Below are positions 1 through 62,149 of a DNA stretch of 62,149 nt, one piece after another. Positions within the stretch are counted from its first letter, which is position 1. Every line of letters starts with the position of its first letter. The notes below the pieces were generated by a model. That model ran no database searches. It was not told the origin of the DNA and worked only from the letters and a program-made list of their open reading frames with translations. Made by a program: the position numbers and the translations under genes. Source of the DNA: Candidatus Spyradenecus sp. (lineage in GTDB: Bacteria; Verrucomicrobiota; Kiritimatiellia; RFP12; DVOR01); assembly GCA_051884775.1 (NCBI GenBank), contig JBJEVY010000076.1, positions 1 to 62,149 of the forward strand, in the 5' to 3' direction.

Positions 1-1004
1 CATAGCTGCGCGCCGATGCTCCGCTCACTCATCCACTGGAAGTGGCGCTGCGTGAAGAAGCCCAACACCACCCCCAACCGCGGCTTATCGCCAGCTGCCT
101 TGCCTGCAATCGCCTCAAGCACTGCCGGCTGAACCGTAACGGTGCGGATTGGAGCCTCGGGCTGAACGAAGGGGCGGACCTGCAGCGTCACCGGGGCCAG
201 CGGGTCGGTGCGCTCCTGGATCTGGGCAAAGTGGGTGAAGGGTTCACCATTGACCGTGAGGATGACCTCGCCGGCCTGGAGCCCAGCCTGCGCAGCCGGG
301 GTATCGGGGGAAACCTCGGAGATGCCCAGCTCAAGCGGGCCGCGCATCACCCCGCCAATCGTCCACATCCCTGAATCGGCATCGCCCAGGGGTGTATCGA
401 GCACGGTGACAATCTCCCGCGCCTCGCCGCCGCGGTCAATCGTCAGGCGGACCGTGTCATTACTGCCGCCTGCGAGCATACATTCGGTCATCACATCCGA
501 CCACGACTGTACTGCGCGCCCTTCAACCGTCAAAATCCGGTCTTTCACGCGCAGTCCGGCCTCCCAGGCGTTGCTCTTGGGCTCCACGTAGCCAATCTCG
601 GTGGAGGCACCCGTGGCCTCGGGCGGGGCGAACCAGGCAATGGCACAGGCGCAGAGGAGGGCCAGCACCACATTGCCCATGGGCCCAGCCACGGCTACGA
701 GGATACGCTTCCAGGGCTTTGCCGGGGGCAGATGCTCCCCGCCGCCCTGCAGCTTCTCCATCCCTTCAGGGTCAAGCTGCGGCAGGGAGACGTAGCCGCC
801 GAAGGGAATCGCCGAGAAGCGCACCTCGGTGCTGCCCAGCTGCCGCTTCCAGAGCGCCGGGCCGAAGCCGATCGAGAAGACATCCGCGCGCAGGCCCAAC
901 AGCCGCGCCACGACGAAGTGGCCCAGCTCGTGGATAAAGACGGCCAGACTAAAGAGCACCAGCGCCAGCACAATCGAGATTGGCCAGAGGAGATAAGCGG
1001 GCAT
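1..1004 (-). CDS. rseP: RIP metalloprotease RseP (M50, PDZ), 3'-truncated by window edge
   Basis: Not in the ORF track because it runs off the window. Manual translation from ATG 1004: MPAYLLWPISIVLALVLFSLAVFIHELGHF..FSIGFGP..AIPFGGYV..VAVAGPMGN, giving the HExxH and GGYV motifs. Confidence 0.9.
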   Translation of the reverse strand, partial: MPAYLLWPISIVLALVLFSLAVFIHELGHFVVARLLGLRADVFSIGFGPALWKRQLGSTEVRFSAIPFGGYVSLPQLDPEGMEKLQGGGEHLPPAKPWKRILVAVAGPMGNVVLALLCACAIAWFAPPEATGASTEIGYVEPKSNAWEAGLRVKDRILTVEGRAVQSWSDVMTECMLAGGSNDTVRLTIDRGGEAREIVTVLDTPLGDADSGMWTIGGVMRGPLELGISEVSPDTPAAQAGLQAGEVILTVNGEPFTHFAQIQERTDPLAPVTLQVRPFVQPEAPIRTVTVQPAVLEAIAGKAAGDKPRLGVVLGFFTQRHFQWMSERSIGAQL

Positions 1005-1019
1005 AGAATCCTTTCGGTA

Positions 1020-1826
1020 TTAGACTTCCAGCGCTTCAAGGAAGCGTTCGCGGTTTCGGAAGCGCGCAATGTGCGTGTAACCCACGCGGGCGAGCAACTC
1101 ATAGGCGCGGGTGAAGTTGGCACAGACGAAGCGGGCACGATGGGCATCGGCCGAGACGGTGACAGGGATTTCGCGGTAACGGCAGGCGCGCAAGATGGCC
1201 TCGCTTGGGTAACACTCCTTGCAATCCTTGGCCCAACCGGAGGTGTTCAACTCCACAGTCATATCTGCGGCCTTGATGGCATCGAGCGCATCGCGAATGA
1301 GAGGCGTGATATCTTCAGTGGGGTAGAAGTCGAACTTCTTAATCAGGTCAAGGTGGCCGGCAATGTTAAAGAGACCGCTTTCGGCCATTTCGCGCACAGT
1401 AATCCAGTAACGCCGATTTGCGGCATTGACCTCTTCTTCCGTGAACTTTTCCCAGTAAGCGCGTGAGGAATCGAAACTTTCGCAGCCGAGGTAGTGCACC
1501 GAGCCGATGGCGTAATCCAGCCGCGGGTCATTCGCCATCGGGGCAAGCCACTCGGCCGACCCATCGAGCCAGTCGAACTCCATTCCGGTGCGGATTTCCA
1601 TTCGGCCACGCCTGGCCAACGAGGCGAGTACATCGAAGTAACGCTGCTCCAAGTGCGGCTGCATCGCCCACTCGGGCACCTTCTCAACCTTTGGCGCATC
1701 GCGGTAGTAGTGGTCGGCAAAGCCGAGAATCTCGACCCCTTGGTCAAGGGCAATCCAGTAGAACTCCTCGGGATTCTCTGCCCCATCGCTGAAGGAGGTG
1801 TGGTTGTGGTAGGAGGCTTTCTTCAT
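1020..1826 (-). CDS. Histidinol-phosphatase HisJ/HisK family (PHP domain)
   Basis: YHNHT, ADH, GMEFD, IGSVH, GHLDLIKK, ELNTSG and SADAH motifs. Confidence 0.85.
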   Translation of the reverse strand: MKKASYHNHTSFSDGAENPEEFYWIALDQGVEILGFADHYYRDAPKVEKVPEWAMQPHLEQRYFDVLASLARRGRMEIRTGMEFDWLDGSAEWLAPMANDPRLDYAIGSVHYLGCESFDSSRAYWEKFTEEEVNAANRRYWITVREMAESGLFNIAGHLDLIKKFDFYPTEDITPLIRDALDAIKAADMTVELNTSGWAKDCKECYPSEAILRACRYREIPVTVSADAHRARFVCANFTRAYELLARVGYTHIARFRNRERFLEALEV

Positions 1827-1828
1827 CC

Positions 1829-4081
1829 TTAGTGTCTCCCTTTGCCAGTAGCTCGCGGCCCTTTACCGCCACCGTGGCGTGGACCCTTTCCGCGACCACG
1901 GTCACGCCCGCGTGTTTTGGCGATGGCCGCCAGGCGCGTCTCTTCACCGTGGCGCCCGCCATTCCACACATCCACGGCCGAGCCCTGCATGTAGGCAAAG
2001 TCTAGCCGGCGGTTCGGGAAATCGACCTTCGCCACATAGACCTTGAGGTTCATCCCAGAGCGGATGGTCAGCTTGCCCACGCTCAAGCTCTCGCTGGTGG
2101 CGTTGAAGGTGACATACTGCCGGGAGATGCCGGCCACGTGGACCATCCCCGAGAGCTGCAAATCGATGACCTCCACGAAGAAGCCGAAGGGCTTGACGGC
2201 CACGACCACCGCGTCATAGACCTGCGGCTTGCGCGCATCGAGCTGCTCCTGCAGGAAGCGGTACTTCTTGATCTCCGTAAGGGCGCGCTCGGCTTCGTCG
2301 GCCAACTGTTCGCGCTCGGTGGCGCGGTTGGCGGCACGCTCCAACCAAGCCTTGCCGGGTTGCGCGCGCGTGTTCCCCTCCAGGTAGGCCGCCAACTGCC
2401 GGTGGAGCACCAGGTCGGGATAGCGCCGGATGGGCGAGGTGAAGTGGGAGTAGTAGGTGAGGGCCAACCCAAAGTGCCCGTGCTGCTCGGCCGAGTAGAG
2501 CGCACGCTTCATCGAGCGCAACACCAGCGCGTGAATGTGGTATTTGAGCGGATGATCGGCCGTCTCGCGCAAGAGCGAAGCCAGGGCCTTGGGCTCGCGC
2601 AAGTCGCGCGGGCGAATGCCGAGCTTGCGCAGCTCGAGCTCCAGTTTGGCAATCTTCTCATCCTCCGGCGGCTCGTGCAGGCGGCTGATAATCGGCACTT
2701 GGTGGGTGAGCAGTTCGCGCGCCACCGCCTCGTTAGCCGCCACCATACAGCACTCAATGAGCTGATGGGATTCGTCGTTCGAGGCAGCGTGAATGCCCGT
2801 CATCCGCCCCTCGCTATCGAGGGTAATCTCCACCTCCTGCGAGGCCATCTCCAGGGCGTTATTCCGCTCGCGAATCTGCTTGAGCTGCCGCGTCAGCGCC
2901 AAGGTCTCCTTAAGCATCGGCTGGGTCCGTGGGTCGAGCGTGCCGCAGGCAATCTTCACCGGCCGATCTTCCAAGAGCGCAATTGCCTCCTCATAGGCCA
3001 AGCGCTGGGAGGAGCGAATGATACTCTTGGCGAACTGCGTTCCTACCACCTGCCCGCGTTCGTCGTAGGTCAGAAAGACCGAGAAGGTCAAGCGGTCCTC
3101 TCCAGGCATTAGCGAGCAGACGCTATTGGAGAGCTGCTCGGGCAACATCGGCACCACCTTGTCAATCAGGTAGACGCTCGTGCCGCGGCGGTAGGCCTCC
3201 TTGTCAAGCTCCGAGCCCGGGCGCACAAAGTGGCTCACATCGGCGATGTGTACGCCCAAGACTCGCCGCCCCTGCGCGTCGCGCTCCAGGCTGATGGCAT
3301 CATCGAAGTCGCGCGCCGTTGCCGGGTCAATCGTCAGGATAAAGCGGTCGCGCAAGTCCAGGCGCTTGCCCGGCTCGTGCAAGAGCGTGGCCACCTGCTC
3401 GGCTTCAGCCACCACTGTCTGACCGAAGGCCTCGGGCAGCTCATACTGCCGCAAAATCGCCACCGTGTCGAACGAGGGCTTGTCCGCCGGCCCAATCACT
3501 TCCAGCAACTCCGCCTCTAGCCTTTCACTGCGGCCTTCTCCGGCGCGCTGCACCCGCACCACCACGCGGTCCCCGGCCTTTGCGCCCTTCGGATCGGCTA
3601 ACACAAAGTCATTGCGGTAGACCGGATTGAGCGGCTCAACACTCCATCGATCGCCCACCTTACGCACCGTCCCCACCACATCGCGCACCGATTGCTCCTC
3701 AATCGTCCGCACCACCCCCACGGGGTCCGACCGCGTTCCCGGCCGATAGGCCACCGTTACCCGGTCGCCCTGAATGGCCTTGCCGACATCCTGACTCTCC
3801 ACAAAGACCTGCTTGCCAGTCTCTTCATCGGTGACAATGGCCGCGCCACTACGCGTCATCCGCACCGTTCCCGTCAGCAAGCCCGTCCCTTGACCAGCGC
3901 GGTAATATCCTCGCCGCTTCTCCACAATCTCCCCCGAGCGCACCATCTCGCGCAAGAGCCCATTCAGCCGCTTGGCCGCCTTCCCGCGCAACCCGAGCGT
4001 TTTAATAATCGCCGGCACGCAGAACACAGTCTCCGGCTCACTCTGAAACAGATACCTAATCGCTTGTTCTTCAATATTCAT
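1829..4081 (-). CDS. rnr: Ribonuclease R
   Basis: TIDPATARDFDDA, RGTSVY and HFTSPIRRYPDL motifs, S1 domain, basic C-terminal tail. Start set at ATG 4081. Confidence 0.93.
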   Translation of the reverse strand: MNIEEQAIRYLFQSEPETVFCVPAIIKTLGLRGKAAKRLNGLLREMVRSGEIVEKRRGYYRAGQGTGLLTGTVRMTRSGAAIVTDEETGKQVFVESQDVGKAIQGDRVTVAYRPGTRSDPVGVVRTIEEQSVRDVVGTVRKVGDRWSVEPLNPVYRNDFVLADPKGAKAGDRVVVRVQRAGEGRSERLEAELLEVIGPADKPSFDTVAILRQYELPEAFGQTVVAEAEQVATLLHEPGKRLDLRDRFILTIDPATARDFDDAISLERDAQGRRVLGVHIADVSHFVRPGSELDKEAYRRGTSVYLIDKVVPMLPEQLSNSVCSLMPGEDRLTFSVFLTYDERGQVVGTQFAKSIIRSSQRLAYEEAIALLEDRPVKIACGTLDPRTQPMLKETLALTRQLKQIRERNNALEMASQEVEITLDSEGRMTGIHAASNDESHQLIECCMVAANEAVARELLTHQVPIISRLHEPPEDEKIAKLELELRKLGIRPRDLREPKALASLLRETADHPLKYHIHALVLRSMKRALYSAEQHGHFGLALTYYSHFTSPIRRYPDLVLHRQLAAYLEGNTRAQPGKAWLERAANRATEREQLADEAERALTEIKKYRFLQEQLDARKPQVYDAVVVAVKPFGFFVEVIDLQLSGMVHVAGISRQYVTFNATSESLSVGKLTIRSGMNLKVYVAKVDFPNRRLDFAYMQGSAVDVWNGGRHGEETRLAAIAKTRGRDRGRGKGPRHGGGKGPRATGKGRH

Positions 4082-4088
4082 GCCCCAC

Positions 4089-4094
4089 AGTATA
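4089..4094 (-). promoter_or_regulatory. Extended -10 (TGgTATACT) 7 nt upstream of rnr ATG; likely leaderless promoter
   Basis: Minus strand reads atatggTATACTgtggggcATG, with no SD. Confidence 0.55.
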
Positions 4095-4218
4095 CCATAT
4101 CCCACGCCCCCGCGCTTGGGGAAATCATTAAGTGCGAGGCGTGTTTGCCGATAGACATTGTATATCGGCCTGTTTCGGCAGGCCGCGCATCTCGGGTGGA
4201 CTTTGCTCGTGGGGCAGG

Positions 4219-5913
4219 TTAGGGGGCGGGACGGCGGAGGCGGTAGTGCTTCTCCATCCCGTAGGGGAAGTTGTGGGGAAGGTAGTTGAGGACGCGCTGG
4301 TTGACCAGGGAGAAGTCGAGCGCGTAGTGGAGGAGGAGCCAGGGGCAGTCTTCAAGGACGAGGGCCTGGATTTTCTGCCAGCACTCGGAGATCTCGGCGG
4401 GGTCGCGCGAGGCAATGGCGATTTGATAGAGGCGGTCGACCTCGGGGTTGATATAGTTGGAGCGGTTGGGACCGGGAGATTGGTTGCGCGAGACGAAGAG
4501 TTGCATAAAGGTCTCGAGGTCGGGGTAGTCGCCCACCCAGCCCATGAGGAACATTTGGGCTTGGCGGCGGCGGATCTTCTCGAGCATTGCCTGCCAGGTG
4601 TTGACGGAGAGCTCGAGTTTGATGCCAATGGCGGCGAGGAAGGAGGCCACGAGCTCCATCGATTCGGTGGTGTCCTGCGTGGCGTTGCCAACTTCGAGGG
4701 TGAGGCGGAGGGGGGCGCCGGTCTTGGGGTCGATACCGCCTGGATAGCCGGCCTGGGCCAGGAGTGCTCGGGCCTTTTCGAGGTTGTAGGCGTAGGGGAA
4801 GGGGGCCGAACTGGCATCCTGAAGGTGGGGCGGGGCAACGGTGTTGAGGGCTTTGACGCGGCCGCGGTAGTAGGCTTCCCAACGGGCGGTGTCGAAGGCG
4901 GCGTTGAGGGCCTGGCGCAGGGGCTTGTTGGGGCCGAGGACGGGGTCGTCCATATTCAGGCCGATGTAGTAGACCTTGAGGGTGGGGGAGGTGAAGAGGC
5001 GGATGCCACGGGCCTGGAGGTCGGGGGAGAGCCCCATCTTGGGGTCGATGGCCAACTCCATATTGTTACGGTCGATCTGCTCAAGGAAGTCGAGCTGGCC
5101 GGTGAGGAGCATCAGCCACTGGGTAGAGGGGTCCTTGACGATAGGGTAGCGGATGGTCTCGAAGGGGACCTCGCTGTCGTGCTCGGGGTCGATGCCGGCC
5201 CAGCCGTACCACTCGGGGTTGCGGTCGAAAATCATTTCGTAGCCGCGCCACCAGCTGCGCAGGGTGTAGGCACCGGCACCGACGGGGTGCTCGGCCAGGC
5301 CGTGCTGACCGTAGGTGGCGACGGCTTCCGGCGGAACGGGGGACATGTAGGCCATCGTCAGGAACCAGAGGAACTGGTTGTTCGGGCGGGTGAGGCGGAC
5401 GCGGAGGGTGCGCGCGTCAAGGGCTTGGAGACCGGGCACATCGCGCGTATAGTCGGTTGCTTCGCCGGCAATGGAGGCTTCGGCAAAGGCTTCCATTCCC
5501 TCAATGTGCTTGACGAGCCATTCGCCCGAGCCACCGAGGCGGCGATCGGCCAAGCGTTTCCAACCGTAGACGAAGTCCGCGGCCGTCACTTGGCGGCGCT
5601 TGCCCTCGCCAAAGCAGGGGTCTGGGGCGTAGTAGGCTTCGCGCAAATGGAAGGTGTAGGTGGTGCCATCTTCGGAGACCTCGGGCATCGCCTCGGCGGC
5701 GGCGGGGACAAGGCGGTATGGACGCGCGGCGTAGTCGTATTCCAAGAGCGGCTCAAAGAGGAGCGACATCGCGCAGTTGACGCTGGTGTCGGCACCGAAG
5801 GCCGGGTCGAGGGTGTTCAGGGAGGGCTGCGCTCGGCGGAAGGTGCGGTCCTCGGCGGCCCCGGCAAGGAGGGCAAAGAGGAGGGCGGCCACAGCCAAGA
5901 GGTGGCGCTTCAT
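4219..5913 (-). CDS. ABC transporter substrate-binding protein, family 5 (OppA/DppA-like)
   Basis: Signal peptide MKRHLLAVAALLFALLAGA; LDPA, TYTFHLR, VTAADFVY, PVGAGAY and GWVGDYPD motifs. ATGA overlap with the queC stop. Confidence 0.88.
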   Translation of the reverse strand: MKRHLLAVAALLFALLAGAAEDRTFRRAQPSLNTLDPAFGADTSVNCAMSLLFEPLLEYDYAARPYRLVPAAAEAMPEVSEDGTTYTFHLREAYYAPDPCFGEGKRRQVTAADFVYGWKRLADRRLGGSGEWLVKHIEGMEAFAEASIAGEATDYTRDVPGLQALDARTLRVRLTRPNNQFLWFLTMAYMSPVPPEAVATYGQHGLAEHPVGAGAYTLRSWWRGYEMIFDRNPEWYGWAGIDPEHDSEVPFETIRYPIVKDPSTQWLMLLTGQLDFLEQIDRNNMELAIDPKMGLSPDLQARGIRLFTSPTLKVYYIGLNMDDPVLGPNKPLRQALNAAFDTARWEAYYRGRVKALNTVAPPHLQDASSAPFPYAYNLEKARALLAQAGYPGGIDPKTGAPLRLTLEVGNATQDTTESMELVASFLAAIGIKLELSVNTWQAMLEKIRRRQAQMFLMGWVGDYPDLETFMQLFVSRNQSPGPNRSNYINPEVDRLYQIAIASRDPAEISECWQKIQALVLEDCPWLLLHYALDFSLVNQRVLNYLPHNFPYGMEKHYRLRRPAP

Positions 5914-6590
5914 AGGCGCGCGCCCTTGGTGCGGAGGTATTCGGCTAGGCCGGCAGCGCGGAGTTTGCAGGCGGGGCACTGACTGCAGCCGTCGCCAGGG
6001 ATGCCTTCGTAGCAGGTGAGAGTGCGTGTGCGGATGTAGTCTAGGCAGCCCAAGCGGTCGGCCAAGGCCCACTCTTGGGCTTTGGTGAGGTGCTGGAGGG
6101 GAGCGTAGAGGGTGAAGGAGCAATCCATCGCCAGGTTGAGGGTGGCGTTCATCGAGCGGATGAAGGGCTCGCGACAGTCGGGGTAGCCGCTGTAATCGGC
6201 ATCGCTCACGCCGATCATCAGCTCGGTGATGCCGCGGCTCTTGGCGTAGATGGCGGCTGTGAGGAGGAAGAGGGCGTTGCGGCCTTCCACGAAGGTGTTG
6301 GGGAAGGGGGCGCCGGCCTCGCGACCGATGGGCATGGAGCTATCCAGGAGCGAGTTGTGGGTGATGTCGCGATACCAATCAACGGCGATGACTTTGTGCG
6401 AGGCGATGTGCTGTTCGCGGGCAATGTTGGTGGCGAGCTGCACCTCGAGCGCGTGGCGCTGGCCGTAATCGAAGGTGACGGCGTGGACCTTGTCGGCCCC
6501 GCGTTCGGCGATGGCCTTCATGAGGCAGATGGTGCTGTCCTGCCCGCCGGAGAAGATGACGAGGATGGGGTTCACGGTTGGGCCCTCCAT
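5910..6590 (-). CDS. queC: 7-cyano-7-deazaguanine synthase
   Basis: FSGGQDST, FDYGQRH, TFVEGRN, YSGYPDCR and TLTCY..GC..CPAC motifs. Confidence 0.95.
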   Translation of the reverse strand: MEGPTVNPILVIFSGGQDSTICLMKAIAERGADKVHAVTFDYGQRHALEVQLATNIAREQHIASHKVIAVDWYRDITHNSLLDSSMPIGREAGAPFPNTFVEGRNALFLLTAAIYAKSRGITELMIGVSDADYSGYPDCREPFIRSMNATLNLAMDCSFTLYAPLQHLTKAQEWALADRLGCLDYIRTRTLTCYEGIPGDGCSQCPACKLRAAGLAEYLRTKGARL

Positions 6591-7480
6591 TAACGGTTGT
6601 CAACGCGCTCAGGCGCGAGGTCGTGCATCAGCAGGCGCTGGCGGGCGAACTCCTCCCAGCGGGTGGAGGGGCGGCCATAGTTGGCGTAGGGGTCGATAGA
6701 GAGGCCGCCGCGCGGCATAAACTTACCCCAGACTTCGATGTAGCGCGGGGCGAGCAGGCGCACGAGGTCGTTCAAAATCATGTTCACGCAATCTTCGTGG
6801 AAGGCGCCATGGTTGCGGAAGCTGAAGAGGTAGAGTTTGAGGGACTTGCTCTCGACAATCTTGCGGTCGGGGATGTAACTGATGTAGAGGGTGGCGAAGT
6901 CCGGCTGGCCGGTGATGGGGCAGAGGGAGGTGAACTCCGGGCAGTTGAACTTGACAAAGAAGTCGGTGCCCGGGTGGCGATTCTCAAAGGCTTCGAGGAT
7001 GGCCGGGGTGTAGTGGTCGCTATAGACGGTGGATTTGGCGCCCAAGAGCGTCAGGCCACGCGTCTGGGGGCCCATCGGCTGGGGCTTCTCGGCCGGGGAT
7101 TGGGGTTGTTGAGCCTGTTGACGGCGCTCTTCGCGGCGCTGACGGCGCTCCTCCCGGCGGCGCTCTTCCCGCGAGCGGCGCGGATTGGGTTGCTCGGCCA
7201 CCGGCGGCTGTTCGGGGAGCGGCTCGGCGGCGGGCGCTTCGGGCGCGGGCTGCGGCTGTGGATCGGGAGCCGATGGGGGGGGCACTTCGGCAACGGCCGG
7301 CGACTCGATGGGCTGGGGCACGGACGGCTCGGGCATCGCGGGGAGCGGTTCGGCGGCGGGCGGCTGTTCGGACGGGACCTCGGCGATGGGCGCTTCGGGC
7401 GGTTGCTTGATCTGAGCTGGCGTGCGGCGGGGAGAGCGGGGCTTAGCAACGCGGCGCCCGGGGGGCGTGGGTGTATTCAT
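6590..7480 (-). CDS. queF: preQ1 synthase (type I QueF) with long Pro/Glu/Arg-rich N-terminal extension
   Basis: [32 protein letters not shown] and PRGG motifs. Core begins near ATG 7075; frame is open to ATG 7480. Confidence 0.9.
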
Positions 7481-7502
7481 AACAGGACTTTCTTTCAAGG
7501 GG

Positions 7503-7958
7503 TTAAGCCTGCGGCGGCACTTCAAGCAGGAAAGTGCAGGGGCCATCGTTGAGCAGGCGGACTTTCATATCGGCACCGAAGCGGCCGGTTCCCAGGCGCT
7601 CGCCGAGGGTCTCGCGCAGCTTGGCGCAGCACCAATCGTAGAGCGGTTCGGCCACCTCCGGGCGCGCGGCGGTTGAAAAACCGGGGCGGTTGCCGGATGC
7701 GGTGTCGGCATAGAGGGTGAATTGGGAGACGAGGATGACGCTACCGTTGACATCAAGCACCGAGCGGTTCATCGCCCCGTGCTCATCCTCGAAAATGCGG
7801 AGTTTCAAGAGCTTGGCGCAGAGCTTCGCGGCCTGCGCCTGCGTGTCGCCGGGGGCCACACCGCAGAGGACGAGCAGGCCGGGCCCTTGAAAGGCGGAGA
7901 TCTGCTCCCCCTCAACGGTGACGGAGGCTTCGGTGACACGTTGGACCAGTAGTCTCAT
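7503..7958 (-). CDS. dtd: D-aminoacyl-tRNA deacylase
   Basis: [19 protein letters not shown] and NDGP motifs. Confidence 0.95.
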
Positions 7959-8251
7959 AACTCCTCCTTGGACCCCGGTTGGGGCTTTTGGGCAAGCTGT
8001 TGCAGGGCGTAGCGGAAGTTCATCGGGGCTACGCGCAGGCTGTTATAGCGGATGTGCAACACGTGCGCTTGAAGCGTCACCTCAGGAGGCGTTTGCCAAT
8101 CAAGCGCAACCACAGCGGCCACTGCTTCGGCTTCGGCCACCCCTTCGGGCAGCGGAAGCTCCACGGTGCGCCAATCCTCCTGCCGGCAGCCGCTCGCAAG
8201 GGCGGTCAGCAATAGACAGAGGAAGAGGATGCGGCACATCGGGGCGTTCAC
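7955..8251 (-). CDS. Small putative lipoprotein
   Basis: Hydrophobic stretch plus lipobox LASGC; fills the gap between ftsZ and dtd. Start could be ATG 8239. Confidence 0.65.
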   Translation of the reverse strand: MNAPMCRILFLCLLLTALASGCRQEDWRTVELPLPEGVAEAEAVAAVVALDWQTPPEVTLQAHVLHIRYNSLRVAPMNFRYALQQLAQKPQPGSKEEL

Positions 8252-8257
8252 GGCAGG

Positions 8258-9409
8258 TCAGCGGTTCAGGCGGATGCCCCGGCGGCGGTAAGTCGGCTCG
8301 TCGAGGTCCTGGCCGTGATAGATGGTGTGCTCCACATCGTTGAAGCGGTCCTTGACCACGCCCAGCTGCGGCGCATTGCGGGTGCTCTTGCGTTTAGAGG
8401 CCTTCTTGCCTCCTTCGGTGAGGAGCATTTCGGGCTTTTCGGCAATGTCCGCGCCCGGCAGCGAGAAGGCAATGATCACCACCGAGAGTGCACCCTCCGC
8501 CGGAGCTAAACGCGAGGTGCCCAGGAGCACTTCGCGGGCCTCCTGGCAGTGCGCGCGCACACCATCCATTAGGGTGCCGAGCTCGCACAGGCGCAGGTCG
8601 TCGCCCGCCAGAACCCCCACCAACACTTGTGTGGCATTGGCCAGACGGTCGACCCCCTCGGGGCGGAAGCGCGGGCTGGAGAGGAGCGCCTGCAGAGCGG
8701 TTTCAGCGCGGTTCTCGCCCGAACAGGTGATGTCGGCGAAGGTGCACGGCAACCCACTTCCGGAACTTCCCGAGAGCAAGCGCAGAAAGCGCTCGATATC
8801 AAAGGCAATGAAGGCCGGGTGGGCTAGAAGCGAACCGAAGAGCGTAATGCCCGCTGCCAAACGTTGGGCAACCGCGCGAAAGGCTTCATCTGCCGGACGC
8901 GAGAGTTGCGCTTCGGAGAGGAGTGAATCGAGCGGGACGCGCGCAAAGGCATCTGAGGCCGAGGCAATGGTATTGAGCATCACGGTGGCGCACTGTCGGC
9001 GGTCCGCCCCCTCGAAGGCGAAGGGTTCGGTGGCGAAGGTCATCGTGGCTACGCCCTGATTCCGCAACATCTCTAGCAGGCAGGGGACGGCCCCGGAGGT
9101 TCCGCCGCCACAGCAGGTGAGCACGATGGCCAGGCGCGGCGTGCCGATTTGCGCAAGCACGAGCGTTGCATCATCACGCAACGCACCCGAGCCGAGCGAA
9201 CGGTCCCCGCCGGTGCCGCGGCCAGCCAGACGCTTGGCGCCGAAGATGGTGGCCGAGAGTCCAGTGGCGGGTGTCAGCGTCTGCAACACGGCATCATCGG
9301 TATCCAGGATGAGGGTGCGAATCGGCGTAGGGGAGGATTCGGCAATCTGTCGGGCAATGGTGGCGGCTGCCCCACCCACAGCGATAAAGAGGAGGTCTTC
9401 GACTTTCAT
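8258..9409 (-). CDS. ftsZ: Divergent FtsZ
   Basis: Directly downstream of ftsA; AVGG, DTD, GRGTGG, GGGTSG, PFAFEG..R, GENRA and SSP motifs; C-terminal DLDEPTYRRR peptide. Confidence 0.85.
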   Translation of the reverse strand: MKVEDLLFIAVGGAAATIARQIAESSPTPIRTLILDTDDAVLQTLTPATGLSATIFGAKRLAGRGTGGDRSLGSGALRDDATLVLAQIGTPRLAIVLTCCGGGTSGAVPCLLEMLRNQGVATMTFATEPFAFEGADRRQCATVMLNTIASASDAFARVPLDSLLSEAQLSRPADEAFRAVAQRLAAGITLFGSLLAHPAFIAFDIERFLRLLSGSSGSGLPCTFADITCSGENRAETALQALLSSPRFRPEGVDRLANATQVLVGVLAGDDLRLCELGTLMDGVRAHCQEAREVLLGTSRLAPAEGALSVVIIAFSLPGADIAEKPEMLLTEGGKKASKRKSTRNAPQLGVVKDRFNDVEHTIYHGQDLDEPTYRRRGIRLNR

Positions 9410-9412
9410 CTC

Positions 9413-10609
9413 TTAGCCTCGCAAGAAGGACTTAAAGCGCGCAAAGAGCGACTGGCTTGGCGCGGCTTGGGAGAGGAGCATCTGCCGCCACTTGAGCAGC
9501 CCGAGCACGGTGGCCTGACGGTAGGGCGCATTGGTCATCTCCTTGGGCAGTTGCGTAAAGCCAGCCGGCACGCCGAGGAGGCACGGCAGTGAAAAGATGG
9601 CCGAAACACGTTCAGTGATGAGCGGCAAACTCGCCGTGCCGCCGGTGAGTACCACCTGGTGGACATGTGGCAGTACGCCGCGCTCAACGAGTTCGTTCCG
9701 AATAATGTTCAAGGTCTCGTCCACGCGCTCGGTCAGCACCGTTTGGATGGCGTGGACGGAGAAGGAGCGGTTGGCGGTGGCGAACTTGGTGGCCACGGCA
9801 TAGCGCTCGTGGGCAATGTCGGGCTGAATCATCGCCGCACCGCGCTCGAGCTTCATCTCCTCGGCTTGGGCTTGGGAGACATTGAAGGCCAAGGCCAAGT
9901 CGTTGGTCAGATGGAAGCCGCCAACGCCTAAGGTGACGGCTGCGGCCACCACACCATTGCAGAAGGCGATGACATCCACTGTGCCGGCTCCAAAGTCGAT
10001 GACAATCGTGCCGCTTTCGCGGGCCTTGCGATCGAGCACAGCCATTGCGGCAGCCAGGGCCGAGAAGGTAAGGTCTGCCACGCGCATCCCGGCACGTTGA
10101 ACGGCGGTATAGACGGCTTCAACGGCGGCACTGGGCGCGGTGAGTTCCAGGACATTGGCCACGAGGTCTGTGCCACTCATCCCAATGGGGTTGTTGACTG
10201 GCTGCCCATTGACCTCGTAGCGCTGTTGGAAGCGTTGGAGAACGCGCTCGGCGGCATCGGGTGAATCGAGCGAGCCGGCGTTTTGTTCGGCATCTTCCAC
10301 ATCGGCGCGCTCAATAGGGTGGCCAGCCAGAAGGGACTTTCGCCCGGTGCGCGCGATATCCTTGATGGCACCGGCCGAGAAGCTGACGCTTACATCATAG
10401 AGCTCAATGTGATGGCGTTCCTTCATCTCGCGCCCAAGGTTGCGCACGCTCTTGCTCACCTCGTCCAAATCACGAATGACGCCCTTCTTTACGCCGGTGG
10501 TTTGCGCCTCCAGGCAGGCCTCCACAGCCAGATTTCCATCGACATATTCACCGGCCACAAGGCGTGTGGTCTGCGTTCCGATGTCGAGTGCACCAAGGTA
10601 GGTCTTCAT
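9413..10609 (-). CDS. ftsA: Cell division protein FtsA
   Basis: ALDIGT, GVKKGVI, IDFGAGT, GGFHLTNDL and VLTGGTA motifs; C-terminal amphipathic LFARFKSFL. Confidence 0.92.
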   Translation of the reverse strand: MKTYLGALDIGTQTTRLVAGEYVDGNLAVEACLEAQTTGVKKGVIRDLDEVSKSVRNLGREMKERHHIELYDVSVSFSAGAIKDIARTGRKSLLAGHPIERADVEDAEQNAGSLDSPDAAERVLQRFQQRYEVNGQPVNNPIGMSGTDLVANVLELTAPSAAVEAVYTAVQRAGMRVADLTFSALAAAMAVLDRKARESGTIVIDFGAGTVDVIAFCNGVVAAAVTLGVGGFHLTNDLALAFNVSQAQAEEMKLERGAAMIQPDIAHERYAVATKFATANRSFSVHAIQTVLTERVDETLNIIRNELVERGVLPHVHQVVLTGGTASLPLITERVSAIFSLPCLLGVPAGFTQLPKEMTNAPYRQATVLGLLKWRQMLLSQAAPSQSLFARFKSFLRG

Positions 10610-10620
10610 CGTCAATTCCT

Positions 10621-11496
10621 TTAATCCGAGACGGCGATGCGGCCTTCAGCCATCGCGTTGAAGTGGCGTTTGCCGCTCAAGAGGGGGTCGCGCAAGAGCT
10701 TGGCCAATTGCTCCAGCCGCTTGAGCATCCCATCAGAAAAGCCCGTTTCATCGCTCATGCCATCCCAGGCAATCTCAATCTTCCGCCCGTCGTAGAGCGA
10801 GATGAGCAGGCCGTCATCAGGATGCGAACCGAGCATCGTGATTCGCCGGATGCGGCTAGGGAGACGGTAAGTCGGCTCGGTGCTGGCGCCAATCAGATGA
10901 AGCATACACTTGAGGTTCTCTTGCAAGCGCATGCCGGGCTCAATCTCCTCTGGCAGGTCAAAGCCGCTAATCTCCGGGTAGCCTTCGCGTGAATTGGGGT
11001 AGGTGAAGAAGATCCCCTCTTCATCCACCGCCAAGGGTAATTGGCCATTGGCTAGACGTGCAATCGGGGTGCGCTCCTCCACCCATACCTCCAACCCCTT
11101 GCCCGGCTCATAGGTCATCTGAACCTGCTTAATTAGCGGCATCTGCGTCTGCAACCGCTTGACGAGATCCGACTTGACCAACTCAAATCCGTTGACCGGC
11201 TTGGTCAGCCCAAAGAGGTCCAATAGATACTCGCGCGAGAGCACCGAGTTGCCGTGGATTTCAATTCGGCGCGGATCGATGGTGAAGGCAGCGTTCTTCA
11301 GGTAGTAGTGTTTGTCGAGCAGGTGCGTGCCCCAGATGACCAGGAAAAGCGAGACAATGTAGAAGCCATAACGCCATAGAAAGGGCGTGGAGGCCGCAAG
11401 CATTCGCTCCAGCCGCTCGCGTGCCGGAGAAACTTTCTTGCGTCGGCTTTTGGTCGATGCGGGTAATGGAGCTCCAAATCCTAACTTGTCGTCCAT
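10621..11496 (-). CDS. ftsQ: Cell division protein FtsQ/DivIB-like
   Basis: Single N-terminal TM helix, POTRA-like IEIHGN..LS..VEERTPIA, position between ddl and ftsA. Confidence 0.75.
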   Translation of the reverse strand: MDDKLGFGAPLPASTKSRRKKVSPARERLERMLAASTPFLWRYGFYIVSLFLVIWGTHLLDKHYYLKNAAFTIDPRRIEIHGNSVLSREYLLDLFGLTKPVNGFELVKSDLVKRLQTQMPLIKQVQMTYEPGKGLEVWVEERTPIARLANGQLPLAVDEEGIFFTYPNSREGYPEISGFDLPEEIEPGMRLQENLKCMLHLIGASTEPTYRLPSRIRRITMLGSHPDDGLLISLYDGRKIEIAWDGMSDETGFSDGMLKRLEQLAKLLRDPLLSGKRHFNAMAEGRIAVSD

Positions 11497-11506
11497 ACGC
11501 CCGGCC

Positions 11507-12403
11507 TCAATCGCACTGCGCCCCTTCAATCAATTCCGCGCACAGTTGCGCAAAGGGCTTTCCCGCCCGCGCAGCCGCATCAGGCAGCAAACTGGTGGCC
11601 GTACAGCCCGGCGCAGTGTTAATCTCCAGAATGTAGGCTTCGCCCTCAGGCGTAACGCGGAAGTCGATTCGCACCGCTCCTCGGCAAGCGGTGGCGGCAT
11701 AGGCCTGTTCGGCCAAGCGCTGCACCTTCGCCGTCAGCGCATCCTCTGGCGGATAAACATGCTTGGAGACCCCGGCGGCGTACTTTGCATGAAAGTCGTA
11801 CCAGCCATTGGGCGCCTGGATCTCAAGCACCGGTAGCGCCTTGCCGTTGACCACACCCACTGCCCACTCACGCCCGGGAATGTACACTTCCGCCAAAGCC
11901 TCCCCTGCGGCATCCTGCGCGCACGCTAGGCGAACGGCCTCAGCCCACTGCCCAGGTTCCGTCACCTTTGAGAGCCCCACGCTCGACCCATCGCGCGGCG
12001 GTTTGACCACTGCCGGCAGCGGCAATGGACACGGCTTCTCCGCTTCCGCTGCCGTCAAAACGCACCCCTGCGGCACGGATAGCCCCGCCTTGGCTAGAAC
12101 CTCCTTGGTGGCCACCTTATCCATACAGAGCGCACTTGTGTGCGCACCCGGGCCGGTGTAGGGCAGTTTGAGCGCGTCCAACGCAGCCTGAATGCCGCCA
12201 CCCTCGCCATAGCCGCCATGCAACGCAATGAAGACCGCCTCAACATCGCGCGGCACTTCATCGGCGCTGTCCTTCGTCAGTCGCGCCTCAACCACATCAA
12301 ACCCAGCCTCCTGGAGCGCCGCGGAAACCGCCGCCCCGGACTTTAGGGAAATCTCTGCCTCATGGGATGTTCCACCCATAACCACTGCAACTCGTTTCTT
12401 CAT
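11507..12403 (-). CDS. ddl: D-alanine--D-alanine ligase
   Basis: MGGTSHEAEISLKSG, LHGGYGE, GSSVG, YDFHAKY, RIDF and EINTAPG motifs. Start set at ATG 12403. Confidence 0.95.
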   Translation of the reverse strand: MKKRVAVVMGGTSHEAEISLKSGAAVSAALQEAGFDVVEARLTKDSADEVPRDVEAVFIALHGGYGEGGGIQAALDALKLPYTGPGAHTSALCMDKVATKEVLAKAGLSVPQGCVLTAAEAEKPCPLPLPAVVKPPRDGSSVGLSKVTEPGQWAEAVRLACAQDAAGEALAEVYIPGREWAVGVVNGKALPVLEIQAPNGWYDFHAKYAAGVSKHVYPPEDALTAKVQRLAEQAYAATACRGAVRIDFRVTPEGEAYILEINTAPGCTATSLLPDAAARAGKPFAQLCAELIEGAQCD

Positions 12404-12574
12404 TGCAATATCCTTGCCATAAACGCCCGTCATTCTATCACAATCCGTAATTGCTTGCCGATCCCCCTTGCGCTGAATCAGATGAACGACACGCCTGGCC
12501 GACCTTCTGGCTTTAAGTCGCCTTACCTGCGTTTTCGGAGCAATGTCGGGATAAGAACGGGGCTTGCCGCTTGC

Positions 12575-12749
12575 GTACCCCAATTGGGGTACCGACCATT
12601 CCCCAATTGGGGTACTGACCATTCCCCAATTGGGGTACCACACACATCCGCCCGAGGGGCAACTTGAGCTTGCGGCGGAAGCAACCAATAAGTCCGGGAC
12701 TTATCGGCAATAAGTCTGGGACTTACCGGCAATAAGTCCGGGACTTATT
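12575..12749. repeat. Bipartite palindrome-array element, copy 1
   Basis: 3x CCCCAATTGGGGTAC at 12578/12601/12624 (23-bp period); 49-bp linker; 3x AATAAGTCYGGGACTTA at 12687/12709/12731 (22-bp period). Confidence 0.92.
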
Positions 12750-12935
12750 TGTTTGAATAGCCCCTAGTTGCAGTCGAAGTCGCCCTGAGTGGAGATTGAT
12801 ATGGCCTCTCGTAGAGATTTCTTGACGCGCTTCGCGCGCGCGTGCGCGCGTTTAGATATGTAAGGAGCTCGCAGATGGTTCGTTGCGTTCAGGGATATGC
12901 GAGCGGGGTGGGGAGGGTTTTGGTATGATAGCGGT

Positions 12936-14189
12936 ATGAAGTTTTCGATGTTTTTGGCGCTTAAGTATCTTCGCCCTACGCGCGGGGTGGCTTCAGTCGT
13001 GACGCTTCTGTCGGTGTTGGGGGTGACGATTGGGGTGGCGATTGTGATTATTGTGCGGGCGGTGTTCACGGGCTTTGGGGACACGTGGCAGCAGAAGATT
13101 TTGGCCTTTAAGCCGCATATTGTGATTCAGGCGGCGAATCGGCAGCCATTGGTGGGGGAAGAGGGAATGTGCCGGGCGTTGGAGCAGATTCCGGGGGTAG
13201 AGGCAACGTCGCCAAGTATCGAGACGCGGGTGTTGGCGGAGTATAATGGGCGGATTTTGGCGCCGATTCTCTTGGGAGTGGATAGCGAGCGGGTGCAGAA
13301 GATGTTGCCCTTTGAGATGTGGAATGGGCGCTTTGATGTGAGTGGCGAGGGGGTGGTTATCGGCATTGATATGGCCGCGCGATTGATGGTGGGGGTGAAT
13401 GATGAGTTGATGGTCTATTCTCCGATGAACTTGGTCAAGCGCGACGAGATTTATTTCCCCGAGCGGCTGACGGTGCGGGGGATTTATCGGACGGGGCAGG
13501 CTGAGTTTGACGGCGGGTATCTCTTTGTGTCGCTGCCGGTGGCGCGGGATTTGGCGGGGGTGGAGATTGGCGCGAACAGCATTTCGTTGCGGGTGGCCGA
13601 TCCGCAGGCGCTCTCGCCCTTTTCGTTGCAGCCCGACCCGCTCTTGGCACAGGTGCGCGAGGTGGTGCAAGCGCGTTCGCCAATCCGGGCGCTGACGATT
13701 AGCACCTGGCAGCAGCTTGACCGCCTAATCTTTAATGCGGTGGCCACGGAGAAGAATATGATGACATTGCTGCTGATCTTTATTAGCGTGGTGGCCATCT
13801 TCTGCGTGGTGAATACGATTATCGTGATTACGGTGCAAAAGACACACGAGATTGGGCTGCTCAAGGCGTTGGGGTTCTCGACGCGGCAGTTAACGATGAC
13901 CTTTGTTTGTTACGGCTGGATTCAGTGTGTGGTGGGGACGGCGCTGGGAGTGGGGTTGGCCTTCTTGGTGTTGCATAATCTGCAGAACCTGGTGGCGATG
14001 CTGGCGCACTGCGGGGTGGAGGTCTTCCCGAAGGCGGTGTACGGTCTGGATGCGTTGCCGTGGCGCGTGGAGGCGCTGGAAGTGGCGCAGGTGGTGGTGA
14101 TGGTGGTGGGCTTTTGTGCCCTCTCTTCGCTGTTGCCGGCGTGGCGCGCGGCCGCGATGAACCCTGTTGATGCCTTGCGCAAGGAGTAA
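12936..14189 (+). CDS. lolC: Lipoprotein-releasing ABC transporter permease (LolC/E family)
   Basis: LALKYLRP, GVTIGVA, PHIVI, K..EIGLLKALG and PAWRAA..NPVDALR motifs. Start set at ATG 12936. Confidence 0.85.
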   Translation: MKFSMFLALKYLRPTRGVASVVTLLSVLGVTIGVAIVIIVRAVFTGFGDTWQQKILAFKPHIVIQAANRQPLVGEEGMCRALEQIPGVEATSPSIETRVLAEYNGRILAPILLGVDSERVQKMLPFEMWNGRFDVSGEGVVIGIDMAARLMVGVNDELMVYSPMNLVKRDEIYFPERLTVRGIYRTGQAEFDGGYLFVSLPVARDLAGVEIGANSISLRVADPQALSPFSLQPDPLLAQVREVVQARSPIRALTISTWQQLDRLIFNAVATEKNMMTLLLIFISVVAIFCVVNTIIVITVQKTHEIGLLKALGFSTRQLTMTFVCYGWIQCVVGTALGVGLAFLVLHNLQNLVAMLAHCGVEVFPKAVYGLDALPWRVEALEVAQVVVMVVGFCALSSLLPAWRAAAMNPVDALRKE

Positions 14190-14193
14190 GCCG

Positions 14194-14880
14194 ATGTCTA
14201 CCCAATCCCCGGCCCTCGTGGCCACTGGTTTGTGCAAAGCCTACACGCTTCACGGTAAGCGCCTGGAGATTCTGCAGCAGGCGGATTTCTCGGCAGAACG
14301 CGGCGAGACGGTGGCAATCGTTGGCCGTAGCGGCGCAGGGAAGTCGACCTTGCTGCATGTGTTGGGCGGGTTGGATCGCCCGGCGGCGGGTGAGGTGTGG
14401 GTGGAGGGACAGCCGCTCTATGGGCTTTCGGCCCGGCGTCGGACGCGGTTGCGCGCTGAGCGTGTGGGTTTTGTCTTTCAGGCGTATCATCTGTTGCCGG
14501 AGATGGATATTGCCGAGAATGTGATGTTGCCGGCGATGGCTTTGGGGCGGCTCTCCGCCAAGCAAATGCGCGCGCGGGCTGAGGCTTTGCTCTCGCGCGT
14601 GGGGCTCACGGAGCGCCTGCGTCACACGCCATTGGAGCTTTCCGGCGGGGAGCAGCAGCGTGCGGCGATTGCCCGGGCGTTGATGAATGAGCCGCCGCTG
14701 ATCCTCGCCGATGAGCCGACCGGGAACCTGGATGCCAAGACCGGCGAGATGGTTCTGGAGCTGCTCTTCGACCTGGTGCGCGAGCAAAATGCCCTCTTGG
14801 TGATGGTGACGCACAACCCGGAGACGGCTGCGCGCTGTAGCCGCGTGCTGACATTGGTCGATGGCAAGTTGCAGGCCTAA
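14194..14880 (+). CDS. lolD: ABC transporter ATP-binding protein (LolD)
   Basis: GRSGAGKS, LSGGEQQR, ADEPTGNLD and VTHN motifs; follows lolC/E. Confidence 0.88.
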   Translation: MSTQSPALVATGLCKAYTLHGKRLEILQQADFSAERGETVAIVGRSGAGKSTLLHVLGGLDRPAAGEVWVEGQPLYGLSARRRTRLRAERVGFVFQAYHLLPEMDIAENVMLPAMALGRLSAKQMRARAEALLSRVGLTERLRHTPLELSGGEQQRAAIARALMNEPPLILADEPTGNLDAKTGEMVLELLFDLVREQNALLVMVTHNPETAARCSRVLTLVDGKLQA

Positions 14881-14885
14881 GCGCG

Positions 14886-16217
14886 ATGGCCGAGCCACGG
14901 AACAAGCGTAAAGCGAAGTCCTCGCAGTCTGCCAAGGTGGTCGAGCGGCCGGTTGGCGGTGGGGGGTGGCTGCTCTTCGCGCTGATGGTGTGCGTGGGGG
15001 CGGCGGCCTTTCCGGTGGCGATGACGCGCCTGAGCAGCGATGCATTGACGCCCGGGGCCTTCTTTGCCCCGCTTGTGGGATGGTTTGCGACGGCGCTGCT
15101 TTCGTTGTGGGTAACGCGGCCAAGCCGGTTTGGCGGGGACCGCCTTGTCGTGGCGCTGACGCTTCTGTTGTTTGGGCTGGGCATTGTTGAGCAATGGCGT
15201 TTGGGGACATGGGTTGAAGCGTGGCACGCCTGGCGGGCCTATCTGCCGCTTATGGGGGGCGTAGTCGGGTGGCTCTTCTGCCTGCGGTGGTTGAATGCGG
15301 AGCGGTTGGCCGCGCTTTTGCCGCGGGTGCAGTGGCTCTGCTGGCTGGGGGCGCTGGGGGTGTTGGTAGCGTTGCGGCTCTTCGGGCGGAGTTATCGCGG
15401 GGGAATGTTCCTGCCGGGGCAAATCAACCCCACTGAGTTGGTGAAGGTGCTCTTGGTGGCCTTTACGGCTGCCTGGTTGCCGGCGCGGACCGAGGCGCTG
15501 TCGCGGGTGGTGGCGGGGGTGCCGGTACCGCCGTTGAAGGAGGCGTTGGCCCTGGCTGTGTTGTGGGGGGTGCCGCTGGCCGGCGCGGTGGCTGTGCGTG
15601 ACTTGGGGCTGGTTCTAATCTTGTGCTTGACGCTGATGTTGATGCTCTGCGTGGCCACGCGGCGGCTGGGGTGGTTAGTAGTGGGGTTGGGCGCGGCCGC
15701 GGCGGCGGGGTGGGGGATTCGCTTCCTCTCGGCGCATAGCGCGGTCCGATTCGCCGTCTGGCTCGACCCCTTTCAGGATCCCACGGGCAAGGGTTGGCAG
15801 ATTGGTCAGAGCCTCTGTGCGCAGTTCGCCGGGGGGCTGTGGGGGAGCGGTTTGGGCGAAGGGATGCCCGGAACGGTCCCGATTGTGACCAGTGACTTTG
15901 TCTATGCCGCCTTGGCCGAAGAGTGGGGGCTCATTGGCTGCGCGTTGGTGTTGGTGGCCTTCTGGCTCTGGATTTGGCGAAGTTCCCGGGCGATGGAGGC
16001 GACGGTGCTCCCATCGTGCCGCCTGTTGGGGCTGGGGTTGACGGCCTTGATGGGCGTGCAGCTGGTGCTGAATATTGGGGGCGTGACTAAGGCCTTGCCG
16101 ATGACGGGCATTACGCTGCCCTTCTTCTCGCAGGGAGGCTTCTCGCTCCTGACCTCGCTTCTGCTCTGCGGTTTGGTCTGTGCGTGCACGAACTGCGCGC
16201 ACGACCGTGCGCGCTAA
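14886..16217 (+). CDS. FtsW/RodA/SpoVE SEDS-family protein
   Basis: Multi-TM; INPTELVK, DLG, WLDP, GWQ..QS, SDFV...AEEWG, LPMTGITLPFFSQGG motifs. Confidence 0.9.
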   Translation: MAEPRNKRKAKSSQSAKVVERPVGGGGWLLFALMVCVGAAAFPVAMTRLSSDALTPGAFFAPLVGWFATALLSLWVTRPSRFGGDRLVVALTLLLFGLGIVEQWRLGTWVEAWHAWRAYLPLMGGVVGWLFCLRWLNAERLAALLPRVQWLCWLGALGVLVALRLFGRSYRGGMFLPGQINPTELVKVLLVAFTAAWLPARTEALSRVVAGVPVPPLKEALALAVLWGVPLAGAVAVRDLGLVLILCLTLMLMLCVATRRLGWLVVGLGAAAAAGWGIRFLSAHSAVRFAVWLDPFQDPTGKGWQIGQSLCAQFAGGLWGSGLGEGMPGTVPIVTSDFVYAALAEEWGLIGCALVLVAFWLWIWRSSRAMEATVLPSCRLLGLGLTALMGVQLVLNIGGVTKALPMTGITLPFFSQGGFSLLTSLLLCGLVCACTNCAHDRAR

Positions 16218-16357
16218 GCCGACAGCTGACAGCCGACAGCTGACAGCGCTGGCGCTCGATATGACTCTCCCGTCTGAGCCGTTGAAGCATATTCGTTAGA
16301 CCATAGGTTGGTCCGTCGCGTGAGCGGCTGTCCGCTGTCCGCTGACGGCTGTCGGCT
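16217..16357. repeat. Heptamer-armed REP-like inverted repeat (E1) between convergent genes
   Basis: (GCYGACA)x4 ... TCCGTCGCG ... inverted (GCTGTCS/GCTGACG)x4; starts at the SEDS gene stop codon. Confidence 0.75.
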
Positions 16358-16361
16358 AAAC

Positions 16362-18293
16362 TCAGTACATCCCGTAGCGTTTGGAGACGAGGCTCTCGGG
16401 GAGGGCCTTGACGAAACGCGAGGGCTTGAGGTAGAGCCGCTCGCCGGAGCGCGGGTTGAAGCGGTAGGAGGGGGTGCAGAGCAGAAGCGAGCGCTTGGCG
16501 CGCGTGACGGCCACGTAAAAGAGCCGCCGCTCCTCGGCTTCGTTACCCTCTTTGATAGCACGCGCCGAAGGGAAGAGGTCTTCATTGCACCACAGGATGA
16601 TGACGGCCGGCCACTCGAGGCCCTTGGCCTGGTGGACGGTGGAGAGGTGTAGGCCGGGGCGGTCAGCGAGGGCCTGGGCGGACTCCGCATCGACGTTGGT
16701 CATCAGGGCTACATCGTAGAGGAATTGGCCGACGCTCTGGTTCTTGCCGAACTGCGAGGCCAGGGCCGCGAGGTCTTCAATGCGCTCTTCGGCATTCTCG
16801 TAGGCACGATGGAGGTAGCGATCGTACCACGCATCCTGGAAGAGCGTGACCGCCTTGCTGCCGTTGAACTCGAGGTTTTCTTCCTGATAGCGCCCGAGGA
16901 TGGCATCGAGCACCTCCCAGTCGGGGCGGGCCTTCTTGGGCATCAGTGTCAGGAGCGCCTGGCGGTCGGGCGGCTGGGTGGCATCGAAGCGCTCGCCGAG
17001 TTTGGCCCAGAGCTTCTCGGCAGTCTTGGGGCCAACGCCGGGCAAGAGCCCCATCACCCGGGTGAAGGCGAAGAGATCTGCCGTGCCTGAACAGAGGCGG
17101 AGGAAGGAGACGGTGTCCTTGACATGGGCGCTGTCGTAGAAGCCCTGGCCGGAGGTGAGAACGTAGTCGATTTGCAGCCGGCGCAGCTCGGTCTCCAACT
17201 CCATCACGTGGTAGTGCGAGCGGTAGAGGATGGCAATGTCGGTGGGCGCAAGGCCGTCGGCCAAGAGGCGCTGGACCTGGCGGATAACCATCTGGGATTG
17301 CTCGGAGGCGTCGCGTAGGAAGGTCAAGAGAGGCTTGACCCCGGCGGCCGGGCGCGTCGGTAGGAGCGTCTTCTGGAACTGCTCGGGGTTGCCGGCAATC
17401 ACGTCGTTGGCCACCGAGAGAATCTCCGGAACCGAACGGTAATTGCGCTCGAGTTTGATAATCTGGCAGCCCGCCCAACGCTTCGGGAAGTCCATAATAT
17501 TACGGAAGTCGGCTCCGCGCCAGGTGTAGATGCACTGAAAGTCGTCGCCCACGGCCATCAAGTTGCGGTGGTGCGAAGCGAGCAGGTCGACGATCTGCGA
17601 CTGGATGGTGTTCGTGTCCTGGTACTCATCCACCAAAATATAGCGGAAGCGTTCGGCGTAGCGAGCGAGGACCTCCGGAGCCTGGCGCAGGAGTTTGAGC
17701 GTGTTGGTCAAGAGGTCGTCGAAGTCCATCGCGTTGGCCGCACGCTTATCGGCCTGATAGCGTTCGGCCACGGCCACAATCTGCTCGGGGGAGGCGCCAG
17801 TCTCCAAGGAGAGGGCGGCGGCCTCGGCGGCCAGGTCGCCCTCGGTGTTGGCCACCTTGCCGATAAGGGCGGCCATCACATCCTTCTTAGGGAACTCTTT
17901 GACATTGCTGACCAGGGCCTTGATGGCCTTGTTGATGAGCGAGAGGGAGTCCTCGCGATCGAGAATAACGAAGGAGCGCGTATACCCCAAGCGCTCGGCA
18001 TAGACGCGCAGGATGCGGTGGCAGACGTGGTGAAAGGTGCCCGACCAGAGGGTGGCAATGGCGGGGCCAACCAACTGTTCGGCGCGCTCAAGCATCTCAC
18101 GGGCCGCGCGGTTGGTAAAGGTGAGCAGGAGGATGTTCTCCGGGCGGACACCATTTTCCATCAAGTAGGCCACGCGGTAGGTCAGGGTTCGCGTCTTACC
18201 GGTGCCGGCCGCGGCCAGGACGAGGAGCGGACCATCGGGTGCGGTGACCGCAGCACACTGTTCGGGATTGAGGAGCGAGGCCCAGTTGGTCAT
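16362..18293 (-). CDS. pcrA: UvrD/PcrA/Rep ATP-dependent DNA helicase
   Basis: LAAAGTGKT, TFTNRAA, VDEYQD, VGDDFQCIY, NYRS, TVHQAKGLEW and EERRLFYVAVTRA motifs. Confidence 0.92.
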   Translation of the reverse strand: MTNWASLLNPEQCAAVTAPDGPLLVLAAAGTGKTRTLTYRVAYLMENGVRPENILLLTFTNRAAREMLERAEQLVGPAIATLWSGTFHHVCHRILRVYAERLGYTRSFVILDREDSLSLINKAIKALVSNVKEFPKKDVMAALIGKVANTEGDLAAEAAALSLETGASPEQIVAVAERYQADKRAANAMDFDDLLTNTLKLLRQAPEVLARYAERFRYILVDEYQDTNTIQSQIVDLLASHHRNLMAVGDDFQCIYTWRGADFRNIMDFPKRWAGCQIIKLERNYRSVPEILSVANDVIAGNPEQFQKTLLPTRPAAGVKPLLTFLRDASEQSQMVIRQVQRLLADGLAPTDIAILYRSHYHVMELETELRRLQIDYVLTSGQGFYDSAHVKDTVSFLRLCSGTADLFAFTRVMGLLPGVGPKTAEKLWAKLGERFDATQPPDRQALLTLMPKKARPDWEVLDAILGRYQEENLEFNGSKAVTLFQDAWYDRYLHRAYENAEERIEDLAALASQFGKNQSVGQFLYDVALMTNVDAESAQALADRPGLHLSTVHQAKGLEWPAVIILWCNEDLFPSARAIKEGNEAEERRLFYVAVTRAKRSLLLCTPSYRFNPRSGERLYLKPSRFVKALPESLVSKRYGMY

Positions 18294-19252
18294 AAGGTTT
18301 CTCGAAAGTAGGCAATAGTTCTGGCTAACCCCTCGGCCAGAGGGATGCGCGGCTGCCAGTCCAGAAGTTCCGTGGCCCAGGCGATGTCTGGCTTTCGGCG
18401 CTTGGGGTCATCGGCGGGAAGGGGCTTAAAGGCAAAGGTTGAACGGCTCTCGGGCAGAAGCGCCAAGACGGTCTGGGCGATGTCGGCGATGGTGTATTCC
18501 TCAGGATTGCCCAGATTGAGCACGGGCACGGCGAGCCCCCGGGGCGCGAAGAAGTCCTCCAGCTGCGTGCGTTCGGCCTGCAGATAACGCTCGAAGGCCC
18601 GCAAAAGGTCTTCAACGAATTGGCACGAGCGCGTCTGTTCTCCCCGCCCATAGAGCGTCAGCGGCTCGTTGCGCAGCGCCTGCAGAATGAAGTTGGAGAT
18701 GACGCGCCCGTCCTGCGGATCCATCCACGGTCCGTAGGTGTTGAAGATGCGCACCAATCGCACATCCACGCCGAACTTGCGCCGATATTCCAGCGCCAAT
18801 GTCTCGGCCGCACGCTTGCCCTCGTCGTAACAACTGCGGATGCCTAGCGGGTTGACGTGGCCCCAATACCCCTCCGGCTGCGGATGGACCTGCGGGTCGC
18901 CATAGACTTCGCTGGTCGAGGCGATGAGCACACGCGCACCGCAGCGCCGAGCCACTTCAAGCACCTGGCGCGTACCATCAAAGGCCGTGGTCAGCGTGAA
19001 GAGGCCATCAGCTTGATAGTGCGGGGGCGAGGCTGGGCAGGCTAGGTGGAAGATCCAATCGTAGTCACCCGGAATCGGTTCGCGAACCTCCCGATCCAAT
19101 AACTCGACCGCCAGCCCGTCTAGATTTCCCCGCAGCCCGGTCCGAAAGTTATCAAGGACGGTTACGCGATGGCCGCGCGCCAAGAGGAAGCGCGTGAGGT
19201 TCGCACCAATGAAGCCGGCGCCACCGGTAATGAGGATGCGCAGGGTCATCAC
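18290..19252 (-). CDS. UDP-glucuronic acid decarboxylase family (NAD-dependent epimerase/dehydratase)
   Basis: TGGAGFIG, HLACPASP, ASTSEVYGDP, CYDEGKR, RIFNTYGP and DDPKRRKPDI motifs. Confidence 0.92.
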   Translation of the reverse strand: MMTLRILITGGAGFIGANLTRFLLARGHRVTVLDNFRTGLRGNLDGLAVELLDREVREPIPGDYDWIFHLACPASPPHYQADGLFTLTTAFDGTRQVLEVARRCGARVLIASTSEVYGDPQVHPQPEGYWGHVNPLGIRSCYDEGKRAAETLALEYRRKFGVDVRLVRIFNTYGPWMDPQDGRVISNFILQALRNEPLTLYGRGEQTRSCQFVEDLLRAFERYLQAERTQLEDFFAPRGLAVPVLNLGNPEEYTIADIAQTVLALLPESRSTFAFKPLPADDPKRRKPDIAWATELLDWQPRIPLAEGLARTIAYFRETL

Positions 19253-19941
19253 GGTAAGAGGGCAAAGAAACGATCTTGATAGACGTCGAAGAGTCCCTTA
19301 GCCTTGAGGAGCCGCCCCAGAGGTTTGACGAGCGAGGCATCCTTGGCTGCAGCCGCGAAGGCTTGTTCAATCTCGGCGCGATCGTTGGCAGGCAGGTGGT
19401 CGCGGAACTCCTGTTTGGCCTGTTGCTCAAAGGCTTGAATGGCGCGTGGAGCGGAGGCCTGCACCAGACGCATAAAGAGGTGCAAGAGGCAGACATCCCA
19501 GGGCTCATCAACCCCCTCAACGAGGGCGGCCGATTGGCTGGCGCGCTGGGCAAAGGCGCGTTTGGCGCGGTCGCGCACCACCTCCAGGGGCTCGCTAATA
19601 AGCGTTTCGGTGTAGGCTTCGCGGCGCAGACGGTAGGAATAGCGCAGAATGCGAATCCGCGAGGCGTGCGCTTTCAGAAAGTCGAGATAGTTCTGCGCCT
19701 GGGGACCAAAGCCCTCCAGTTCCTGGCTCGAGAGCTCCCCAGGCAGAATCAGGCGGGGCGGGAAGGTTTGCAACTTCCCTTCCCGAACGCGTGTCTTGGT
19801 CGGATCGTCCATCGGCTGGGCCAGGAGGGTGTAGTCTATCGTTGTTTGATCAAAGGGGTCGAGCAACCGTTCCGGCGCGCAGAGAATCTGCGTGTGCCGC
19901 ACAGCATAAACAAAGTCAAACTCGGTAGGCTTCCGTCTCAT
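19249..19941 (-). CDS. Hypothetical protein
   Basis: 230-aa ORF overlapping the next gene's start, with its own -10 (TATACT 19951-19956). No family recognised. Confidence 0.75.
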   Translation of the reverse strand: MRRKPTEFDFVYAVRHTQILCAPERLLDPFDQTTIDYTLLAQPMDDPTKTRVREGKLQTFPPRLILPGELSSQELEGFGPQAQNYLDFLKAHASRIRILRYSYRLRREAYTETLISEPLEVVRDRAKRAFAQRASQSAALVEGVDEPWDVCLLHLFMRLVQASAPRAIQAFEQQAKQEFRDHLPANDRAEIEQAFAAAAKDASLVKPLGRLLKAKGLFDVYQDRFFALLP

Positions 19942-19986
19942 AACGCGTGCAGTATAGCAAATCTCCGCTCGCGGCGCGAGCAGAGA

Positions 19987-20138
19987 TTAGCCGTTAGCGG
20001 TTAGCTGCTAGTTGTTAGCGCGCGTTCCGCGACGGATAGGCTGGTTTGTTAGGAACCGTAAGCCACGCCTTCTCTGGCCAACAATGTGCCAGTCGCACAC
20101 AGTGCGCCCTGTCGACTGTTCACTGTCGACTGTCGACT
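19987..20138. repeat. Heptamer-armed REP-like element (E2, chimeric arms)
   Basis: GTTAGC-type heptamers, CGCG-TTC-CGCG-ACGG, core, GTCGCAC-ACA-GTGCG, then (CTGTCGA)n. Confidence 0.8.
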
Positions 20139-20142
20139 ATTC

Positions 20143-20568
20143 CTACTTAGCCGCGCAGGTGGCGCAGAGGCCGCGGAAGAGGACGGTGAGCTCGGTGGGC
20201 TTGGCTTCTGCCGGCAAGCCGACGGCTTGGGCCAGTGTGTCCGGGATTGCCCCTAGGTCAATAATCGCCCCACACTGGGTACATTTGAAGTGCGCATGTG
20301 GCAAGAGAAGTCCATCGTAGCGCAATTCCAGATCCTCGCTGCGGACTACATTGGCCAATCCCTTCTCCACAAAGGCGTGAAGGACATTGTAGACCGTGGT
20401 TCGAGAGAGTGTTTTGAGCTTTGGCCGCAGCGCCCGGTAGATGACATCCACCGTGGGGTGGACATGATGGGTCTGCAGCCAAGCGTAAATAGCCACGCGC
20501 GGGGCGGAAGGGGAGAGCCCGTGCGCCCGGAGCGTGGCTTTAATTTTGGCGGGGTCAAGCCCGGCCAT
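20143..20568 (-). CDS. perR: Fur-family repressor, PerR-like
   Basis: HPT..IY, LSRTTVYN, RYD, HAHFKCTQC, IID and GLCATC motifs; co-transcribed with rubrerythrin. Confidence 0.85.
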   Translation of the reverse strand: MAGLDPAKIKATLRAHGLSPSAPRVAIYAWLQTHHVHPTVDVIYRALRPKLKTLSRTTVYNVLHAFVEKGLANVVRSEDLELRYDGLLLPHAHFKCTQCGAIIDLGAIPDTLAQAVGLPAEAKPTELTVLFRGLCATCAAK

Positions 20569-20571
20569 TGC

Positions 20572-21123
20572 TTACTTAGCGAAGTAGCGCTTCAGGAGGC
20601 CCTCAAAGCCGGCCCCATGGCGCGCCTCGTCCTTGCACATTTCGTGGACGGTGTCGTGGATGGCATCGAGCCCGAGCTGCTTGGCCTTCTTGGCGAGGTC
20701 GAGCTTGCCCTGGCAGGCGCCCTGCTCAGCGGCGGCGCGGAGTTCGAGGTTCTTCTGGGTGGAATCGGTGATGACTTCGCCCAAGAGTTCCGCGAACTTG
20801 CAGGCGTGTTCGGCCTCTTCCCAGGCTGCCTGCTGGTAGAAGGCGCCGATCTCGGGATAGCCTTCGCGGATTGCCACGCGAGCCATCGCCAGGTACATGC
20901 CCACTTCGGTGCACTCGCCGGTGAAGTTCATCCGCAGCCCCTCGATGATCTCGGGGTCAACGCCCTTGGCCACGCCCACGCGGTGCTCATCGGCCCATTC
21001 CATCTTGCCGGTCTCGGTCTTCTCGATGAACTTGGTGCCCACGCAGCCACACTGCGGGCACTTCTCCGGAGCGGTGTCACCCGTGTGAACATAACCGCAG
21101 ATCGGGCAAACAAACTTCTTCAT
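20572..21123 (-). CDS. Reverse rubrerythrin (NADH peroxidase)
   Basis: N-terminal CPICGY..CPQC rubredoxin domain, then [15 protein letters not shown] and DEARHG motifs. Confidence 0.93.
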
Positions 21124-21270
21124 TGTAGTCTCTCCTTAGTTAGGAATATCGCTCGACGTTCGAGCAGAACGCCGCCATTATAACACATTCCCTATCATTT
21201 CTGTCGAGTGAAAAATGCAATGGCTTCAATTAGGGAGTGGGCCTTCTCCTCTCTGTCACCTGTTACTTGC

Positions 21271-21307
21271 AAAAAAAGAGCTGGCCAGAATACCTGGCCA
21301 GCATTTT
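21271..21307 (-). terminator. Intrinsic terminator, possibly bidirectional
   Basis: Minus strand GCTGGCCAG-GTATT-CTGGCCAGC-TC-T7; T5 on the plus side. Confidence 0.75.
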
Positions 21308-21356
21308 TATATCTTCTTGGGTGGGGTTGTGTCTGTGTGTAGGAGATGTCTGAAAC
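21271..21356 (-). ncRNA. Candidate small RNA (~85 nt) or attenuated leader
   Basis: Bounded by a sigma70-like promoter (TTGCAC-17-TATTTT) and an intrinsic terminator; C/A-rich body. Confidence 0.5.
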
Positions 21357-21362
21357 GCAATT

Positions 21363-21391
21363 AAAATAGCACACGCGCATGTGTAGTGCAA
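21363..21391 (-). promoter_or_regulatory. Sigma70-like promoter
   Basis: TTGCAC-tacacatgcgcgtgtgc (17 bp)-TATTTT, with an extended TG. Confidence 0.6.
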
Positions 21392-21674
21392 GTACTTTTT
21401 GTTCGTACAACCTCTATTCGCGCGTAAAGGGGGGTAAATAGGCGGCTGATGGGCGCCTTTGGACTGCGCGTATGCCGCAGGCAGATGGTAGGAAGAGGAG
21501 AGGGGGATTCTAGTCCACCATGGACCAGTCCTTGGTGGACCCCGAACGAACCTCGGTCGTTAAGAAGCCCTTTTTCTGGGGGCTGGGTGGAGTAGACCAA
21601 AGTACAATACTTACAATTTTCTCTGTAAAGCCACCTTGAAGCGACTTGATTCAGCCTGAATCACTCTCACGCTG

Positions 21675-21768
21675 TCCGGGACTAACAATTAAGTCCACCA
21701 CCTAATTGAATTAAGAGGGGCTGTTAATTCAATTAAGTGGCCCTGATAATTCAATTAAGAGGCCCTCC
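21675..21768. repeat. 22-bp period array of TAATT(G/C)AATTAAG
   Basis: Copies at 21703, 21725 and 21747, plus degenerate GTCCGGGACTAACAATTAAGTCC upstream. Confidence 0.75.
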
Positions 21769-21817
21769 TAAAAATTCCTATTGCTCCTCCATTGATTTTG
21801 GGTGGGGAGGGACGAGG

Positions 21818-21846
21818 GTGACAGGCGGCGGGGGTTTTGCTACAAT
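21818..21846 (+). promoter_or_regulatory. Sigma70-like promoter of thioredoxin operon
   Basis: GTGACA-17 bp-TACAAT with extended TG; SD AAGGA before the ATG. Confidence 0.6.
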
Positions 21847-21883
21847 GCGCGCGTGCTTTGGATTGCAAAGCAAGAAAGGATGT

Positions 21884-22210
21884 ATGATGACGATCGAGCA
21901 TTTTGATGAGGCCTCGTTTGCCGCTGCGGTTGCGCAGGGCGTGGTGTTGGTGGATTTCTGGGCCACATGGTGCGGTCCGTGCAAGATGCAGGGAACCATT
22001 TTGGAGAAGATGGCGTTGCCGCCGGAATTGGAGGGGAAGGTGCGCGTGGGCAAGGTGGATATTGACAAGACTCCGGCCGTAGCCGCGCAGTTCCGGGTGC
22101 AGTCGATTCCCACGTTGGTGCTCTTTAAGGATGGCTCACCGATTGAAACGATGGTGGGCGTGCAGCGCGCCGAAGTGTTGATCGGTAAATTATCTCAGGC
22201 GATTGGGTGA
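21884..22210 (+). CDS. trxA: Thioredoxin
   Basis: VDFWATWCGPCK and VQSIPTL motifs. Confidence 0.95.
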   Translation: MMTIEHFDEASFAAAVAQGVVLVDFWATWCGPCKMQGTILEKMALPPELEGKVRVGKVDIDKTPAVAAQFRVQSIPTLVLFKDGSPIETMVGVQRAEVLIGKLSQAIG

Positions 22211-22263
22211 GGATGACTCGGGGACGTGTGTGAAGGCGCACGCCCCCTTTTTGTGGATTGATT

Positions 22264-22821
22264 ATGCGGCGACTTCTCTTTTTGATGGGGATGGGGTTAT
22301 GCACGATGGGGGCCTTTGCTCAGCAACGTGCGGGTTCGAGTGGAGGACTTTCTGCGGCGGCTTTTGCCCAGCAGGCGCAGGCGTTGCGGGAGGTTCAGCG
22401 AACGCTCGCTGCGCTTTCTGCGCGGTTGGAGGCCATTGAGCAACAGCAGGGGGCGTTGGCTTCGCGTCTGAGCGCGGTGGAGCGCGGGGGGGATACTGTC
22501 TCCCAGGCGGAATTGGCGGCGGTGCGGAGCGATTTGACGGCCGTAAAGGATGCACAGGGGCGTTTGCGCGAAGAGATTGTAGAGGATATTACCAAGCGCT
22601 TAACGGCGTTAGCGCAGAAGCGTGAGGCAGAGGCCCGGCAGGCAGCGAAGGAGGCTGCCGCGCAAAAGAGTGGCTATAACCATATAGTTGAGGCCGGCCA
22701 GACGCTTTCGGCCATTGCCCAGGCCTACAAGGTCTCGGTCAAGTCTATTATGCAGGCGAATAACATCAAGGACCCCACCAAGGTGCGCGTGGGGCAGAAA
22801 CTCTTTATCCCCGATCCCTAA
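22264..22821 (+). CDS. Secreted coiled-coil protein with C-terminal LysM domain
   Basis: Signal peptide; HIVEAGQTLSAIA..Y.VS..IMQANN..VGQKLFIP. Confidence 0.88.
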   Translation: MRRLLFLMGMGLCTMGAFAQQRAGSSGGLSAAAFAQQAQALREVQRTLAALSARLEAIEQQQGALASRLSAVERGGDTVSQAELAAVRSDLTAVKDAQGRLREEIVEDITKRLTALAQKREAEARQAAKEAAAQKSGYNHIVEAGQTLSAIAQAYKVSVKSIMQANNIKDPTKVRVGQKLFIPDP

Positions 22822-22863
22822 CCGTAGGGGTTTGAGCGTGTTATCACAGGAACAGGAGCTGCA

Positions 22864-24567
22864 ATGATTGCATCAACTCACGTTTTCTCATTTGCGATGT
22901 GCGCCTCGGTTATTGGCGGTTTGGGCATCTTCCTTTTGGGGATGAAGCAGATTTCCGAAGGGTTGCAGGCTGTGGCGGGCCCCAAAATGCGCCAGTTGGT
23001 GGCCGCGGCCACGACCAATCGTTTTGCCGGCGTACTTACGGGCGCGGTGGTGACGGGCATTATCCAAGCCTCGGCCGTGACCACGGTGATGGTTGTCGGC
23101 ATGGTCACTTCGGGCATTATGACGCTGTTGCAGGCAATCAACGTGATTATCGGCGCGAACATCGGTACCACGGTGACGGCCTGGTTGGTGGCGATCTTTC
23201 CGAAGCTTGATGCATCCTTCGGCTTGGGATTGGCCGGTGTGGCCGCGCTGATGTACCTCTTTGCTAAACGTGAAAGCGTGAAGTATTGGGGCCTCATTTT
23301 CTTGGGCCTGGGGCTCATCTTCTACGGGCTGGACTTGGTCAAGACGAATATGGAGCCGCTCTCGGCCACCCAGAGTTTCGTCGACGCCCTCAAGGCCTTT
23401 GCGGTCTCCGATCCCGAGCACGGCTTTATGCTCTGGGGGATGATCAAGTGCATCTTTGTGGGGGCTGTGGCCACTGCACTCATTCAGTCCTCTTCGGCCA
23501 CTACGGCGATTACCGTGGTGTTGGTGACGCAAAAGATTATCTCTTTTGACACCGCTGCCACGCTTGTGCTGGGAATGAATATCGGCACCACCGTCACCAC
23601 CTGGCTTGCGGCCATCGGTGCGCCTACCAATGCGCGTCGTGCGGCGTTGGCGCACACGCTATTCAACCTGATTGGCGTGGTTATTATGGCCCCGCTCTTT
23701 CCCCTCTGTCTGCCGTTGGCCGACCGCGTCTTCGGGATTTCGGGGATGGACCCTAATGGGCTGGGCTTTGCCGTGGCTGGTATTCATACGGCCTTCAACG
23801 TCCTCAATACGCTGATTTTCCTGCCCTTTACCACCCACTTCGCGCGACTGATTTCTTGGATTATTCCGGATGCCAAGATTCACGAATTACCCCGCTTGAC
23901 CGTGCTCAATCCCCTGAAGTTGGCCCCCGTTGTGGCCGTGGAACAGGCGCGTAAGGAGGTTGAACATATGAGCCGGCGTTGCGAGACGCTCCTCGACAAC
24001 TTTAAGAGCGTCCTAGTTGGCGAGAGTGACAAGGAGCTGGAGAATGGCATCTTCCACGCTGAGGAGGAACTTGACGTCCTCCAGCATGAGGTCTCGGAGT
24101 TCCTTGGGGTCATTATGACCACCAATCTTCCCTCTGATGTGGCTAATCGCGCCCGCATGCTTCTGCGTGTGGCCGATGAATATGAGTCGGTCTCCGATGA
24201 AGCTGCCGCCCTTCTTAAGCAGATTATCCGCATGCGCAAGGCCGGGATGAAACTCTCCGAACGCGGACGTGAAGACCTTATTAGCCTTCACGATATGTGC
24301 CGCGACTTTGCGGCCATTGTCTCCGAAGCTTTTCGTCAAGGTAAAGCGCACGCGGCGGATCTTCTCGCCCACATGCATCCTGATGCCGCCGGCATTTCCG
24401 CGCGCGTTAAGGAGATTCGCAAGGCCCAGATGACCCGCATGTCTGATCACGACCCTACCATCGATCCGCTCTGCGTTGTAGTTGTGCTTGACATCCTCAA
24501 TATCTATCGCCGCCTCAAAGAAGATTGCCTCAACATTGGCGAAGCGATGCTTGACGAGGGCCGCTAA
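22864..24567 (+). CDS. Na/Pi cotransporter family protein with PhoU domains
   Basis: GGLGIFLLGM, IQASA..GANIGTT and IQSSSA..GMNIGTT repeats; PhoU-like ADEYESVSD. Confidence 0.9.
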   Translation: MIASTHVFSFAMCASVIGGLGIFLLGMKQISEGLQAVAGPKMRQLVAAATTNRFAGVLTGAVVTGIIQASAVTTVMVVGMVTSGIMTLLQAINVIIGANIGTTVTAWLVAIFPKLDASFGLGLAGVAALMYLFAKRESVKYWGLIFLGLGLIFYGLDLVKTNMEPLSATQSFVDALKAFAVSDPEHGFMLWGMIKCIFVGAVATALIQSSSATTAITVVLVTQKIISFDTAATLVLGMNIGTTVTTWLAAIGAPTNARRAALAHTLFNLIGVVIMAPLFPLCLPLADRVFGISGMDPNGLGFAVAGIHTAFNVLNTLIFLPFTTHFARLISWIIPDAKIHELPRLTVLNPLKLAPVVAVEQARKEVEHMSRRCETLLDNFKSVLVGESDKELENGIFHAEEELDVLQHEVSEFLGVIMTTNLPSDVANRARMLLRVADEYESVSDEAAALLKQIIRMRKAGMKLSERGREDLISLHDMCRDFAAIVSEAFRQGKAHAADLLAHMHPDAAGISARVKEIRKAQMTRMSDHDPTIDPLCVVVVLDILNIYRRLKEDCLNIGEAMLDEGR

Positions 24568-24586
24568 CACAGTGTTAGCCTCAAGC

Positions 24587-24627
24587 AACAAACAAGCCGC
24601 GCTCAATTGAGCGCGGCCTTTTGTTTT
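24587..24627. terminator. Bidirectional intrinsic terminator
   Basis: GCCGCGCTCA-AT-TGAGCGCGGC flanked by A-rich and T-rich tracts, between the convergent CDS and tRNA. Confidence 0.75.
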
Positions 24628-24711
24628 GGTGGGCCCGGAGGGGGTCGAACCCTCGCGCCTTGCGGCACAGGAACCTAAATCCTGCGTGTCTGCCAATTTC
24701 ACCACGAGCCC
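24627..24711 (-). tRNA. tRNA-Leu(TAG)
   Basis: GGGCTCGTGGTGAAATTGGCAGACACGCAGGA-TTTAGGT-TCCTG, long variable arm, GGTTCGACCCC, encoded CCA. Confidence 0.97.
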
Positions 24712-24853
24712 AACGAAAAGTGGCGCTAAGTATAACAGAAACAGCTTGAGTAAGCAAGAAAGAGCGAGGCAACCCCTTTCGAACGCAGGAGGTAAGTGTA
24801 CGCCGTGGCGTGTTTTGCGCATGGGCGGGGGCTTGTGGTATAATGCGCGGCGT

Positions 24854-25630
24854 ATGAGGACATCGTGGACTCTCTTTACACTGGCAGGCTTGCCAATCCG
24901 TGCCCATCTTTCGGTGGGATTATTGGTGGTGTATATGCTGATGACGGTGGGGAGCCTGGGGTGGGGGCTCTATCTGGCGGCGGTGCTGCTGGTTTCGATT
25001 TTGTTGCACGAGTTGGCGCATACGGCTGTGGCGGTTGCCTTTGGGGGGCGGGTGGTTTCGATTGAGTTGCAATTATTGGGTGGGGCGGCGATGATTTCGC
25101 GTTTGCCGCCGAAGGCGTGGCAGGAGACGCTGATGGCGTTGGCGGGGCCGGCGTGCTCGTTGGCGCTGGCGGTGGTAGCGTGGATGGGGAGCGTGGCGTT
25201 GGGGCGGGAGTTCTTTCATCCTGAGTATGGGGGGTGGATTTTGGAGACGAATCCCCATTTGCTGATGGCGGCCTTTCTGAACTTGGGCTTGGGGTGTTTC
25301 AACCTCATTCCGGCTTATCCAATGGATGGCGGGCGGGTGGTGCGCTCGGCCTTGGAGTGTTTTGGAATGGAGAAGTTGCGGGCGACGACGGTAGCCGTGC
25401 GCATCGGGCAGGGAATCGCGGTGTTGTGGGCGGGGCTTTGGGTGCTCTCGTTTGTGGGCGTTAAGGTGCCCTGCCCGAGCGTTGTGGGGGGCTTTGGGGC
25501 CTATCTTTGGGATTTGGTTTTCGGCGTTCACTCGTTGCTGATGCCGTTGATTGCGTATATGATTTGGGTTGTCGGCCGACGCGAATTGGCGTATGTGCGC
25601 GCGACAACCGCTATGGGAGCTTGGCGATGA
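24854..25630 (+). CDS. Site-2 protease family (M50) membrane peptidase
   Basis: LLHELAH, ALAGP and FNLIPAYPMDGGR motifs. Start set at ATG 24854. Confidence 0.9.
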   Translation: MRTSWTLFTLAGLPIRAHLSVGLLVVYMLMTVGSLGWGLYLAAVLLVSILLHELAHTAVAVAFGGRVVSIELQLLGGAAMISRLPPKAWQETLMALAGPACSLALAVVAWMGSVALGREFFHPEYGGWILETNPHLLMAAFLNLGLGCFNLIPAYPMDGGRVVRSALECFGMEKLRATTVAVRIGQGIAVLWAGLWVLSFVGVKVPCPSVVGGFGAYLWDLVFGVHSLLMPLIAYMIWVVGRRELAYVRATTAMGAWR

Positions 25631-26730
25631 GTCTTGCCGTTGGTATTGTTGGTTTGCCGAATGTTGGAAAGTCAACGCTCTTCAATGCGTTGACGCGGGC
25701 GCAGAATGCGGAAGCGGCGAATTATCCGTTCTGCACGATTGAGCCGAATAAGGCCACAGTGCCGGTGGCTGATGCGCGCGTGGAGAAGTTGGCCGAGATT
25801 TGCAAGAGTGGGCGGATTATTCACGCTACGGTGGATTTTACCGACATTGCCGGGCTCGTGCGTGGTGCCTCCAAAGGCGAGGGGCTGGGGAACCAGTTCC
25901 TGGGCAATATCCGCGAATGCGACGCCATCTTGGAGGTCGTCCGCTGCTTTGATAATGATGACGTGGTGCACGTGGAGGGATCGGTGGACCCTGTGCGCGA
26001 TGTGGGGATTATCGAGACCGAGCTTATCCTGGCCGACTTGCAGAGCCTGGAGAAGCGGCTGGATCGCTTGAGCCGACAGGCGCGCGCCGATAAGTCGCTG
26101 GTCAAGGAAGTTGAGGCGATGAAGGCCTTGCAGGCGCACTTGGATGGCGGAAATCCGGCCCGGACGCTGGTCTATGACGATATGGACGCGCTGGCGGCCT
26201 GCCGCAAGGAGCTGCACTTCCTCACCGATAAACCGGTCATCTATGTGGCCAATGTGGGGGAGGATGACCTTGGGCAGGCGGATAATGCGCATGTGGTGGC
26301 CTTGAAGGGGCACGCCCAGGCCCATGGATGCGACGTGGTGACGATTTGTGCTTCGATGGAGGCGGACTTGGTCGGACTCTCGGAAGCTGAGCAGGCGGAC
26401 TTCTTGCAATCCTACGGGTTGGAGCAGTCGGGCCTCGATGCCACCATTCGCAAGGCCTATCACACGCTCGGGTTGCAGAGCTTCTTCACCGCCGGACCGA
26501 TGGAGGCACGTGCGTGGACCATCCGCCAGGGGTGGACTGCGCCGAAGGCCGCAGGTGTCATTCACACTGATTTCGAACGGGGCTTCATTCGCGCCGAAGT
26601 GGTCTCCTATGATGATTTCGTGGCGTTGGGCGGGGAAGCTCACGCGCGCGAAAAGGGACTCCTGCGCGTGGAAGGTAAGGACTATGTGATGCGCGAAGGC
26701 GATGTGGTCCACTTCCTCTTTAATGTCTAA
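25627..26730 (+). CDS. ychF: Redox-regulated ATPase YchF
   Basis: [28 protein letters not shown] and [10 protein letters not shown] motifs. Confidence 0.97.
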
Positions 26731-26747
26731 GGCAAGGATTTTTCATA

Positions 26748-27839
26748 GTGAAATACGATCTTCCCTCCTCAAACTCCTCTCTCAAGCGAACGCTCCTCAC
26801 CTGGGGGTTGCCGATTGTTGGATGGGCAGTGCTCATTCTGTTGTGGATGCTCTTTGCTGGGCGCGGCGAAAAGCCCGAAGTTGCGGCGACCGAAACCAAG
26901 CCCGCCACCGAAGCACTCCAGCCGCTCGCCGAGGGCGCTCAGGCTCCCGTGCAACAGGGGACTGGAACTGCCGCTACACAGCCGGCCTCTACGCCCGAGG
27001 TTAAGCCTGTCACGCCCGAGGCGTCGACCAATATCTTCCCTTCCACGCCCTACGACTTTGCCGGGGCTGTCTCCTTCATCGGTCTGCCCAATGAGCGTGG
27101 CTGCGGAACGGGGATCTTGGTTGATCCGGTCAAGCGGAAGGTGCTTTGGGCGAAGTCGGCCGAGAAGGCCGTGCCGATTGCTTCGATGACCAAGATGATG
27201 ACGATGCTGTTGGCCGAAGAGGCGATTCAAGCAGGCCGCATTACGCGCGAGACGGTTATCCCCGTCTCGGTGGAGGCCTACAAGATTGGCGGCTCGCAGG
27301 TGTGGCTTGACCCGAAGGAGGCCTTCCCCCTGAGCGAACTGATGAAGGCGATTGCCATCAAGTCGGCCAACGATGCCGCCTATCTGGTGGGCGAGTATTT
27401 GGGCGGTGGGGACATTGGGGCCTTTATTAAGGAAATGAACCGCCGCGCCAAGGCCTTGGGCATGATGCATACCACCTTCTATGACGCCCATGGTCTGGGC
27501 GATGCTGCCAAGCGTGATAACCTATCATCGGCCTATGATATGGTGCTCCTGGGTGAACACCTGCTCCGCTATCCTGAGACCATGCGCTTGGCCTCAACGC
27601 GGATGGACACCTTCCGCAATGGTAAAACCGAGCTCAAAAATCACAACAATCTCGTCTATCAGCGCGTGGCGGGCGTGGACGGTCTAAAGACTGGTTACAC
27701 GCGCGCTTCGGGTTATTGCGTCACCTTCTCCTGTCTCCGGGGCGGCCGCCGATTGGTTGGCTGCGTCACCGGGTTTTCTACAGCCAAAGAACGAGACGCC
27801 TTCTGCAAGGCGCTTCTCGCATGGGGGTACACCAAATGA
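26748..27839 (+). CDS. D-alanyl-D-alanine carboxypeptidase (S11)
   Basis: SMTK, SAN, HGL and KTG motifs; N-terminal TM plus linker. Confidence 0.9.
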   Translation: MKYDLPSSNSSLKRTLLTWGLPIVGWAVLILLWMLFAGRGEKPEVAATETKPATEALQPLAEGAQAPVQQGTGTAATQPASTPEVKPVTPEASTNIFPSTPYDFAGAVSFIGLPNERGCGTGILVDPVKRKVLWAKSAEKAVPIASMTKMMTMLLAEEAIQAGRITRETVIPVSVEAYKIGGSQVWLDPKEAFPLSELMKAIAIKSANDAAYLVGEYLGGGDIGAFIKEMNRRAKALGMMHTTFYDAHGLGDAAKRDNLSSAYDMVLLGEHLLRYPETMRLASTRMDTFRNGKTELKNHNNLVYQRVAGVDGLKTGYTRASGYCVTFSCLRGGRRLVGCVTGFSTAKERDAFCKALLAWGYTK

Positions 27840-28288
27840 AGCATACAGTACAATTCGGTAAGTGGGCGCGTGGTTTCTGCTTGGGGCTTTTAGGCCTGGC
27901 ACTTTTCGCTGGGTGCACCACGGGCATTGAAGGGCGCATTGAGTCGAAGCAGGAGGTTTTCTCCGCCTATCCAAGTGAGGTCCAGGAGCGACTTCGTCGC
28001 GGGCAGATTCGCCTGGGCGATGACGCTGAGGCCGTTTGGATTGTCTACGGCGAACCACGTGAACGGCTGCGCCGGATGGATGCCAATGGGGTGACGGAAG
28101 TATGGATCTACAAGATTCTCGGCTACAACGAGCGCCTTTATCCCACGGTGCGCCCAGTTTACCGTGATGTTCGTGGGCATGTCCGCGGCAGTTACTACCT
28201 TGAGGATTTGCCCGAATACGAGTGGAAGGAGGTCCTTCGTATCGAGTTCTCGAAGGGCCACGTGACGGCGGTTCAGCAGACGAACTAA
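27836..28288 (+). CDS. Putative lipoprotein
   Basis: Lipobox FAGC; GEP..WIY (SmpA/OmlA-like) pattern; ATGA overlap with upstream gene. Confidence 0.7.
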   Translation: MKHTVQFGKWARGFCLGLLGLALFAGCTTGIEGRIESKQEVFSAYPSEVQERLRRGQIRLGDDAEAVWIVYGEPRERLRRMDANGVTEVWIYKILGYNERLYPTVRPVYRDVRGHVRGSYYLEDLPEYEWKEVLRIEFSKGHVTAVQQTN

Positions 28289-28293
28289 TTGCC

Positions 28294-31182
28294 TTATTTC
28301 AGAATCTGCCTAAGGAAGTGCCCGGTGTAAGAGCCGGGCACTTTTGCTACAGCCTCGGGGGTGCCTTGCGCCACGAGCGTGCCGCCCCGGTCGCCGCCTT
28401 CGGGGCCAAGGTCGAGGAGCCAATCGGCGGATTTGATGATGTCAAGGTTATGCTCGATGACGACGATCGTGTTACCCTGGTCGCGCAGACGCAGGAGAAG
28501 GGTGAGGAGCTTGTGAACGTCAGCGAAGTGCAGGCCGGTGGTCGGCTCGTCGAGGATGTAGAGCGTGCGCCCGGTGGCGCGCTTGGAGAGTTCGGTGGCC
28601 AGCTTGATGCGCTGGGCCTCGCCGCCGGAGAAGGTGGTGGCGCTTTGGCCAAGCTTGATATAGCCCAGGCCAACCTCCGCGATGGTGCGCAGCTTGTTGG
28701 CAATGGCGGGAATCTCGGCAAAGCACTCCAGCGCCTCGTCCACGGTCATCTCAAGCACGTCGGCAATGGACTTGCCTTTGTAGCGCACTTCGAGCGTTTC
28801 GCGGTTATAGCGTGTGCCGCCGCACTGCTCGCAGGGCACATACATATCCGGCAGGAAGTGCATCTCCAGGCGCTTGAGCCCCTCGCCCTGGCAGACTTCG
28901 CACCGGCCTCCCTTGACATTAAAGGAGAAGCGCCCGGGCGCATAGCCACGCATCTTGGCCGCCGGGGTTTGGGCGAAGAGCTCGCGGATGGCAGTGAAGC
29001 AGCCAGTGTAGGTGACCGGGTTCGAGCGCGGGGTTCGGCCGATAGGCGATTGGTCGATCTCAATCATCTTATCGAGCGCCTTGAGGCCTGTAATCTTGCG
29101 GTAGCGCCCGGGCTGCTCGCGCGCACCGTTGAGGGCGTGGGCTAGGGCCCCCTTGAGAATATCGTCGACGAGCGTGGATTTTCCCGAGCCCGAGACGCCC
29201 GTCACGCACACGAAGCACCCCAACGGCAGGCGTACGGAAAGGTTCTTGAGGTTGTTGCAGGTGCAGCCCTCGAGCGTGAGCCAGGCCTTGCCCGGGGCTA
29301 CGCGCTGGGGGATGGGGACGGCTTTACGCCCGGTCAGGTAGTCGGCCGTCAGCGAGCGGCGGCACTTAAGGAGCCCGGTGGCCGGCCCTTGGTAGACCAC
29401 CTCGCCGCCGAGGCGCCCAGCCCCGGGCCCGATGTCGATGAGGTAATCGGCGCGGCGGATCATCTCCTCGTCATGTTCCACCACCACCACGGTGTTACCG
29501 CGCTTTTGCAGGCGGTGGAGCATATCAATCAAGCGCTCGTTGTCGCGCGGATGAAGGCCGATGGTCGGCTCGTCAAGGACGTAGAGGACGCCGACCAAGC
29601 CGCTGCCAATCTGCGAAGCCAGGCGGATGCGCTGCATCTCGCCGCCCGAGAGGGTCGAGCTTTCGCGGTCGAGCGAGAGATAATCCAGCCCGACATCCAC
29701 CAAGAAGGCTAGGCGCTTGCGGATCTCCTTGAGGATTTCGGCGGCCACATGCGCTTCGTGTGCCTCCAGTGCCTCGCGCACCATCGTTTCGGAAGCGGGC
29801 GTGGTGCCATTCAAGAGCTCATCGAAGAGTCGTAACGCCTCGCGCGCCGGAAGGTGCAGCACATCCGGTAGGGTCCAGCCGGCGACCGTCGCCACGCGGC
29901 TCTCCGGACGCAAGCGCGCGCCGTGGCAGTCGGGGCAGAGCTGCGGGGCGAGGAACTGCGAGAGTGTTTCGCGCGTATCATCGTTGTCACACTCGGCGTA
30001 ACGGCGTTGCAGGTTGGGCAGAACACCCTCAAAGGGCTTGTCCATCGTGTTGCGCACGCCTTTGAGGTAATAGACCAGCGTGACCGGCTCGCTACCTGTG
30101 CCGTGCAGTAACTCTTGGCGGAAGCGTTTGGGCAACTCGCAGAAGGGCGTTTCGACATCCACCCCGCGCGCCTCGGCGAAAGCCGAGATGAGCCAATTGT
30201 AGTACATCAGCAGGTGGTGGCCGCCGCGGCGCCAGCCTACGATCGCTTCGCGCAAGGGCTTGGTCTTATCGGGCACCACGAGCGCCTCATCAAAGACCAT
30301 CAGCGCGCCAAGTCCAGAACAGGTTGGGCAAGCGCCATAGGGCGAGTTAAAGGAGAAACTTCGCGGACGCAGCGCCTCAAAAGAGATGCCGCAATCGGCG
30401 CAGGCATTCTTCTCGGAGTAGAGCGTGCTCTCGCCGCCGACAATCTGCACCTCCACCAGCCCCTCGGAGAGGCGTAGCGCCTGTTCAATGCTGTCGGTTA
30501 GGCGCGTACGAATGGTCGGCTTGAGGACCAAACGATCGATGACCGCATCAATTCGGTGTGGGCACTTCTTGTCGAGTTCTGGCCAGTCGCTTTCAATCTC
30601 CACCAGCGCGCCATCCACCCGTGCCCGGATGTAACCCTGGCGCAACATCAACTCGCGCACCTCCTCGTGCCGCCCCTTCCGTCCCCGGACGATGGGCGAG
30701 AGCAAAATCAACTTCGTTCCCTCCGGCAACGCCATCAAGCGGTCGACAATCTCCTCGGCGCTCTGTGGGCGGACCGCCTTGCCGCACTTCGGGCAGTGGG
30801 CGTGGGCAATGTTGCCCCAGAGCAGACGCAGGTAGTCGAGAATCTCGGTGACGGTGGCCACGATGGAACGCGGGTTACTGCCGCTGGCCCGTTGCTCAAT
30901 CGAAATGGCCGGGGAGAGACCTTCAATATGCTCGACCTCGGGCTTCTGCAGCTGATCGAGGAACTGGCGGGCATAGGCCGAGAGACTCTCCACATAGCGC
31001 CGCTGGCCCTCGGCATAGAGCGTGTCAAAGGCGAGTGAACTCTTCCCAGATCCGGAGAGTCCGGTAATGACAGTTAGCGAGTTGCGCGGAATGCGCACAT
31101 CGATATTCTTCAGGTTGTTTTGCCGCGCGCCGGTAATGACAATTTCACCATTCTCCTCGTGCGCTGAATGCTTCCTGGCCAT
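28294..31182 (-). CDS. uvrA: Excinuclease ABC subunit A
   Basis: Two ABC modules ([18 protein letters not shown]), zinc fingers, LSGGE and DEPT motifs. Confidence 0.97.
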
Positions 31183-31192
31183 TACCTTCTCC

Positions 31193-32074
31193 TTACTTAC
31201 ATGCGCAGAACGGCCGCACGCGGGCAATTTCACGCTCGCCGCAGGCCACCATCACCAATCGGTCAATTCCCAACGCAATTCCGGCCGTCGGCGGCATCTC
31301 GGGTAAATCGGCCAAGAAGGCTTCATCGACGGGGTAGGTGGGCAGCCCCCGTGCCTGGCGCATGGCAATGGTTTCTTCGAAACGCCGCCGCTGTTCGGCC
31401 GCATCAATCAATTCTCCATAGCCGTTGGCAATCTCCATGCCCTCTAGATAGGCTTCGAAACGCTCGGCCACGCGCGCGTCGGCAGGGTTCACCTGCGCCA
31501 GCGCCGCCGCCTGAACGGGATAATCTGTGAGGTAGGTCAAGCCCTCGCGCGGCAACGCCGGCTCAATCTTAAGGGCCATATCCTCGTCAAAGCGGTCCTC
31601 ATCCCACGCCTCCAGCGGGTTCCACCCGGCCCACTTGCGGTAGGCTTCGGCCACCGTCAGGCGCCGGGGGGGAAAGTCACGCCCCAAGACGGCCGAAACC
31701 AACGCCGCCACATCCTCATAGAGTGCTTCAATTCCCTCGCCCGGCCGATACCACTCCAGAAGTGTGAACTCCGGATTGTGCTTGCGGCCAATCTCACCTG
31801 CCCTAAAGCAGGGACCCAGCTGATAGATCTTCCCCGCCCCATGTGCCAACAGGCGCTTCATGTGTAGCTCGGGGGAGGTGCGTAGCCAGTGGTCACCCGA
31901 GGGTGGGGGTTCCAGAAAGGCCTCATTCGCCGGCGCCGGAATTCGCACTGGCGTCTCCACCTCCGTAAAGCCGCGCTCATCGAAGAAGCGCCGCACGCGC
32001 CGCAGGACCTCTGCCCGGCGCACCAACGCCTCCCAGGCCACCACGCCGCTATCGCTTGTCACTGCTGGATTCAT
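31193..32074 (-). CDS. epmA: EF-P lysine aminoacylase EpmA (GenX/PoxA)
   Basis: [43 protein letters not shown] and GIALGIDRL motifs; no anticodon-binding domain. Confidence 0.92.
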
Positions 32075-32084
32075 TTACACCCTC

Positions 32085-32126
32085 AATAAAAAGCAACCAC
32101 AAAGAACGCCCGTTCCCCGTGGTTGC
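32085..32126 (-). terminator. Intrinsic terminator downstream of CsoR-like gene
   Basis: Minus strand GCAACCACGGGGAAC-GGGC-GTTCTTTGTGGTTGC-TTTTT; three G.U pairs form only on this strand. Confidence 0.75.
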
Positions 32127-32151
32127 CATTCAACAAACGCACTGTATGCGG

Positions 32152-32709
32152 TTACTTGCGCATCCGGCAGAAGCTTTCGATTGCCGAACGGAAGTCCTTG
32201 GCGAAGACGCCCGCGGTCTTGCGGTCAATCGCCGTCTTCACGCACTTGGCCACGAAGGTCTCCAGGAGGAACTGACCGAAGGCGTGGAGGTTGTTCTTGG
32301 TCTGCAGGATGAGGGCAAGCACCTCAGTGCGCGAGGTATCTTCCTTTGCAATAGCCTGGCCAATCACATCACACGAAGCGATAATCTTCTCGATGCGTTC
32401 TTCGAAGGTGCCCTCGTTAATCAGCGCGATATCGCGGTTGGTCTGACAGAAGCTGCGGATGCCCTGATTGAATTGCTCAGAGAAACAAGCAGGGGCGGCA
32501 GCCGCAATCGCTTTCTGGACCGCTTCGGCGATGTAGTCGTCGAGCAACAGCTGGCCCAACTGATGGAGCGCATTCTTCGCCGCGCTCACCTGCAAAAGCG
32601 TGTCCGTGCAGGGGGACTTCGACTTGATCATGCGCAAGATACCCTTGCACTGACCAACAACCTTGTTCAGTCGGCGCTGAAATGCCAATTTGTCTGCTTC
32701 ATCAATCAT
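32152..32709 (-). CDS. CsoR/RcnR/FrmR-family regulator with tandem-duplicated domain
   Basis: RRLNKVVGQCKGILRMI..CTDTLLQVSAAKNAL, plus a second diverged copy in the C-terminal half. Confidence 0.8.
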   Translation of the reverse strand: MIDEADKLAFQRRLNKVVGQCKGILRMIKSKSPCTDTLLQVSAAKNALHQLGQLLLDDYIAEAVQKAIAAAAPACFSEQFNQGIRSFCQTNRDIALINEGTFEERIEKIIASCDVIGQAIAKEDTSRTEVLALILQTKNNLHAFGQFLLETFVAKCVKTAIDRKTAGVFAKDFRSAIESFCRMRK

Positions 32710-32767
32710 GCAATAACCTCTGCATTTATACTTGGTTCACCGAAATGGTGCCCAACCAATTGCAACT

Positions 32768-32796
32768 ATTGTAGTATATGCTCCGCCCGAAAACAA
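32768..32796 (-). promoter_or_regulatory. Sigma70-like promoter of CsoR-like gene
   Basis: TTGTTT-17 bp-TACAAT. Confidence 0.55.
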
Positions 32797-32922
32797 GGAT
32801 AAAAACGCCATTTAGAAGGAAAAAGCGCCCATTGGGGCCGAAAAGACGGCTTTGGAGCACTTTTCCTAAGGCGTACATAGGCGATTTGGCGGAGCAGTAC
32901 ATCTAGGGAGCTGCTTTACCGG

Positions 32923-33573
32923 TCACTCTTGCGTGGGTGTTTTCTTGCCCTGCAACAGGGAAGCTTCTAGTTGCGCCAAGGGGCCATAGTGCGTTTCCAA
33001 CCACGCTGCGCCATCCTCGCCACGCCGGCAGGCCGCATTGAGGGGCACGAGCAGCGCCCGGTAGTCTCCGGCATGATGACGCGTGATTAACGCCTGCAAC
33101 AAGGTTGCCGCGTGCGTGTAGCCCTTGCGATAGTCTGCCTGGGCCGGATCGACCCACCGCGTTGGCTCGGGGAGGATAACATAGTCGCGCACATAATCCG
33201 CAATCCCTTCGACCAACCAGCTCGGCGTTGTCCCTCCAGGATAGCCCTGCACCACATGCGTGAACTCATGGAGCACCATCCCTGCATCCTCAGGCATACG
33301 TTGCATATAGGGCGCCGAGAGGGTAACCGCCCGCCCAAGGGTCACCCCAGGAGGCGCCGAGGGCTCTTCAGTCAAGGATACCTCAATAGGCGTTAGATCG
33401 TCTGCCACCCCCAAGGCTTCGGCAATTCGAGGCAGATAGACCGTGGCCAAGCCCTCCAAGATTGCTTGCCGCCCCACCGAGATTCCCGGCGCAAAGCGCA
33501 ATCGTTCGCCTGGTTCGGCCAACCCCAATACTGCTAATATACAAATGGCCCCGGCAATAATTAAGCGCTTCAC
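32923..33573 (-). CDS. Secreted basic secretory protein (BSP)-like zinc peptidase
   Basis: Signal peptide; HEFTHVVQ and PSWLVEGIADYVR motifs. Confidence 0.8.
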   Translation of the reverse strand: MKRLIIAGAICILAVLGLAEPGERLRFAPGISVGRQAILEGLATVYLPRIAEALGVADDLTPIEVSLTEEPSAPPGVTLGRAVTLSAPYMQRMPEDAGMVLHEFTHVVQGYPGGTTPSWLVEGIADYVRDYVILPEPTRWVDPAQADYRKGYTHAATLLQALITRHHAGDYRALLVPLNAACRRGEDGAAWLETHYGPLAQLEASLLQGKKTPTQE

Positions 33574-33687
33574 AGAATGCTCCTTTCGTTATGGTCATCA
33601 TTTTAAGCTTGCCTCGGTTATTCCTTGGCGAACCAAGGGAATGTTAGCAAAGCGTCGGCGCCAGAGACAAGCCCGCCCGAGGTCACC

Positions 33688-33908
33688 GTGTACCCCAATT
33701 GGGGTACACGCGATTCCCCAATTGGGGTACTGCCTGTTCCCCAATTAGGGTACACATCATTCCCCAATTGGGGTACCACTCGCGTCCGCCCGGGGGGCGA
33801 CTTGAGCCTGCGGCGAGGGCGATTGATAAGTCTGAGTCTTATTGGAATTAAGTCTGAGACTTATTGCAATTAAGTCTGAGTCTTATTGGAATTAAGTCTG
33901 GGACTTAT
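33688..33908. repeat. Bipartite palindrome-array element, copy 2
   Basis: 4x CCCCAATT(G/A)GGGTAC at 33693/33716/33739/33762 (23 bp); 49-bp linker; 4x TAAGTCTGRG(A/T)CTTAT at 33827/33849/33871/33893 (22 bp). Confidence 0.92.
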
Positions 33909-33974
33909 GAATTGGAGGCTGCCGAGGGGCGGGTTTGCAAGCGGTGGAGGCGGAGTTTTGCTAGAATGGGCGCT

Positions 33975-35804
33975 ATGAGTGAAGAGTTTGACTACGATTT
34001 GGCCCACACGCGCAACTTTTGTATCATCGCGCACATTGACCACGGCAAGACGACGCTGTCGGACCGGATTTTGGAACTGACGAAGGCGATTGAGGCGCGT
34101 CAGTTGAAGGAGCAGACGCTCGATGCGATGGATTTGGAGCGCGAGCGCGGGATTACCATCAAGAGTCATCCGGTGACGATGCGCTACACGGCCGAGAATG
34201 GCGAGCACTATCGCTTTAATCTAATCGATACGCCCGGCCACGTGGACTTTGCCTACGAGGTGAGCCGCGCGATGGGCGCGTGCGAGGGGGCTATCTTGAT
34301 TGTGGATGCCGCTCAGGGGGTGGAGGCCCAGACGGTGGCCAATGCCTATCTGGCGATTGACGCGAACTTGGAGATCATCCCGGTGTTGAACAAGGTGGAT
34401 CTGCCGAGCGCGGATGTGCCGGGGGTGATTCATCAGATTGAGGATGTGCTGGGAATCCCGGTGGATCCGGTGCTCAAGGTTTCGGCGAAGACGGGCGAGG
34501 GGGTGCGCGAGGTGCTTGAGGAGGTGGTCCGCCGGGTGCCGCCGCCGAAGACCGAGCGCGCGCAGGGGCCGCTGCGGGCACTGGTCTTCGATTCGGTCTT
34601 CGATGTCTATCGCGGGGTGATTACCTATGTGCGCGTGGTGGATGGGGCTATTCGCGCGGGCGATACGCTGCGCTTTATGAGCACGGGGCAGACAACGCCG
34701 GTGAAGGAGGTGGGGATCTTCTCGCCGAGTCAGAAGCCGGTGGAGTTGCTCGAGCCCGGGCAGGTGGGCTACATCGTTGGAGCCATCAAGGACCCGGCGG
34801 AGATTAAGATTGGCGACACGCTCACGAGCGAGCGCGATGGGGCCGAAGAGCCGCTGCACGGCTTTAAGGAAATTCACCCGACTGTCTTCTGCGGCATCTA
34901 CCCGGTGAGCACCGATGAGTATAACAAGGTGCGGATGGGTCTGGAGAAGCTCCACCTCAACGACTCGGCCTTCACCTTCCACGCGGAGAGTTCGGCGGCG
35001 TTGGGCTTCGGCTTCCGGTGCGGCTTCCTGGGGCTGCTGCACATGGAGGTGGTACAGGAGCGGCTGCGGCGCGAGTTCCAGCTGGACATCATCAACACCC
35101 ATCCGGCCGTTATTTATAAGGTCACGCTCAAAGATGGCACCGTCTCGGAGATTGATAACCCGGTGCTCTTGCCCGATCCTACGCGTATCGAGGTGATTGA
35201 AGAGCCGATGATCAAGGCGCGCATCATCACGATGAGTGCGTGTATGGGCGATATTATGCGCCTGGTGCTCGATCGCCGCGGCACGGTCGATTGCACCGAG
35301 ACGCTCGATGCCCAGCGCGTCATCCTCACCTGTGTCCTGCCGCTCAACGAAATCTTGATTGACTTCCACGATACGCTCAAATCCGTCTCGCGCGGGTATG
35401 CCTCGATGGACTACGAGCCGCATGGCTACCAGCTCAGCGACATCGTGCGGATGGATATTCTGCTCAATAGCGAGCCGGTCGATGCCTTTAGCTGTATGGT
35501 CCACCGGACCCGGGCCGTGGCGCGCGGCAAGCAGATGTGCAAGGCCTTGAGCGAGACAATCCCGCCGCACATGTTCAAGATCCCGGTGCAGGCGTGCATT
35601 GGGCGGACGATTATCGCCCGCGAGGACATTCGCCCCTTCCGCAAGGACGTGACGGCTAAGCTCTACGGCGGCGACGTCACGCGCAAGCAGAAGCTGCTCA
35701 AGAAGCAGGCCGAGGGCAAGAAGCGAATGAAGGAGTTCGGGTCGGTGAATGTGCCGCAGTCGGCCTTCATCGCCGTGCTCAAAGGAACTGCGGAGGATAA
35801 GTAA
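33975..35804 (+). CDS. lepA: Elongation factor 4
   Basis: RNFCIIAHIDHGKT, DTPGHVDF, GFRCGFLGLLHME and KDVTAKLYGGD motifs. Confidence 0.97.
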   Translation: MSEEFDYDLAHTRNFCIIAHIDHGKTTLSDRILELTKAIEARQLKEQTLDAMDLERERGITIKSHPVTMRYTAENGEHYRFNLIDTPGHVDFAYEVSRAMGACEGAILIVDAAQGVEAQTVANAYLAIDANLEIIPVLNKVDLPSADVPGVIHQIEDVLGIPVDPVLKVSAKTGEGVREVLEEVVRRVPPPKTERAQGPLRALVFDSVFDVYRGVITYVRVVDGAIRAGDTLRFMSTGQTTPVKEVGIFSPSQKPVELLEPGQVGYIVGAIKDPAEIKIGDTLTSERDGAEEPLHGFKEIHPTVFCGIYPVSTDEYNKVRMGLEKLHLNDSAFTFHAESSAALGFGFRCGFLGLLHMEVVQERLRREFQLDIINTHPAVIYKVTLKDGTVSEIDNPVLLPDPTRIEVIEEPMIKARIITMSACMGDIMRLVLDRRGTVDCTETLDAQRVILTCVLPLNEILIDFHDTLKSVSRGYASMDYEPHGYQLSDIVRMDILLNSEPVDAFSCMVHRTRAVARGKQMCKALSETIPPHMFKIPVQACIGRTIIAREDIRPFRKDVTAKLYGGDVTRKQKLLKKQAEGKKRMKEFGSVNVPQSAFIAVLKGTAEDK

Positions 35805-36307
35805 TGGAGCCGACCCTCTTTTCTGGCGAGGCGTTGCACCTCGACTTTTGGACCTACTTTATGACGCCCTACTTCTGGAGCGGCTTTATGGGCTGGTGCG
35901 TGGCCCAGATCATCAAGATGACCCGTGGTGCCATCCGGACCAAGAGTCTGGACTTCACCTACTTGATGAGCACTGGCGGGATGCCCAGCGCCCACTCCTC
36001 GCTGGTCGTCGGTGTCTTCGTCTCCCTGGGGTTGGGCTTGGGGTGGACGCACCCAATTACCGTGGTCTCGAGCGTGGTGGCCACCATTACGATGTTCGAT
36101 GCCGCCACCGTCCGCCGCGCGGCCGGGCTCCAAGCGCGGCTGCTCAATAAGATTACGCGCCAACTCTTCGTCGAGCGCACCTTCTCGGCCAAGCCGCTCA
36201 AGGAGATGCTCGGCCACACACGCACCGAGGTCCTGGGCGGGATGATTACCGGCACCTGCGTGGCCATCGCCGTCACATTCTTCTGGGCCAAGGTCATCAA
36301 CGGTTAA
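35804..36307 (+). CDS. Divergent PAP2 family protein (DUF212)
   Basis: AQIIK, GGMPSAHS, MFDA..VRR.AG.QA and LKEMLGHT..EV motifs. Confidence 0.9.
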   Translation: MEPTLFSGEALHLDFWTYFMTPYFWSGFMGWCVAQIIKMTRGAIRTKSLDFTYLMSTGGMPSAHSSLVVGVFVSLGLGLGWTHPITVVSSVVATITMFDAATVRRAAGLQARLLNKITRQLFVERTFSAKPLKEMLGHTRTEVLGGMITGTCVAIAVTFFWAKVING

Positions 36308-36340
36308 CCCTGTGCCGGCCCAATTGGGAGGTCTTTGCTT

Positions 36341-37399
36341 ATGCCAACGTTGATTCTTCCGCGCGATGCCACTGCGCACCCCTTCGCCCATTGGTTGGTG
36401 AACAAGGCCTATAAGGCGGCCGTGCGCGAGGGCTTTACGCCCCGCGAGTTGCGTCTGCCCGTGCCGCCTATCGAGCACCCGGCGATTCTCTCGGAGGCCG
36501 CGCGCTTGGGGATGACCTGCACCCAGGGCCGCGTGCCGGAGCTCTCGCCGCCCAATGCCCTGGTCGCTTTTCTGGCCGGTACGGGCGAGGCCACGCCGCG
36601 CCAACTCCCCCTGGCTTTGCCGCCGGAGGCGAAGTTGACCGATTGGCACGCGCACACGCAGTTTGCCTACTGCGGGCGGGGGATTGACCTCTTTGATGCC
36701 GCCTCCCTCTCGCTCACCCTGGGCGTGCAGGTCCAGGGCTTCTCCGAGCATGCCTTTGCCCTCTACTTCCCCGGCGATGCGCTCAAGTTCTACTGGCAGT
36801 CCGACCCCGACTTCGTGGCGCGCTGCTGGGCCGAAAAGGGGCGTGGCCGGATGGTGGCCTACAAGGCGATGGTGGCCCAGGCGCGGCAACTCTTCGGCAC
36901 GCGCGTTCGCTTTGGGTTGGAGGTTGACCTCTTTGGCGGGGGGCGCTTCTGCCTGGCGCCGGAGGACCTCGAGGGCTGGGATATGCTCATCGGGGCCATT
37001 CACGAGGTGGAGGGGGTGAATGCCGCCACGCCGCAGGCCGAAGCCGAGGTGGCGTGGATGCGCGATGTGGAGCGTCTCTTGACCTATCCCATTAAGATCT
37101 TGGCCCATCCCTTCCGCTATTGGCCGTGGGGTCACCGCCCCGTGCCGCGCCACCTCTACAAGCCCGTGGCGCGAATGCTCGCCCAGGCCGGCGTGGCCGC
37201 GGAGATTAACCACCACAAGAATCCCTTCGAGTTGGACTTCTTCCGCGACTGCCTGGAGGAGGGCGTCAAGATCTCCCTGGGCACCGACGCGCACATCACG
37301 CGCGACATTGCCGACCTCCAGCCCCACTTGCAGACCCTCGACGCGCTGGGCATCAACACCCCCGAGCTGCGCGCCAAGCACATCCTTGCCACGGAGTAG
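36341..37399 (+). CDS. PHP-domain protein with N-terminal extension
   Basis: DWHAHT, FSEH, GLEVD, IGAIH, LAHP, AEIN and GTDAH motifs; SD GGAGG. Confidence 0.8.
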   Translation: MPTLILPRDATAHPFAHWLVNKAYKAAVREGFTPRELRLPVPPIEHPAILSEAARLGMTCTQGRVPELSPPNALVAFLAGTGEATPRQLPLALPPEAKLTDWHAHTQFAYCGRGIDLFDAASLSLTLGVQVQGFSEHAFALYFPGDALKFYWQSDPDFVARCWAEKGRGRMVAYKAMVAQARQLFGTRVRFGLEVDLFGGGRFCLAPEDLEGWDMLIGAIHEVEGVNAATPQAEAEVAWMRDVERLLTYPIKILAHPFRYWPWGHRPVPRHLYKPVARMLAQAGVAAEINHHKNPFELDFFRDCLEEGVKISLGTDAHITRDIADLQPHLQTLDALGINTPELRAKHILATE

Positions 37400-37401
37400 C
37401 G

Positions 37402-39168
37402 ATGAAGTGGCAGTTGGCAGAGGCGCCCGAGCGCGCGCAAGTCGAGGCTGTGGCGCGGGCGTGTGGGATTGAATCGCCCTTGATTGCCGCTGTGGTGGCC
37501 CGCCGCTTGGATGGGCAAAGCCCCGAGGCCTACCTGGCCCCAGCCGAGGCCCCCCTCTCGCCGCCCGAGGACTTGCCGGAGATGGACCGGGCCGTCGAGC
37601 GTATCCGCCTGGCCATCGCCCGAGGCGAGCCCATCTCCGTCTTTGGCGACTACGATGCTGATGGCATCACCGGCACGACCCTGCTGGTCAAGGCGCTGAA
37701 GGCCGCCGGCGCGGCCGCCGTCCAACCCTTCTTTCCCGACCGCGAACGCGAGGGCTATGGGCTGACGGTGGAGGCCCTGACGCGTTGCCTCGCGCGCCAC
37801 AAGCCCGCCCCAACGCTCCTGATTACCGTCGATTGCGGCATTACCTGCGCGGCAGAGGTGGCGTGGTTGGCCGAGCGCAACATTGAGGTGGTGGTCACCG
37901 ACCACCACACCCTGCCCGAGGGGCTGCCCCAGGCGGTGGCGGTGGTCAACCCGCAACGTCTGCCCGAGGGTCATCCGGCACGCGGGATGTGTGGCTGCGC
38001 CACCGCCTTTACCCTGGTGCGCGCGCTGGAGGCCGCCGGGCTCCCGGTCCACGCCGAGGAGTATCTGGACCTGGTGGCCGTGGCGACGATTGCCGATGTG
38101 ATGGCGCTCACGGGCGACAATCGCACCCTGGTGGCGCGCGGATTGGCGTTGCTCGCCTCGGGCCGCGGAAACCCCGGCCTCGCTGAACTCTTGCGCGCAC
38201 TGCGGGCCCCGAAGGCGGTTGGCTTCCCAACGGCCGAAGAGGTGGCCTTTGGGATTATCCCCTGCGTCAATGCCGCCGGGCGAGTCGGCTCGCAACTCTT
38301 GGAACACTACCGCCAGGGCGGTGCCTTCCGGGGGCTTTACGACTTTGAGAGTCGCCTCTCACCCCTCCATCGCGTCTACCGCCTCTTGGCCGATGGCGAG
38401 GCGGGACGGGCCTTTGCAAAGGACTTGATGGCCCTCAATCGCTTGCGCAAGCAGGCGGAATCCGAGTTGCACAAGTTGCTTGCGGGCTGCACGCCCAAGC
38501 CGGGCGAGCAGGTGATGATTGTCCCCTGCCCGGAGCTCTACGCCGGGGTCGCGGGCATTGTGGCCGCGCGGCTGATGGGGCGGGTGGGCGTGCCGGTAGC
38601 GGTGGTCTGCCAAGATAGCGCGGGCAACGCCCACGGCTCGATGCGTTCGTGCGGCTCGTGGCACGCGGTCGAGGCCCTGCGCGCGGTCGAGGACCTCTTG
38701 GCCAACTACGGTGGGCACGCTAAGGCCGCCGGCTTCGTTCTCAAGCCCGGGGCCTACGCCGACTTCTGCCGCCGCCTACCGCAAGCTTTCGCCGGGGGCG
38801 ATGCCACCGAAAGTGCCACCTACGAGGCCGACCTCACCGGCGAGAGTGCGCTCTATGGCGACCTTTGTCGGGAGCTCAAGCGCCTAGAGCCGATGGGCCA
38901 CGGTAACCCCAAACCTATCTTCCGCGCCACCTTCCGCGTCGAAAGCGCCCGCATTATTGGCAAGACCAAGGATCATCTGTCTCTGCAGTTGACCCCGGTG
39001 CCGTCGGGCGAGCCGCTCAAGGCCGTCTGGTTCGGCCATGGCCGCGAAGCCGAGCGTTGGCCAGTTGGCACGGAAGTGCCGTTCTACTTTACCGTTAGCG
39101 AGGACACCTTCTATACCACCCCGCGCCCTTCGCTGATGATTGTCGAGGCGGAGGCAAGCAGTTGCTAG
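37402..39168 (+). CDS. recJ: ssDNA exonuclease RecJ
   Basis: GDYDADG, TVDCG, TDHH, ATIADV, NAAGR, GSMRS, GGHAKAAG and LEP.G.GNPKP motifs. Confidence 0.9.
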   Translation: MKWQLAEAPERAQVEAVARACGIESPLIAAVVARRLDGQSPEAYLAPAEAPLSPPEDLPEMDRAVERIRLAIARGEPISVFGDYDADGITGTTLLVKALKAAGAAAVQPFFPDREREGYGLTVEALTRCLARHKPAPTLLITVDCGITCAAEVAWLAERNIEVVVTDHHTLPEGLPQAVAVVNPQRLPEGHPARGMCGCATAFTLVRALEAAGLPVHAEEYLDLVAVATIADVMALTGDNRTLVARGLALLASGRGNPGLAELLRALRAPKAVGFPTAEEVAFGIIPCVNAAGRVGSQLLEHYRQGGAFRGLYDFESRLSPLHRVYRLLADGEAGRAFAKDLMALNRLRKQAESELHKLLAGCTPKPGEQVMIVPCPELYAGVAGIVAARLMGRVGVPVAVVCQDSAGNAHGSMRSCGSWHAVEALRAVEDLLANYGGHAKAAGFVLKPGAYADFCRRLPQAFAGGDATESATYEADLTGESALYGDLCRELKRLEPMGHGNPKPIFRATFRVESARIIGKTKDHLSLQLTPVPSGEPLKAVWFGHGREAERWPVGTEVPFYFTVSEDTFYTTPRPSLMIVEAEASSC

Positions 39169-39181
39169 GAGAAGAGAACCC

Positions 39182-40387
39182 ATGAATAGGAGAAGTTTTT
39201 TGGCCGCCCTCGGGGCGACTTCGCTGGCCGGTTTGGCCAACGCCCAAGAGCCCGCGCCCCAGGCGGCCTCAACCGTCGGCGCAACGCGCTTTCACGTCCA
39301 GTTCACCGGTCCGGACACCTGCGATGTCCGTTGGTGGACCGCCGCCCCGACCACCGGGCGCGTCCGCTGGCATCAAGGCGATGGGGCCTGGCAGAGCGCC
39401 GTGGCCACGCGCGATGGCCTCATCTGCGCGAACACCTGCAACCATTGCGTCACCCTCCGGGGCGTGAACCCAGCCAAGCCGCTCATCCTTGAGGCCTGCT
39501 CTCAGGCTTGCAAGACCTTCGAGCCCTATCGCATCATCCTGGGTCCGGAGAGCCTCTGCGGCCGCGCCGAGCTTCGCCCTTGGGCGGCCCCTGAGGGACT
39601 TACCCTCGCCATCTTTAACGATTTGCATGGGCGCGTGGACCTGGTGCCGCGCCTCCTTGACAGCCCGGAGGTCACCGCCGCCAAGCCCGCCATCGCCCTC
39701 TTTAATGGCGACTGCGCGGACGATTGTCAGAGCCCCGCCGGCCTGGACCAGCGCTTTCTGCGGGTCCTGCCCGAGGTGCTCGCGCGCGGTCTCTCCCCGC
39801 TCATTCTGCGTGGCAACCACGAATACCGCGGCGTGATGGCCCGCCACCTGCGCGAGTACATTTCGCCCCTCGCCGGCGGCCGCTACTACGGGGCCTTCAC
39901 CCTGGGCCCGGTCCGCTTCCTCTGTCTGGACACCGGCGAGGATAAGCCCGATAGCCACCCGGTCTACGGCGGCTTGCTCGCCTCCGATGCCTATGTGGCC
40001 GAAGAGGCGGCCTGGCTCCAGGATGAGCTCGCTTCCGAAGCCTGGCGCGAGGCCCCTTGGCGCGTGGCCGTCGGCCACATTCCCCCCTTCAGCCACAATG
40101 AAGAGCACGATGTCTGGCATGGTCCCACCCGTCTGCGCCAGTTGATTGCCCCGCTCCTGGCGAAGGCCGGCACCCTCGATGTAATGATTTGCGGCCACAA
40201 CCACGCCTACGCGCTTCACCCCGCCTGCACCGACCACGCCTATCCCATCCTCGTGGGGGGCGGTCCCTCCGAGGATTCGGCCACGGCCACGCTCCTGCAG
40301 GCCACCGAAGCGCGCCTCACCATCCACGCTCGCACCCTGGTCGGGGCGTGCCCGGGCGGGATTGACCTGGCGAAGGCCGCGCGTTAA
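39182..40387 (+). CDS. Tat-exported calcineurin-like metallophosphoesterase
   Basis: NRRSFL twin-arginine signal; NDLH, NGD, RGNHE, LDTGEDK and CGHNH motifs. Confidence 0.85.
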   Translation: MNRRSFLAALGATSLAGLANAQEPAPQAASTVGATRFHVQFTGPDTCDVRWWTAAPTTGRVRWHQGDGAWQSAVATRDGLICANTCNHCVTLRGVNPAKPLILEACSQACKTFEPYRIILGPESLCGRAELRPWAAPEGLTLAIFNDLHGRVDLVPRLLDSPEVTAAKPAIALFNGDCADDCQSPAGLDQRFLRVLPEVLARGLSPLILRGNHEYRGVMARHLREYISPLAGGRYYGAFTLGPVRFLCLDTGEDKPDSHPVYGGLLASDAYVAEEAAWLQDELASEAWREAPWRVAVGHIPPFSHNEEHDVWHGPTRLRQLIAPLLAKAGTLDVMICGHNHAYALHPACTDHAYPILVGGGPSEDSATATLLQATEARLTIHARTLVGACPGGIDLAKAAR

Positions 40388-40412
40388 GCGCGAACCCTGC
40401 GCTTCATAACAG

Positions 40413-40445
40413 CAGGGGGCGCCTGCGGGCGCCCCCCTTTGCTTT
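40413..40445. terminator. Intrinsic terminator between convergent genes
   Basis: GGGGGCGCC-TGC-GGGCGCCCCC followed by TTT. Confidence 0.6.
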
Positions 40446-43095
40446 ACTGCAAGTAGACCTTATAGCCCGGCTTGGGAGGCGTGGGGTCTGGGTAGGTGGC
40501 CTTGACGGAGACGCTGCCGCTGGCGGTCTCCGAGAAGGTCAGCGTGCCCGCTTCCGCGTTCCAGGTGGCGGCTTCAGCCGGGGAGGTGGTCACGCTCGTG
40601 GGCGCTTCGCCGGTAGGGTCGGCGGCGTAGAGCGTCACCGTCGCCCCGGGTAGAACGCTTTCCGGCCCCAGACACTTCTCGTAGATGACCGTCAACGCGC
40701 GCTTCTCCGCAAAGGTCGCCGTCAGCGTCACCGCCTCCGTGACCGTGTAGGGATAGGAGCCATCATCCGCCACCGCAACAGGCGTTTCTCCTGAGCCGGT
40801 TGTCGCCGTCCAGCCCGTGAAAGCGTGGCCGGTCTTCACCTGCGGAGCTAGGCGAATGACTTGCTCTGGAAGGACCGTGGTCGCAAGGCTCTTTCCATCG
40901 ACTTCAACCGTGACTGAAAGCGCCTTGGGCACCACAGCCGCAGGCCGGAAGCTCGGATAGTAGCTGTTGTTTAAGGTGGAGAAGGTTGCGTTGTAGGTAT
41001 AAGAATTGCAGAAGTGGGCGAACTCCGCGAAGGAACCGCCCCAGAGCTGTCCATCGCTCCAGACTTCGTTGGCATTGCCCCAAAGGTCGTAGAAACCGTA
41101 GGGGTCGACCTTCTTGGAGCCAACGGTGGCAGGACTGCCTGTCCGGCCATAGACAATCATCTCCGTGGTGATGGTAGGGTCGCCGTAGGTTTCGGCGGTA
41201 TTGAGATGCCCCGCGCCGTCCTTGTAGGTCTTATCGGTGCAATAGGCCTTGGTGATGTTGACGATTTGCTCCTTGCTAGGGAGTGTGGCATTCATCGGGA
41301 AGGCGACGTTGAGGGTGGCGAGGTAGCCCTCCGCTTCGGCAACACTTGCGATATAGTGCGGGAGATAGGAGGTCAACTTCTCCGTGACCTTGGTGTAGTC
41401 CTTATCGGCAAGTTGCTTGATGTATTCCACGTGCGCCTGGGTGGTCTCATAGACACCAATGTAGTAGGTGGAGCCATTAGCGGTGACCTGCTTGAGCGGC
41501 AGCGAGGTGCCCTTGTTGAGCCCCAGGAGGTCAGAGAAGTCAGCACTATAGACGATCGCGCCGCCCGTTGCCAGGGGAAGCGTGGCGTAGGACTTGTCGG
41601 TGATGGCGTAGGGAAAGTATTGGAAGGTGTTGGCCCCGGCGGTCCATTCGAGTGCGGTGGATGACTCATATCCCAGGGCGGCCTTCATCGTCTTGACCTC
41701 GGCGGCGGGGTCGGCTTCGCCAATGTAGGTGACGACCGAGGAGGTGGCCTCGGCAACGGTGAAACTGGCCGTTAGGGTGACGGTGGAGTCGTAGTCGCCA
41801 ACGGTGTAGGTGTTGTTCCGAAGCGCCTCGCCGCCCTCGCTGGTCCAGCGGTCGAAGGTGTAGCCTTCGGGTAGGGTCGGCGTGAGGGTAAGTTCGGTGC
41901 CGGGCGCGTAGAAGCCCTCGCCGTAGTCCGCCCCCTCCGAAGCCGAGGCGGTGCCGCCGTAGACGAGGACGCGCGGATAGGTCTGGAAGGAGGCAGTGAA
42001 GGTAAGCGTCTTGCCGGGGGTGATGGAGGGGACGGTGTAAGAGAGGGGACTCTCGGTGGCGGTTGAGCCATCGGGGAGGGTCCATTCCTTGAAAATCTGA
42101 TAGGCACCCGGGGTGGCCGTCAGGGTGACCGTGTCGCCCTCCACAACTTCGCTGGCTGAGGCGGTGCCGCCAATGACCTGGAGCGTGGCGTAGGGCTTGG
42201 AGGTGTAGGCGAAGGTGACATCCGCTTCGGGCATTAAGAAGGTTGTGCCATCGAAGACGAGATCTGCCGGCGTAACCTTGGGGCCTTGAAGGCGGTTCCC
42301 TTCGGCTGGGGTGGGGGGCGTAAGGGTGACCTCCGTCCCAGGGGTGGCGCTGATAGGCGCCCCCACCTGCTCGCCATCGAGTGTGACGGTTGCCTGATAA
42401 GTGACCGCTTCTGGCGGTGTATAGACCAACCGAACACCCTTTCTTCCAAAGCCATCTGTGCCAGAGCCAATCGAGGCGCTCTGCCATGTTTTGGTCTTCA
42501 GGGTGTTCGTGTCATAGGAAACCGTTCCATCAGCATATCCACCACGGAAGGAGCCTTCACTGACGAATTCGGCCACATTGCCATACATATCAAAGCACCC
42601 GTGCGGAGCGGGCAGGGTTTTGCTTTGGGCGTAAGTGAGCCACTCGGAGAGCGAAAGAGGACCGAGCGTGTTGACATCAATACCATTAAAGACATTGCAG
42701 GGCTTGGCTGGCTCTCCGGCATAGGCTTCCCATTGTGCACTGGAGGGAAAGGAAAGCAAGGAAAAGCTTTCCAGGTTATTTGCCGTGTCGAAACCTCCGT
42801 AAGCAATTCCAGCTGTGTCAGCGCTCGGCTCGGTAGAGAGCCACCCGAACTTATGAGCCTGAGTCTGGGTCACTTCGTACACGCCCATATAGATGGAATC
42901 CGCAAACTCGGCGTCTCGCACAAAGAGTATCTTTGTGCCAGTGCGATAGGTGTCGCCGATGAGGGCCTGAGAGTCAACACTGACAACTTCAGCGGTCTTG
43001 TTGACCAAGTCGTAGGCCACATACTCCAAGGCCCCGCGTCCGGACAACGCAACAAGGGCGGACAAAAACGTTAACAGGGTGCGACAGCGAATCAT
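40444..43095 (-). CDS. Large secreted protein with two FGE-sulfatase/C-type-lectin-like modules and InlB-B/Flg_new-like repeats
   Basis: Signal peptide after SD GGAGG; twice GVYE.TQ...G.(F/Y)D..GN..E; repeated VTLTA..Y.F..WT..TLT..A.F units. Confidence 0.7.
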   Translation of the reverse strand: MIRCRTLLTFLSALVALSGRGALEYVAYDLVNKTAEVVSVDSQALIGDTYRTGTKILFVRDAEFADSIYMGVYEVTQTQAHKFGWLSTEPSADTAGIAYGGFDTANNLESFSLLSFPSSAQWEAYAGEPAKPCNVFNGIDVNTLGPLSLSEWLTYAQSKTLPAPHGCFDMYGNVAEFVSEGSFRGGYADGTVSYDTNTLKTKTWQSASIGSGTDGFGRKGVRLVYTPPEAVTYQATVTLDGEQVGAPISATPGTEVTLTPPTPAEGNRLQGPKVTPADLVFDGTTFLMPEADVTFAYTSKPYATLQVIGGTASASEVVEGDTVTLTATPGAYQIFKEWTLPDGSTATESPLSYTVPSITPGKTLTFTASFQTYPRVLVYGGTASASEGADYGEGFYAPGTELTLTPTLPEGYTFDRWTSEGGEALRNNTYTVGDYDSTVTLTASFTVAEATSSVVTYIGEADPAAEVKTMKAALGYESSTALEWTAGANTFQYFPYAITDKSYATLPLATGGAIVYSADFSDLLGLNKGTSLPLKQVTANGSTYYIGVYETTQAHVEYIKQLADKDYTKVTEKLTSYLPHYIASVAEAEGYLATLNVAFPMNATLPSKEQIVNITKAYCTDKTYKDGAGHLNTAETYGDPTITTEMIVYGRTGSPATVGSKKVDPYGFYDLWGNANEVWSDGQLWGGSFAEFAHFCNSYTYNATFSTLNNSYYPSFRPAAVVPKALSVTVEVDGKSLATTVLPEQVIRLAPQVKTGHAFTGWTATTGSGETPVAVADDGSYPYTVTEAVTLTATFAEKRALTVIYEKCLGPESVLPGATVTLYAADPTGEAPTSVTTSPAEAATWNAEAGTLTFSETASGSVSVKATYPDPTPPKPGYKVYLQ

Positions 43096-43230
43096 ACGGC
43101 ATCCTCCAACATCCAAAAACATCCTCAGTATACCACAAAGAACCGTTGGAGAGGGAAAGGCACGGCTTCCCGTTTTTGGTCTAGAGGAGGATTTTCGGCT
43201 TAAATGAGGCAAATGGTGTATAATGGGGAC

Positions 43231-44034
43231 ATGAATACAACAGCGAAGATGGCGACGGCCGGCGTCGCCGTGGTTGCATTGATGGCCGGCAGTTATGCGG
43301 CAGGGCGCTTTTTTGCGCCGCAGCAGGTGGTTGCCGAGGAGGTCGTACCGGTGGCTAAGCCTGTGGTGGCGGTTGCGGGGAATGGGGACGCTTTGGCGCT
43401 CTCGAAGGCGTTGAGCGAAGTGGAGGCGCTGAAGGTGGAGAAGGCCGCGCTGGAGAAGGCGTTGGTGGAGTTGCAGTCAGCCGGGGAGCAGGCGGCCCAG
43501 GCGGCGGTGGAGCCCCCTAAGCGCCTGTCGATGCGCGAGCGGATGGAGGAGTTGAAGAAGCAGGATCCGGAGCGTTATCGCCAGATGGAGGAGCGGCGCG
43601 CGCAGTTCCAGCAGGCACTGCAGGCTGCGCGTGACAAGCGCGATGACTTTTTGGGAAGCGTAGATTTGGCGCTCTTCACCGATGAGCAGCGGCAGACCCA
43701 TGAGCAGTTTACCGCCGCCTTGGCCAAGCAGGCGGAGATGGAGGAGCAGATGCGCGCGCTCTTTGAGAGCGGCGAGATGCCATCTGAGGAACAACGCGAG
43801 GCGATGCGCGAGGCGCAGTGGACCTTGCGCAACTTGCGTGAGGCTGAGCGCGCTGCCCTGCTGAGCGCGGTGGCCACTTCAATGGGGCTCTCGGAAGCTG
43901 ATAGCGCGGACTTTGCCCAGTTGATGACCGAGGTTTACGATGCCACGAGTAATGGTATTCGGATGCGCCCTGGGCGTGGTGGCGAGGGCGGCCCTGGGGG
44001 CGGTCCTGGCGGGATGCCGTCGCCTGGGCCGTGA
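43231..44034 (+). CDS. Membrane-anchored coiled-coil hypothetical protein
   Basis: N-terminal TM, E/R/Q/A-rich helices, Gly/Pro tail; TATAAT 6 nt upstream. Confidence 0.75.
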   Translation: MNTTAKMATAGVAVVALMAGSYAAGRFFAPQQVVAEEVVPVAKPVVAVAGNGDALALSKALSEVEALKVEKAALEKALVELQSAGEQAAQAAVEPPKRLSMRERMEELKKQDPERYRQMEERRAQFQQALQAARDKRDDFLGSVDLALFTDEQRQTHEQFTAALAKQAEMEEQMRALFESGEMPSEEQREAMREAQWTLRNLREAERAALLSAVATSMGLSEADSADFAQLMTEVYDATSNGIRMRPGRGGEGGPGGGPGGMPSPGP

Positions 44035-44085
44035 GTTGACAGTCGTCAGTCGACAGTCGACAGGGCGCGGCGAGCCGCGACGGAT
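44035..44085. repeat. Half heptamer-armed REP-like element (E3)
   Basis: GTTGACA GTCGTCA GTCGACA GTCGACA GG CGCGGCGAGCCGCG ACGGA, directly after a stop codon. Confidence 0.75.
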
Positions 44086-44288
44086 AAGGTGGATGGCTTG
44101 AGGTGGGGGCTTCTCGCCCCCACACCCCTTTGGAGCGTGGGACGCTCCACCCTGGCTGAAGCGCCCTGCGGGCACTTCGGCTTTCAAGTGTATTCTGTTG
44201 TATGCAGGGGAAGAAAGTGCAAGAAAAGGGATTGAAGGGGGAGACGCGGGGGCTTACAATGGGCGGCGTACAGAGAAAGGAGTGCGGT

Positions 44289-46358
44289 ATGCACAGTCGG
44301 ATTGTGCTGGCGTTTGGCGTATTGATGGTGGGGGCGATGGCCCCGTTAGCGATGGCGATGAAGCCGTCGGCGGAGGCGTGGGCGCAGAGTGAGCGGGTCA
44401 ATGAGGCTTGGCAGAAGGTCTATACCTCGGCGGTTCAGCCGACGTGGTTGGCTGAGGGGGCAGGGCTGTGGTATCGAACGAAGACGCGCGCTGGAGAGCG
44501 GTGCGTCTTGATGCGGACAGTGGATGGGGCGCGTTGGGAGGCGGAGTCGCCCGAGGCCTTGGCCGAAGCGGCGCGGGAGGCTGCTCCGCAATTGGCCGAG
44601 GCGATGGGAGCGAAGGCGGAGGAGGCCCCGGCCAAGGACACCACCTTCTCGCCTGATGACGCTTGGCAACTTTATGTGCGCGATGGGAACCTCTGGGCGT
44701 GGCCACAGCAGGGGCAGCCCGGCGGCGGGGTACAGTTGACGACCGATGGCAATGCGCAAGTTGGCTACGAGCTGGACTCGGCGCGTTGGTCGCCCGATGG
44801 GCAGTGGGTGGCGGCGTACCGGCTGCGCAGGGCTTCGCAGCCGACGATTTCGTTGGTGAGTAGTGTGCCGGAGGGTTCGCTTAAGGCATCCGTGCGGCAG
44901 GTTTCTTATCCTCGGGCGGGGGACGAGGTGGACTATCGCCGCCCGGTGTTGATTGACTTTGCCAAGCGCGCGGTGGTGCCGGTGAGAGGCTTTGAGGCGT
45001 TGGGCGAGCAGTATTTGTGCCACGAGCTTGCCTGGCGGCCGGATAGTCAGGCCTTTACCTTTGAGTTTGTGCCGCGGGGCTTTGGTGGGTATGTCATCGC
45101 TGAGGTGGACACCCAGGGGCGGATAACGCGGCGGGTCGAGGAACGCACGGCCACCTTCTTCCCTTACACCCTACGCTCGCGGTTGGACACGCCCGATGGG
45201 CTGACGACCTACTGGGTCTCTGAGCGCGACGGCTGGCGGCATATTTGGCGCTTCCGGGCGGACGGGGCGGCCCCCGAGCAGTTGACGCGCGGCGAGTGGG
45301 TGGTCCATCGCCTTCTAGCGCTGCTCCCCGAAGGGGCGCTTCTTTTCACCGCCGGCGGGCGCGTGGCGGGCGAGGATCCCTACCAACAGCATCTGATGCG
45401 GTTGGAACCCAATGGGTCGGTGCGCGACCTCACCCCCGAGAATGCCCATCACCAGGTTTTCTTTGCGCCCGACCAGGCGAGCTTTGTGGACAACGCCTCG
45501 CGTGTCGACGCGCCGAATGTGGCCACCTTGCGCCGCGTAGCCGATGGGAGCATCATCGAGCAGTTACAGCAAGAGGACATTACCGACCTGCTGGCTACCG
45601 GCTGGGTGATGCCTAAGCCTTTCTGCGCCAAGGGCCGCGACGGGCAGACCGACATCTGGGGGACAATTCGCTTTCCGCCGAACTTCGACCCCAAGGGCTC
45701 CTATCCGGTTCTGGAACAAATCTATGCCGGGCCGCACGATGCCCACGTTCCCAAGCAGTTCTTGCCAGTGGACTACTTCTCGGATATCTTCACCGCGCTG
45801 GGCTTTATCGTGGTGCGCATTGACGGAATGGGCACGGCCTGGCGCTCCAAGGCCTTCCACGACGTCTGCTGGAAGAACTTGCGCGACGCCGGCTTCCCGG
45901 ACCGGATTGCGTGGATGAAGGCCGCCGCTGCAGCCTATCCGGCAATAGACCTCACGCGCGTGGGCATCTTCGGTTGGTCAGCCGGCGGGCAGAACGCGAT
46001 GGCCGCGCTTTTGTGGCACCACGACTTCTACAAGGCGGCCATTGCACTCTGCGGTTGCCACGATAACCGCATCGACAAGCTCTGGTGGAATGAGCAGTGG
46101 ATGGGCTACCCGGTCGGTCCGCACTACGCGGCGAACTCCAATGTGGAGAATGCCCACCTCCTCCAAGGGCACCTCTTCCTTATTAATGGCGAGCTCGATG
46201 ACAATGTCGATCCCACCTCGACCCTCAAAGTCGTCCACGCCCTTATCCAGGCCAACAAGGACTTCGAGCAGCTCTACCTCCCGATGACTAACCACTTCAT
46301 CAACGGCCCCTACATCGAGCGGCGGATGAAGGCGTTCTTTCTCCGCGCGCTGGAATAG
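44289..46358 (+). CDS. S9 family peptidase (DPP IV-like)
   Basis: DPPIV_N propeller (WSPDG, YPRAGD, SERDGW); IYAGP, GWSAGG and DDNV motifs; SD AAGGAG. Confidence 0.92.
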   Translation: MHSRIVLAFGVLMVGAMAPLAMAMKPSAEAWAQSERVNEAWQKVYTSAVQPTWLAEGAGLWYRTKTRAGERCVLMRTVDGARWEAESPEALAEAAREAAPQLAEAMGAKAEEAPAKDTTFSPDDAWQLYVRDGNLWAWPQQGQPGGGVQLTTDGNAQVGYELDSARWSPDGQWVAAYRLRRASQPTISLVSSVPEGSLKASVRQVSYPRAGDEVDYRRPVLIDFAKRAVVPVRGFEALGEQYLCHELAWRPDSQAFTFEFVPRGFGGYVIAEVDTQGRITRRVEERTATFFPYTLRSRLDTPDGLTTYWVSERDGWRHIWRFRADGAAPEQLTRGEWVVHRLLALLPEGALLFTAGGRVAGEDPYQQHLMRLEPNGSVRDLTPENAHHQVFFAPDQASFVDNASRVDAPNVATLRRVADGSIIEQLQQEDITDLLATGWVMPKPFCAKGRDGQTDIWGTIRFPPNFDPKGSYPVLEQIYAGPHDAHVPKQFLPVDYFSDIFTALGFIVVRIDGMGTAWRSKAFHDVCWKNLRDAGFPDRIAWMKAAAAAYPAIDLTRVGIFGWSAGGQNAMAALLWHHDFYKAAIALCGCHDNRIDKLWWNEQWMGYPVGPHYAANSNVENAHLLQGHLFLINGELDDNVDPTSTLKVVHALIQANKDFEQLYLPMTNHFINGPYIERRMKAFFLRALE

Positions 46359-46360
46359 CA

Positions 46361-46397
46361 CAAAAAAGGGCCGGGCCCGCGGTGGGTCCGGCCTTTG
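46361..46397. terminator. Bidirectional intrinsic terminator
   Basis: A6-GGGCCGGGCCC-GCGGT-GGGTCCGGCC-TTT between convergent genes. Confidence 0.7.
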
Positions 46398-46419
46398 ACT
46401 CTTGGGAAAGAGGGTTGGC

Positions 46420-46716
46420 TTACTTGCCGAACACCTTATCCTGGAGGAGCTTGGAGACCGTGAACTTGACGGCCTTCTTGGCGGCGATCTGGATGGTCTC
46501 GCCGGTCTGCGGATTGCGGCCGGTGCGGGCCTTGCGCTGAACGACGGAGAACTTGCCCAGACCGGGGAGGGTGCAGGTCTTCTTGGTTTCCTTGGCAACA
46601 AGGGCGACGAGGGCGTTGTAGATGCTCTCGACGGCGACCTTGGTCGAGCCGGTTTCCTTGGCGATGGCCTCGATGATCTCGGGCTTGGTCAGGGGCTTGG
46701 CAACTTTCTTAGCCAT
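46420..46716 (-). CDS. hup: HU family DNA-binding protein
   Basis: TKPEII..IA, GLGKF, RKARTGRNPQTGE and KAVKF motifs; SD AAGGAG; promoter TTGCTT-17-CATAAT. Confidence 0.95.
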   Translation of the reverse strand: MAKKVAKPLTKPEIIEAIAKETGSTKVAVESIYNALVALVAKETKKTCTLPGLGKFSVVQRKARTGRNPQTGETIQIAAKKAVKFTVSKLLQDKVFGK

Positions 46717-46886
46717 GTGTGTGGTACTCCTTTTGTGTTTGGTTGTGGTTGAAGCGGGACATCCGCCTGAACACCGTGTATTATGAGGCTTGCGCGGGTG
46801 AAAAGCAAGCGAAAAGTGCGCCAATTCTGGGCTGGAGGCCACTTTTTTGGCAAGCAGGGCCGTAAAACTGTCCTCCGGGAGACGAT

Positions 46887-47327
46887 TTAGGGTTGCGCCG
46901 CCGGCGTTTCGCGCGCGCACCCGGTCTTAGCGGAGTCGACAACATCCTGCAAGGTGACATTGGCGAGGACCTCGCGCATCGAGCTGGAGATGCGTTTCCA
47001 GATGTCGGTGGCCGGGCAGAGGTCGAAGCGCGGACAGGAGGTGTCCTTGACGCAGGGGGTCAGGCAGATGGGGCCTTCCATAATCTCGACAATCTGCAGG
47101 AAGGTAATCTCGGTGGGGTCTTTGCAGAGTTGGTAACCGCCATCGACGCCTCGGGCAGACTTCACGAATCCGGCGCGGACGAGTTTTGGCAGCAGGCGGC
47201 TCATATACTTCTGCGAAATGTTCTGTGCCTCGGAGACCTCTTTGAGCGTCCGCTGACCTTCGCCTTGGTGGAGGGCCAGGTCTAAGAGCATACGCACACC
47301 GTAGCGCCCTTTGGTCGAGAGTTTCAT
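46887..47327 (-). CDS. Rrf2 family transcriptional regulator
   Basis: MKLSTKGRYG, SARG..GGY; three Cys (C..C..C) of IscR type. Confidence 0.92.
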   Translation of the reverse strand: MKLSTKGRYGVRMLLDLALHQGEGQRTLKEVSEAQNISQKYMSRLLPKLVRAGFVKSARGVDGGYQLCKDPTEITFLQIVEIMEGPICLTPCVKDTSCPRFDLCPATDIWKRISSSMREVLANVTLQDVVDSAKTGCARETPAAQP

Positions 47328-47372
47328 GGTCTTATTCCTTTCAATAAAGCGGGGTGGGGGAAAAGGGGGGGC

Positions 47373-48149
47373 TTATGCACCTTGCCAAACACTCGTGGCG
47401 TGGGCCAATAGTGCACCATCGGCTGCGCGGCAGACGGCGTGGATGAATTGCCCGGGGGTCGAGGCCCAGGTGCGGATGAGGACATCGTCGCCTAATTTCG
47501 CGGATTGCTTGTAGGCGATGTCAAACCGAACGGGCTCGGAGCCAAAGTAGGTGGCCTCGGGAATCGTCTCAAGCATCCACTCGGCGTAGTGGACGTTGTT
47601 AACATGGCCATTGGCGTCGATTTCAGCGCGGCGGACGGCGAAGTGGCACTCGGCGAGGGGAGCGGCCGAAAGGTCGGGCTCTGGGAGGCGCTCTTGGCAG
47701 AGGGCGAAGGTGGTGGTGCCGGGCGCGGCAAGGGCGAGGACGGTTTCGGGCAGGCGGGCCAAGCGTCCAGTGCGGAAGTTGACGTAGAGCCATTCGCTGG
47801 AGGCTTCCAGAAGGCGTTCACCCGAGGGTGTCTCCAAGGCGAATTGGCGTTCGGCCAGGAGGCGGCCTTTGACGCCGCTTGGCCAGGTGGCGAGGATCAG
47901 AGGCTCTTGCCAGGCCGGGAGACGGTTAATCTTGAGGGCGAGGCGGCCGAGCATCCAGGTGAAGCCTTGAGACTGCAGCTCGCGAATGCCTACGCCAATG
48001 GCTTGGGCGTGGAGCCCGGCGGCCTCTTGCAGGTGGTTCATCAACGCGGGGAGGGAGGCGCGCAGAGCCGCGCGGCACTCGCTGGCGGCAATGGCGCAGG
48101 GCTCTTGACGCAGGAAACGCGGGGCTGTGGAGGGATCGGGGAAGTTCAC
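47373..48149 (-). CDS. Acyl-ACP thioesterase (Fat-type)
   Basis: LQEAA..HA..IG, WML, TWP and EIDANGHVNN..Y motifs. Confidence 0.88.
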   Translation of the reverse strand: MNFPDPSTAPRFLRQEPCAIAASECRAALRASLPALMNHLQEAAGLHAQAIGVGIRELQSQGFTWMLGRLALKINRLPAWQEPLILATWPSGVKGRLLAERQFALETPSGERLLEASSEWLYVNFRTGRLARLPETVLALAAPGTTTFALCQERLPEPDLSAAPLAECHFAVRRAEIDANGHVNNVHYAEWMLETIPEATYFGSEPVRFDIAYKQSAKLGDDVLIRTWASTPGQFIHAVCRAADGALLAHATSVWQGA

Positions 48150-48173
48150 GGCTGTCTCGGCTCCAGGGGGACT

Positions 48174-49022
48174 TTAGTGCGCGGCTGAGAGGGTTTGAAT
48201 GAGAGCGGTTGCGAAGGGGGTGGGCTCGACGAAGAGTCCGAGCTGGCGCAGTCGGCGGGTGGAGAGGTGGCAATCGTAGGGGCGCGGCACGGCGGGTGGC
48301 GTGTGATCCGGGAGGCACTGTGCGGGGTCTACGCCAATCAGCGGGGCCATCGTGAGGGCCATCTGGAACTTGGTCATGGGCTCTTGGGCCGAGTAGTGGG
48401 CGATGCCACGCAGCGTGCCGGCGCAGACGGGCTTGGCCAAGCGGAGGAGTTGGCGGGCGATGTCGCAGGTGAAGGTGGGGTAACGAATAGCGAGGTCGTC
48501 CATCTTCACACAGGCACCTCGGGCGGCGAGGAGGTTGGCTGCCAGGATGGTAACAGCGGAGTTGCGCAGATCGGGCGTGGGGCCAAAGAGGATGGGCAGG
48601 CGCAGGATGAGGACATTGGAGGCCTCTTCAATGGCAGCTTCGGCTGCGGCCTTCTGGCGGCCATAGGCGTTGATCGGGCAGCGGCGGGTATCTTCGGCAT
48701 AGGGGGCATTGGCGCCGTTGAAGACATAGTCCGTGGAGATGTGGATGAAGGGGCGGGCACTCTCTGCGAGGAGGCGAGGAAGGGTGATGTTGAGGGCCTG
48801 GACTTCAGGCGAGTTGCCCTCGCAGAGATCGGGCTTGCGCTGGGCCGCACAGTTGATGATGAGGTCCGGGGCAGAGGCGGTCAGGAGAGCTGTCACGGCC
48901 TTGGGGCAGGCGAGGTCAATCTCACGATGGGTTGGCGCGGCAATTTCCCAGCCATCATCGTGGAAGCAGGCGGCAACCTGTCGCCCAAGCAGGCCGGAAG
49001 CACCAAGAAGGAGGAGTTTCAT
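48174..49022 (-). CDS. RmlD-like SDR (dTDP-4-dehydrorhamnose reductase / MAT2B family)
   Basis: GASGLLG, INCAA, ISTDYVF and YGRQK motifs. Confidence 0.88.
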   Translation of the reverse strand: MKLLLLGASGLLGRQVAACFHDDGWEIAAPTHREIDLACPKAVTALLTASAPDLIINCAAQRKPDLCEGNSPEVQALNITLPRLLAESARPFIHISTDYVFNGANAPYAEDTRRCPINAYGRQKAAAEAAIEEASNVLILRLPILFGPTPDLRNSAVTILAANLLAARGACVKMDDLAIRYPTFTCDIARQLLRLAKPVCAGTLRGIAHYSAQEPMTKFQMALTMAPLIGVDPAQCLPDHTPPAVPRPYDCHLSTRRLRQLGLFVEPTPFATALIQTLSAAH

Positions 49023-49768
49023 GTGTTCTCCAAGAGGGTTTTGCCGAAGAGACGCTGGGCGTTTTCGGTGGTTAGGCGAGCCAGGCGATCCGGGGTTATA
49101 CCGCGCACCTGAGCTAGGCACTCGGCGGTGGCACGGACGCGGACGGGACGGTTACGCTCGCCACGGAAGGGGACGGGCGCGAGGTAGGGGGAATCGGTCT
49201 CTACCAGGAGGCGGTCATCGGGGATACGCCGGGCAATCTCACGCAGGGCGGTGGCGTTTCGGAAGGTGAGAATGCCCGAGAAGGAGATGGCGTAGCCGAG
49301 GTCGAGGAGGGCCTTGGCAAAGGCCCAGTCGGTGCCGGTAAAAGAATGGATAACGCCGGCTTGTGGAAGCGCAACCTCGCGCAGAGCGGTCAGGGTAAGG
49401 GTGTCGGCCTCTCGGGTGTGGATGATGACCGGGAGGGATTGTGCCTTGGCAAAGGCGGCTTGGGGCAGGAAGGTGGCCATCTGGCGCGCCTCGACCTCCG
49501 GCCCTTGGGCGTAATGAAGATCGAAGCCCAGTTCACCGACAGCCACTTGGCGCGGTTGGCGTTCAGGCGGCGGGGGTGGCGTGGCTTCGCCCCAACTCCA
49601 GTCATAGCCCAGGGCACAGGGCGCGCCGGAGGCCAGGGCGGTGGCATTGAGGGCGGCGGAGCCTCCAACGGCGAGGACATAGACCGCGTTGGCACGCGCC
49701 TCGTCCAAGAGGGCGGGGATAGCATCCTCCGGCTCGAAGTGGCAGTGGGTATCGATGAGGCGTTCCAT
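49019..49768 (-). CDS. tatD: TatD family hydrolase
   Basis: IDTHCH, VGELGFD, IHTREA, IHSF and ETDSPYLAP motifs. Confidence 0.92.
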   Translation of the reverse strand: MERLIDTHCHFEPEDAIPALLDEARANAVYVLAVGGSAALNATALASGAPCALGYDWSWGEATPPPPPERQPRQVAVGELGFDLHYAQGPEVEARQMATFLPQAAFAKAQSLPVIIHTREADTLTLTALREVALPQAGVIHSFTGTDWAFAKALLDLGYAISFSGILTFRNATALREIARRIPDDRLLVETDSPYLAPVPFRGERNRPVRVRATAECLAQVRGITPDRLARLTTENAQRLFGKTLLENT

Positions 49769-51084
49769 TAGAGTCGTTCGGTGAGAAAGCGTTGGGAGAC
49801 AATTTCATCGGGCATAAAGGTGCGGAAACTGCCCGGCTTTAGCTCAAGGGTAATAGCGCCAAGCTCCGAGCGTTTAATGAAGACGCCTTGGAAGGTGGCG
49901 TGCTCGGTGTGGATCTCGAAGTTGGGTTGGAAGGTCAGGCGCACCTTGAGGGGGGTGACCTGATTGGCGGTGATGGTGAAGGTGCGCGTGGCGGGGGCAT
50001 AGCCGGGAGCCTTAAGCGTCCAGGTATACTGGCCGGGAGGAAGGGCGTGGGCAACCACCTCCGAGGTGTAAGCGCCGGGTTCTTTGGGGGCGGTCTCTAG
50101 AACCTTCTGGGCACCTTGGTAGGCGGTCACGACCCCGGGTTGGGTCTGAAGGGTTACGGTGCCGCGCACGATGGGCAGCGCAAACTCCTCGATGATCTTT
50201 TCGCCACGTTTGAGGGTGATGGTGCGCGTAACAGGGGAGTAGCCTTGTTTCTCCACACGCAGGAGGTGCGAGCCTTCGGGCAGATCGTTGAGCGTTAGGT
50301 CGGTCATCCCCCGGAAGATGCCATCGAGGTAGACGCGCGAGCCGTCGGGCAGGGCCGTGATGGTGAGCCCGGCGGGAAGGGGCTCAAAGGTAAAGGCGAA
50401 GTCGGGATGCTCGCCGGCCTTGAGGGTGAAGGTGTGGTTGATGGGTTTATAGCCACTCAAACGCAGGGTTAGGGTGTATTCCCCTTCGTTGAGGCGTTGG
50501 AGCGTGACGGGCGTCTGCCCCTTATCTACGCCATTGAGCAGAAGGCGCGCAGCGGGGGTGGAGGAGACGCGGAGTTCGCCGAAGGTGGGGGAGAGTTCCT
50601 GGTCGATAACTTGCGGCGTGGAGTCGCGTAACAGGAGGGTGTGGGCGGTTTGTTCATAGCCTGGTGCGCGGAAGAGGAAGCGGTAAGTACGCGGCTCATC
50701 CAGGAAGGTGTAACAGGGAGTCTGCCCAAGGACAATACCATCAAGCGTGACCGTGGCGGGAACATTGCTACGCAGGAGGACGGGAACCTGGTCACGCTCC
50801 AGCTTGAAAGCTTCTAGCCGTCGTTCGGCTGCCTGGAGCGTAACGGTGCGGTATTGCGTGCCGTAGCCTGGGGCGGAGACTTTGATAAGGGTGGTTTTGC
50901 CGGGAAGAACTTTAACTGTCTGAGCGGTGGAGAGGTCGAAGGGGGCTGCGTGGTCGAGCGAGATAAGCGCAGGGACCGAGGTGGTGATGCGCAACGTTGC
51001 CGGGAGCGTGTCCTGGGCACGCAGCCAACCGGCAAGGCAGAGCATAAGGGCGCAGAGGCCCCAATGGGCATGAAAGCGCGTCAT
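49768..51084 (-). CDS. Secreted multi-PEGA domain protein
   Basis: Signal peptide; repeated S.P.A.V.LDG...G.TP...G.Y...K.GY units. Confidence 0.85.
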   Translation of the reverse strand: MTRFHAHWGLCALMLCLAGWLRAQDTLPATLRITTSVPALISLDHAAPFDLSTAQTVKVLPGKTTLIKVSAPGYGTQYRTVTLQAAERRLEAFKLERDQVPVLLRSNVPATVTLDGIVLGQTPCYTFLDEPRTYRFLFRAPGYEQTAHTLLLRDSTPQVIDQELSPTFGELRVSSTPAARLLLNGVDKGQTPVTLQRLNEGEYTLTLRLSGYKPINHTFTLKAGEHPDFAFTFEPLPAGLTITALPDGSRVYLDGIFRGMTDLTLNDLPEGSHLLRVEKQGYSPVTRTITLKRGEKIIEEFALPIVRGTVTLQTQPGVVTAYQGAQKVLETAPKEPGAYTSEVVAHALPPGQYTWTLKAPGYAPATRTFTITANQVTPLKVRLTFQPNFEIHTEHATFQGVFIKRSELGAITLELKPGSFRTFMPDEIVSQRFLTERL

Positions 51085-52490
51085 CAGTGGGCTCCTTTCT
51101 TTAGGTATCGGTTCTCGATTTGCAGGAGTTTGTCGGTGGCCTGGCGGTTACGTTCATCCTCGCGGTCGGGAATCATTCGCAGGATTTTACGCAGGGCGGT
51201 GGCCGCATCGGCGTAGCGTTGGGTGTTGAGCGCCTGGTCGATGGAGAAGATGACAGCCTCGTAGCGCTCGGTGAGGAGGGCTTCGGCGGCCTGACGGCCT
51301 TGGTTCAACTCTCGGGCGAAGGCGGGCTTGGGATTAAGGGTTTCCAAGTAGGAGCAACCAAGCTTGTAGGCGGCTAGGGCGAGGTAGAGTTTTTCGTCAT
51401 CCAAGTCACGCTGGTCCCAATAGCGCTGACCCAGACGGAGCTGCTCCTCGCCCTTTTCGGTAAGTTCCTCAACCGAAAGCTCTGCCGCCCAGATGCCTAG
51501 TTCGTTGCGGGTGAAGGTCTCTAGCCGGTTGGCCAAGCGTGCAAAGGTGTCGTTGGTCGTATTCTCAGCGGTTCGCTTCCAGATAGTTGTGCCCAGGACA
51601 ATGGTCAACTGCTGGCGGTGGAGCGTTTGCGGATTGGTTCCTTGTTCGGGAAAGAGTTCGGGGATGGCGGTGTAATTTGATTCCAGGATTTCGCGGCGAA
51701 GGGCGGCTTTCGCCTGATCGTTCAAGGTCTTCTTGGTCGAGAACTTCCGGTTCTGCTCACCGAGGTCTACGCTGTCGACTGCCAAGGTGCCATCGTGTGT
51801 GTAGGTAATTCGGCTGCGATAGAGCATTCGCTCGTTAATCTCCAGCCGCTCGTACTGAAACTCCAAGGGCAGGTTTTCGGCCGAGGGGAGGGACTTAGGA
51901 CGCGCCGGCTGCGTTGGCGGATTGCCAGTCGTCACGACAATCCCTACGCCAACCACCAGCACCAGAATGGCGGCTAGGGCCAGGATGATCGCATGCAGCG
52001 GTTTGCGCTTGGCCCTCTCCGGCGATTCAGGCTTGGGGGCCAACCCCAAGTCTACCGCCTCCGGAACCGCGGCAGATGCCTCCGGGGCCGACTGGGGTGG
52101 GGCAACTTGAGCTAGCTGCGCCTCGGTGGCTTGAGGCTGCTCCTGAGGCGCGAGGACTGCGGTCTTTGACAGCTCGATGGGCGGCTCTGCGCCCTGCACT
52201 TCCACGCGCAGGATGGTATCGCCGACCGTCAGCAGATCGCCCTCTTTAAGGACTTCGGGCGCGGTGCCGATGGCTGTGCCATTGAGGAGCGTACCATTGG
52301 AGGAGCCTAAGTCCTGCACGGTCGGCCCCGGGGTGAGCTCAAAGCGGCAGTGCAGACGCGAGAGGAGGCCATCGCTCAGGTGAATATCTGCCACGCGCGT
52401 ACGCCCTAGGGTTGCCCCGCCGGGTGGCACGGTGAAGGAAGAGCCCTGTTCCGGGCCGTTGAGAACGCGTAGGGTGAGTGTGGCCATCAT
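51084..52490 (-). CDS. FHA-domain membrane protein with helical C-terminus
   Basis: LGR..D..LSRLH..DLGSSNGT.LNG FHA motif; single TM (IILALAAILVLVVGVGIVV); ATG/stop overlap with the PEGA gene. Confidence 0.85.
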   Translation of the reverse strand: MMATLTLRVLNGPEQGSSFTVPPGGATLGRTRVADIHLSDGLLSRLHCRFELTPGPTVQDLGSSNGTLLNGTAIGTAPEVLKEGDLLTVGDTILRVEVQGAEPPIELSKTAVLAPQEQPQATEAQLAQVAPPQSAPEASAAVPEAVDLGLAPKPESPERAKRKPLHAIILALAAILVLVVGVGIVVTTGNPPTQPARPKSLPSAENLPLEFQYERLEINERMLYRSRITYTHDGTLAVDSVDLGEQNRKFSTKKTLNDQAKAALRREILESNYTAIPELFPEQGTNPQTLHRQQLTIVLGTTIWKRTAENTTNDTFARLANRLETFTRNELGIWAAELSVEELTEKGEEQLRLGQRYWDQRDLDDEKLYLALAAYKLGCSYLETLNPKPAFARELNQGRQAAEALLTERYEAVIFSIDQALNTQRYADAATALRKILRMIPDREDERNRQATDKLLQIENRYLKKGAH

Positions 52491-52511
52491 GGTATCCTGT
52501 GTGGTGAGCGA

Positions 52512-54584
52512 TTAGAAGCGCCAGCGTAGCGAGAGCTCGAAGGTGCGCCCATCGTTGGCGAAGGCTTGGAGATTACGGGCAGATTCCACGCCGCGCGCAT
52601 TGAAGAGGTTGCGCAGGGCTAGACCCAGGGTCCAGTTCTCGCCGAGGGGGAAGTCGAGCGAGGTGTCGATCGTCAGGAGGTCGCGCACGGCATATTCACG
52701 CCCGGCGCGGGTTCCGCGGAAGGTCATCTCCCAATCGTCGCGCCACCGTCCGCCAATGCCCCAGACCGCATCGTAGAGCCAAGGGAGCTTGTAGCTACTC
52801 CAAAGGGAGATGGCGTGGGGCGGGAAGCGGTCGAAACGACCTGCGCCCCCCTTGTCGTAGTAGTCGATATAGGTGTAGGCTGCGTAGAGCGACCAACGGT
52901 CGGTGATGTTCCCGGAGGCGGAGAACTCGACACCGCGCGAATAGCTCTTGCCTTCGTCGGCGTAATAGTCATCGCCCAACCCATTGGTCATCAGGACCGG
53001 GGCGTTGCTCTGGTCAATTCGGAAGGCTGTTGCCGTCAACCACAGTTGATCCACCGGGTTAACGCGCAGACCGACCTCCTTCTGAACCGCTCGCCAAGAG
53101 GAGGAAAGGTAGTCGCCGGTGGTGCCGTACTTGCGGTAGTTGAAGTTCGGGCTCTCGGTGAGCGAAACATTAGCAAAGAGGATCGCCACCCCGGCTTCGG
53201 CAATGTCGTAGGAGAGACCCAAGCGCGGCGAGTAGGACCACGCATGGGCGTGGTTGACGCTGTTGTGCCAATCGGTTCGCAGTCCGGCCAGAAGCGAGAG
53301 CCCCTTCCAGGTCATGACATCTTGCACGGTCAGACCAAGCTTGCTCTGCGCGGTGTTTTCCCACGCCTTGTTCGCGGCCGAGCTGAACCAGCTCCAGCCC
53401 TGACTCTCCTTGCGCGTGACGCTGAACCCGGCCAGGAAGGTGTGCTCTACACCCAAGGTCTCAAACTCGAAGATGCCCTCCTGCGCGGCATAGAGGTTGC
53501 GCGTCAGGCGGTCGCCGGCCGAGGGCTCATACCAGGTGGCCGGGTTGGCGGGATTGAAGCGCACGGTTGAGGCCGGGCCGCGATAGTTCCAGCGGTTCTC
53601 CGTCTGATAAAAGGCGGCGGTGGTGCGCAGCGTGAAGCTGTCGTTGACTTTACCTTCCAGGCGGAGCGTGCCGCCATGGGTCTGGAAGCGCATCCGGTCG
53701 CCCGTCTCGGTGTAGGTGTCATCCCATCCCGTCAAGACCGGCTTGCCATAACTTGTGCGAATGCCTTGGTAGGCAGGCTGATTGCTATATTGATAGAAGA
53801 GGTCCAGCCCCAAGGTTAACCGGTCTGCGAACCGAAAGGTCAAGCTCGGTGCCACGGAGGTCATCCGCCCATGGCTCGCATCCGAAGGCGCCCAACCCGG
53901 CTCGCGCCACTCATAGGCCACCGGCACGCGCACCGCAAAGTCTTCGCCCGGCAAGACTTTGTTGACATCGGCCGTGAACTTGAGACGTGAGCCCGAGACG
54001 CGCGAGTAGGAACCCTTCACCTGGAAGTCATAGAAGTCTTCGGCGAAGGTTGCGCGCTTGGGCGTTAACAAGATGGCCCCGCCGATACCGCCCATTGGCG
54101 CGAGGGTGGAGTTTGCTTGCCCGCCATACGCTCCGCCTACCGGGCCCTTGACGATGTCGATGCGTTCAAGCAGCGAAGGATCCATAAAGGTGGCAATCCC
54201 GCCGACCATCGGCACGCCGCCAAAGTAGACCTCGCTGCCGCCAAAGCCGCGGATGGTGTAGGTGCCGGCATTGCGCGCCATTACCGTCTTCCCGCCCTGA
54301 TAGATGCCAGGTTGCAGGCTAATCAGCTGATCCAAGTCGGTGGCATTGCGCTCGCGAATGAAGTCCTCGGTCAAGGTGTCGACCACGAAGGGCACCTTCT
54401 CTGGTGGCAAAGGCACGAGGCTTGCAGCCTCATTTTCCTCCACGCGGAACTTAGGCAAGGGAGCGGCCGTCACTGTCACGGTCTCGCCCGTGGCGATCTC
54501 ATCCTTCGCCTCGGGGACTTCCGCCGCGCTCAACATGGCACTCAACGCCGCCACGCACGCGCTCATCAAGGAAATACGCTTCAT
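52512..54584 (-). CDS. TonB-dependent receptor (siderophore-receptor-like)
   Basis: TonB-box-like ETVTVTA, plug IRGF..ERIDIVKGP, C-terminal NLFN..GRTF.LSLRWRF. Confidence 0.9.
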   Translation of the reverse strand: MKRISLMSACVAALSAMLSAAEVPEAKDEIATGETVTVTAAPLPKFRVEENEAASLVPLPPEKVPFVVDTLTEDFIRERNATDLDQLISLQPGIYQGGKTVMARNAGTYTIRGFGGSEVYFGGVPMVGGIATFMDPSLLERIDIVKGPVGGAYGGQANSTLAPMGGIGGAILLTPKRATFAEDFYDFQVKGSYSRVSGSRLKFTADVNKVLPGEDFAVRVPVAYEWREPGWAPSDASHGRMTSVAPSLTFRFADRLTLGLDLFYQYSNQPAYQGIRTSYGKPVLTGWDDTYTETGDRMRFQTHGGTLRLEGKVNDSFTLRTTAAFYQTENRWNYRGPASTVRFNPANPATWYEPSAGDRLTRNLYAAQEGIFEFETLGVEHTFLAGFSVTRKESQGWSWFSSAANKAWENTAQSKLGLTVQDVMTWKGLSLLAGLRTDWHNSVNHAHAWSYSPRLGLSYDIAEAGVAILFANVSLTESPNFNYRKYGTTGDYLSSSWRAVQKEVGLRVNPVDQLWLTATAFRIDQSNAPVLMTNGLGDDYYADEGKSYSRGVEFSASGNITDRWSLYAAYTYIDYYDKGGAGRFDRFPPHAISLWSSYKLPWLYDAVWGIGGRWRDDWEMTFRGTRAGREYAVRDLLTIDTSLDFPLGENWTLGLALRNLFNARGVESARNLQAFANDGRTFELSLRWRF

Positions 54585-54646
54585 ATACTCCCTATTTAAT
54601 CACATTTCCCCGCGCCCTGCAATAGCCTAGGCTCGCTCCGCTCGCA

Positions 54647-54785
54647 GCGGTTAGCCGTTAGCGGTTGGCTGTTAGCTTCGCGTGCCGCGACGGAAAAGTG
54701 TGGTCTGAGGAGGTGAAGTCCACCTTCTCGAACGCTTCGTTTCTCCGTCGCACGCAGTGCGTGCTAACCGCTAACGGCTAACAGC
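54647..54785. repeat. Heptamer-armed REP-like element (E4)
   Basis: (GTTAGC-type)x4, TCGCG-TGC-CGCGA-CGG, core, CCGT-CGCAC-GCA-GTGCG, (GCTAACN)x3; contains the uppS stop codon. Confidence 0.85.
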
Positions 54786-55491
54786 TCGTGGCTGACGCGC
54801 TAGCGCCGAGCGCGCCATAGCGGCGGTCGCGGCGGGAGAAGGAATCGAGGGCCGCCTGGAAGTCGGCCTCGGCAAAGTCCGGCCAAAGGACAGGGGTAAC
54901 GTAGAGCTCGGCGTAGGACGCCTGCCAGAGGAGGAAGTTGCTCAGGCGCATCTCGCCACTCGTGCGGACGATGAGGTCTGGATCGGGCACATCGGGAAGA
55001 TAGAGGTTGCGCGCGAGCGTCTCCTCGGTAATCGCCTCGGGGTCGAGTTCGCCACGGGCCACCTGGCGGGCAATCGCCTGGGCGGCGTGGGTAATTTCGG
55101 TGCGCCCGCCATAACTGAGGCAGAGGATGAGTTGACGCTCGTAGGCGGCCGTGGCGGCTTCCACGCGGTCTAGGGCCTCGCGCACCTCCGCCGGTAGGTC
55201 GCTTTTGCGCCCCATATAACGAATCCGGACCTGATTCTCGTGAAAGGTCTTCTCCTCATTGGCGAGGTAGGCCACCAAGAGGTGCATCAGCGTCTCGACC
55301 TCCTCCTTCGGTCGCTTCCAGTTTTCGACCGAGAAGGCATAGAGCGTCAAGTAGCGAATGCCGGCATCGCGGCAGTAACCGAGCACGCGGCGGACCGTTT
55401 CGGCCCCGGCGCGGTGCCCCTCGGTCCGCGGCAACCCGCGCGCCTGGGCCCAACGCCCATTGCCGTCCATAATAAAGGCGATATGCTCCAT
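54778..55491 (-). CDS. uppS: Undecaprenyl diphosphate synthase
   Basis: HIAFIMDGNGRWA, YAFSVENWKRP and RTSGEMRLSNFLLWQ motifs. Confidence 0.96.
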   Translation of the reverse strand: MEHIAFIMDGNGRWAQARGLPRTEGHRAGAETVRRVLGYCRDAGIRYLTLYAFSVENWKRPKEEVETLMHLLVAYLANEEKTFHENQVRIRYMGRKSDLPAEVREALDRVEAATAAYERQLILCLSYGGRTEITHAAQAIARQVARGELDPEAITEETLARNLYLPDVPDPDLIVRTSGEMRLSNFLLWQASYAELYVTPVLWPDFAEADFQAALDSFSRRDRRYGALGASASATSC

Positions 55492-55513
55492 ACGCTCCTC
55501 GCTACGCTCGGTA

Positions 55514-55656
55514 GCCGACAGTGGACAGTCAACAGTCGACAGGACGCACTGCGTGCGACGGGCAACCGTGTGGTTAGAGGAAGTGAGCCTTACGGCTTCT
55601 ATCGCTCAGCTTCACCGTCGCGGCTTGCCGCGCACTGTCGACTGACGACTGTCGAC
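55514..55656. repeat. Heptamer-armed REP-like element (E5)
   Basis: (GTCGACA-type)x4, CGCAC-TGC-GTGCG-ACGG, core, CCGT-CGCGGCTTGCCGCG, (CTGTCGA-type)x3; abuts the purA stop. Confidence 0.85.
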
Positions 55657-56934
55657 TCAGATTCCCACACGCAGGGTCGATTCGCGCGCGGGGCCAATCG
55701 AGAGGATGCCCAAGCGCCCGCCGGAGAGCTCGATGAGGCGTTCGACGTAGGCCTTGGCCTTGAGCGGCAGCTGCGCCATCTCGGTGATGTGCGAAGTCTC
55801 TTCCATCCAGCCGGGCATCGTCTCGTAGATTGGCTTGCAACGGGCCAACTCGGCTGCCGAAGCGGGCATATCCTCAATCCGCTTGCCATCCAGCTCGTAG
55901 GCCACGCAAATCTTGATCTCCGGCAAGGTGTCCATCACGTCGAGCTTGGTCAGCGCCCAGAAGTCCACGCCATTGACCATCTGCGCGTAGCGCGCCACCA
56001 CGGCATCAAACCAGCCGCAACGCCGCGGACGCCCGGTGACGGCGCCAAACTCGTGGCCACGCTCGGCCAAGAGCTTGCCGACTTCACCAAAGTCCTCGGT
56101 CGGGAAGGGCCCCTCGCCTACGCGCGTGGTATAGGCCTTAATCACGCCCACCACTCGGTCAATGCGGCGCGGACTCAACCCCGAGCCGATGCAGGCCCCG
56201 CCCGAGGTCGGGTTCGAGGAGGTCACGAAGGGGTAGGTGCCAAAGTCGATATCCAGCATCGTCCCTTGCGCGCCCTCCAGGAGGAGCGACTTCCCGGCGC
56301 GGTCGGCCTGGTGAATCAGCGGAATGGTGTCAACGATATAGGGCTTCAGGCGCTCAGCCGCCACGCGATAGGTCTCGACCATCTCATCGGCATTCAGTGG
56401 CTCGGCCTTCAGGTAGGCCAGCTTCACATTCGTCTCGGCCACCTGCTCGCGGACCAAATCCAGGAACTCGGGCGTGAGCATATCACCGCACCGCAAGCCA
56501 GTGCGCGAGACCTTGGCCGCATAGGCCGGGCCAATGCCGCGCCCGGTGGTGCCAATCTTCTTGCCCACGGGGCGCGCGGCCTCGTCGGCCTTATCCAGCG
56601 CGCGGTGATAGAGCATCACCATCTGCGTGCGCGTGGAGATAAAGAGCCGTCCCTTGCACTCAATGCCCGTCTTGCGCAGCATCTCAATCTCGTCAATCAA
56701 GTCCAGCGGATTCATCACCACACCATTGCCAATCACGCACACCTTCCCCGCGTGCAAGATCCCCGAAGGCACCAAGCGCAGAACCCGCTTCTCGCCCTCA
56801 GCAATCACCGTATGCCCGGCGTTCGAGCCGCCCTGATAGCGCACAATCACATCCGCCTGCGCAGTCAGCACGTCGATAATCTTCCCTTTACCCTCGTCGC
56901 CCCACTGGGCGCCAATCAACACGGTATTCGGCAT
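55657..56934 (-). CDS. purA: Adenylosuccinate synthetase
   Basis: GAQWGDEGKGK, GTTGRGIGPAY, EGAQG, YTTRVGEGPF and GRPRRCGW motifs. Confidence 0.97.
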   Translation of the reverse strand: MPNTVLIGAQWGDEGKGKIIDVLTAQADVIVRYQGGSNAGHTVIAEGEKRVLRLVPSGILHAGKVCVIGNGVVMNPLDLIDEIEMLRKTGIECKGRLFISTRTQMVMLYHRALDKADEAARPVGKKIGTTGRGIGPAYAAKVSRTGLRCGDMLTPEFLDLVREQVAETNVKLAYLKAEPLNADEMVETYRVAAERLKPYIVDTIPLIHQADRAGKSLLLEGAQGTMLDIDFGTYPFVTSSNPTSGGACIGSGLSPRRIDRVVGVIKAYTTRVGEGPFPTEDFGEVGKLLAERGHEFGAVTGRPRRCGWFDAVVARYAQMVNGVDFWALTKLDVMDTLPEIKICVAYELDGKRIEDMPASAAELARCKPIYETMPGWMEETSHITEMAQLPLKAKAYVERLIELSGGRLGILSIGPARESTLRVGI

Positions 56935-57145
56935 AATCGTATCCTTGAATAGACCTCTCTTGCGTCTAACGCAACGCAAACGTGGACGAAGCATACCACA
57001 ATCCTTCCCAAAGCGCAAAACATAACAGCGGTCGACAGTCACGAATCAGCCGTTTTAGCTCTTCCGCCGTGCGTGTCCCAAGTTGATGTCCTCTCTTGGT
57101 GTTTAAAGAGATTATGGTACAATGCGGGCCTAAAAGGAGAAGACA

Positions 57146-57936
57146 ATGAAGTTTAATCTCGTCATGACAGCTTCGATTAATCCAAACGGTATGCAGGGGC
57201 TCTCCCCGGAGTCGCTGACTAATCGGGAGGCGCAATATCGGGATACGCTTCGGTTTTATACTCAGCAACCATCGATAGAACGGATTCTCTTCGTGGAGAA
57301 CTCGGCGTGGGATCTTTCAGGTTTGAAGCGGGAGGTGAATTGCCCCCGTGTGACCTGGTTGTCATTGGACGAGAATAACTTTCCGCGCGAGTGGGGTAAG
57401 GGTTACGGCGAGTTTCTGCTACTCGATCGTGCGGTCGATTATATGGAGCAGGCGTGGATGAGCGGAAACGGGGGGGGGGGCAATTCGTCAAGGTAACCGG
57501 TCGTTTCCCAATCTTGAATATAGAGACCCTGCTGCGTGAATTCGCCAGTCGAGCTCCGCTGCAACTTGCAGTAGATGTGATTGACCACCCTCTCTATGAC
57601 TGGCTTCACCTTGGATGGGATGCCCATCACGCGCGGACAATCCTTTATGCAGTCACAATCGACTTCTATAAGGCCAACATTTACGGTCGCTTCCGCGAGA
57701 TTCCGCATCAATTCCCAGATGCAGAGGCGTTGATGTTTGATGTCTGGAAGCACACGGCCTCAACGCAACCTGGCGTGTACGGCCGCTTTCGTCACGAACC
57801 TCGCTTGGCGGGATTTGCTGGCCATAGTGGCACAGAAGGGCTTATTTCGGTCAAGAATTATGATGGGATTGTCTCAAAGACCAAGCGCGCTATTCGCCAA
57901 AGTTGCCGGTATCTTCTCCCATGGTTCAAGATTTGA
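57146..57936 (+). pseudogene. Frameshifted (G11 tract) gene, probable surface-glycan biosynthesis protein; candidate phase-variable
   Basis: ORFs 57146-57496 and 57454-57936 meet at G11 (57470-57480). One extra G fuses them into 263 aa (TASINP..FVENS..GKGYGE..VKVTGR). SD AAGGAG and TACAAT upstream. Function inferred. Confidence 0.7.
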
Positions 57937-57986
57937 GGGAGCGCGACCGAGGCAAGCAGCCTCTCAGCAAGATGGCTCAAATAAGC

Positions 57987-58020
57987 GGCGGCGGGGAGTT
58001 CCCCGCCGCCTATGTTTGTT
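57987..58020. terminator. Intrinsic terminator between convergent genes
   Basis: GGCGGCGGGGA-GT-TCCCCGCCGCC followed by T-rich sequence. Confidence 0.7.
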
Positions 58021-58032
58021 TACGGCTAATTT

Positions 58033-59094
58033 TTAGTGGCTTTCCTGGGCCTTGCGCAGGCGCAGTTGGCCGCAGGCGGCGTCGGCTTGCTTGCCGCGGG
58101 AGCGGCGGAGGGTGGTGTGGATGCCGGCTTTGAGGAGGGCATCAAGGAAGGCGAGGCAGTCAGCGTGGGAGGGCGTTTGGCCATCGAACTCGGCCACGGG
58201 GCTCAGGGGGATGAGGTTGACGCGGGCCTTGCGGTGGCGGAGGCGGGCGATGAGTTCGGCGGCGTGTTCGCGGCGGTCGTTGAGGCCGCGGACGAGGGTG
58301 TATTCGTAGGTGATGATGCGCCCGGTGGTGGCGGTGTAGGCATCGCACGCATCGAGCAGTTCGACGATGGGCCAGCGGCGGTTAACGGGCATCAGGCGCG
58401 AGCGGATGGCGTCGTTGGGGGCGTGGAGGGAGACGGAGAGCTCGAATTGGACGCCTTCGCCGGCGAGGCGTTCGATGCCTGGCACGATGCCGCAGGTGGA
58501 GAGGGTGATGTGGCGCGCGCCGATGTTGAGCCCTTGCTGGGCGTTGAGCACGCGCAGGGCGCGGAGGACCGCGTCGTAGTTCATAAAGGGTTCGCCCATT
58601 CCCATCACGACGATGTTGTTGGGCACTTGCCCCATCGCGCGGCTGAGGTGGAGCACTTCGGCAACGATCTCTCCGGCGGTGAGCGAACGGACGCAGCCGA
58701 GCTGCCCGCTGGCGCAGAAGGCGCAGTGCATATTGCAGCCCACTTGCGAGGAGATGCATTGGGTGACGCGGCCATCGGCGGGGATCCACACCGTCTCGAT
58801 GCGCTCGCCATCGGCCGCTTCCAGGAGGAACTTGGTGACGCCGTCGATGCCCGAAGGGGTGCGGGCGACCTCTTGGAAGGCGGTGATGGGGGCGACCTCG
58901 GCGAGCGTTTGGCGGACTTCGCCGGGCAGGGTGGTGAGGTCGGCCCAGCTGGCAATGCGGTCCTTATAGAGGCCTTGGAGAATCTGCTTGGCGCGGAAGG
59001 CGGGCAGGTGTTGGGCCTTGCAGAAGTCCTGCCAATCGCTCGGGAGCAGTCCGTAGGCGCTCTGAACTTCGGGGCGGGGCGTGGGCGTATCCAT
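58033..59094 (-). CDS. rlmN: 23S rRNA (A2503-C2) methyltransferase RlmN
   Basis: CISSQVGC..C.FC, MGMGEP, SLHAPN and AACGQL motifs. Confidence 0.95.
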   Translation of the reverse strand: MDTPTPRPEVQSAYGLLPSDWQDFCKAQHLPAFRAKQILQGLYKDRIASWADLTTLPGEVRQTLAEVAPITAFQEVARTPSGIDGVTKFLLEAADGERIETVWIPADGRVTQCISSQVGCNMHCAFCASGQLGCVRSLTAGEIVAEVLHLSRAMGQVPNNIVVMGMGEPFMNYDAVLRALRVLNAQQGLNIGARHITLSTCGIVPGIERLAGEGVQFELSVSLHAPNDAIRSRLMPVNRRWPIVELLDACDAYTATTGRIITYEYTLVRGLNDRREHAAELIARLRHRKARVNLIPLSPVAEFDGQTPSHADCLAFLDALLKAGIHTTLRRSRGKQADAACGQLRLRKAQESH

Positions 59095-59097
59095 CGG

Positions 59098-59721
59098 TTA
59101 CTCCGTGGGGGGCTCGGGGAGTGCGTCGACCGGGGCACGGCCAGCGACGGCTCGGCGCAGGGTCAGCGCATCGGCATAGGCGATGCCCGAGCCGCAGGGG
59201 AGCCCAAAGGCCAGGCGCGTGACGCGGACGGGGAGCGCTTTGAGGTTCTCGGCGATGTAGCCGGCGGTGGCCTCGCCTTCCATATCGGTCGAGAGGGCCA
59301 GGAGCACTTCGCGGATGGGCTCTTGGCGGACGCGCTGGAGGAGGACGGTGATGCGCAGTTCGCTCAGGCCGGTTTGGCGGCCAGGGGAGAGTTTGCCCAT
59401 CAGTGCGTGGTAGCGGCCCTTGAAGGCGCCGGCGGCTTCAAGAATCTGGATGTCGGCCGGGTCCTCGACCACGCAGAGCAGGCCGTCATCGCGGTCGGTG
59501 CGCGTGCAGAGGGGGCAGGGATCGGCATCGTGGGAGGTGAACGCCCCGCACTTGGCGCAGAGGCAGACATTCTCGCGCGCCTCTTGAAGCGCTCGCACGA
59601 GGGTGTCGAGGAGCGTCTCGGGGCGGCGGACGAGGGCCAAGGCGGCCCGTTCGCTACTGCGCCGGCCAAAGCCGGGCAGCCGCGAGAGGGCGTGGACGAG
59701 GTTGTCGAGGGCCGGCAGCAC
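59098..59721 (-). CDS. recR: Recombination mediator RecR
   Basis: LPGFGRRS, C..C...C..C zinc finger, Toprim VVED, EGEATA and RLAFGLP motifs. Confidence 0.95.
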   Translation of the reverse strand: MLPALDNLVHALSRLPGFGRRSSERAALALVRRPETLLDTLVRALQEARENVCLCAKCGAFTSHDADPCPLCTRTDRDDGLLCVVEDPADIQILEAAGAFKGRYHALMGKLSPGRQTGLSELRITVLLQRVRQEPIREVLLALSTDMEGEATAGYIAENLKALPVRVTRLAFGLPCGSGIAYADALTLRRAVAGRAPVDALPEPPTE

Positions 59722-59724
59722 GGC

Positions 59725-60039
59725 TTAGTGCATGGCGAAGGGCGAGTTGCCGTCCTTCATCATCTGCTGCATCAGCTGCTGGGTCTGCTGTTTCACCTGC
59801 GCAATGGCGGCGTTGACGACGGTCTTGAGCATCGTCTCGAAGCGGTCGGTCTTGCCGGCCTTGACCTCGGCGAGGGCCTCTTCGCTCACCTTAATCTGCG
59901 TGACGGAGAAGTCGCCCTTCACCGTGACGGCGATGCCGCCATTCTGGTGGGTGTACACAATCTTTTCCATCTCGGCCTGCATCTTCTTGGCTTCCTTGCG
60001 CATCTGCATGGCCTGCTTCACTTGGTCTAACATACCCAT
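59725..60039 (-). CDS. ybaB: YbaB/EbfC nucleoid-associated protein
   Basis: Size, M/Q-rich N-terminal helix, GG..VTV.G motif, dnaX-ybaB-recR synteny. Confidence 0.88.
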   Translation of the reverse strand: MGMLDQVKQAMQMRKEAKKMQAEMEKIVYTHQNGGIAVTVKGDFSVTQIKVSEEALAEVKAGKTDRFETMLKTVVNAAIAQVKQQTQQLMQQMMKDGNSPFAMH

Positions 60040-60064
60040 AACGGTCTTCCTTTCAAGAGGTGGT

Positions 60065-61534
60065 TTAGAATATCACTTTCCCGCCAAAGAGGCGGAGGGT
60101 CAGGTTGAGAATTTCGTCGGCATACTTCCCATCCGAGGTCTTGAGGGGCTGGGCGGGAGGCGCTTCGGCCACGGGCAACGCGGCACTCTGCGGGAGCTCC
60201 TCCAGATAAGGTTCGCCTTCCTCTTCGGCATCGGCATAGGGGTCGTCTTCAACAGGGGTTTCCGCCACAGGCGGCAAGGTGGGGGTGGGGGCGCTCGGCG
60301 CGGGGGCCGGAACGCTGGGTGCGGCGCGCTCAGGTTGCGCCGCGGGGGCGGCCACCGGACCTTTCGGAGCGGCGGCCGCCAAACGTCGTATCACTTGGTC
60401 CTTGAGCGCGGTTAGGCGCCGGATGAGTTCATCCATCGGCACGGTCTTGGCCAGGCGCGCGCAGCGAATGAGCGTCATCTCCATCAGCGTGCGCACCGAG
60501 AGGGCCGAACGCAACGAAGCTTCCATCTCCGAGAGTTGCCCGGCAATGTCGACAATCCGCTGCGGCTGAACCATCGCGGCCTGGGCCTTGAGGACGGCGA
60601 GCTGCTCGTCGGTGACATCGCGCTTGGCCGCCTCTTCGCCCGCCTGCTGGTAGACCAGGAGGTTGCGGAAGTGGGTCAGCAACTCGGCCGTGAGGCGGCG
60701 CATATCCTTGCCGGCGCTCTCGAAGTGGTCGACGGCCTTGAGGATGCCGGCGATGTCCCCCGAGAGGATGCAACCGGCCAGGCCTTCAAGGGCTTCGCGC
60801 GAGACGAGGCCAAAGACGGCGAGCACATCGGCTTCGGTGACGTCGGTGCCCTTGAAGGCGATGAGCTGATCGAGGGCGGAGAGGGCATCGCGCAAGCCGC
60901 CGTTGGAGCCGCGCGCGATGGCCAGGAGGGCGTCTTCGGTGATGGTAATCTGCTCGGCGTTGCAGATGAATCGCAAGCGCCGGACGATGTCCGCACTGGA
61001 GATGCGCCGCAGGTCGAAGCGCTGGCAGCGGCTGATGATGGTGGGCAGGACCTTGTCGCCCTCGGTGGTCGCGAAGATGAACTTCACATAGGGCGGGGGT
61101 TCTTCGAGGGTCTTGAGCAGGGCGTTGAAGGCCGCCGGCGTGAGCATGTGCACTTCGTCGAGGATGAAGATCTTGAAGCGACTATGCGTGGGGGCGAACT
61201 GCACCTGGTCGAGCACTTCGTGGATGTCGTCAACCTTGTTGTTGGAGGCGGCGTCCAGTTCAATGACGTCCATATCCGAGGACGCGGCAATGCCTTTGCA
61301 GTTATCGCACGTGCCGCAGGGCTTCATCGTTGGGCCGTGTTCGCAATTGAGCGCCATCGCGAAGATACGCGAGAGGGTCGTCTTGCCGATACCGCGCGGG
61401 CCGATGAAGAGATAGGCGTGAGCGATGCGATCCTGCTCAATGGCGTTGGCGAGGGTGCGCGTGACGTGATCCTGCCCCACCACGTCATCAAACGTGCGGG
61501 GGCGCCACTTTCGCGCAAGGACTTCGTAGGCCAT
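60065..61534 (-). CDS. dnaX: DNA polymerase III subunit gamma/tau
   Basis: LARKWRP, GPRGIGKTT, DEVHML, NALLKTLEEPP and SRCQ motifs. Confidence 0.96.
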   Translation of the reverse strand: MAYEVLARKWRPRTFDDVVGQDHVTRTLANAIEQDRIAHAYLFIGPRGIGKTTLSRIFAMALNCEHGPTMKPCGTCDNCKGIAASSDMDVIELDAASNNKVDDIHEVLDQVQFAPTHSRFKIFILDEVHMLTPAAFNALLKTLEEPPPYVKFIFATTEGDKVLPTIISRCQRFDLRRISSADIVRRLRFICNAEQITITEDALLAIARGSNGGLRDALSALDQLIAFKGTDVTEADVLAVFGLVSREALEGLAGCILSGDIAGILKAVDHFESAGKDMRRLTAELLTHFRNLLVYQQAGEEAAKRDVTDEQLAVLKAQAAMVQPQRIVDIAGQLSEMEASLRSALSVRTLMEMTLIRCARLAKTVPMDELIRRLTALKDQVIRRLAAAAPKGPVAAPAAQPERAAPSVPAPAPSAPTPTLPPVAETPVEDDPYADAEEEGEPYLEELPQSAALPVAEAPPAQPLKTSDGKYADEILNLTLRLFGGKVIF

Positions 61535-61564
61535 CTTGCTCCGGGTGAAGGGGTGGGGTGGGGC

Positions 61565-62149
61565 TTAGCGCGCCAGGAGCGCGTTCAGCAGGCGGTTGAA
61601 GTTGGCCGGGTTGGGCGGCAGGGTGCCGTCGGCCAGGCAGGCTTGACCGTAGAGCAGCTCGATGGTGTCGGCCTTGCGCGCCTCGTCGCTTTCGGCCGCG
61701 AGGGCCTTGACGATGGGGTGCTTGGGGTTGAGCTCAAGGATGCGCTTCTCCTCGGGCACGCTCTGGCCCATGGCTTCGAGCATCCGGCGCATGGCCGGGT
61801 TCAATGCCGCGGGGTCCTGCACCAGGCAGCAGGGCGAATCGGTCAAGCGCGCGGAGAGGCGCACCTCCTTGACCGTCTTCTCCAGCTGCTTGGCGATGGC
61901 CTCGATCAGCGGCTTGAGCTCCTTCTCGGCGGCCTCGAGTTCGTCCTTCTGCGCGGCCGCATCGTCGCCCAGGTCCAAATCGCCCTTGTCGGCAAAGACG
62001 ATCTTGGTCTTGTCGTACTCATAGAGGTCGCCGGCGATGAATTGATCGACGGGCGTGGTGAGGAAGAGGACATCGTAGCCCTTGGCCTTGAGCTGCTCGA
62101 GGCAGGGATTTTGCTGCCCGGCCTCGAGGGTGTCGGCTGCCAGCATATA
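61565..62149 (-). CDS. htpG: Chaperone HtpG (Hsp90), C-terminal part; 5'-truncated by window edge
   Basis: KGYDVLFL..VD, VRLSARL.DSPCCLV and KRILELNPKHP motifs. Confidence 0.92.
   Translation of the reverse strand, partial: YMLAADTLEAGQQNPCLEQLKAKGYDVLFLTTPVDQFIAGDLYEYDKTKIVFADKGDLDLGDDAAAQKDELEAAEKELKPLIEAIAKQLEKTVKEVRLSARLTDSPCCLVQDPAALNPAMRRMLEAMGQSVPEEKRILELNPKHPIVKALAAESDEARKADTIELLYGQACLADGTLPPNPANFNRLLNALLAR

What the first reader, a model, noticed from the sequence alone, without database searches (positions are those of the whole stretch)
12575..12749. Bipartite phased-palindrome element: array A (23-bp period), fixed 49-bp linker, array B (22-bp period)
Seen: three copies of the palindrome CCCCAATTGGGG (GTACCCCAATTGGGGTAC in full) exactly 23 bp apart. 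A GC-rich linker follows, then three copies of an unrelated palindrome AATAAGTCC-G-GGACTTATT exactly 22 bp apart. It sits in the divergent ddl / lolC intergenic region, and a second complete copy lies at 33.7-33.9 kb. Partial inverted similarity to the linker recurs after array B (GAAGTCGCCCTGAGTGGA, ~12776-12793). No protein gene is associated. Inference: two dyad arrays about two helical turns apart at a fixed distance look like a loading platform for two different dimeric DNA-binding proteins (centromere-, iteron- or nucleoid-organiser-like), or a non-autonomous mobile element. I do not recognise it as a named element; it is the best candidate for an undescribed system here.
Basis: partly seen in the sequence, partly recalled or inferred. 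Interest (0 to 1): 0.78.

Follow-up and report, generated by a model that had tools for sequence, protein, structure and literature searches.

The report
Dispersed palindrome-array repeat element
The two phased palindrome arrays are real, but they are one copy of a small repeated DNA element scattered through this gut bacterium's genome, part of a much larger set of 22-base tandem repeats between genes, and no function is shown.

Summary
Window 12575-12749 carries 3 units of GTACCCCAATTGGGGTAC at a 23-bp period, a spacer, then 3 units of TAAG-N7-CTTA at a 22-bp period. A 4+4 copy lies at 33689-33908. Both motifs are far above chance.

It is not a unique bipartite site. The MAG (2.39 Mb, Lentisphaeraceae-like) has 14 A-array loci. 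Eleven share the order A-linker-B, with a 52-53 nt linker in 10 of 11. Twelve further B arrays lack A, and three A arrays have B on the other side.

The linker is two diverged units of the commonest 22-bp family. The whole element therefore forms one lattice of dyad motifs about 22 bp apart. The genome holds 211 such 22/23-bp arrays.

Paralogous copies are alike only from the first A unit to the last B unit. One locus is occupied in three relatives and cleanly empty here. I saw no terminal inverted repeats and no target duplication. Unit numbers differ between orthologues.

Best reading (about 0.5): a lineage-restricted, non-autonomous mosaic minisatellite element, akin to BIME or BrickBuilt. 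It may be moved by the genome's RAYT-like Y1 transposases, but that link is not shown. A protein-binding platform is not excluded (about 0.22).

The parts
12575..12641 (+). Array A: 3 units, 23-bp period; 12-bp core CCCCAATTGGGG inside a conserved 17-18-bp dyad, with a 5-6 nt variable spacer
   Evidence: unit logo from 45 units
12642..12686 (+). Linker: two diverged about 22-bp GC-rich units (GCCCGAGG / CYCGRG-type motif) that keep A and B dyads on one 22-bp lattice
   Evidence: (52-53 nt in 10 of 11 canonical copies; 97 = 53+44 in one)
12687..12749 (+). Array B: 3 units, 22-bp period; frame TAAG-N7-CTTA constant, inner 7 nt and 7-nt spacer variable
12750..12800 (+). Tail after array B with partial inverted likeness to the linker (12776-12793). 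It is conserved in the orthologous copy of G013, but it is not part of the homology shared by four other paralogous copies of the element (the window copy was not in that alignment)
12826..12851 (.). Alternating purine-pyrimidine GC tract (GCGCGTGCGCGCG type) next to the element; similar tracts lie beside other arrays
   Evidence: (TRF 12836-12851)
12432..12461 (-). Promoter-like site of ddl (TG-extended TAGAAT); the element lies upstream of it
12921..12929 (+). TGnTATGAT extended -10-like motif 7 nt before the ATG (12936) of the permease gene; the element lies about 170 bp upstream
   Evidence: read; the same TTTTGnTAnAAT pattern recurs before lepA and other genes; inference
11507..12406 (-). 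D-Ala-D-Ala ligase gene (left neighbour, 5' end faces the element)
12936..14189 (+). MacB_PCD + FtsX permease gene, LolC/E-like (right neighbour, 5' end faces the element)
33689..33776 (+). Second copy, array A: 4 units (third core has one mismatch)
33777..33826 (+). Second copy, linker of the same subtype and length (53 nt from GGGG to TAAG)
33827..33908 (+). Second copy, array B: 4 units with a different inner core (TCTGAGT / TCTGAGA / TCTGGGA)
21703..21766 (+). Lone B-family array (AATTAAG...TTAATT units, 22-bp period) with no A array, upstream of a thioredoxin-like gene

Best explanation
The feature is one copy of a lineage-restricted, non-coding, non-autonomous repeat element built as a string of 22-23-bp 'beads'. 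An array of A hairpin/dyad units forms one end and an array of B hairpin/dyad units forms the other. Two beads of the genome's commonest GC-rich family lie between them.

Shown:
- The element is dispersed (14 A loci, 11 in canonical order).
- In the four paralogous copies that I aligned (C14, C96, C75, C80; neither window copy was included), homology runs only from the first A unit to the last B unit, so that span is the shared unit.
- It can be present or cleanly absent at an orthologous site.
- Unit numbers change between orthologues and in metagenome contigs.
- It belongs to a genome-wide mosaic of at least 211 arrays of 22/23-bp period.
- The three motif lattices that I searched (A, B and CYCGRG) are confined to a small clade of the genus.

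Inferred:
- Copies spread by a transposition-like step that needs no terminal inverted repeats and leaves no target duplication. This is what single-strand, hairpin-recognising HUH/Y1 transposases do (IS200/IS605, REP/RAYT).
- The genome encodes several RAYT-like Y1 proteins. Some carry their own flanking repeats, but none is linked to A or B.
- Arrays then grow and shrink by slipped-strand mispairing or unequal exchange.
- Palindromy may be kept by hairpin-templated correction (an established mechanism for quasipalindromes; recalled, not tested).

The elements sit mainly upstream of promoters, so they may change local promoter context. No host function is shown.
For: Copy number and order:
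- 13 clusters of at least 2 cores plus C58, which is 14 loci.
- 11 of 14 loci are A(+)-linker-B. The linker is 52-53 nt in 10 of 11 and 97 nt (53+44) in one.

Unit of dispersal:
- a MAFFT alignment of four paralogous copies shows homology starting at the first A unit and decaying after the last B unit; the flanks are unrelated.
- spacer variants recur in the same order in different loci (C14, C86, C96), as expected if whole composites are copied.

Gain or loss as a unit:
- at one tRNA-gene locus G013, G021 and G003 carry an insert of about 400 bp (leader, A x2-4, linker, B x4, tail). G000 has 9 nt there. No duplicated target is visible.

No inverted ends:
- for 27 B arrays the inverted-flank score averages 14.6, against 12.2 for shuffled and 15.7 for direct flanks.

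Turnover:
- upstream of lolC and lepA the five carrier species have different bead mosaics, or none.
- 6 of G013's 11 A loci are shared with G000.

Unit-number change:
- 3 versus 4 A units in both orthologous pairs.
- a 22-bp insertion, one extra B unit, in one metagenome contig.

Genome-wide system:
- 1507 TRF rows, 186 at period 22 and 44 at period 23.
- 211 non-overlapping arrays, of which 132, 59 and 13 fall in three clusters.

Clade restriction:
- A-array pairs occur in 5 of 41 genomes.
- B-array pairs occur in the same 5 of the 28 genus genomes.
- the CYCGRG lattice occurs in 7 of 28.

Y1 genes:
- a 336-aa protein matches PF01797 at 28.6 bits (cut-off 23) and NF047646 at 44.8 bits (cut-off 80). 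G000 has four further weaker matches at other loci (26-32% identity; one carries an internal TAG, one covers only 74 residues).
- several are flanked by their own repeats.

DNA level rather than RNA:
- no Rfam family.
- and reading: in both window copies the element lies between divergent core promoters.
Against: - No mobilising enzyme is tied to A or B. None of the 12 RAYT-like loci that I scanned has an A or B unit within the fetched flanks. The G000 paralogues lie 7-12 kb or more from the nearest A or B array.
- RAYT-like homologues also occur in 6 genus genomes that lack the arrays.
- Only one occupied/empty site was examined. Its direction, loss in G000 or gain elsewhere, is not resolved.
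- The cores are almost invariant (1.5-2.0 bits per position over 45 units) while spacers in the same array differ. That could equally mean selection by a host DNA-binding protein.
- Arrays favour promoter-bearing spacers, unlike classical REPs. Of 12 A arrays placed by a crude gene caller, 7 are in divergent spacers, against 181 of 812 background spacers. Of 27 flanks, 19 are gene 5' ends.
- Two of six shared loci (lolC and lepA) were read base by base and are stably inherited between G000 and G013, so movement is not frequent.
- The genome is a 120-contig MAG, 93.65% complete. Of 204 arrays in the three big clusters, 36 lie at contig edges, so all counts are lower bounds.
Confidence: 0.5

Rival explanations
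1. Phased operator lattice. The A and B dyads, and the CYCGRG beads between them, are binding sites for dimeric DNA-binding proteins placed every two helical turns on one face. They form a cooperative nucleoprotein array upstream of promoters, acting as a regulator, silencer or nucleoid organiser.
For: - The 17-18-bp A dyad is nearly invariant while its 5-6 nt spacer is free, even within one array.
- B keeps TAAG...CTTA (half-site centres 11 bp apart) while the inner 7 nt vary.
- Dyad centres of A, the two linker beads and B fall at 0, 21.5, 43.5 and 66.5 bp, computed.
- Arrays are enriched in divergent spacers and at gene 5' ends.
- In 4 of 5 carrier species a B-type or related AT-ended palindrome array is the module nearest the lepA promoter.
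- Arrays with the same TAAGT-N5-ACTTA frame and 22-bp period occur in unrelated gut and marine Bacteroidota.
Against: - No candidate protein was found. The genes flanking the 14 A loci show no small HTH or RHH regulator common to them (N-terminal sequences only).
- Many unrelated bead families (at least three large clusters) would need many proteins.
- Array type, number and presence differ between close species at the same promoter, which is hard to square with a conserved regulatory role.
- Distance to the promoter is not fixed: about 53 to about 170 bp, read.
- Copy numbers vary 30-fold between sister species.
Confidence: 0.22
2. Non-B-DNA buffer. The palindrome arrays, with the neighbouring alternating GC tracts, extrude cruciforms or flip to Z-form under the negative supercoiling that builds up between divergent promoters. 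They are kept because they absorb or insulate supercoiling, not because a sequence-specific protein binds.
For: - Strong self-complementarity. As single-stranded DNA, 12570-12755 folds at -47.9 kcal/mol against -25.4 +/- 3.4 for shuffles (z -6.6). 33685-33915 folds at -50.1 kcal/mol (z -7.0).
- Both window copies lie between divergent promoters.
- Alternating purine-pyrimidine tracts lie beside several mosaics.
- Arrays are depleted from convergent spacers. For the GC-rich cluster 12 of 106 arrays are in convergent spacers, against 163 of 812 background spacers.
Against: - Stems are short (7-9 bp), so extrusion at natural superhelicity is uncertain.
- It does not explain why the exact A core is conserved rather than any palindrome.
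- It does not explain the fixed A-linker-B order or the dispersal of whole composites.
- Nothing here measures DNA structure.
Confidence: 0.1
3. RNA element. The arrays are transcribed and act as strings of hairpins, for example in transcript stabilisation, as a protein sponge or as a small RNA precursor, as proposed for many REPs.
For: - Each unit can form a 7-8-bp hairpin.
- The abstract of PMC3733652 says many REPs are plausibly transcribed.
- BrickBuilt segments have promoter activity, per the abstract of PMC4596501.
Against: - There is no Rfam family at gathering score. At E<=1 only microRNA models score 19-23 bits, against gathering scores of 64-100.
- In both window copies the element lies upstream of both divergent core promoters (reading), so no known transcript crosses it.
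- 19 of 27 flanks are gene 5' ends.
Confidence: 0.05
4. Replication or partition site: iterons of an origin, or a centromere-like array for a ParR/omega-type protein.
For: - Tandem 22-23-bp units with internal dyads resemble iterons (R6K-type 22-bp iterons and the dyad-symmetric iterons of the lambda origin; recalled knowledge, not tested here).
Against: - There are 14 A loci and at least 23 B arrays on many chromosomal contigs.
- No rep or par gene is among the 27 flanking genes, judged from N-terminal sequences only.
- The flanks are housekeeping genes.
- Presence and absence vary between sister species.
Confidence: 0.02

Closest known systems
BrickBuilt of Porphyromonas gingivalis (Klein et al. 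2015, PMC4596501; I read the abstract, sections 5 and 7 part 1, and passages)
   Same: - A minisatellite of 23-nt units without spacers sits inside a small non-coding element with a 'leader' and a 'tail'.
- It has about 19 copies in a 2.3-Mb genome and is always intergenic, 49-591 nt from coding sequences.
- Unit numbers expand and contract between strains.
- Its host range is limited and it has no Rfam match.
- It is suspected to affect promoters.
   Different: - The BrickBuilt brick (AGAYCATARTATCCTCTCRTRTG) is not a palindrome and is unrelated in sequence.
[quoted passage not shown]
- Here there are two different palindromic arrays per element, and the linker and flanks are themselves 22-bp beads.
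- No inverted ends, no target duplication and no matching insertion sequence were found here.
REP / BIME elements and REPINs with RAYT transposases (Di Nocera et al. 2013, PMC3733652, abstract read; Bertels and Rainey 2011, PMC3116915, search listing only)
   Same: - Short extragenic palindromes in high copy, combined in mosaics with specific linker motifs.
- Several families coexist in one genome.
- RAYT-like Y1 transposase genes are present, and some are flanked by their own repeats.
- No target duplication is expected.
   Different: - There is no GTAG or CGTC tag; A is flanked by GTAC on both sides.
- Units are 18-19 bp, arranged in head-to-tail arrays of strict 22-23-bp period rather than as inverted pairs.
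- The elements are enriched in divergent, promoter-bearing spacers. The PMC3733652 abstract says REPs lie mainly between unidirectional and convergent genes, downstream of coding regions.
- No RAYT-like gene is flanked by A or B.
   Same: - Intergenic mosaics are built from short modules bounded by small palindromes.
- They are variable between strains and lie at sites of rearrangement.
   Different: - NIME modules are 50-150 bp, not a 22-bp lattice.
- There is no sequence relation.
- This comparison rests on memory only.
IS200/IS605-derived miniature elements (hairpin-ended, 'peel and paste'); recalled knowledge of the family
   Same: - Both ends are hairpin-forming.
- There are no terminal inverted repeats and no target duplication.
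- Absence at an empty site is seamless.
   Different: - The ends here are multi-copy arrays of two unrelated hairpins, not single subterminal hairpins.
- No conserved target tetranucleotide was seen; 7 of 11 left junctions are preceded by GC (reading).
- No cognate transposase is shown.
Iterons of plasmid and phage origins, and type Ib/II centromere arrays; recalled
   Same: - Tandem units of about 20-23 bp, often with dyad symmetry, spaced two helical turns apart.
   Different: - Those occur once per replicon, next to rep or par genes.
- Here there are dozens of chromosomal loci next to housekeeping genes.

Membership tests
REP / BIME (RAYT-associated) | 20-40-bp imperfect palindrome, high copy, extragenic | tested here: met
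   18-19-bp palindromic units. There are 45 A units at 14 loci and 86 TAAG-N7-CTTA units against about 8.6 expected. They are slightly shorter than the 20-40 bp given in the PMC3733652 abstract. 'Extragenic' is assumed: arrays were masked before ORF calling, so a position inside genes could not be scored.
REP / BIME (RAYT-associated) | Unpaired GTAG or CGTC tag at one end of the palindrome | tested here: not met
   A units are flanked by GTAC/TAC on both sides as part of the dyad. B units carry no such tag.
REP / BIME (RAYT-associated) | Cognate RAYT gene flanked by the same repeats | tested here: not met
   RAYT-like genes exist. However, 0 of 12 scanned RAYT-like loci carry an A or B unit. 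The G000 paralogues are flanked by other repeats.
REP / BIME (RAYT-associated) | Mostly between convergent or unidirectional genes, downstream of coding regions | tested here: not met
   Of 12 placed A arrays, 7 are in divergent spacers, 3 in tandem and 2 in convergent, against a background of 181/468/163 (crude gene caller). 19 of 27 flanks are 5' ends.
MITE with internal minisatellite (BrickBuilt type) | Internal tandem array of about 22-23-nt units, variable in number | tested here: met
MITE with internal minisatellite (BrickBuilt type) | Terminal inverted repeats | tested here: not met
   the inverted score of B-array flanks is 14.6, against 12.2 shuffled and 15.7 direct (n=27); homology ends at the arrays themselves.
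MITE with internal minisatellite (BrickBuilt type) | Target-site duplication | tested here: not met
   Only one occupied/empty comparison was made. No duplicated bases are visible at the junctions.
MITE with internal minisatellite (BrickBuilt type) | Ends matching a resident insertion sequence | tested here: inconclusive
   A self-BLAST of the MAG found no insertion-sequence-like multi-copy element. The 1.1-1.45-kb repeats are paralogous genes, mostly of the AAA-ATPase-like kind. MAGs often lose insertion sequences in assembly.
Iteron origin / centromere array | Single locus per replicon beside rep or par genes | tested here: not met
   There are 14 A loci and at least 23 B arrays. The neighbours are housekeeping genes.
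CRISPR array | Repeats separated by unique spacers of similar length (over 20 bp) | tested here: not met
   The spacers are 5-7 nt.
Known RNA family (Rfam 15) | Score at or above the family's gathering threshold | tested here: not met
   One search found only a tRNA elsewhere in the window. In one search the best score was 22.7 bits against a gathering score of 100.

The most novel reading that the evidence does not exclude
The 22-bp lattice of dyad motifs is a functional, protein-read code rather than junk. Under this reading a conserved class of dimeric DNA-binding proteins polymerises on half-sites spaced one helical turn apart, upstream of promoters.

The same TAAGT-N5-ACTTA, 22-bp-period arrays seen in Bacteroidota and a few other phyla would mark a widespread, undescribed chromatin-like or regulatory system. 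The Lentisphaeraceae clade would have amplified it to hundreds of sites.
Probability: 0.12. Interest if true: 0.8.

Novelty: new variant of a known kind. Interest (0 to 1): 0.5.

Why it matters
If the main reading holds, this is a compact and unusually regular case of mosaic intergenic repeats. Several unrelated palindromic minisatellites are locked to one lattice of about 22 bp. They fill about 0.7% of a 2.4-Mb genome (about 16 kb in 204 arrays). They are confined to a handful of sister species and sit at synteny breakpoints and just upstream of promoters.

It offers material for three questions: how short palindromic repeats arise, how they are copied without inverted ends or target duplications, and how they reshape promoter regions in an uncultured gut lineage. 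They also break assemblies. Of 204 arrays, 36 lie at contig ends, which matters for MAG quality.

The two searches I ran turned up no description of such repeats in Lentisphaerae. Neither searched for the motifs themselves, and I found no paper on the cross-phylum TAAGT arrays.

Tried and rejected
- **Known RNA family.** The Rfam gathering scan of the window found only a tRNA at 24630-24711. The E<=1 scan of 12400-12950 gave three microRNA models far below threshold. A scan of 18 Bacteroidota loci with B-like arrays found only a cobalamin riboswitch and a tRNA, neither on the arrays.
- **Terminal inverted repeats around B arrays.** They are not better than shuffled or direct controls. My earlier impression from reading (note) was wrong.
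- **Strand bias against replication.** A-array orientation shows no relation to local GC skew at 14 loci, and skew is near zero or positive everywhere. Uninformative.
- **RAYT adjacency.** None of the 12 scanned loci has an A or B unit.
- **AAA-ATPase-like/PD-(D/E)XK multi-copy genes as a co-occurring factor.** PF09820 is present in 15 of 28 genus genomes, including array-free ones with 26 and 35 matches. No association.
- **A gene consistently next to B-like arrays in Bacteroidota.** The neighbours in 23 loci are unrelated housekeeping genes, judged from ORF starts and not scanned against Pfam.
- **Expression.** No RNA holder was listed among 23 runs. The four runs laid were DNA contigs, mostly of relatives. 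Nothing can be said on transcription.
- **Literature.** 'Lentisphaerae' + 'tandem repeats' + 'intergenic' gave 2 unrelated papers. A six-term REP/RAYT search gave the two REP papers cited. 'BrickBuilt' gave 4 papers.
- **Not seen.** Supplementary files of PMC4596501 and PMC3733652, which hold repeat alignments and locus tables, were not seen.
- **CRISPR, iteron and centromere readings.** Rejected on anatomy and copy number (see the membership tests).
Full report
**1. What is in the window**

- Three CCCCAATTGGGG cores start at 12578, 12601 and 12624, a 23-bp period.
- The first core sits in the full 18-bp palindrome GTACCCCAATTGGGGTAC.
- Three TAAG-N7-CTTA units start at 12689, 12711 and 12733, a 22-bp period. 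The middle unit is imperfect.

Tandem Repeats Finder reports both arrays, and the second copy at 33689-33908 with about four units of each.

Against dinucleotide-preserving shuffles of the window:
- The A core gives 7 hits against 0.34 expected.
- The B frame gives 7 hits against 0.12 expected.
- No shuffle reaches either count.

The neighbours are as claimed. A D-Ala-D-Ala ligase gene is on the minus strand and a MacB_PCD/FtsX (LolC/E-like) permease gene on the plus strand, divergent. The second copy also lies between divergent genes, a BSP-family peptidase-like gene and lepA.

A TG-extended -10 site for ddl lies at 12461-12432. TGnTAnAAT-like motifs lie 7-10 nt before the ATGs of the permease and lepA genes (read). 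Both copies therefore sit between the two divergent core promoters, in DNA that no recognised transcript crosses.

**2. It is a dispersed element**

The window is contig C76 of a 2.39-Mb, 120-contig assembly with 63.8% G+C.
- The A core with up to 1 mismatch clusters at 13 loci. A fourteenth (C58) has more diverged units. Four isolated near-matches look like chance.
- Oriented maps show 11 of 14 loci as A(+)-linker-B.
- In C20, C115 and C118 the B-type array and linker lie on the other side of A, so A is flipped relative to them.
- TAAG-N7-CTTA occurs 86 times against about 8.6 expected, in 23 clusters of two or more units. Twelve of these have no A array nearby.
- The window itself holds a lone B-family array at 21703-21766.

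A and B are therefore separable modules. A-linker-B is also a recurrent composite.

**3. The linker and the lattice**

From the last GGGG of A to the first TAAG of B there are 52-53 nt in 10 of 11 canonical copies. In the eleventh there are 97 nt, which is 53+44.

The linkers share only two CTCGGGC-like motifs and a short ATTTGA stretch. They read as two diverged units of the GC-rich 22-bp family that is the commonest tandem repeat in this genome.

Computed, the dyad centres of the last A unit, the two linker motifs and the first B unit lie at about 0, 21.5, 43.5 and 66.5 bp. The whole element is therefore one lattice of dyad-symmetric motifs about 22 bp apart. The 'fixed linker' is real in length but is not a special sequence.

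**4. The genome-wide system**

- TRF on the whole assembly gives 1507 rows. There are sharp excesses at period 22 (186 rows), 23 (44), 21 (83), 7 (329) and 14 (106).
- After removing overlaps there are 211 arrays of period 22 or 23.
- They fall into a GC-rich cluster (132 arrays, 10.7 kb), an AT-ended palindrome cluster that includes B (59 arrays, 4.4 kb), the A family (13 arrays, 0.9 kb), and seven singletons.
- Beads of different families abut each other in many spacers.

**5. Conservation pattern**

Over 45 A units the 17-18-bp dyad carries 1.5-2.0 bits per position. The 5-6 nt between dyads carries 0.2-1.0 bits.

Spacer variants recur in the same order at different loci (C14, C86, C96). 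This suggests that whole composites were copied.

In B the frame is constant while the inner 7 nt vary. The inner part is often, but not always, palindromic: TCCGGGA, TCTGAGA and ACTGAGT are, while TGGGGGA and AGCCAGA are not.

**6. Unit of dispersal, gain and loss**

A MAFFT alignment of four paralogous copies (C14, C96, C75, C80) shows likeness starting at the first A unit and fading after the last B unit. The flanks are unrelated.

At a tRNA-gene locus, G013, G021 and G003 carry an insert of about 400 bp: a 50-bp leader with a GCCCGAGG bead, then A x2-4, the linker, B x4, and a tail of about 100 bp of GC-rich beads. G000 has only 9 nt between the same flanking sequences. I saw no duplicated target. 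The insert begins 6 nt upstream of the -35-like TTGCCA of the tRNA promoter and abuts the stop codon of the neighbouring gene (my reading).

A test for inverted repeats around 27 B arrays gave 14.6, against 12.2 for shuffled flanks and 15.7 for direct comparison. There are therefore no true terminal inverted repeats.

**7. Comparison with relatives**

Distribution of the three lattices:
- A-array pairs occur in 5 of 41 relatives, including G000 (31, 19, 3, 2 and 1 matches). None occurs in the 16 genomes outside the genus.
- B-array pairs occur in the same five of 28 genus genomes.
- A three-unit CYCGRG lattice occurs in those five plus two more. Counts run from 5 to 546, and it is absent from the other 21.
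- Titles of named records that hold the A pattern are all Lentisphaeraceae or Candidatus Spyradenecus MAGs.

Upstream of lolC:
- G013 has the same element with 4 A units, but with a 3-kb insert between it and ddl. Homology to G000 stops at the first A unit.
- G021 has B plus other beads and no A.
- G003 has no arrays.
- ddl and lolC are not adjacent in the more distant genus genomes where both matches could be placed; in each listed case they lie on different contigs or tens of kilobases apart on one contig.

Upstream of lepA:
- G000 has A4-linker-B4 and G013 has A3-linker-B4, with different inner cores.
- G017 has GC-rich beads plus B4.
- G003 has GC-rich beads plus a different AT-ended array.
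- G021 has other beads only.

Six of G013's 11 A loci are shared with G000. One metagenome contig laid on the window carries exactly one extra 22-bp B unit.

**8. Position relative to genes**

I used a crude ORF-based gene caller with arrays masked, so arrays inside genes could not be scored.
- Background spacers of at least 50 bp: 468 tandem, 181 divergent, 163 convergent.
- A arrays: 3 tandem, 7 divergent, 2 convergent, plus 1 at a contig edge.
- The B-type cluster: 22, 20 and 8, plus 9 at edges.
- The GC-rich cluster: 56, 38 and 12, plus 26 at edges.
- Of 27 gene ends flanking the 14 A elements, 19 are 5' ends.

This is the opposite of the bias reported for REPs in the abstract of PMC3733652. 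Arrays in one spacer are not independent, and the gene calls are rough, so these are indications only.

**9. Candidate enzymes**

- A 336-aa protein (C56:20190-21200) matches Y1_Tnp at 28.6 bits (cut-off 23) and the REP-associated tyrosine transposase model at 44.8 bits (cut-off 80). It has an HxH motif and a C-terminal tyrosine region.
- G000 has four further weaker matches at other loci (26-32% identity; one carries an internal TAG, one covers only 74 residues). Homologues occur in 11 of 28 genus genomes, including all five carriers and six non-carriers.
- Some are flanked by their own repeats: 37-40-bp arrays on both sides at C83, and a repeat of about 95 bp with a GGCCTG...CAGGCC hairpin on both sides at C11.
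- None of 12 scanned loci has A or B units nearby.

The link to A and B is therefore an inference from the element's anatomy (hairpins at both ends, no inverted ends, no target duplication), not a finding.

**10. Other tests**

- There is no Rfam family.
- As single-stranded DNA the two copies fold far better than shuffles (z -6.6 and -7.0), as tandem palindromes must.
- GC skew shows no relation to orientation.
- PF09820 multi-copy genes show no association with the arrays.
- No RNA run was listed.

**11. Comparison with what is known**

The nearest published analogue I could read is BrickBuilt of P. gingivalis. It is a 23-nt minisatellite inside a small intergenic element with a leader and a tail. 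It has 19 copies, a variable unit number and promoter activity (PMC4596501).

It differs in three ways: its brick is not palindromic, it has IS5-like inverted ends, and its flanks are not repetitive.

REP/BIME/REPIN systems share the palindromes, the mosaic build and the presence of RAYT-like genes. However, three of their defining features (tag, RAYT flanking, 3' location) were tested here and not met. I therefore file the element as a new variant of mosaic intergenic repeats, not as a member of either family.

**12. Verdict**

The 'undescribed protein-loading system' is not shown.

The best-supported reading is a lineage-restricted, non-autonomous bead-string repeat element. It is copied and lost as a unit and resized by unit slippage. 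It lies within a genome-wide 22-bp lattice system whose driver is unknown.

The near-invariant cores, the strict phasing, the promoter-proximal bias and the recurrence of the TAAGT-N5-ACTTA 22-bp frame in other phyla keep a functional, protein-read lattice alive as the bolder alternative.

Noticed in passing
window 16217-16247 with 16327-16357; 54646-54676 with 54763-54786; also 19987-20138, 44030-44063, 55516-55657: Heptamer tandem repeats (AGCCGAC/AGCTGAC, GCTAACN, CGACAGT...). In the two pairs that I read (16217-16357 and 54646-54786) they form inverted pairs around cores of about 70-80 bp, so each pair could make a long hairpin with arms built of 7-nt repeats. The other three places are TRF rows only, not read. 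Period-7 arrays make 329 TRF rows genome-wide.
   Followed up: partly
L066-L140 (named Bacteroidota and other records), e.g. L081, L068, L073, L089: Arrays of three or more units with the same TAAG-N7-CTTA frame at a 22-bp period occur in Prevotella/Segatella, Bacteroides, Tannerellaceae, Tenacibaculum and Wocania records. Single records of Kurthia, a Clostridium-labelled MAG and Saccharimonadales also have them. By my reading, most of the 24 printed arrays (about 20; counted by eye, not by a script) extend the frame to TAAGT-N5-ACTTA. There the palindrome is centred on the GC-rich 7-nt spacer. The neighbours are unrelated housekeeping genes.
   Followed up: partly
G000 C56:20190-21200; C83:23587-24855; C11:19176-20327; C104:16419-17480 (own genome, outside the window): A family of long (about 310-340 aa) RAYT-like Y1 transposase homologues with a C-terminal extension. 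The C83 copy is flanked on both sides by 37-40-bp arrays. The C11 copy is flanked on both sides by a repeat of about 95 bp with a GGCCTG...CAGGCC hairpin, which also recurs inside the intergenic mosaics.
   Followed up: partly
L038 (G013:C39:6500-13800), locus positions about 2700-5650: In G013 a block of about 3 kb lies between the ddl promoter and the first A unit; by eye only (no family search) it looks like one long gene. G000 lacks it. ddl and lolC are not adjacent in the more distant genus genomes, so the element sits at a synteny breakpoint.
   Followed up: partly
window 12826-12851; own genome C109 about 30370-30400, C118 about 32250-32280, C11 about 12060-12110: Alternating purine-pyrimidine GC tracts (GCGCGTGCGCGCG type, Z-DNA-prone) lie next to several bead mosaics, often just upstream of a promoter.
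   Followed up: no
own genome C1 about 5215, C24 about 14545, C109 about 30255, C118 about 32145; G021 and G017 loci: A conserved AT-rich motif of about 20 nt (TTTACATTTTTATCCGCCCC and variants) recurs between bead arrays. It is one of the few non-repetitive modules of the mosaics.
   Followed up: no
own genome C23:7621-9285, C82:14534-16114, C1:11361-12950, plus 9 more matches: Multi-copy genes (12 PF09820 matches in G000; 85-91% DNA identity between some pairs). They encode AAA-ATPase-like proteins of about 530-550 aa. That they also carry a PD-(D/E)XK nuclease domain is my recollection of such proteins; no call tested it. Counts in the genus range from 0 to 35 per genome, with no link to the arrays.
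   Followed up: yes
window 12921-12938, 33955-33977; own genome, many gene starts: Many genes have a TTTTGnTAnAAT extended -10-like motif only 7-10 nt before the start codon. This suggests frequent leaderless or very short-leader transcripts in this organism.
   Followed up: no
own genome, contig ends (e.g. C86:1-230, C72:1-55, C74:1-69, C14:11543-11645): Many contigs end inside 22-bp arrays. Of 204 arrays in the three large clusters, 36 had a gene on only one side within their contig. The repeats therefore break the assembly and the copy numbers are lower bounds.
   Followed up: partly
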